Assembly: GCA_965372715.1 (NCBI GenBank)
Contig: CBDVDH010000011.1
Coordinates: 54,708 to 74,707, forward strand
Length of the DNA stretch: 20,000 nucleotides
Source: an uncultured bacterium
GTDB taxonomy: Bacteria > B130-G9
Direction of reading: 5' to 3'
Below the pieces are notes generated by a model. The model worked only from the letters and a program-made list of their open reading frames with translations, was not told the DNA's origin and made no database searches. This document shows positions 1 through 20,000 of this stretch, piece after piece. Each line of letters starts with the position of its first letter. The first letter of the stretch is position 1. The position numbers and the translations under genes are program-made.

Positions 1-1
1 T

Positions 2-160
2 GGAGTTTCTGGTGTGGAGTTCGACGACTGCTTCGAGCAACGAGAGATTGTAGAGATCGACGGGGTCCCCATCAATATCATCTCTCTGGCGATGCTCAAG
101 AGGAACAAGAAGGCAAGCGGCCGGTTGAGGGATTTGGAGGACCTACGGCATCTGCAATGA
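2..160 (+). CDS. C-terminal fragment of a putative nucleotidyltransferase-family protein (5' end outside window)
   Basis: Not in the ORF track. Frame 2 reads GVSGVEFDDCFEQREIVEIDGVPINIISLAMLKRNKKASGRLRDLEDLRHLQ* (TGA 158-160). The ending 'EIDGVPINIISL..LKxNKxASGRxxDLxDL' is typical of small predicted nucleotidyltransferases (DUF6036/DUF2204-like). Confidence 0.7.
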   Translation, partial: GVSGVEFDDCFEQREIVEIDGVPINIISLAMLKRNKKASGRLRDLEDLRHLQ

Positions 161-386
161 CAATCCAGGCGTGTCCGAAGCCGCCGTGTATTCCCGTGCC
201 TAGGGTCTGCCGGGGGCGCAAGAGGAGAACATATAGGAGTCCTGGCGGCGCCTCTATATAGCCCTCAAACTCGTAGAGCAACCCAATCGTTGGGACTTCG
301 GCGGCCTGGCTCAACTTATGGTCTCGGACCATCAGCTTTTCCCCCCAGAGACATTAGTTCGCATACAGTTTTTCCTAGATATTGTG

Positions 387-473
387 CAGCCCCTTCAGGG
401 CTGACAGGTGATTTTGCCGCCTCTGATCCGCAGGTTAAAACCTACGGCTACTCACCTTGCTCCCTTTCAGGGA
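387..473. repeat. Composite three-hairpin REP-like element
   Basis: CAGCCC-cttca-GGGCTG (387-403), CCGCAGGT-taaa-ACCTACGG (428-447, one mismatch) and TCCC-tttca-GGGA (461-473). The two outer hairpins share the CCYTTCAGGG core. Confidence 0.55.
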
Positions 474-517
474 ACTGAAGGATTCCAGCCTTGAACTGCC
501 AACGGTCAACCGGCAAT

Positions 518-545
518 GGCATTCGCCGCGCGGCGAACGCCCTAC
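518..545 (-). repeat. GTAG-type REP-like palindrome / possible terminator after the oxidoreductase operon
   Basis: Minus strand reads GTAGGGCGTTCGCCGCGCGGCGAATGCC: a GTAG tetranucleotide plus a GC-rich hairpin, starting about 10 nt after the gamma-subunit stop. Confidence 0.6.
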
Positions 546-554
546 ACTGCCAAC

Positions 555-1088
555 TTAGCTGGCCTGCTCGTAACCGCGTTTGGCGGCGGCGAGGTTCAGT
601 TCCAGGAACTGCTTTTTCTTGGCGAAGTTCTCCTCAATCACGCCCAGGACCGTGTCGAACTTGACGACTTTGGTCAGTGCGACATAAGCACCGAGCGCGA
701 CCATGTTGGCCGCCTTGCCGTTGCCCAGTTTGAGGGCGATCTCATTCGCTGGGACGGTCTCGATCCGAATGTCGGTTCTGTCCGAAGTCGTATCAATCAG
801 CGATCGATTGATGAGCAGAAGCCCGTTTGGGCTGACCCTTGGGCCGAATTTGGCCAACGAGGGCTTGTTCATGACGACAACGGTGTTAGGGTAATCGATG
901 ATCGGGGAACCGATGGGGTCCTCGGACACAATGACTGTGCAATTGCACGTGCCGCCGCGCATCTCAGGTCCGTAAGAGGGTATCCAGACGACTTCCTTGC
1001 CCTCTTTTAGCCCTGAAAGCGCCAAGAACTTCCCGAACAGGAGAACGCCCTGCCCGCCAAAACCCGCTACTATTAACTCTGTAGTCAT
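555..1088 (-). CDS. 2-oxoacid:ferredoxin oxidoreductase gamma subunit (PorG/KorC-like)
   Basis: MTTELIVAGFGGQGVL...PSYGPEMRGG...KAANMVALGA, the POR gamma signature. ATG at 1088 with GGTGG upstream is preferred over the TTG at 1106. Confidence 0.92.
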   Translation of the reverse strand: MTTELIVAGFGGQGVLLFGKFLALSGLKEGKEVVWIPSYGPEMRGGTCNCTVIVSEDPIGSPIIDYPNTVVVMNKPSLAKFGPRVSPNGLLLINRSLIDTTSDRTDIRIETVPANEIALKLGNGKAANMVALGAYVALTKVVKFDTVLGVIEENFAKKKQFLELNLAAAKRGYEQAS

Positions 1089-1142
1089 TCTAATCCCACC
1101 ATACAATTACTTGTTGATTTCGTACTCTACAGAAACTCGGCA

Positions 1143-1901
1143 TCAAGACTTGACCTCATCGCCGTTAGGTGACTTGAAGACGCCCAACGGGAAGTAAGGA
1201 ACCATGTCCTTTGCCACCCTCTCCTGGGCCTGCTTCGGCGTCATGCCCCAGTTCGTTGGGCACGTCGAGAGCACCTCGACGAATGTGAAGCATCTGTTTG
1301 CCACCTGAAGCTCAAACGCTTTCTTGATCATCTTTTTTGTCTTGATGATCTCCTTCGTGGAATGTGCCGAGGTTCTGGCGATAAACCCATCCGTCTTGAG
1401 GCTCGAGAGGATCTCACACATCCGGATTGGCCAGCCGATGTGCTCAACATCCCTGCCATAAGGCGACGTTGTGGTCACCTGACCCGGCATCGTAGTAGGC
1501 GCCATTTGCCCGCCTGTCATCCCATAGACTGTGTTGTTGATGAAGATCACTGTGATCTTCTCGCCTCGATTGCAGGAGTGCACAATCTCGGCCATCCCGA
1601 TCGAGGCCAGGTCGCCGTCGCCCTGATACGCAAAGATGATCAGGTCCGGTCGTGCCCTCTTGGCGCCTGTCGCAACCGCTGGAGCGCGGCCATGAGACGC
1701 CTCAAAGAAATCAGTGTTGAAGTAGTTGTAGGCCAAGACCGAGCAGCCGACCGGCGCGATGCCAACGGTGCGCTCCTGAATCCCGAGCTCGTCGATGCAC
1801 TCCGCAATGATCCTGTGGACTATCCCATGAGAACAGCCCGGGCAGTAATGTGTAACCACGTCCGCAAGTGCTTTTGGCCTCTTGAAAACGACCTTCCTCA
1901 T
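1143..1901 (-). CDS. 2-oxoacid:ferredoxin oxidoreductase beta subunit, TPP-binding (VorA-type, likely branched-chain 2-oxoacid)
   Basis: HYCPGCSHG, GCS, HGRAPAVATG, TPP motif QGDGDLASIG...NN, YGMTGGQMAPTT, EVLSTCPTNWG. ATGA overlap with the alpha gene. Confidence 0.92.
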   Translation of the reverse strand: MRKVVFKRPKALADVVTHYCPGCSHGIVHRIIAECIDELGIQERTVGIAPVGCSVLAYNYFNTDFFEASHGRAPAVATGAKRARPDLIIFAYQGDGDLASIGMAEIVHSCNRGEKITVIFINNTVYGMTGGQMAPTTMPGQVTTTSPYGRDVEHIGWPIRMCEILSSLKTDGFIARTSAHSTKEIIKTKKMIKKAFELQVANRCFTFVEVLSTCPTNWGMTPKQAQERVAKDMVPYFPLGVFKSPNGDEVKS

Positions 1902-2974
1902 CTTTTGTCCACCTCCTCACCCTTCACAATCTTTTCAATCTGCTTGATGATCTCGTCAGGCGTCGGGATTATCCCGCCGGTCCGGCCGTAGAAGTGGACC
2001 GGCCTTGTCCCCTCGAGCGCTATCTTCACATCGTCAACCATCTGCCCGGTTGACATCTCTATGCAGAAGACCGATTTGGCCTCTTGAGCCGCATCGTAAA
2101 GCTGCTTACATGGGAACGGGAAGAGGGTTATGGGCCTGAACAGACCTACCGAAATCCCCTCCTTCTTGAGCATCTCTATCACAGTCTTGCATATCCTGGC
2201 CATCGAACCGTAGGCGGCAATCAGAACGTCATACTTGCCGTCGCAGTTGAACAGCTCCCAGCGGAGCTCGTCCCTGGCCATCGCCTCGTATTTTGCCTTT
2301 AGCTCCCAGCTGTTCGCCTCGAGCTTCAACGGGTCGAGATAGAGCGAGTTTATGATGCTTCGCTCTCTGTCGCCCTTGTAGCCCGTTGCCGCCCAGGTCT
2401 TCGGCGGCAGCTTGACCTCTTTCTTCTCCTTGAACTCAACCGGTTCCATCATCTGGCCGATCATCCCGTCGCCTATGACCATCACAGGGTTCCGATACTT
2501 GTCGGCCAGGTCGAAGGCGTCCATGATCAGGTCGGCCGCCTCCTGAACCGACGCTGGCGCAAGAACCAGTATTCTAAAATCGCCGTGGCCTAGTCCCCTC
2601 GTGGCCTGCCAATAGTCCGACTGTGCTGGCAAAATGCCGCCGAGTCCGGGGCCGCCACGGACGATGTTGACAACGACAACAGGAAGCTGGGCCCCCGCTA
2701 TGTAGGACAAGCCCTCCGACATCAGACTGATGCCAGGGCCGGAGGACGACGTGAAAACTCGCTCGCCAACACCCGCCGCCCCATACAGCATGTTGCTCGC
2801 AGCGACCTCGCTCTCGGCCTGAAGGTAGCAACCTCCGACCTGGGGAAGCCGTCGCGAAAGGTATTCGGGTATCTCATTCTGCGGCGTAATCGGATACCCA
2901 AAGAAGAGCGTGCAGCCGGCCATTATCGCCGCCTCTGCAAGCGCCTCGTTTCCTTTCATCAAGATTTTAGCCAT
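1898..2974 (-). CDS. vorB: 2-oxoacid:ferredoxin oxidoreductase alpha subunit (3-methyl-2-oxobutanoate dehydrogenase VorB-type)
   Basis: MKGNEALAEAAI..GC..FFGYPITPQNEIPEY, QAESEVAA, TSSSGPGISL, RGGPGLGGILPAQSDY, DGMIGQMMEPV, EMSTGQMVDDV, characteristic of the VorB-type alpha subunit. Confidence 0.9.
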   Translation of the reverse strand: MAKILMKGNEALAEAAIMAGCTLFFGYPITPQNEIPEYLSRRLPQVGGCYLQAESEVAASNMLYGAAGVGERVFTSSSGPGISLMSEGLSYIAGAQLPVVVVNIVRGGPGLGGILPAQSDYWQATRGLGHGDFRILVLAPASVQEAADLIMDAFDLADKYRNPVMVIGDGMIGQMMEPVEFKEKKEVKLPPKTWAATGYKGDRERSIINSLYLDPLKLEANSWELKAKYEAMARDELRWELFNCDGKYDVLIAAYGSMARICKTVIEMLKKEGISVGLFRPITLFPFPCKQLYDAAQEAKSVFCIEMSTGQMVDDVKIALEGTRPVHFYGRTGGIIPTPDEIIKQIEKIVKGEEVDKR

Positions 2975-3037
2975 ATAGCCAACCCCTTCTGTTCTTGAGG
3001 GTTTACTGTGAAATCAAGAATTCGCAGGTTTTCGTGC

Positions 3038-3259
3038 CTATTTATACACCTCTATGGCCACGTCCGGGCAGGAAATCGCGCACATACCGCAACCAATGCA
3101 ATCCTCCGGACGAACCGCCTCGGCGTAGAAGTAGCCCTTCGAGTTTATCTTGGTGGACATTGCCAAGACATCCTTCGGGCAGGCCCCAATACACAACTCA
3201 CAACCCTTGCAGCCCTCTTTGTCAATCTCTACACGTCCGATCGCTTTAACTTCTGGCAT
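3038..3259 (-). CDS. 2x[4Fe-4S] ferredoxin, oxidoreductase delta subunit
   Basis: Two CxxCxxCxxxCP motifs (CKGCELCIGACP; CIGCGMCAISCP) and INSKGY. Lies directly upstream of the alpha subunit, with AGAGGGAG upstream. Confidence 0.93.
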   Translation of the reverse strand: MPEVKAIGRVEIDKEGCKGCELCIGACPKDVLAMSTKINSKGYFYAEAVRPEDCIGCGMCAISCPDVAIEVYK

Positions 3260-3986
3260 CGCTCCCTCTCTTCGATATGGCTGCGTCTGGTCCCGTCATC
3301 TCCCAGGGCAGCAAAACGTATCTCTCCATGGCAAAAACCGGCGTGGATAATTCAGCAGCGTCCAGCCTCTCCGCTACCGATTTCTCCGCAGAAATGAACC
3401 TTACATCAACACCGAGCCGCCTGGCAAGACGCTCAGCGACTTTGTAGCCTTTAAGCACCATCTCCGGCGTTGTCTCCCGCAGAAGGTGAGTGTTGGAAAC
3501 AACCCCAGTAACTCGCAGATTAGATGCGTCCTCTATTCTATGCAAAACGCACTCGCTGCCATCCGTATCTCCTGTAAAGGGCCGATTCGCGTTGACTACC
3601 GCGAGCAGATCGTAATCGATTTCGTCTGCCTCATCGAACAACGAGGCGAGGACCCGGCTGCCGGCCGCCTCGCCTCCGACGTCAAGGACTACGCTGGCGC
3701 CCTCGTCGTGTATGGCGCCCGCTATGCCCGGGAGAATAATCGGAAGGTCGGCCCAGGCCTGCTCGCCCACGGGCGCTATGAGCTCGATGTCCGCGCTGCT
3801 GAGAATCTCGGACGCCTCTCTGCTCCTAAAATACGGGTTCACAATGTCGAGGTCGGCTATCTTGACCCGCTCATTATAGCCTCTCAAAGCAAGGGCAAAG
3901 TTCAACGAGACCTCCGTCTTACCGCTCCCATAGTCACCGACGAAGATGGTCAATCTTTTTGTGCGAAAACGAATGGTCCGCTCCAT
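3246..3986 (-). CDS. Uncharacterised P-loop ATPase (MinD/CbiA-like nucleotide-binding protein)
   Basis: Walker A GDYGSGKTEVSLN, DLDIVNPYFRSRE, DLP, LDVGG, VVNANRPFT, SNTHL. Overlaps the ferredoxin start by 14 nt. Start could be ATG 3986 or TTG 3989/3995. Confidence 0.8.
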   Translation of the reverse strand: MERTIRFRTKRLTIFVGDYGSGKTEVSLNFALALRGYNERVKIADLDIVNPYFRSREASEILSSADIELIAPVGEQAWADLPIILPGIAGAIHDEGASVVLDVGGEAAGSRVLASLFDEADEIDYDLLAVVNANRPFTGDTDGSECVLHRIEDASNLRVTGVVSNTHLLRETTPEMVLKGYKVAERLARRLGVDVRFISAEKSVAERLDAAELSTPVFAMERYVLLPWEMTGPDAAISKRGSDARS

Positions 3987-3994
3987 CAATTCCA

Positions 3995-4022
3995 ACTATA
4001 CATAATTCAGCAGGAAGGGCAA
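3995..4022 (-). promoter_or_regulatory. Possible sigma70 promoter for the ATPase-vor operon (possibly leaderless mRNA)
   Basis: Minus strand TTGCCC-N16-TATAGT. The -10 box ends 8 nt before ATG 3986 and there is no Shine-Dalgarno. Confidence 0.35.
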
Positions 4023-4122
4023 ATACTTTTGTATGAGATAGCTGATCTGCTGTTATCTCCGAAGGAATCCTTGAAGAAAGCGAGTGTTACCTATGAATGT
4101 TCAGACTGCGAAACCCAATAGA

Positions 4123-4641
4123 TCATCTCCCGCGGTCGCCGCGCCGCCGGTCCCGAAACAGCATGAACCTGACGATGAGGTCAGCGGCCTTCCGAATTAA
4201 AACCGCCAACAACTTGTCGAGGAGAACCATCGGCCGTCCGACGAGGTAGGATGGATTCATGGACGCTAGAACCGCTCTTGAGAACGGCACGAAACCTACG
4301 TTCGGGATATGGGCGAGGCGCCTCAAAGAGCGCACGAGGCACGCCAGCGCAATAGCCCTGACGCCGACTCGCACTGCTTTCTCTTTTTGCAGCAGGACGC
4401 ATAGGGCGTAGCGTTCTACTCGCAGTTGCCTGACAAGCGACGGACTTAGGGCGAAGCTGACGGCGCCGACCCGCCGGGCAGTGATGATTCTCTGCACTCT
4501 ATCAAGGCCTTCAAGGCCTCTTGCGATGTCATGCTGCGCGCAGAGCGTGATCGATACATCGGGCACGAGGCGCAGAGTGTCTGCAATTGCCTCTCGAAGG
4601 TGATCGATGTCCGAGGTCAATAGTATCAACGCTTTTGACAA
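4123..4641 (-). CDS. Hypothetical protein, weak resemblance to the N-terminal domain of GT9 (heptosyltransferase-like) proteins
   Basis: From TTG 4641: SKALILLTSDIDHLREAIADTLRLVPDVSITLCAQ...VQRIIT...LVRQLRVERYALCVLL, an alternating beta/alpha pattern. Purine-rich AGAAGGGCGGGGG upstream. The longer track ORF (to 4953) runs through a REP element. Confidence 0.45.
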   Translation of the reverse strand: MSKALILLTSDIDHLREAIADTLRLVPDVSITLCAQHDIARGLEGLDRVQRIITARRVGAVSFALSPSLVRQLRVERYALCVLLQKEKAVRVGVRAIALACLVRSLRRLAHIPNVGFVPFSRAVLASMNPSYLVGRPMVLLDKLLAVLIRKAADLIVRFMLFRDRRRGDRGR

Positions 4642-4729
4642 CTGCCCCCGCCCTTCTGTTGAGAAAAAATCATATTGTGGCCGTAGTAGCCTCGCCAATT
4701 GCGCCAAATGCGCCAACGCATCTATTATA

Positions 4730-4753
4730 CTATAGCACGCGCTATAGCACGCG
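4730..4753. repeat. 12-bp tandem direct repeat next to a minus-strand TATAAT
   Basis: CTATAGCACGCG x2 (4730-4741, 4742-4753). The minus strand reads TATAAT at 4729-4724. Confidence 0.6.
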
Positions 4754-4816
4754 GCCGGACTTGTGTAGCGCAGGAGTCTCACCCAATAATCACATTGACG
4801 GAAGCTCGTTCTGGCT

Positions 4817-4986
4817 TTTTGGACTGCGGCGGCTTGACGCCGCTTTCTTTTTGGTGGTGGCCTGACACCACGCTCTGATAGACATCTATTGTGAACTTGG
4901 GGGCCGCGATCCGGAGAATAGGGCTTCCTCCAACAGTGTTCATGCCGCGGCAAGTCAAAGCGGCGTCAAGCCGCCGCACTCCAAAA
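4817..4986. repeat. REPIN/MITE-like element: two inverted 30-bp palindromic REP arms with a 110-bp spacer
   Basis: TTTTGGACTGCGGCGGCTTGACGCCGCTTT (4817-4846) and AAAGCGGCGTCAAGCCGCCGCACTCCAAAA (4957-4986) are 29/30 reverse complements. Each arm has an internal GCGGCG/CGCCGC stem. Confidence 0.8.
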
Positions 4987-5043
4987 TCACCCAATGGGTG
5001 CAACTCGCAGACGGACCCCTGTCAAACACATCACCTTTAGAAC

Positions 5044-5115
5044 GGGCGGTGTCTCAGACCTCGCCCCTACGCAACTGCAACGACTTATGACCCAGCCTCA
5101 GAAGGCCTGCCCCAC
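5044..5115 (-). repeat. Two degenerate GTAG/GTGG-type REP-like palindromes
   Basis: Minus strand GTAGGGGCGAGGTCTGAGACACCGCCC (5070-5044) and GTGGGGCAGGCCTTCTGAGGCTGGG (5115-5091). Confidence 0.5.
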
Positions 5116-5333
5116 ACCGATTGAGAGTCACCGCCTCGGATTATTCCGGTTACCGGTTATGTGGCCTCAGTCACAATGACTGTAAAATGAAGTGCGCTTT
5201 GAGCACAGGAGTGCCCGCGGCAAGCTGCAACAGATTCGCGATGGACGGGATTGGACCTCTATAAGCGGGCGCAGTATCCGCTCCCCTTTTCTCCTCTTCG
5301 CCGTTTGCCCCGCGGGGAACTTTTCTAGTGGTG

Positions 5334-5363
5334 TTGACGAAAAGCCAACGATGTTGCTATATT
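5334..5363 (+). promoter_or_regulatory. Putative sigma70 promoter of the signalling cluster
   Basis: TTGACG (5334-5339), 18-nt spacer, TATATT (5358-5363) with an extended -10 TG at 5355-5356. Confidence 0.5.
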
Positions 5364-5486
5364 ATGCTGGAGTTGATTTTGTGACTCAGATTCGGATACT
5401 GAGAGAGGTTTTTGTCGCGAACGACAATGGCAAGATTCGCGGGCGACTGTCAATAAATAAGGATATTATCCACCGGAGGGATATGA

Positions 5487-6596
5487 ATGGAAGACAGACT
5501 GGAACGCCCTCAGAAGCCTAAGGTGCTCATTGTTGATGATGAGGAGACGATCCTTAGGATGTTCAAGAACCAGTTCAGAAAGGACTACGAGATAGCCATC
5601 GCGGCCAGCGCGGAGGAGGGTCTGAAGATATTGGCTGATTTCGAGGCGGACGTAGTCGTCTCGGACCAGAAGATGCCTGGGATGAAGGGCGTTGATTTTT
5701 TGGTGCAGGTCAAGGTTACGCACCCCCATGCGGTGAGAATGCTCCTCACGGGCTATACGGATGCCGAGGTTGCAAAGGACGCCATCAACAAGGGCGAGGT
5801 TACTGCTTATATCGACAAGCCGTGGGAGCGGGACAAGCTCCGGCAGCTCATCAACAAGTCAATAGAGCAGCAGCAGCTGGTGCTCGGCAAGATGATGACG
5901 CACCTGGAGACCGAGATGCAGACGCAGTTTCATCGCGACTTCAAGGATGCCGGCATCAAGGTGGAGGCGCTGAGTTATGACGAGAAGCAGCTCGCGATCC
6001 GGAAGCGGCGGGAGGACTTTGTTGGAGCCTTCAAGCTGGGCGAGAAGGAATACGTTGTCGAGGCGTCGTTCGTGTTGTTCCCGCGGACGCCGAGGAATCT
6101 CTTCATGCGGGAGATAGCCAAGATTGCCAATACTCCCGAGGACCTCGCGGATATAGGCAAGCTGTTGGGCGACAAGGTTGAGACAGAGGTTCTTGACGTC
6201 CAGGGGACTTTCAAGTTCTGGTTCGAGACGCGAGCCATGTGGCGCCGGTCGCTGCGGGTGACCAGCAACGTTACTTATGCCACGAGATGGCCGATGAGTC
6301 GTGTCGATTTCAAGCGGCTCTATTCTGGAATGGAGACAGCGCTTCGGATTGGTCAGAAGATCGAGTCGCTGTCAAAGGCGTCTTTCCGAGGCGAGCGATT
6401 CAAGTTCACGATCGAACCGGTTTACATATTCGGCTCGTTGGACATAAGGAAACACAACAGAAACGTGTATCGATTCGATCAGTTTCTATACGGACACCCG
6501 ACCACATTGACTGGATCGCTCGTCGCCGCGGACCTGGGCGGCCTTTATGAGAACCTCGATCGCGAGAAGGACGTATTCCTGCGCGCCAGCGCTTAA
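5487..6596 (+). CDS. Response regulator: N-terminal receiver domain plus unrecognised ~240-aa C-terminal domain
   Basis: VLIVDDE, VVVSDQKMPGMKG (phosphoacceptor D), LLTGY, YIDKPW (HupR-like REC). SD GGAGGG 6 nt before the ATG. Confidence 0.85.
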   Translation: MEDRLERPQKPKVLIVDDEETILRMFKNQFRKDYEIAIAASAEEGLKILADFEADVVVSDQKMPGMKGVDFLVQVKVTHPHAVRMLLTGYTDAEVAKDAINKGEVTAYIDKPWERDKLRQLINKSIEQQQLVLGKMMTHLETEMQTQFHRDFKDAGIKVEALSYDEKQLAIRKRREDFVGAFKLGEKEYVVEASFVLFPRTPRNLFMREIAKIANTPEDLADIGKLLGDKVETEVLDVQGTFKFWFETRAMWRRSLRVTSNVTYATRWPMSRVDFKRLYSGMETALRIGQKIESLSKASFRGERFKFTIEPVYIFGSLDIRKHNRNVYRFDQFLYGHPTTLTGSLVAADLGGLYENLDREKDVFLRASA

Positions 6597-6743
6597 GGGC
6601 TCGGTGCACACATCCGAGACGTAGTTGCGCGGCAGTTTCTTCCCGAGCGTCAGGATGCCGGGCACATTTGTTCACGTGCTGCTGTTGTGTTTGAGAATGA
6701 GCGGACCTTGCCAGAAGTGAATCATGGGATATAGAGCGAGAAG

Positions 6744-7670
6744 TTGAGCGATAAGATCGATGAGGCAGTCGGGGGGCGTGTTCGTGAGGATGAGTCACCG
6801 ATCAGACCACTGGGCAAACGCCAGCAGTTTGCTGTTTCGGTTAGCACGGCTGCTGAGGTTTATCACGAGATAGGCAACGCCCTGAGTGTGCTCGTTCCCA
6901 AGCTAAGGCTGCTTAGACAGCATTTTAAGCAGATTACCGAGCTCTTGGGCGAGTTTGGCAGGATTGACCCCGACGCGCCTGCAACGGAGGTGAGGCGGGG
7001 CGTTCTCCGGTGTCGGAAGCTTGCCGATAGCGGCCCTGGAATTGACCGCCACATCAAGAAGGTGGCCGGCGCTTTTGATCCTTGCTTCAGAGAACTGGAA
7101 GTTGTCAAGATAGCGTCCGAGCATCTTAGGGGAGGGAAGAATGCTGGAACGGTTCGAGCGCCCATTGACGCTCGAGAAGAACTGGAACACATCGTTGACC
7201 TTTTCAAGGAACATCTCAAGGAAGTAGAGGGCATTGGGATCGACTTCGTGGAGGGTTGCAGCAAGAAAGGCGGTAAGTCGATTGAGATAGCCTGTACCCC
7301 CGAGGAGTTCTCATACATCCTTAAGAACCTCGTGCGCAACGCTGTCGATGCGATCAATGAGAAACGGTGCCTGGGCGGGTATAAGTCTGGTGAGGAACTC
7401 CAAATCCAGCTTGGGACGTCTAGGAGCGATGGCTATGCGCGGATAACGTGTCGAGACAATGGCATAGGGATGAACGAAAAGCTCAGGGAGAAGATCTTTG
7501 ACCCGTTCTTCACAACCAAGTCGCACTCGAAGGGGACTGGCGTGGGGCTCAGCATTGTCAAAGAGATCGTTGAGAAGCGAGGTGGCACGATCAAAGTGGA
7601 AACCCCGGGGGGTGAGACGATATTCGTCATCGATCTGCCCTTGCATGAAAGGTCTGGCGATGGAAAGTAG
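6744..7670 (+). CDS. Cytoplasmic histidine kinase without a sensor domain (HisKA + HATPase_c)
   Basis: H-box EVYHEIGNALS, N-box KNLVRNAVDAI, G1 DNGIGM, F-box IFDPFFTTK, G2 GTGVGLSI. TTG start is uncertain. No hydrophobic TM segment. Confidence 0.82.
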   Translation: MSDKIDEAVGGRVREDESPIRPLGKRQQFAVSVSTAAEVYHEIGNALSVLVPKLRLLRQHFKQITELLGEFGRIDPDAPATEVRRGVLRCRKLADSGPGIDRHIKKVAGAFDPCFRELEVVKIASEHLRGGKNAGTVRAPIDAREELEHIVDLFKEHLKEVEGIGIDFVEGCSKKGGKSIEIACTPEEFSYILKNLVRNAVDAINEKRCLGGYKSGEELQIQLGTSRSDGYARITCRDNGIGMNEKLREKIFDPFFTTKSHSKGTGVGLSIVKEIVEKRGGTIKVETPGGETIFVIDLPLHERSGDGK

Positions 7671-9156
7671 CGAGTCGCCCACGCGCTACAAGCTCTTGGT
7701 CGTTGATGATGAGCCTCATGTCCTTGAGACAATAATCGACGTTCTGGAGGATAGGGACCGGGACGGACAACTGGAGTTCTTCTCGGCCACAAGCGGTGAG
7801 GAAGCTCTCGAGATGCTCGAGGACCGTCAGGGCGAGATCGACCTCGTGCTTACTGACCAGCGAATGCCTGGCATGTCAGGCGCGGAGCTTCTGGAGATAA
7901 TCCACGAACGCTACCCGCTGATTGGTTCAATAGTCATCTCCGGTTTTGCTGAGTTTGACGACATGCGCAGCGCTTTCAGGTCTGGGATATTCGACTACAT
8001 CAAAAAACCCTATGACGAGGACCACCTGTGTGGGGTGGTCAAATCCTCGCTGGAGAAGACAGAGTTGAGGCGCCGTAATGCCCACCTGGTCGAGGAGTTG
8101 AAAGAGGCCAACCGATTACTCGAGCAACGTGTCAACGAACGCACTATGGACCTCAAAAATAGCCTCGAATGGCTGAAAAGCATGCAGCAGCAGCTGATCC
8201 AGTCGGAGAAGATGTCCTCGCTCGGGCAGCTGGTCGCTGGCATCGCACACGAAATCAACAACCCGGCGACGTCTGTCTATGCGGGAGCCGAGGCGCTGGA
8301 GAGTAACGTTGAGGAGCTGCTGATCTTTGTTGAGCGATACAAGGATTTGCTGAAGGCAACGCAAGACGGTGACACGGCTACGACCAAGGAGCTCACAGAG
8401 GAGCTTTCGGACGCGGAGGAAGACGTCGATTATCTTCTGGAGGAGGGCCTCCCGTGGAGCATCAGGTCGATGAAGGAGGGCGCGGTTCGGATAAAGGACA
8501 TTGTCCGCAATCTCAAGACGTTCTCGAGAGTCGATGAGGCTGAGGTGAAACACTCCGACGTCAACGAGGGCATCAGAACGACCGAGAAGCTCGTGCATCA
8601 TGAATTCAAGAACAGGATTGCCGTCAACGAGGAGTTCGGAGACATTCCGCAGCTTGAATGCTACCCTGGTCAGCTCAATCAGGTCTTCATGAACTTGCTG
8701 GTCAACGCGGCTCAGGCGATTGAAGGTGAGGGCACAATATGGATAAAGACCATTGCGGAGAACAACAGCATTGTCGTGAAGATAAAGGATACGGGAAGCG
8801 GGATACCGGAGAACTCGCTCAAGGACATTTTCAACCCGTTTTTTACGAGTAAGCCTGCCGGTCAGGGTACGGGGCTTGGCCTCTCGATAAGTTACAGTAT
8901 TGTCAAGAAGCATGGCGGGGACATTAGGGTCGAAAGCGAGCCGGGCGCCGGCACGGAGTTCACGATCATCCTGCCATTCGATGGCATTCAGAAGGCCAAG
9001 GAGATGGCGAAGGAGGATAGGGATTCCGCTCGCAGTCAGTATGAGTTCATGGATGTATCGCGCATCGAGGAACTTGAAAGGGAGCTCGCCCAGATAGATG
9101 CAGGCCCGGGCACAGCCGACGAGCGGCCCGGAGAACCGAGCGACGATAGCGATTAA
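7660..9156 (+). CDS. Hybrid response regulator-histidine kinase (REC-coiled coil-HisKA-HATPase_c)
   Basis: LLVVDDE, LTDQRMPGMSG, YIKKPY; QSEKMSSLGQLVAGIAHEINNP; NQVFMNLLVNAAQAI; DTGSGIP; FFTSK; GTGLGLSI. ATG 7660 (GAAAGG upstream, overlapping the previous stop) is preferred over the track start at 7498. Confidence 0.92.
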   Translation: MESSESPTRYKLLVVDDEPHVLETIIDVLEDRDRDGQLEFFSATSGEEALEMLEDRQGEIDLVLTDQRMPGMSGAELLEIIHERYPLIGSIVISGFAEFDDMRSAFRSGIFDYIKKPYDEDHLCGVVKSSLEKTELRRRNAHLVEELKEANRLLEQRVNERTMDLKNSLEWLKSMQQQLIQSEKMSSLGQLVAGIAHEINNPATSVYAGAEALESNVEELLIFVERYKDLLKATQDGDTATTKELTEELSDAEEDVDYLLEEGLPWSIRSMKEGAVRIKDIVRNLKTFSRVDEAEVKHSDVNEGIRTTEKLVHHEFKNRIAVNEEFGDIPQLECYPGQLNQVFMNLLVNAAQAIEGEGTIWIKTIAENNSIVVKIKDTGSGIPENSLKDIFNPFFTSKPAGQGTGLGLSISYSIVKKHGGDIRVESEPGAGTEFTIILPFDGIQKAKEMAKEDRDSARSQYEFMDVSRIEELERELAQIDAGPGTADERPGEPSDDSD

Positions 9157-9168
9157 ACCGTTCGCATG

Positions 9169-9522
9169 TAGGCCGACCTGGCGGTCAAAGAGCTGCCTCG
9201 CCGCGTAATAGATGCCAAAGACGATCGCCGGCACGAATAGCAGGTTAGCTGCGATTGCGACGTCAACGCTTCTGCCGAAAAGAAGCATCAAGATGCCGGC
9301 CGCTACGTGCCACAGAGGCGGGTAGAACGTGCCTTCCCCCTGAAGCGTCAGAAGCCGTCCAGTATCCAGCCGTGAAATCGCCTCACTTGCCTCGATAGCA
9401 TCCAGGACGTGAAACGCTGGGTCCCACACTGGGGGCGTGTCGTCCAAAGCCAGCCAGACGATGTTTCCGACCGCCCAGAAGACAATCAGTAAGCCGCATA
9501 GAAGGTGATCTTCCCGCGCCAT
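9169..9522 (-). pseudogene. 3'-truncated ArnT/PMT-like (GT-C, GT39/GT83-type) membrane glycosyltransferase fragment
   Basis: About 118 aa: TM helix, then WLALDDTPPVWDPAFH, FYPPLWH, and NLLF...IVFGIYYAARQLFDRQVGL, the typical N-terminus of these enzymes. The frame then continues only as the antisense of the kinase gene. Confidence 0.65.
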
Positions 9523-9701
9523 CGCACGATCCCCGCAAAAGGCCCTATGCTTCTGCTGTGTTTGATGAGAATGCTCTAACTGTGGCGTGATCTCAAGTAA
9601 TTATGCCGATTGTCGTTGCCAAGACGGCTATCAGGCTGTTACTCTTAGAAGGATCAATGGCGCTGCAAAATGAATCCAGAGCATCTTGAGAAGGAGCGGA
9701 C

Positions 9702-10112
9702 GTGAATTTCGAGGAAGTGAAGGCGTTTATGAAGGAAGCAGGCTGGGGCTTCTTGGCTACGACCAACGGCGAACGCGCGAGCGTCCGGCCAATGGGTGGT
9801 TGCGGCTGGTTTGGCAAGGAGTTCTGGTGCGCAACCGGTCTGAAGGATGCGAAGACGGTCGATATCGAGAAGGTCCCTTACGTGGAGTATTGCTTCGCTG
9901 ACAAAGAGGGGAAGCATATCCGACTGTCCGGCAAGTGCGAAATCAGCACCGAGAAAACGGATAAACAGGAGCTGCTCGACCTTCTTCCTGTGATGAAGCA
10001 ATACGTTGGCGACGCGGACAACCCCGACTATGTCGTGCTGCGCCTGAGGCCTGAACGTATCCGTTACATGGGCTCGGACGATATGCAATACACCGAGGTG
10101 AGCCTCGACTAA
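9702..10112 (+). CDS. Pyridoxamine 5'-phosphate oxidase-like FMN-binding split-barrel protein
   Basis: GFLATTNGERASVRPM, FWCAT...K...IEKVPYVEYCF, IRLSG, VVLRLRPERI. GTG start with SD AAGGAG. Confidence 0.8.
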   Translation: MNFEEVKAFMKEAGWGFLATTNGERASVRPMGGCGWFGKEFWCATGLKDAKTVDIEKVPYVEYCFADKEGKHIRLSGKCEISTEKTDKQELLDLLPVMKQYVGDADNPDYVVLRLRPERIRYMGSDDMQYTEVSLD

Positions 10113-10116
10113 AGAG

Positions 10117-11031
10117 ATTTCAGATATCCAACCGGCGCGTCCTCTAGTGTTTGGCGAGGTGTTGTTCGACCAGTTCGAGGACGGACGGTTGGTTCTGGGC
10201 GGAGCGCCGTTCAACGTGGCTTGGCATCTGAAAGGCCTCGGCCAGAATCCACTTTTCATCTCACGCGTCGGTCAGGACGAACTTGGCGACCGTGTGTTCT
10301 GTGCAATGAGGGACTGGGGCCTCGACATCACGGGCGTTCAGATTGACGGCACGCGGCCAACCGGGACCGTGCGGGTGCACATGGAAGGCAGGCTGCCGCG
10401 ATACGAGATACCGCCGGACCAAGCATACGACTTCATAGACGCCGACCAGGCCATTTCGGCTGCCGCGGGCGGCGAGTTCTCGCTGCTTCACCACGGGACC
10501 TTGGCCTTGAGATCGCCTGCCTCACGCGACGCGCTCATTCGGCTGGTTAAGCGGCTTGACGTCGGAATCTTCCTCGACCCCAATCTCCGTTCGCCCTGGT
10601 GGGAGATGCGGGCCGTTCGGGATGCCATGCGGAGGGCGAGCTGGGCGAAGCTCAATGGCGAGGAGCTGACCCTTCTTTGCCCAGCTGACGCTGCGCAGGG
10701 ACACGTTGAGCGGGCGGCAGACCTGCGCGCCGAATTCGACCTTGAGTTGCTCGTCGTTACGCTCGGCGCGGACGGCGCGTTCATCGTAACTCAATCGGAA
10801 GTCATCGAAGGAGCCCCGGTTACGCCCGTCAGGTTAGTGGACTCGGTCGGCGCCGGCGACGCGTTCGACGCCGTTTTCATATTGGGCCTCATGCACGGAT
10901 GGGGACTACCATCCATCTTGTACTGCGCCACTCAATTTGCGGCGGCGGTCTGCGGCATCCGAGGCGCAACGATAATGAACCCGGCCTTCTATGAGGCTCA
11001 TCTGAAGCAGTGGAGGGGTCAACGTGTCTGA
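10117..11031 (+). CDS. PfkB-family carbohydrate kinase (fructokinase)
   Basis: RPLVFGEVLFD, LGGAPFNVAWHL, DPNLR, KLNGEEL, VTLGADGA, DSVGAGDAF. The first canonical start is GTG 10147, but homology appears to extend upstream (see findings). Overlaps the SPS start by 8 nt. Confidence 0.88.
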   Translation: MSDIQPARPLVFGEVLFDQFEDGRLVLGGAPFNVAWHLKGLGQNPLFISRVGQDELGDRVFCAMRDWGLDITGVQIDGTRPTGTVRVHMEGRLPRYEIPPDQAYDFIDADQAISAAAGGEFSLLHHGTLALRSPASRDALIRLVKRLDVGIFLDPNLRSPWWEMRAVRDAMRRASWAKLNGEELTLLCPADAAQGHVERAADLRAEFDLELLVVTLGADGAFIVTQSEVIEGAPVTPVRLVDSVGAGDAFDAVFILGLMHGWGLPSILYCATQFAAAVCGIRGATIMNPAFYEAHLKQWRGQRV

Positions 11032-13174
11032 AACTGGGGGCCTATATATCGTCCTGATAAGTGTTCATGGTCTGATCCGCGGCCATGACCTGGAGTTAGG
11101 TCGTGACGCCGACACCGGTGGTCAAATCACGTATGTGATGGAGTTGGCCCGCGCGCTTGCCGGTCATCCAGCGGTTGGGCGAGTGGACCTTCTTACGCGC
11201 CTCGTTTTGGACCCTATGACCGACGATGACTACGCGAAGTCAGTGGAGGAAATCGCGCCCGGGGCCTACATCATACGGGTTCCCTGCGGGCCGAGGCGCT
11301 ACTTGCGAAAAGAGGTTATTTGGCCATATCTTGATAGTTTCTCAGACCAAGCGCTGTTGCACATTCGCGAGGTCGGCAGGTTGCCCGATATTGTCCACAG
11401 TCATTATGCCGATGCAGGCTGGGTGGGCTCGCACTTGGCGGGCCTTCTAGGGGTGCCACTGGTGCACACAGGCCACTCGCTTGGGCGCGTCAAGTTTCGG
11501 CTGCTGATGGACACGGGCATGGGACGCCAGGCCGTTGAGAAGCGATACAACATAACTCAGCGGATCGAGGCGGAGGAGATTGCTCTTGACACCGCCGCAT
11601 TGGTTATAGCCAGCACACGTCAAGAGGTTGAGCAGCAGTATAGCCTTTATGACAATTACAGCCCCCGAAGCATGATAGTGATACCGCCAGGTGTTGATCT
11701 CAGGCGATTCCATCCCCCACACCGAGGTTGGAAGGAGCCTCCGATCAAGAGGGAGGTCCGCCGGTTTCTGAGAGACGTCCGTAAGCCAATGATACTAGCC
11801 ATCTCGCGACCTGATGCTCGCAAGAACATAGCGACACTTATACGGGCCTATGGGCAAAACGAGCGCCTGCGGGAGCTCGCGAATCTTGTTATCGTCGCCG
11901 GCACGCGGGATGACATAGAAACTGCTGAGAAAGAAGCTCGGAGTGTACTGACAGAGCTTCTTCTTCAGATTGACCGTTGGGACCTGTATGGGAGCGTAGC
12001 ATATCCGAAAACACATAAGCCAAATGATATCCCAGACCTATATAGACTTGCTGCCCAGACCAAGGGCATCTTCATCAATCCTGCGCTCACAGAGCCTTTC
12101 GGGATTACGTTGCTGGAGGCGTCGGCCAGCGGCCTTCCCATTGTGGCTACCGAGGATGGCGGGCCCCGGGATATCCTCGCGCGGTGCAGGAATGGCTTTT
12201 TAATCGACCCATTGGATGTGGAGGGAATGTCCGATGCGTTGCTTGGTGGTATCAGTGACCGCAAGAGGTGGTATAGGTGGTCCAGAAACGGTGCTAGGCG
12301 AGCGCCACGGTATTTCTCCTGGTCAAGCCACGTCAAAAGATACTTGGGGGAGCTGAAGAAGATGGTCCGAAGGTCGCGTAAACTGCATGTCATCAAAGGG
12401 TTAAAGAGCCGGCTTCCGGTTTCCGACCGTATTATCGTATGTGACGTTGATGGTACGCTGACTGGTGACGAGGAGGCCCTCGGAAAACTGTTACGCCTGT
12501 TATCAGAGACAAAGGTGAGCGTTAGCCTTGGCGTGGCAACCGGCCGGCATATCCGTAGCACGATTAAGGTGCTAAAGGAGTGGAACGTGCCCATGCCTGA
12601 TTTTCTGATCACGTCAGTTGGCACTCAGATACACTACGGGCCAAAACCGGTTGAGGACACTAGTTGGGCAAGGCAAATCGAATACCGCTGGGATCCAGAA
12701 GGAGTGCAAGACGCCATGAGTCATTTCGGGGGACTCAAACTACAGCCCAGAGATGCTCAGTCAATCCACAAGATCAGCTATTTCGCTGATCCGAAGAAGG
12801 CTCCAAGCATCCGCCAGATGCGAAGTCATCTGAGAAAGCTCTGCCTGCACTGCAATCTTGTCTATTCGCATGGTATGTTCCTCGATTTGCTGCCTATTAG
12901 AGCTTCTAAGGGCGGGGCACTGCGTTACTTCGCATACAGATGGGGCGTACCACTGGAGCGAATTCTTGTGGCCGGAGACTCTGGCAACGACATCGAAATG
13001 CTGGTCGGTGACACTCTGGGTGTGGTTGTAGGGAATTTCAGTCCTGAGTTGAAAAAGCTCCGTGGGCGGGAGAAGGTTCATTTCGCCAGTGGCCATCACG
13101 CAAACGGGATTATAGAGGGGATCGAGCATTACAGCTTTCTTACGTCGGATTTGCCTAAAGAGGACGATAGATAA
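11024..13174 (+). CDS. sps: Sucrose-phosphate synthase (GT4) fused to a HAD sucrose-phosphatase domain
   Basis: [67 protein letters not shown]-terminal HAD motifs DVDGTL, ATGR, ASKG, GDSGND. Confidence 0.92.
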
Positions 13175-15564
13175 TGCCCAATGAACTGGAGGTTTTTGTA
13201 GAAGACAACCGCGAGGATGTCCATCTGCTGTTGAAGCATTTCTTCTCCCTGGGCAAATCATTCCTACTTCATTCGGAGATATGGGACCAGTTTGAGCATT
13301 TTTGCGAGGTAACCAGCAAGAAGCATTTGCGCGAGAGCGTTCTGGGGCAGACTCTTCGGCTGACTCAGGAGGCGGTCCTCAAGGAGCCCCTTATGTATCT
13401 TGCCGAGCGCCCGAGAGTCGCACAATGGAGATACACCTTACTCGACGCGGTATCATTGACAGTAAAGCGCCTTCCTCTTGAGGCATTCTTAGAGGTCAAG
13501 GAGTGCTTGGTGAATGGTTCAGCACAGGACGATCAATGGGCGCTTGAGATCGATCTTGGGCCCTTCAATCGCGATTTCTTCAAGCTCAAGGAAGCGAGGT
13601 CCATTGGGCGCGGGGTAGAGTTTCTGAATAGGCGGCTCTCAAGCGAGCTCTTCCGCGATCTTGACAAGGGCGGCAAGCTCTTGCTGGATTTCCTTCGGGT
13701 CCATCAATGTAAGGGTGTTCAGCTGATGCTCAATGGCAGGATTGCCGACTTAGCCGAGCTGCGACACGCCCTGCGCCTTGCTGAGGAGACTCTCTCCGAG
13801 GTTCCCCATGAGAGTCCGTGGGCTCAGTTCAGCAGCGGGATGAACTCGCTTGGCTTTGAGCCTGGGTGGGGCAAAAATGCAAAGATAGTTCGAGAGACGC
13901 TGGGCCTTCTATCAGACATCCTTGAGGCGCCGGAACCCGTTCATTTAGAGCGCTTTTTGGCTAGCATTCCGATGATTTTCAACCTGGTTATCCTCTCGCC
14001 ACACGGATACTTCGCTCAGAGCAATGTTCTGGGCCGCCCTGACACGGGAGGCCAGATTGTTTACATTCTCGACCAGGTGCGTGCCCTGGAGAAGGAAATG
14101 CGGCGCCGAATCGCGCGGCAGGGGCTGAGTATTGAGCCTCAGATACTTGTCGTGACGCGGCTGATACCCGAGGCAGACGGAGCTACCTGTGATCAGCGAG
14201 ATGAGGCGATCACTGGGACGAAGAATGCGCGGATACTCAGGGTGCCTTTCCGCTATTCGGACCGCCAGGTTGTCCCACACTGGATATCTCGGTTCGAGGT
14301 TTGGCCGTTTCTTGAGCGCTTCGCTGCGGATGTTGAGAAAGAGGTTTTGGCTGAGTTGCAGGGGCGGCCCGACCTGATTATGGGTAATTATTCGGACGGT
14401 AACCTCGTTGCGTCGCTGCTGTCACAGCAGCTGGGCGTGACGCAGTGCAACATAGCGCACGCGCTTGAGAAGCCGAAACTGCTGCACGCCGACCTATACT
14501 GGAAGGACAACGACCCACAGTATCATCTTGGGTGCCTCTTCACGGCGGACCTGATCTCGATGAATACGGCAGATTTCATCATCTCGAGCACGTATCAGGA
14601 GATCGCCGGCACAGAAGACTCAGTGGGCCAGTATGAGAGCTACAGCGCATTCACGATGCCCGGCCTATACAGGGTAGTCAACGGTATCGACATATTTGAC
14701 CCCAAGTTCAATGTTGTTTCACCTGGCGTGGACGACTGCTTCTATTTCCCATATACGGAGGCCAAGCGGCGCCTCACGGGGCTGGCAGAGGAACTCGAAG
14801 CACTCGTATATGGCGTTGACCCGCGGCCCGACGCCAGAGGCGTTCTGAAGGATCGGCGAAAACCGCTCATTTTCACAATGGCCCGGCTTGACAAAGTCAA
14901 GAACATCACCGGATTGGTCAAGATGTTCGGCGAATGCCCCAAGCTCCGGGAGGAGGCCAACATGTTGCTCGTAGCGGGCTACATCAACCCGTCTGATTCT
15001 CTCGATGACGAGGAGAGCTCGCAAATAAAACTGATGCACTCGCTGATCGAGTCCTATGAGCTCGACGGGCAGGTGCGCTGGATCGGCGCTCAATTGAGGA
15101 AGGACCTGGCCGGAGAACTCTATCGCTATGTTGCGGATCGAAAGGGCATATTCGTTCAGCCCGCGCTGTTTGAGGCGTTTGGGCTGACGGTGATTGAGGC
15201 GATGGTTACCGGCTTGCCGACGTTTGCGACGTGCTATGGTGGGCCGCTGGAGATCATCGAGCCGGGAGTCTCCGGCTTCCACATAGACCCCACACATTCG
15301 GGCGAGGCGGCTCAATTCATAGCAGATTTTCTCATGAGATGCCGCAGCGATCCGAAGTTCTGGGAGAACATCTCAAAAGGCGGCATCTCCCGTGTAAGGG
15401 CTCGCTACACCTGGAAGCTGCACGCCGAGCGGCTCATGACTTTTGCTCGAGTATATGGCTTCTGGAAACACGCAACCAATCTCGAACGTGATGAGACTCG
15501 TCGTTATCTTCAGATGTTCTACGGCCTCCAGTTCCGCAAGCTCGCAGACGCTCTCCCGCATTAA
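13174..15564 (+). CDS. sus: Sucrose synthase (GT4)
   Basis: [95 protein letters not shown]. 796 aa. TAATG coupling with sps. Confidence 0.95.
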
Positions 15565-15599
15565 GCCGCAGTGGCCCCTCCGCATCGCCGACGGGATTT

Positions 15600-15619
15600 G
15601 CGCCAACGTTAGCTGGCGC
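15600..15619. terminator. Small hairpin between convergent genes
   Basis: GCGCCAAC-GTTA-GCTGGCGC, 7 of 8 bp pair. There is no clear U-tract, so the terminator role is uncertain. Confidence 0.25.
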
Positions 15620-15623
15620 GGCG

Positions 15624-16082
15624 CTAGTTCTTTGCGAGGATAAAAAGCACGATCTGCAAGATAATCACCAAACCAAAGCCACTTGCCAAGATTATCGTCT
15701 GCCTTTTTGATGCTCTCTTAAGTGCTTGATCCAGTCCACCAAGCCGCTCCAGAATCTCAGCATCGCCGTCCTCACTGACCGTTCTGATAGTCTGGAGACC
15801 TTCCTCCAATAATTGCTTTGTACTTCCAGCCAGCTGATCAAGTTCATTTAGTCTCTCGAGGATTTTGGCGCTGCCGATCTGATTGACGGCTTTGATGATT
15901 TGGTGGCTTTCCTCGGATAATTGTCTTGTACTTTCAGCCAGGCCAAGAAGCTCGGAGCTTGCCTTCTGTAGTTCCTCTTTTGCGGTTCGGTACGACTCAA
16001 CCTGTTTGCAGAGCTCGTCAAGGTTGTTAACCAACTCCTGCGCCTGGTCTTGGAGTTTTGTGATTTCTTGTTGTGTTGGCAT
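15624..16082 (-). CDS. Hypothetical coiled-coil protein with a single C-terminal transmembrane helix (tail-anchored)
   Basis: Helical, Q/E/L-rich body; ends KRASKRQTIILASGFGLVIILQIVLFILAKN. Starts 10 nt after the helicase stop on the same strand. Confidence 0.75.
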   Translation of the reverse strand: MPTQQEITKLQDQAQELVNNLDELCKQVESYRTAKEELQKASSELLGLAESTRQLSEESHQIIKAVNQIGSAKILERLNELDQLAGSTKQLLEEGLQTIRTVSEDGDAEILERLGGLDQALKRASKRQTIILASGFGLVIILQIVLFILAKN

Positions 16083-16092
16083 AAGAATCTCG

Positions 16093-19000
16093 TTATGAAT
16101 TCAAGACATTAACCGCTCTTCTCGCCAGCTTGCCTATGGACCAAAGCGCGGGGCAGTAGAGCATGTTTTCGTCCATGTCGGGATAATTCATAAGGGTCCT
16201 GGCAAAATCCGGATCGTCTATCTCTTCGATTAATCTCGGAACATAATCCTCGTAAAGGCTGCTACTACGGATATAGACCTTTAATAGCAACCAGCTCAAC
16301 ACTTCGTATATCGAATATCTGGGAATTTTGTACTTTTCAAGCGCAGATTGATGACTCGCCTTGATGTCTCCTAATGCCGCTTCAACATCCGAATTTGAGC
16401 AGTAGATTTCGGAAAGTGCGCGCAAGAATAGAAGTCCAGGGTGGTCAGGATATGATTCAAGGTAGCGAGAGACCTGGCCACGAACCCAAGCCGCGTCATT
16501 CGGTGATCGCACGCCGCCAATCGGCTCTCCGGATTCCGAAATAACGCCGCCATCAAAGATCATCTTGAGATTGTGGAAGGATCCCACTTCCTTTAAGACC
16601 TGCTGAATCTCTTCATAATACTTTGTCTCCAAATAGCGAAGAATCCTGTCTCTAATGCAGGCGTCTTGATCATTTACATTCAGCTTAGCGGCTTCTTCCG
16701 CCATCGAGAGAAGCTCCCGGAAAGCGCGACGCCGGCCTTTCTCGACAGTGTCGTAAATGAAGTCAATGAGTACTTCAGCCGCTCTGCGCACAAAGCTGGG
16801 TTGGTCGCTCTGCCAAAGCGGCAATTCAATATGCTGCATGAGTTTTTCTTTTTCCGCCGCCACGCGCCCGCGATTATATCCCTCTACATATTTGCAGAAC
16901 CTGTCAACGACACGCTCCTTTGAAGTGCCAGCAATGACGAGGCGGAATTGGCTTGCGGCGAAATCAATGGTGTAGTCCTCGATTACGCCGAGCAACAAGA
17001 GCCGGTATACAGCTTTTTCACAATTGTTCTTTTTAAGATCCTTCCCGTCCCAGTCCGGGCACGCAACATTTACTCTCTTCTCCGTTCCAAAGTCCCCAAT
17101 TTCACCCATGATATTGTCAACATCATCAAGCTCGTCTTTTATGCCACGAAATGAATTGAGATGGAACCACATCGCGCGAGTAACATCGTCGTCTGTTTCC
17201 CAATTTCGCTCTTTCTCCATAATGAGTTTCAGTTCTTCTATGGTGGCAGCAGGGTCTAAAAGGGCAGCCGTCCTGGCTTTGAAATCATTGGATAATATCA
17301 GAATGCACTGTGCCCTTTTTCCGTCGCGCCCAGCTCTACCGGCTTGTTGATAAAACGACTCTATGGAGTGCGGTAGGCCCAAATGAACCGTATATCTGAT
17401 ATTGGGTTTATCAATCCCCATGCCAAAGGCTTTTGTGGCAACCAGGAGCGGGAATTTGTTATTTTTGAAATCGCTGGCATTCTGTTTTTTTGTCAGCCTC
17501 CAATCGCTATCGGAGAAACCACCGGGCGTTCCGCCGGAATAGCATTCTGCCGATATTCCAAGCTTGGACGAGATGTACTGCTTGTTCCGAGTTATACCAT
17601 ACTGCCCATTTATGTGTGGACAGAAGATAATCCCGCACTCTGTCTTCTCCTTTCGAGGACTGAAAAAATGGTCAGCAGTTGTCTGAAAAACGTTCGGTAA
17701 CGTCTTCTCTAGAATAGTCCGCAGAGTGCCCTGTTTCTGATTGGATCTACGTTTGTGCACTGCGAAATGCAGCTCTTCTCTGTCAAAAGTCTTGGGAGTA
17801 ACAATCGCATCGTCCGTTATTTGCAGTTCTCGCTGCACGTCGCGCAACACCACGTGTGACGCTGTGCCCGTTAGCGCCAACAATGGAGGAGTGCGGCCCG
17901 GGGATCTGCAACACTCTCTGGTTGTACGTCCGATGTTCAGATAAGCGGTCTTAAACTCATGTCCCCATTCAGAAACACAATGCGCTTCGTCTATCGCAAT
18001 GACCGAAATCGGGATAATCACAGTCAGCTCTGCAAGACTGTTTCGGAATTCGTCGCTTTGCATTCTCTCTGGGGAGATATAACATAGAACGTACTCGCCG
18101 TTGCCAAATGCTTCAATGAGTTTTGAACGAATCTGCCCCTGTCCCTCACCTAGACCGGCGATTGCCTCAACGCGATCAATGCCGATTCGAGCCAGGTTAT
18201 CTTTCTGATCGTCCATAAGGGCTATAGTTGGGCTGATCACGATTGGAAGGCCTGGCAGTAGCAGGGAGGCTAGTTGAAAGGCAAGCGATTTGCCCGCGCC
18301 AGTAGGCAATAGAACCACAGCGTCCTTTCCCTGTAGCGCCCGTGTGATAGCGTCAAATTGCCCTTCTCGGAACGTCTCGTGTCGAAAAATATACTTCAGA
18401 AAATAACGCAGCGTATCTTCAGAAGCATCAGGAACTGTCGCAGGTTCTGTTGGTCCCTCGTGATGTGCGATCGTATGTGGGAAGGAGATATCCTGAATGA
18501 TGAATCGGCGCCCGTTTGTTATCAGATTCTCGTTGAACGTGATTACTGGAGCGGTGGTTGAGTCCGAGCCGTTTAGCGTCTCCAATTTGAACCCGGCGAA
18601 ACTGCCTTCGATGCAATACAGATCGAACAAATGACGCACCAATTCCCCCAAGTCCTTGAGGGCGGATTTAACGATGGTCTCCGTCTCATGTCGTGTGAAG
18701 CAAACGGAATCAGCATCGAAGCAAATTCTTGTTTGCTCGGATGTTATTGGGGCAGCACCGGCGAGCAAGCTTTCAATCACCACGATCTGAACTTGGTGTG
18801 CGAGCTTCACCGCCAACAGATATTTGCTGATTGCAGAGAGACTATCAAACGCTTCAGTCTTCGCTTCCTGTATAGTTTCATGCAATTCTCGCAGATTGGA
18901 GCCGCATTTTTCGGCAACTTCGTGATTCAGGATTCTAATGCACCGATATCCGTTTTTCTGCAGTTGTGCGTCGCGAATCCCCATAGCTCCCCCATCGAGC

Positions 19001-19653
19001 ATGGCCTTAGCCGGAGCATCTATCTCAACCACAATCCATTTCGTCGGGAGGGTAATGAGGAAATCTACTCGCTGAAGAGCAGCCGGGCCTTTAATGCCCT
19101 CCACTAGGCTGGAGAAAAGAACTTGCGGCAGGACGAATCTCTTGTAGTAAGGCCCCAAGTATTGCGGTAGGATTCTCTCGTAGAAGTCATGCTCCGGGTT
19201 GCTATCAAACCATGCCGTTGTTTCTCTGCATGGAGTCGCCAGAGCGAAATAGACATTATTGACTATGTCCTTCACATCGAACTTCTCGAAGTGGAATAGT
19301 TCCTTCAATTTCCCTTCAAGGGACGGGGAGAGAAGCGTAACTCGGCCTCTTGTGAGTATTTTCCTAGCAATGAGAAGCACTCTCTTCGGGACTTCTGGCA
19401 GTCCAACTTCGGATGTTGCTGCCGCAGGGAAGTCCAACCGCCACTGACCAAAGCGACGCCGCCAGTCTTTTTCCCATGATGTTCGTCTGTTCGCCGCATC
19501 GAGCAATTCCTTGGGAACTGCCATGTTCTGGAAGAAGAGGGTGCAATAGTCGTCGAATCTTGCACGCGCCTTCAATTCAACGGGCAATATCCATTCATCG
19601 TCCGTCATTGGATTATTGGCGCGTGCTGCTTTCTCTGTCTTCTCGGAGGTCAT
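16093..19653 (-). CDS. Large atypical RecQ-family SF2 DNA helicase with an N-terminal DUF559/Vsr-like nuclease-fold region and a long helical C-terminus
   Basis: FREGQ, LLPTGAGKS, ISPTIALMDDQ, IDEAHCVSEWGHEF, LALTGTA, VATKAFGMGIDKPNIR, YQQAGRAGRDG. N-terminal PQV..RVDF..IVVEID..RD..L..GY..IRI. The track start at 19734 lies inside the tRNA; real candidates are ATG 19674, 19653 or 19608. Confidence 0.85.
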   Translation of the reverse strand: MTSEKTEKAARANNPMTDDEWILPVELKARARFDDYCTLFFQNMAVPKELLDAANRRTSWEKDWRRRFGQWRLDFPAAATSEVGLPEVPKRVLLIARKILTRGRVTLLSPSLEGKLKELFHFEKFDVKDIVNNVYFALATPCRETTAWFDSNPEHDFYERILPQYLGPYYKRFVLPQVLFSSLVEGIKGPAALQRVDFLITLPTKWIVVEIDAPAKAMLDGGAMGIRDAQLQKNGYRCIRILNHEVAEKCGSNLRELHETIQEAKTEAFDSLSAISKYLLAVKLAHQVQIVVIESLLAGAAPITSEQTRICFDADSVCFTRHETETIVKSALKDLGELVRHLFDLYCIEGSFAGFKLETLNGSDSTTAPVITFNENLITNGRRFIIQDISFPHTIAHHEGPTEPATVPDASEDTLRYFLKYIFRHETFREGQFDAITRALQGKDAVVLLPTGAGKSLAFQLASLLLPGLPIVISPTIALMDDQKDNLARIGIDRVEAIAGLGEGQGQIRSKLIEAFGNGEYVLCYISPERMQSDEFRNSLAELTVIIPISVIAIDEAHCVSEWGHEFKTAYLNIGRTTRECCRSPGRTPPLLALTGTASHVVLRDVQRELQITDDAIVTPKTFDREELHFAVHKRRSNQKQGTLRTILEKTLPNVFQTTADHFFSPRKEKTECGIIFCPHINGQYGITRNKQYISSKLGISAECYSGGTPGGFSDSDWRLTKKQNASDFKNNKFPLLVATKAFGMGIDKPNIRYTVHLGLPHSIESFYQQAGRAGRDGKRAQCILILSNDFKARTAALLDPAATIEELKLIMEKERNWETDDDVTRAMWFHLNSFRGIKDELDDVDNIMGEIGDFGTEKRVNVACPDWDGKDLKKNNCEKAVYRLLLLGVIEDYTIDFAASQFRLVIAGTSKERVVDRFCKYVEGYNRGRVAAEKEKLMQHIELPLWQSDQPSFVRRAAEVLIDFIYDTVEKGRRRAFRELLSMAEEAAKLNVNDQDACIRDRILRYLETKYYEEIQQVLKEVGSFHNLKMIFDGGVISESGEPIGGVRSPNDAAWVRGQVSRYLESYPDHPGLLFLRALSEIYCSNSDVEAALGDIKASHQSALEKYKIPRYSIYEVLSWLLLKVYIRSSSLYEDYVPRLIEEIDDPDFARTLMNYPDMDENMLYCPALWSIGKLARRAVNVLNS

Positions 19654-19695
19654 AGTGTTACTTGACCAAATCATAAGGCGAAATGCCGATCGGTA

Positions 19696-19780
19696 TGCCG
19701 GGGGGGGGAATCGAACCCCCACGGTGCTAAGCACCGCAGGATTTTGAGTCCTGTGCGTCTACCTGTTCCGCCACCCCGGC
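19696..19780 (-). tRNA. tRNA-Leu (anticodon CAA), CCA not encoded
   Basis: GCCGGGG TGGCGGAACAGGTAGACGC A CAGGA CT CAA AA TCCTG CGGTGCTTAGCACCG T GGGGG TTCGATT CCCCC CCCCGGC A: perfect acceptor, anticodon and T stems, long variable arm, discriminator A. Confidence 0.96.
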
Positions 19781-19816
19781 TGTATAAGACCGATCTGTCT
19801 GTTGTTCAGAGCCTGC

Positions 19817-19845
19817 AATCTATTGTTCACGACGGGAAAGGTCAA
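19817..19845 (-). promoter_or_regulatory. sigma70 promoter of tRNA-Leu
   Basis: Minus strand TTGACC (19845-19840), 17-nt spacer, TAGATT (19822-19817). Predicted start about 30 nt before the tRNA. Confidence 0.7.
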
Positions 19846-19901
19846 GAGCGATTGAGCGGGGACGCACGGCGCTGGCTCGAACGCAAGTCGGTGTAGCCTG
19901 C

Positions 19902-20000
19902 GTAGGGGCGGGGGGGTGGCCGCCCCGACATGGGTGCGTTTGCAAAAAGGAGTGGGGGGGGCGGGCCCCCCCCCCCCCCCCCCCACACCCAGCCCACCCC
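19902..20000 (+). other. Degenerate GTAG-type REP followed by homopolymer-rich, probably low-quality contig-end sequence
   Basis: GTAGGGGCGGGGGGGTGGCCGCCCC (19902-19926), then long G runs and a C run of about 19 nt. Confidence 0.45.

Follow-up and report, generated by a model that had tools for sequence, protein, structure and literature searches.

Two adjacent genes in the 20,000-nucleotide stretch of DNA analyzed here (the window) raise the question of why a RecQ-type helicase gene beside a tRNA-Leu gene should be coupled to a short gene for a membrane protein. A preliminary description had proposed a horizontally acquired, DNA-sensing helicase with a membrane-anchored partner, in a combination that it did not recognize from named systems. 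The reading that we favor, and to which we would give an even chance, is that the pair forms a horizontally mobile two-component module, an unnamed helicase-nuclease system that acts against foreign DNA and whose partner protein is tethered to the membrane.

The gene pair and its two proteins

The two genes are tightly coupled on the minus strand next to the tRNA-Leu, separated by 10 nt, as the preliminary description had stated (Table 1). The open reading frame of the large gene (16093..19734, minus strand; 1213 aa) begins with a GTG that lies within the tRNA, which leaves an ATG at 19674 (giving 1193 aa) or an ATG at 19653 (MTSEK, 1186 aa) as usable starts. The latter fits best, because a database copy (P0003) is 1186 aa long and a relative (P0004) starts with MTSEN. 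The pair has sucrose and vor genes as its neighbors in the window, and the block is indeed more AT-rich than these, as had been noted: GC content is 0.477–0.503 across 15.5–19.5 kb versus 0.515–0.615 in the rest of the window.

Table 1. Features of the gene pair and the adjoining tRNA gene, in window coordinates.
Feature	Position	Strand	Remarks
tRNA-Leu (anticodon CAA)	19696..19780	-	ARAGORN; directly upstream of the helicase gene, same strand
Large gene, RecQ-family helicase with nuclease-like domain	16093..19653	-	1186 aa
DUF559/Vsr-like nuclease-fold domain	18859..19206	-	~aa 150-265 of the 1186-aa protein
RecQ-type SF2 helicase core	17269..18417	-	~aa 413-795; profile, PDB and Foldseek matches
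Family-specific C-terminal domain	16096..17268	-	~aa 796-1186; domain profile, 2137 clusters
Spacer, helicase stop codon (TAA) to small-gene ATG	16083..16092	-	10 nt; sequence read
Small gene, coiled-coil protein	15624..16082	-	152 aa
Predicted transmembrane tail anchor, IILASGFGLVIILQIVLFI	15639..15695	-	aa 130-148; Kyte-Doolittle

The large protein carries DEAD and Helicase_C domains, and Walker A (LLPTGAGKS), motif II (DEAHCVSEWGH), and motif VI (AGRAGRD) can be read from its translation. It falls within the RecQ family by TIGR00614 (259.7 bits; cut-off, 219.8), and the family profile matches the catalytic core of Escherichia coli RecQ (PDB 1oyw) at 2.3e-77. The AlphaFold2 model has a pLDDT of 88 and a pTM of 0.84, and Foldseek matches of the protein comprise RecQ (cores on top), RECQL5, WRN, and BLM. 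With RecQ (1oyw, TIGR00614) it shares the two RecA-like helicase domains and all motifs. It differs from RecQ in several respects: the Cys4 zinc site (RecQ_Zn_bind, PF16124), RQC (PF09382), and HRDC (PF00570) are all missing by Pfam at E ≤ 0.1, whereas the canonical RecQ of one related locus (L005), used as a positive control, gives all three domains with the same tool; the N-terminus is longer by ∼410 residues, which include a DUF559-like nuclease fold; there are ∼390 C-terminal residues without a solved-fold match; and the gene has an obligatory small partner. A housekeeping RecQ was rejected on the scores of TIGR01389 (276.4; cut-off, 640.2) and NF008279 (217.1; cut-off, 1015), and is also ruled out by the three missing domains. 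The original view of a RecQ core that is not housekeeping RecQ, and that has neither the Cys4 site nor HRDC, is therefore upheld.

The N-terminal nuclease-fold segment of the preliminary description is confirmed for the family; in the window copy, the motif is degenerate. PF04480 (DUF559) is precomputed for most homologs of the large protein, and a 70-sequence family profile matches PDB 3hrl at 3.4e-7; the window protein itself scores 19.7 bits against PF04480 (aa 203–268; gathering cut-off, 20.6). Its motif (VDF...VVEIDAPAK) retains D197, E210, and D212, and fails the conserved DUF559 motif D ... E-x-D-G-x-x-H through the absence of the histidine. This near-invariant residue, conserved in at least 90% of 70 homologs and catalytic in Vsr, is replaced by Lys216 in the window copy, and two further conserved positions are altered. 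Among 28 distant loci, the motif D..ExDGxxH with its histidine was found in 25, and an N-terminal zinc ribbon, which the window copy lacks, in 12. Because both the ribbon and the nuclease histidine have been lost, the window copy may sense or block DNA solely as a helicase, or may be a weakened variant.

The C-terminal domain had been described as ∼350 aa of novel helical sequence. No solved fold in the PDB matches it at E ≤ 0.001 (best, 0.17), and the description is refined in that the domain is ∼390 aa long and is ordered as a helical hairpin, a winged-helix-like unit that includes a beta hairpin, and a helical bundle, in which the motifs GRRRA and YLESYPDHPGLL occur. Its length was measured in 22 loci and is 354–407 aa in 21 of them, the exception being L022 (544 aa). 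Its profile retrieves 2137 protein clusters (50% identity); among the 150 best matches listed, the domain lies at or near the C-terminal end of the protein.

The small open reading frame is, to judge from 15 relatives (45–80% identity by BLASTP) that share a conserved 70-aa N-terminus, a real gene. Its product combines this N-terminus with two copies of a 36-aa repeat (21/36 identical) and a C-terminal membrane helix. The helix is a 19-residue hydrophobic stretch (Kyte-Doolittle 2.78 in a 19-residue window), conserved in relatives, which is preceded by KRASKRQ and followed only by AKN; from these flanks, the protein is predicted to be tail-anchored, as had been claimed, with its N-terminus in the cytoplasm.

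Conservation, mobility, and surroundings of the pair

Of 32 related loci examined, 28 could be judged (intact helicase ORF with DNA beyond it), across 11 phyla. A same-strand small ORF of 104–304 aa starts between -29 and +38 nt from the helicase stop in every one of the 28, and overlaps the stop in 26. When the small-protein profile was iterated over 14,240 six-frame ORFs from 80 loci and the window, 20 ORFs were matched, all of them (20/20) the gene immediately after the helicase. The annotated Rhodothermus marinus plasmid pRMAR01 likewise carries the two genes, which overlap there by 4 nt. The helicase and the small protein are a genuine conserved two-gene unit, well beyond close relatives, and the co-occurrence on which the preliminary description had made its reading depend extends to all loci judged. 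This conserved pairing across phyla is newly recognized here.

The downstream ORF ends in a hydrophobic helix in 22 of the 28 loci and lacks one in the other six, so membrane anchoring is not universal. A membrane-associated apparatus for DNA that the cell itself takes up or transfers (natural-transformation uptake, or conjugative DNA), in which the anchor would place the helicase-nuclease at a membrane channel, would accord with the 22 tail-anchored partners and with the conjugative-transposon genes that adjoin the pair in one locus (L017). The six partners without an anchor argue against such a machine, as do the sporadic distribution of the pair and the lack of competence or type IV secretion genes consistently adjacent to it, and we consider this explanation very unlikely.

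For the favored module against foreign DNA, horizontal mobility is supported by the mixing of phyla in the helicase tree and by the GC content of the block, which is below that of its flanks. In the tree, 11 phyla are intermingled: the window helicase falls in a group with a bacterial MAG that is unclassified, a Woesearchaeota archaeon, and members of Bacillota and Verrucomicrobiota, and elsewhere a member of Dehalococcoidia is sister to one of Bryobacterales with 100% support. This part of the earlier claim of horizontal acquisition stands; the part that invoked integration at the tRNA-Leu is not supported. There is no integrase among the window ORFs (the window covers only 220 nt beyond the tRNA), the 3′ end of the tRNA is not directly repeated in 15300–20000, and a tRNA lies within the fetched DNA at only 2 of the 32 related loci. 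With neither an integrase nor an att repeat, a tRNA-integrated genomic island is not supported; the tRNA-Leu is the context of the pair, and a role as attachment site is likewise not supported. A search of 72,556 plasmids returned only three matches, all distant, and one of 50,697 phage records returned none, so neither plasmids nor phages are obvious carriers of the module. Mobile contexts comprise integrases in two loci (L001 and L012), the conjugative-transposon genes of L017, and the Rhodothermus plasmid.

At the sequence level, the large protein and its partner show a cassette-like (mosaic) divergence. Compared with P0004, the closest relative, the core is 97% identical (570/585), and the N-terminal region (257/398) and the tail (119/183) are each 65% identical; compared with P0005, the N-terminal region, core, and tail are 78, 65, and 60% identical, respectively. 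The small partner is 63% identical to P0125. The sucrose synthase beside the pair has a 97%-identical relative on a 12345-nt contig, and P0004 and P0125 are also on 12345-nt contigs. A helicase relative probably sits in the genome that has this 97%-identical sucrose synthase, and, from the shared 12345-nt size alone, P0004, P0125, and P0288 would lie on the same contig. A 132-kb contig with an 84%-identical sucrose synthase appears to carry no helicase match.

The preliminary description had also raised enrichment near defense genes, for which the counts are suggestive only. Specific defense-protein matches occur within 6 kb in 9 of the 28 loci and in 3 of 26 control loci (Fisher one-sided p = 0.067), the controls belonging to different taxa (chiefly cyanobacteria and Chloroflexota). 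The neighbors are Druantia DruE (L006), type I restriction-modification and PDC genes (L011), Azaca (L014), HEC-09 (L018), a retron-type reverse transcriptase (L024), a dGTPase (L025), MkoA (L043), type II restriction-modification (L059), and Zorya I, which is directly adjacent to the pair (L061). “Hallmark” systems, a category chosen after the data had been seen, occur in 6/28 versus 0/26 loci (p = 0.015). Roughly two thirds of the loci have no known defense gene nearby. The window is one of these, its 13 neighboring ORFs having no PADLOC match, and in several loci (L002, L009) the pair sits among housekeeping genes. Together these counts suggest a partial association with defense islands.

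The loci without a known defense neighbor, some of them amid housekeeping genes, would also be in keeping with a paralog for DNA repair or recombination: a RecQ-family helicase-nuclease acting on damaged or stalled DNA, with the coiled-coil subunit in a structural or regulatory capacity and no role against foreign DNA. The intact RecQ-family core fits this explanation, as does the content of several neighborhoods, with a canonical RecQ directly after the pair on one archaeal contig (L005), a HIRAN-domain gene after it in L004, RNase_T exonuclease genes near it in L007 and L011, and a gene annotated as RNase H-like near it in L081. The patchy, phylum-mixing distribution and the lower GC content are, however, unlike those of a core repair gene, and the cassette-like divergence in spite of 97% identity between the genomes elsewhere, the defense-system neighbors in nine of the 28 loci, and the membrane anchor, which is unusual for a repair helicase, all count against it. 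We regard a repair function as unlikely.

Comparison with named systems

In a comparison with PADLOC-DB v2.0.0, the strong matches of the large protein all cover aa 418–908, and none of the models covers its non-helicase parts. The matches of the small protein are all weak and at the level of coiled coils (best E, 3.6e-4). No description of the pair was found in the literature searched. Within this release, the models reach the helicase core only, in keeping with the earlier view that the combination is not recognized from named systems.

The best PADLOC match of the helicase is DpdF (1e-84), by way of the shared RecQ-like core. Identity with DpdF was rejected on NCBIfam NF041063 (163.9 bits; cut-off, 550). 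No other dpd genes were found beside the pair in the window or scored among the flanking ORFs of related loci; the Dpd models that scored at related loci matched unrelated helicases.

PsyrTA/RqlHI is also a two-gene unit around a RecQ-like helicase, and the PsyrT model matches the core at 5.5e-63. Taken with the tight downstream coupling of the small gene and the mobile contexts listed above, this match would be compatible with an addiction module of the toxin-antitoxin kind, in which a genotoxic helicase-nuclease is restrained by the small protein and stabilizes its mobile DNA. The match is, however, limited to model positions 7–349 of 689, the shared RecQ core, and PsyrTA/RqlHI, unlike the pair, has neither an N-terminal nuclease domain nor a membrane partner. 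PsyrA, whose annotation in a published table of genomes is DprA, a DNA-processing protein (PMC11232893), is unlike the 152-aa coiled-coil membrane protein found here. Moreover, the nuclease motif is degenerate in the window, yet the partner has been kept. Identity with PsyrTA/RqlHI was rejected on the partial PsyrT match and the absence of PsyrA among the PADLOC matches of the small protein, and an addiction role seems quite improbable.

Hhe and Hachiman resemble the pair in joining a helicase motor with a nuclease, be it within a single protein or a single operon. The nuclease of Hhe is of the Vsr/DUF559 type, and neither system is known to have a membrane-anchored partner. Neither Hhe nor Ham models occur among the best 25 of the 41 PADLOC matches. 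Hhe is annotated as a DUF4011 protein (PMC11232893), and as such belongs to a different helicase class from the RecQ type of the pair. In Hachiman, HamB is described as the sensor helicase and HamA as the effector nuclease (PMC12278908).

Zorya consists of the ZorAB membrane complex, which has a long cytoplasmic coiled-coil tail, together with ZorC and the helicase-nuclease ZorD. Its membrane complex is described as recruiting DNA-degrading effectors, and the pair resembles it in combining a membrane component that has a cytoplasmic coiled coil with a DNA-acting helicase-nuclease (PMC11946911). The small protein matches the tail region of ZorA1 weakly (E 3.6e-4, 17 bits), as any coiled coil would be expected to do. 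The pair differs from Zorya in that it has no MotA/MotB-like motor and no peptidoglycan-binding part, its anchor being a single helix, and in that its helicase is RecQ-type, not SNF2, and its nuclease DUF559, not Mrr. Identity with Zorya was rejected, given that the window has no MotA/MotB-like genes and that the 17-bit ZorA1-tail match is the sole signal.

Proposed working of the module

The defense reading has precedents in Zorya (PMC11946911) and in the sensor helicase and nuclease of Hachiman (PMC12278908). On this reading, the pair would have a DNA-sensing and defensive role, its DNA substrate and protective function being directed at incoming or foreign DNA (e.g., phage, plasmid, or other mobile DNA). 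The small tail-anchored protein would be localized in the inner membrane, the coiled coil facing the cytoplasm, where it would physically bind the helicase and tether or regulate it, and the C-terminal domain of the large protein would be the likely docking or regulatory surface for this partner. The RecQ-type motor would load onto DNA and unwind it, and in typical family members the topoisomerase-type zinc ribbon and the DUF559 domain would bind and cut it.

A more far-reaching version, which we put forward tentatively and rate at somewhat under an even chance, is that the pair represents a widespread and as yet unnamed immune module. Here, a membrane-tethered coiled-coil adaptor would hold the nuclease-RecQ helicase at the inner surface of the cell to intercept entering DNA, the N-terminal region, with its recognition and nuclease parts, and the tail with its partner would be swapped as cassettes, and the window form, without the histidine and the ribbon, would be a functional variant able to block or sense DNA instead of cutting it. 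If this is true, the exchange of cassettes between closely related strains would resemble the specificity swapping of restriction systems.

Gene layout and domain architecture of the helicase

The preliminary description of two tightly coupled minus-strand genes beside a tRNA-Leu, in a block more AT-rich than its surroundings, holds in both respects: the genes and the tRNA adjoin one another (see the table), and GC content is 0.477–0.503 over 15.5–19.5 kb vs. 0.515–0.615 elsewhere in the window. Usable starts for the helicase occur at ATG 19674 and ATG 19653, and the latter (MTSEK..., 1186 aa) was chosen because P0003, the database copy of this protein, has 1186 aa and the closest relative starts with MTSEN. 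The tRNA had also been proposed as an integration hotspot; the adjacency stands, but integration is not supported, given that no integrase occurs in the window (of which 220 nt lie past the tRNA), that a search of 15300–20000 for an att site gave no direct repeat of the tRNA end, and that a tRNA is present in the fetched DNA at just 2 of 32 related loci. A classical tRNA-integrated island was rejected on the first two grounds.

The other genes of the window encode 2-oxoacid:ferredoxin oxidoreductase subunits, response regulators, histidine kinases, a pfkB kinase, and sucrose-phosphate synthase/phosphatase, and PADLOC found no match at E ≤ 1e-8 among the 13 ORFs neighboring the pair. Neither promoter-like sites (6 vs. 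4.1 expected from shuffled sequence) nor terminator-like sites (5 vs. 4.5) are in excess. Upstream of the tRNA, the minus-strand terminator scan flagged a G run followed by C (GGGGGGGGGGGGCCCGCCCCCCCC), T-rich thereafter, which may represent a hairpin or else an artefact of assembly close to a contig end. Separately, an ORF on the minus strand that matches DUF6541 over aa 26–126 (31.5 bits) shares ∼1 kb with a hybrid histidine kinase gene, and the true minus-strand gene within it is probably much shorter.

Features of the window and of related loci (L numbers), with positions in the window or in the locus named
Location	Feature	Position	Orientation	Remark
Window	tRNA-Leu(CAA)	19696–19780	minus	ARAGORN; sole tRNA in window
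Window	Long helicase ORF	16093–19734	minus	Called from GTG inside tRNA; same strand, directly downstream of tRNA
Window	Small ORF, 152 aa	15624–16082	minus	Starts 10 nt past helicase TAA stop
Window	Sucrose synthase gene	13174–15564	convergent to pair	Stop 59 nt from small-gene end
Window	G/C run	19954–20000		Upstream of tRNA
Window	DUF6541 ORF, 468 aa	8116–9522	minus	
Window	Hybrid histidine kinase gene	7498–9156	plus	
L006	Druantia DruE (1555 bits)			Within 6 kb
L011	Type I restriction-modification; PDC-S14, S40, S48			Within 6 kb
L014	Azaca ZacB, ZacC			Within 6 kb
L018	HEC-09			Within 6 kb
L024	Retron-type reverse transcriptase with WYL protein			Within 6 kb
L025	dGTPase			Directly upstream
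L043	MkoA (partial match)			Within 6 kb
L059	Type II restriction-modification			Within 6 kb
L061	Complete type I Zorya: ZorB, ZorA, ZorC, ZorD (ZorD 1338 bits)	14287–21218		∼400 nt past small gene
L005	Canonical RecQ	4118–5935		Directly after pair
L004	HIRAN-domain protein	5439–5849		After small gene
L011	RNase_T/DEDDh-type exonuclease genes	4289–4867; 8085–8915		Near pair
L007	RNase_T/DEDDh-type exonuclease gene	7486–8745		Near pair
L081	Gene annotated RNase H-like	3468–4172		Near pair
L001	Hsp70-like ATPase, Ser/Thr kinase, FHA, GYF_2, and DUF6804 proteins	4279–9600		Upstream
L001	Tyrosine recombinase	15753–16658		Downstream

The large protein contains DEAD and Helicase_C domains, and its core (aa 420–800 in the 1193-aa numbering from ATG 19674), in which the helicase motifs are intact, belongs to the RecQ family (TIGR00614, 259.7 bits vs. 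a cut-off of 219.8). As had been claimed, it is not a housekeeping RecQ: TIGR01389 scores 276 bits where 640 are needed, and RecQ_Zn_bind, RQC, and HRDC are absent from the window protein at E ≤ 0.1. The canonical RecQ at L005, a locus from a Woesearchaeota archaeon, served as a positive control and yielded all three domains with the same tool. The PADLOC matches to DpdF (1e-84) and PsyrT (5.5e-63) are confined to the helicase core; PsyrTA was rejected on this restriction, and DpdF both on it and on the NCBIfam DpdF score (164 vs. 550 bits needed).

The N-terminal segment had been described as DUF559/Vsr-like, and this assignment can be regarded as secure at the family level. The window protein itself scores 19.7 bits vs. 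a cut-off of 20.6; PF04480 is found in most of 120 listed full-length homologues, often together with a topoisomerase-type zinc ribbon (PF01396) and PF18741, and a profile of 70 family sequences matches the DUF559 structure 3hrl at 3.4e-7, with the signature VDF ... VE.DGGQH ... R ... L ... G..V.R in the pairwise alignment. The accompanying claim of a nuclease fold applies to the family, but only in part to the window copy, which retains D197, E210, and D212 (1186-aa numbering) and carries Lys216 in place of the motif histidine that is catalytic in Vsr-type nucleases and at least 90% conserved among the 70 homologues; two more conserved motif positions are also altered. This histidine is likewise lost in the helicase relatives P0004 and P0005. 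P0004 (81% identity) and most homologues carry an N-terminal zinc ribbon (CPxCG ... YGC ... C) that is cleanly absent from the window copy and from P0005. Of 28 more distant loci, 25 have the nuclease motif complete with its histidine and 12 have a zinc ribbon.

An AlphaFold2 model of the large protein, built on the 70-sequence alignment, is confident (pLDDT 88, pTM 0.84), and as a whole it retrieves only RecQ-type helicases with Foldseek (RecQ, RECQL5, WRN, BLM). The C-terminal helical sequence was described beforehand as novel, and the analysis agrees: modelled on their own with 22 diverse sequences (pLDDT 86.8), the last ∼390 residues fold into a helical hairpin, followed by a winged-helix-like unit and a helical bundle, and a search of 350,542 PDB chains with this model returned no match at E ≤ 0.001 (best 0.17; TM-scores ≤0.22). 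Protein-atlas scores for this domain were below 0.9 and thus uninformative.

Conservation of the pair and its small partner

The helicase and the small gene form a module that is conserved. Searching GTDB with the family alignment, at one genome for each species, gave at least 80 loci; about 32 of the 80 listed are relatives with the specific C-terminal domain, the remainder being plain RecQ-like cores, and 28 of the 32 were judged after leaving out L008 and L010 (contig edge), L023 (split), and L032 (broken). In all 28, a same-strand ORF of 104–304 aa starts between -29 and +38 nt relative to the helicase stop, which it overlaps in 26, and each of these ORFs is heptad-rich and coiled-coil-like as judged by eye; a C-terminal hydrophobic helix is present in 22 and a short basic tail in six. 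The co-occurrence that the preliminary description had proposed as a check is found at all 28 loci, with the membrane helix as a frequent feature. An annotated complete record, the Rhodothermus marinus plasmid pRMAR01, also has the pair, with the two genes overlapping by 4 nt. A profile of the small protein and its 15 relatives, run for five iterations against 14,240 six-frame ORFs (the 80 loci and the window), matched 20 ORFs, every one the gene directly after the helicase, a result that is by construction for members of earlier rounds but not for the six last-round additions (E 4e-5 to 8e-4).

The C-terminal domain spans 354–407 aa in 21 of 22 measurable loci (544 aa in L022), and its profile matches 2137 clusters at 50% identity, 1066 of them at E ≤ 1e-30. 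In the best 150 of the 2137 it lies at or near the protein end; most of these proteins have 1100–1300 aa, and those below this size appear to be fragments.

In the small protein, the N-terminal 70 aa are conserved; it also contains a 36-aa repeat in two copies (21/36 identical) and a hydrophobic helix at aa 130–148. Because basic residues precede this helix and only three residues follow it, the protein is predicted to be tail-anchored with its bulk in the cytoplasm, in line with the earlier proposal. Pfam, NCBIfam, and PADLOC gave no family match above the coiled-coil background level, and the nearest clusters in the protein atlas (0.92) are hypothetical proteins. The 15 relatives differ mainly in repeat number, and three are on contigs (12345, 4333, and 15218 nt) equal in size to contigs carrying helicase homologues.

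Mosaic divergence and horizontal spread

In a maximum-likelihood tree of 29 helicases, phyla are intermixed: the window sequence clusters (95–99% support) with those of an unclassified bacterial MAG, a Woesearchaeota archaeon, and one member each of the Bacillota and Verrucomicrobiota, a Dehalococcoidia and a Bryobacterales member are sisters (100%), and a Clostridium sequence falls inside a mainly Bacteroidota group. The helicase of L024 (a Tenacibaculum MAG, Flavobacteriaceae) is almost the same as that of L061 (Chryseobacterium limigenitum, Weeksellaceae), with terminal branches of 0.077 and 0.067, and a recent transfer from one family to another is suggested.

Relatives of the flanking sucrose synthase were found at 97, 86, and 84% identity. 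The 84% relative, the nearest with a name, is from Candidatus Coatesbacteria, and the window probably derives from this little-known lineage or one close to it. Since the contigs of the 97% relative, of the helicase P0004, and of the small-protein relative P0125 all have 12345 nt, a near relative is likely to have the pair in the same position. No helicase match lies on a 132-kb contig such as that of the 84% relative, which hints that the pair is absent near sucrose synthase there. The pair has diverged far more than this neighbor, and unevenly along its length. Against P0004, identity (1193-aa numbering) is 65% (257/398) over N-terminal aa 28–425, 97% (570/585) over core aa 426–1010, and 65% (119/183) over tail aa 1011–1193, and the small partner is 63% identical to P0125; against P0005, the same segments give 78, 65, and 60%. 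Reciprocal divergence of this kind is what results when alleles exchange segments, and it shows that turnover is independent of the motor both in the N-terminal module and in the tail plus partner. The mosaic hints at the regions that may set specificity or make contact with the partner. Tail and partner gene lie side by side in the DNA, so that their shared divergence fits physical contact without proving it.

Genomic neighborhood and putative function

Flanking ORFs (≥90 aa, greedy non-overlapping, within 6 kb) at the 28 loci numbered 228 (none at L021), and PADLOC matched them at E ≤ 1e-40 at 11 loci, two of which are generic (a Ser/Thr kinase at L001, the canonical RecQ at L005); the other nine are tabulated. 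At L061, where Zorya adjoins the pair, two membrane-plus-helicase-nuclease units thus stand side by side. The same procedure at 26 plain RecQ-like control loci (220 ORFs) gave matches at five, two generic (the anchor's own remainder, a kinase) and three not (patatin in two Planktothrix loci, a partial PDC-M37B). The association with defence genes is suggestive: the enrichment foreseen earlier appears as more loci (9/28 vs. 3/26), but with a one-sided Fisher p of 0.067 and controls from different taxa, and recognised systems (6/28 vs. 0/26, p = 0.015) are a category drawn after the data were seen.

In our assessment, the best-supported reading, held with middling confidence, is that the pair makes up a two-component module whose target is foreign DNA, a candidate helicase-nuclease module with a membrane partner. 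The RecQ motor would engage DNA and, in typical members, the zinc ribbon and the DUF559 domain would bind and cut it; the tail-anchored coiled coil would tether or regulate the enzyme at the membrane, with the C-terminal domain as the likely interface. Since 6 of 28 partners are without a membrane helix, the conserved role of the small protein would lie in its coiled coil, which suggests binding or regulation and argues against a chiefly pore-forming killer. An addiction module resembling PsyrTA is unlikely. Two known systems offer analogies, not memberships: in Zorya, a complex in the membrane whose coiled-coil tail extends into the cytoplasm is able to recruit effectors that degrade DNA (PMC11946911), and in Hachiman a nuclease is under the control of a sensor helicase (PMC12278908). 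Zorya membership was rejected, the small protein having no PADLOC match above the coiled-coil level.

The preliminary view that the combination differs from named systems is sustained, as PADLOC v2 has no model covering the specific parts of the large protein or the small partner, and the portions of the full-text literature covered, mostly outside subscription journals (including 10.1101/2022.05.11.491447, PMC9122126, and PMC11232893), contain no account of this helicase with this partner. Should the pair protect against phages or plasmids, it would be a compact two-gene system in at least 11 phyla and 2137 signature-domain clusters, and a minimal model for coupling a membrane-anchored coiled coil to a DNA-degrading motor, a question posed by the far larger Zorya. 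To our knowledge, RecQ-type helicases in defence have so far been mainly PsyrT and DpdF, and a RecQ-type motor would then serve in a new defence system.

The surroundings of L002 and L009 are plainly housekeeping. That the helicase is a DNA-repair paralogue is unlikely, though less so than an addiction module; if a repair factor, it would be an unusual RecQ paralogue with a membrane link. Integrases occur at L001 and L012 and conjugative-transposon genes at L017 (Flavobacterium frigidimaris DSM 15937), and distant relatives of the C-terminal domain were found in 3 of 72,556 plasmids and in none of 50,697 phage records. Of these alternatives, the least probable is that the pair assists the cell itself in taking up or transferring DNA.

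Several loci have further features. At L005, the canonical RecQ, with HRDC, RQC, and zinc-binding domains, follows a partner without a membrane helix. The helicase of L004 (Phycisphaerales) has 1595 aa and a far longer N-terminus; the HIRAN-domain protein of this locus matches PDC-M03B weakly, and a tRNA-Gly lies ∼590 nt past the small gene. L001, the closest GTDB relative among the matches listed, has a helicase of 1303 aa with ∼70 extra residues before the zinc ribbon. The exonuclease genes recurring at three loci (L011, from Alcanivorax sp. 1008, L007, and L081) may represent an optional third component. At L081, the Rhodothermus marinus plasmid pRMAR01 (record 54230–70994), the pair lies between TnpB and CARF-HEPN (Csx1-like, 329 bits) genes, with a replication initiator gene ∼4 kb upstream.
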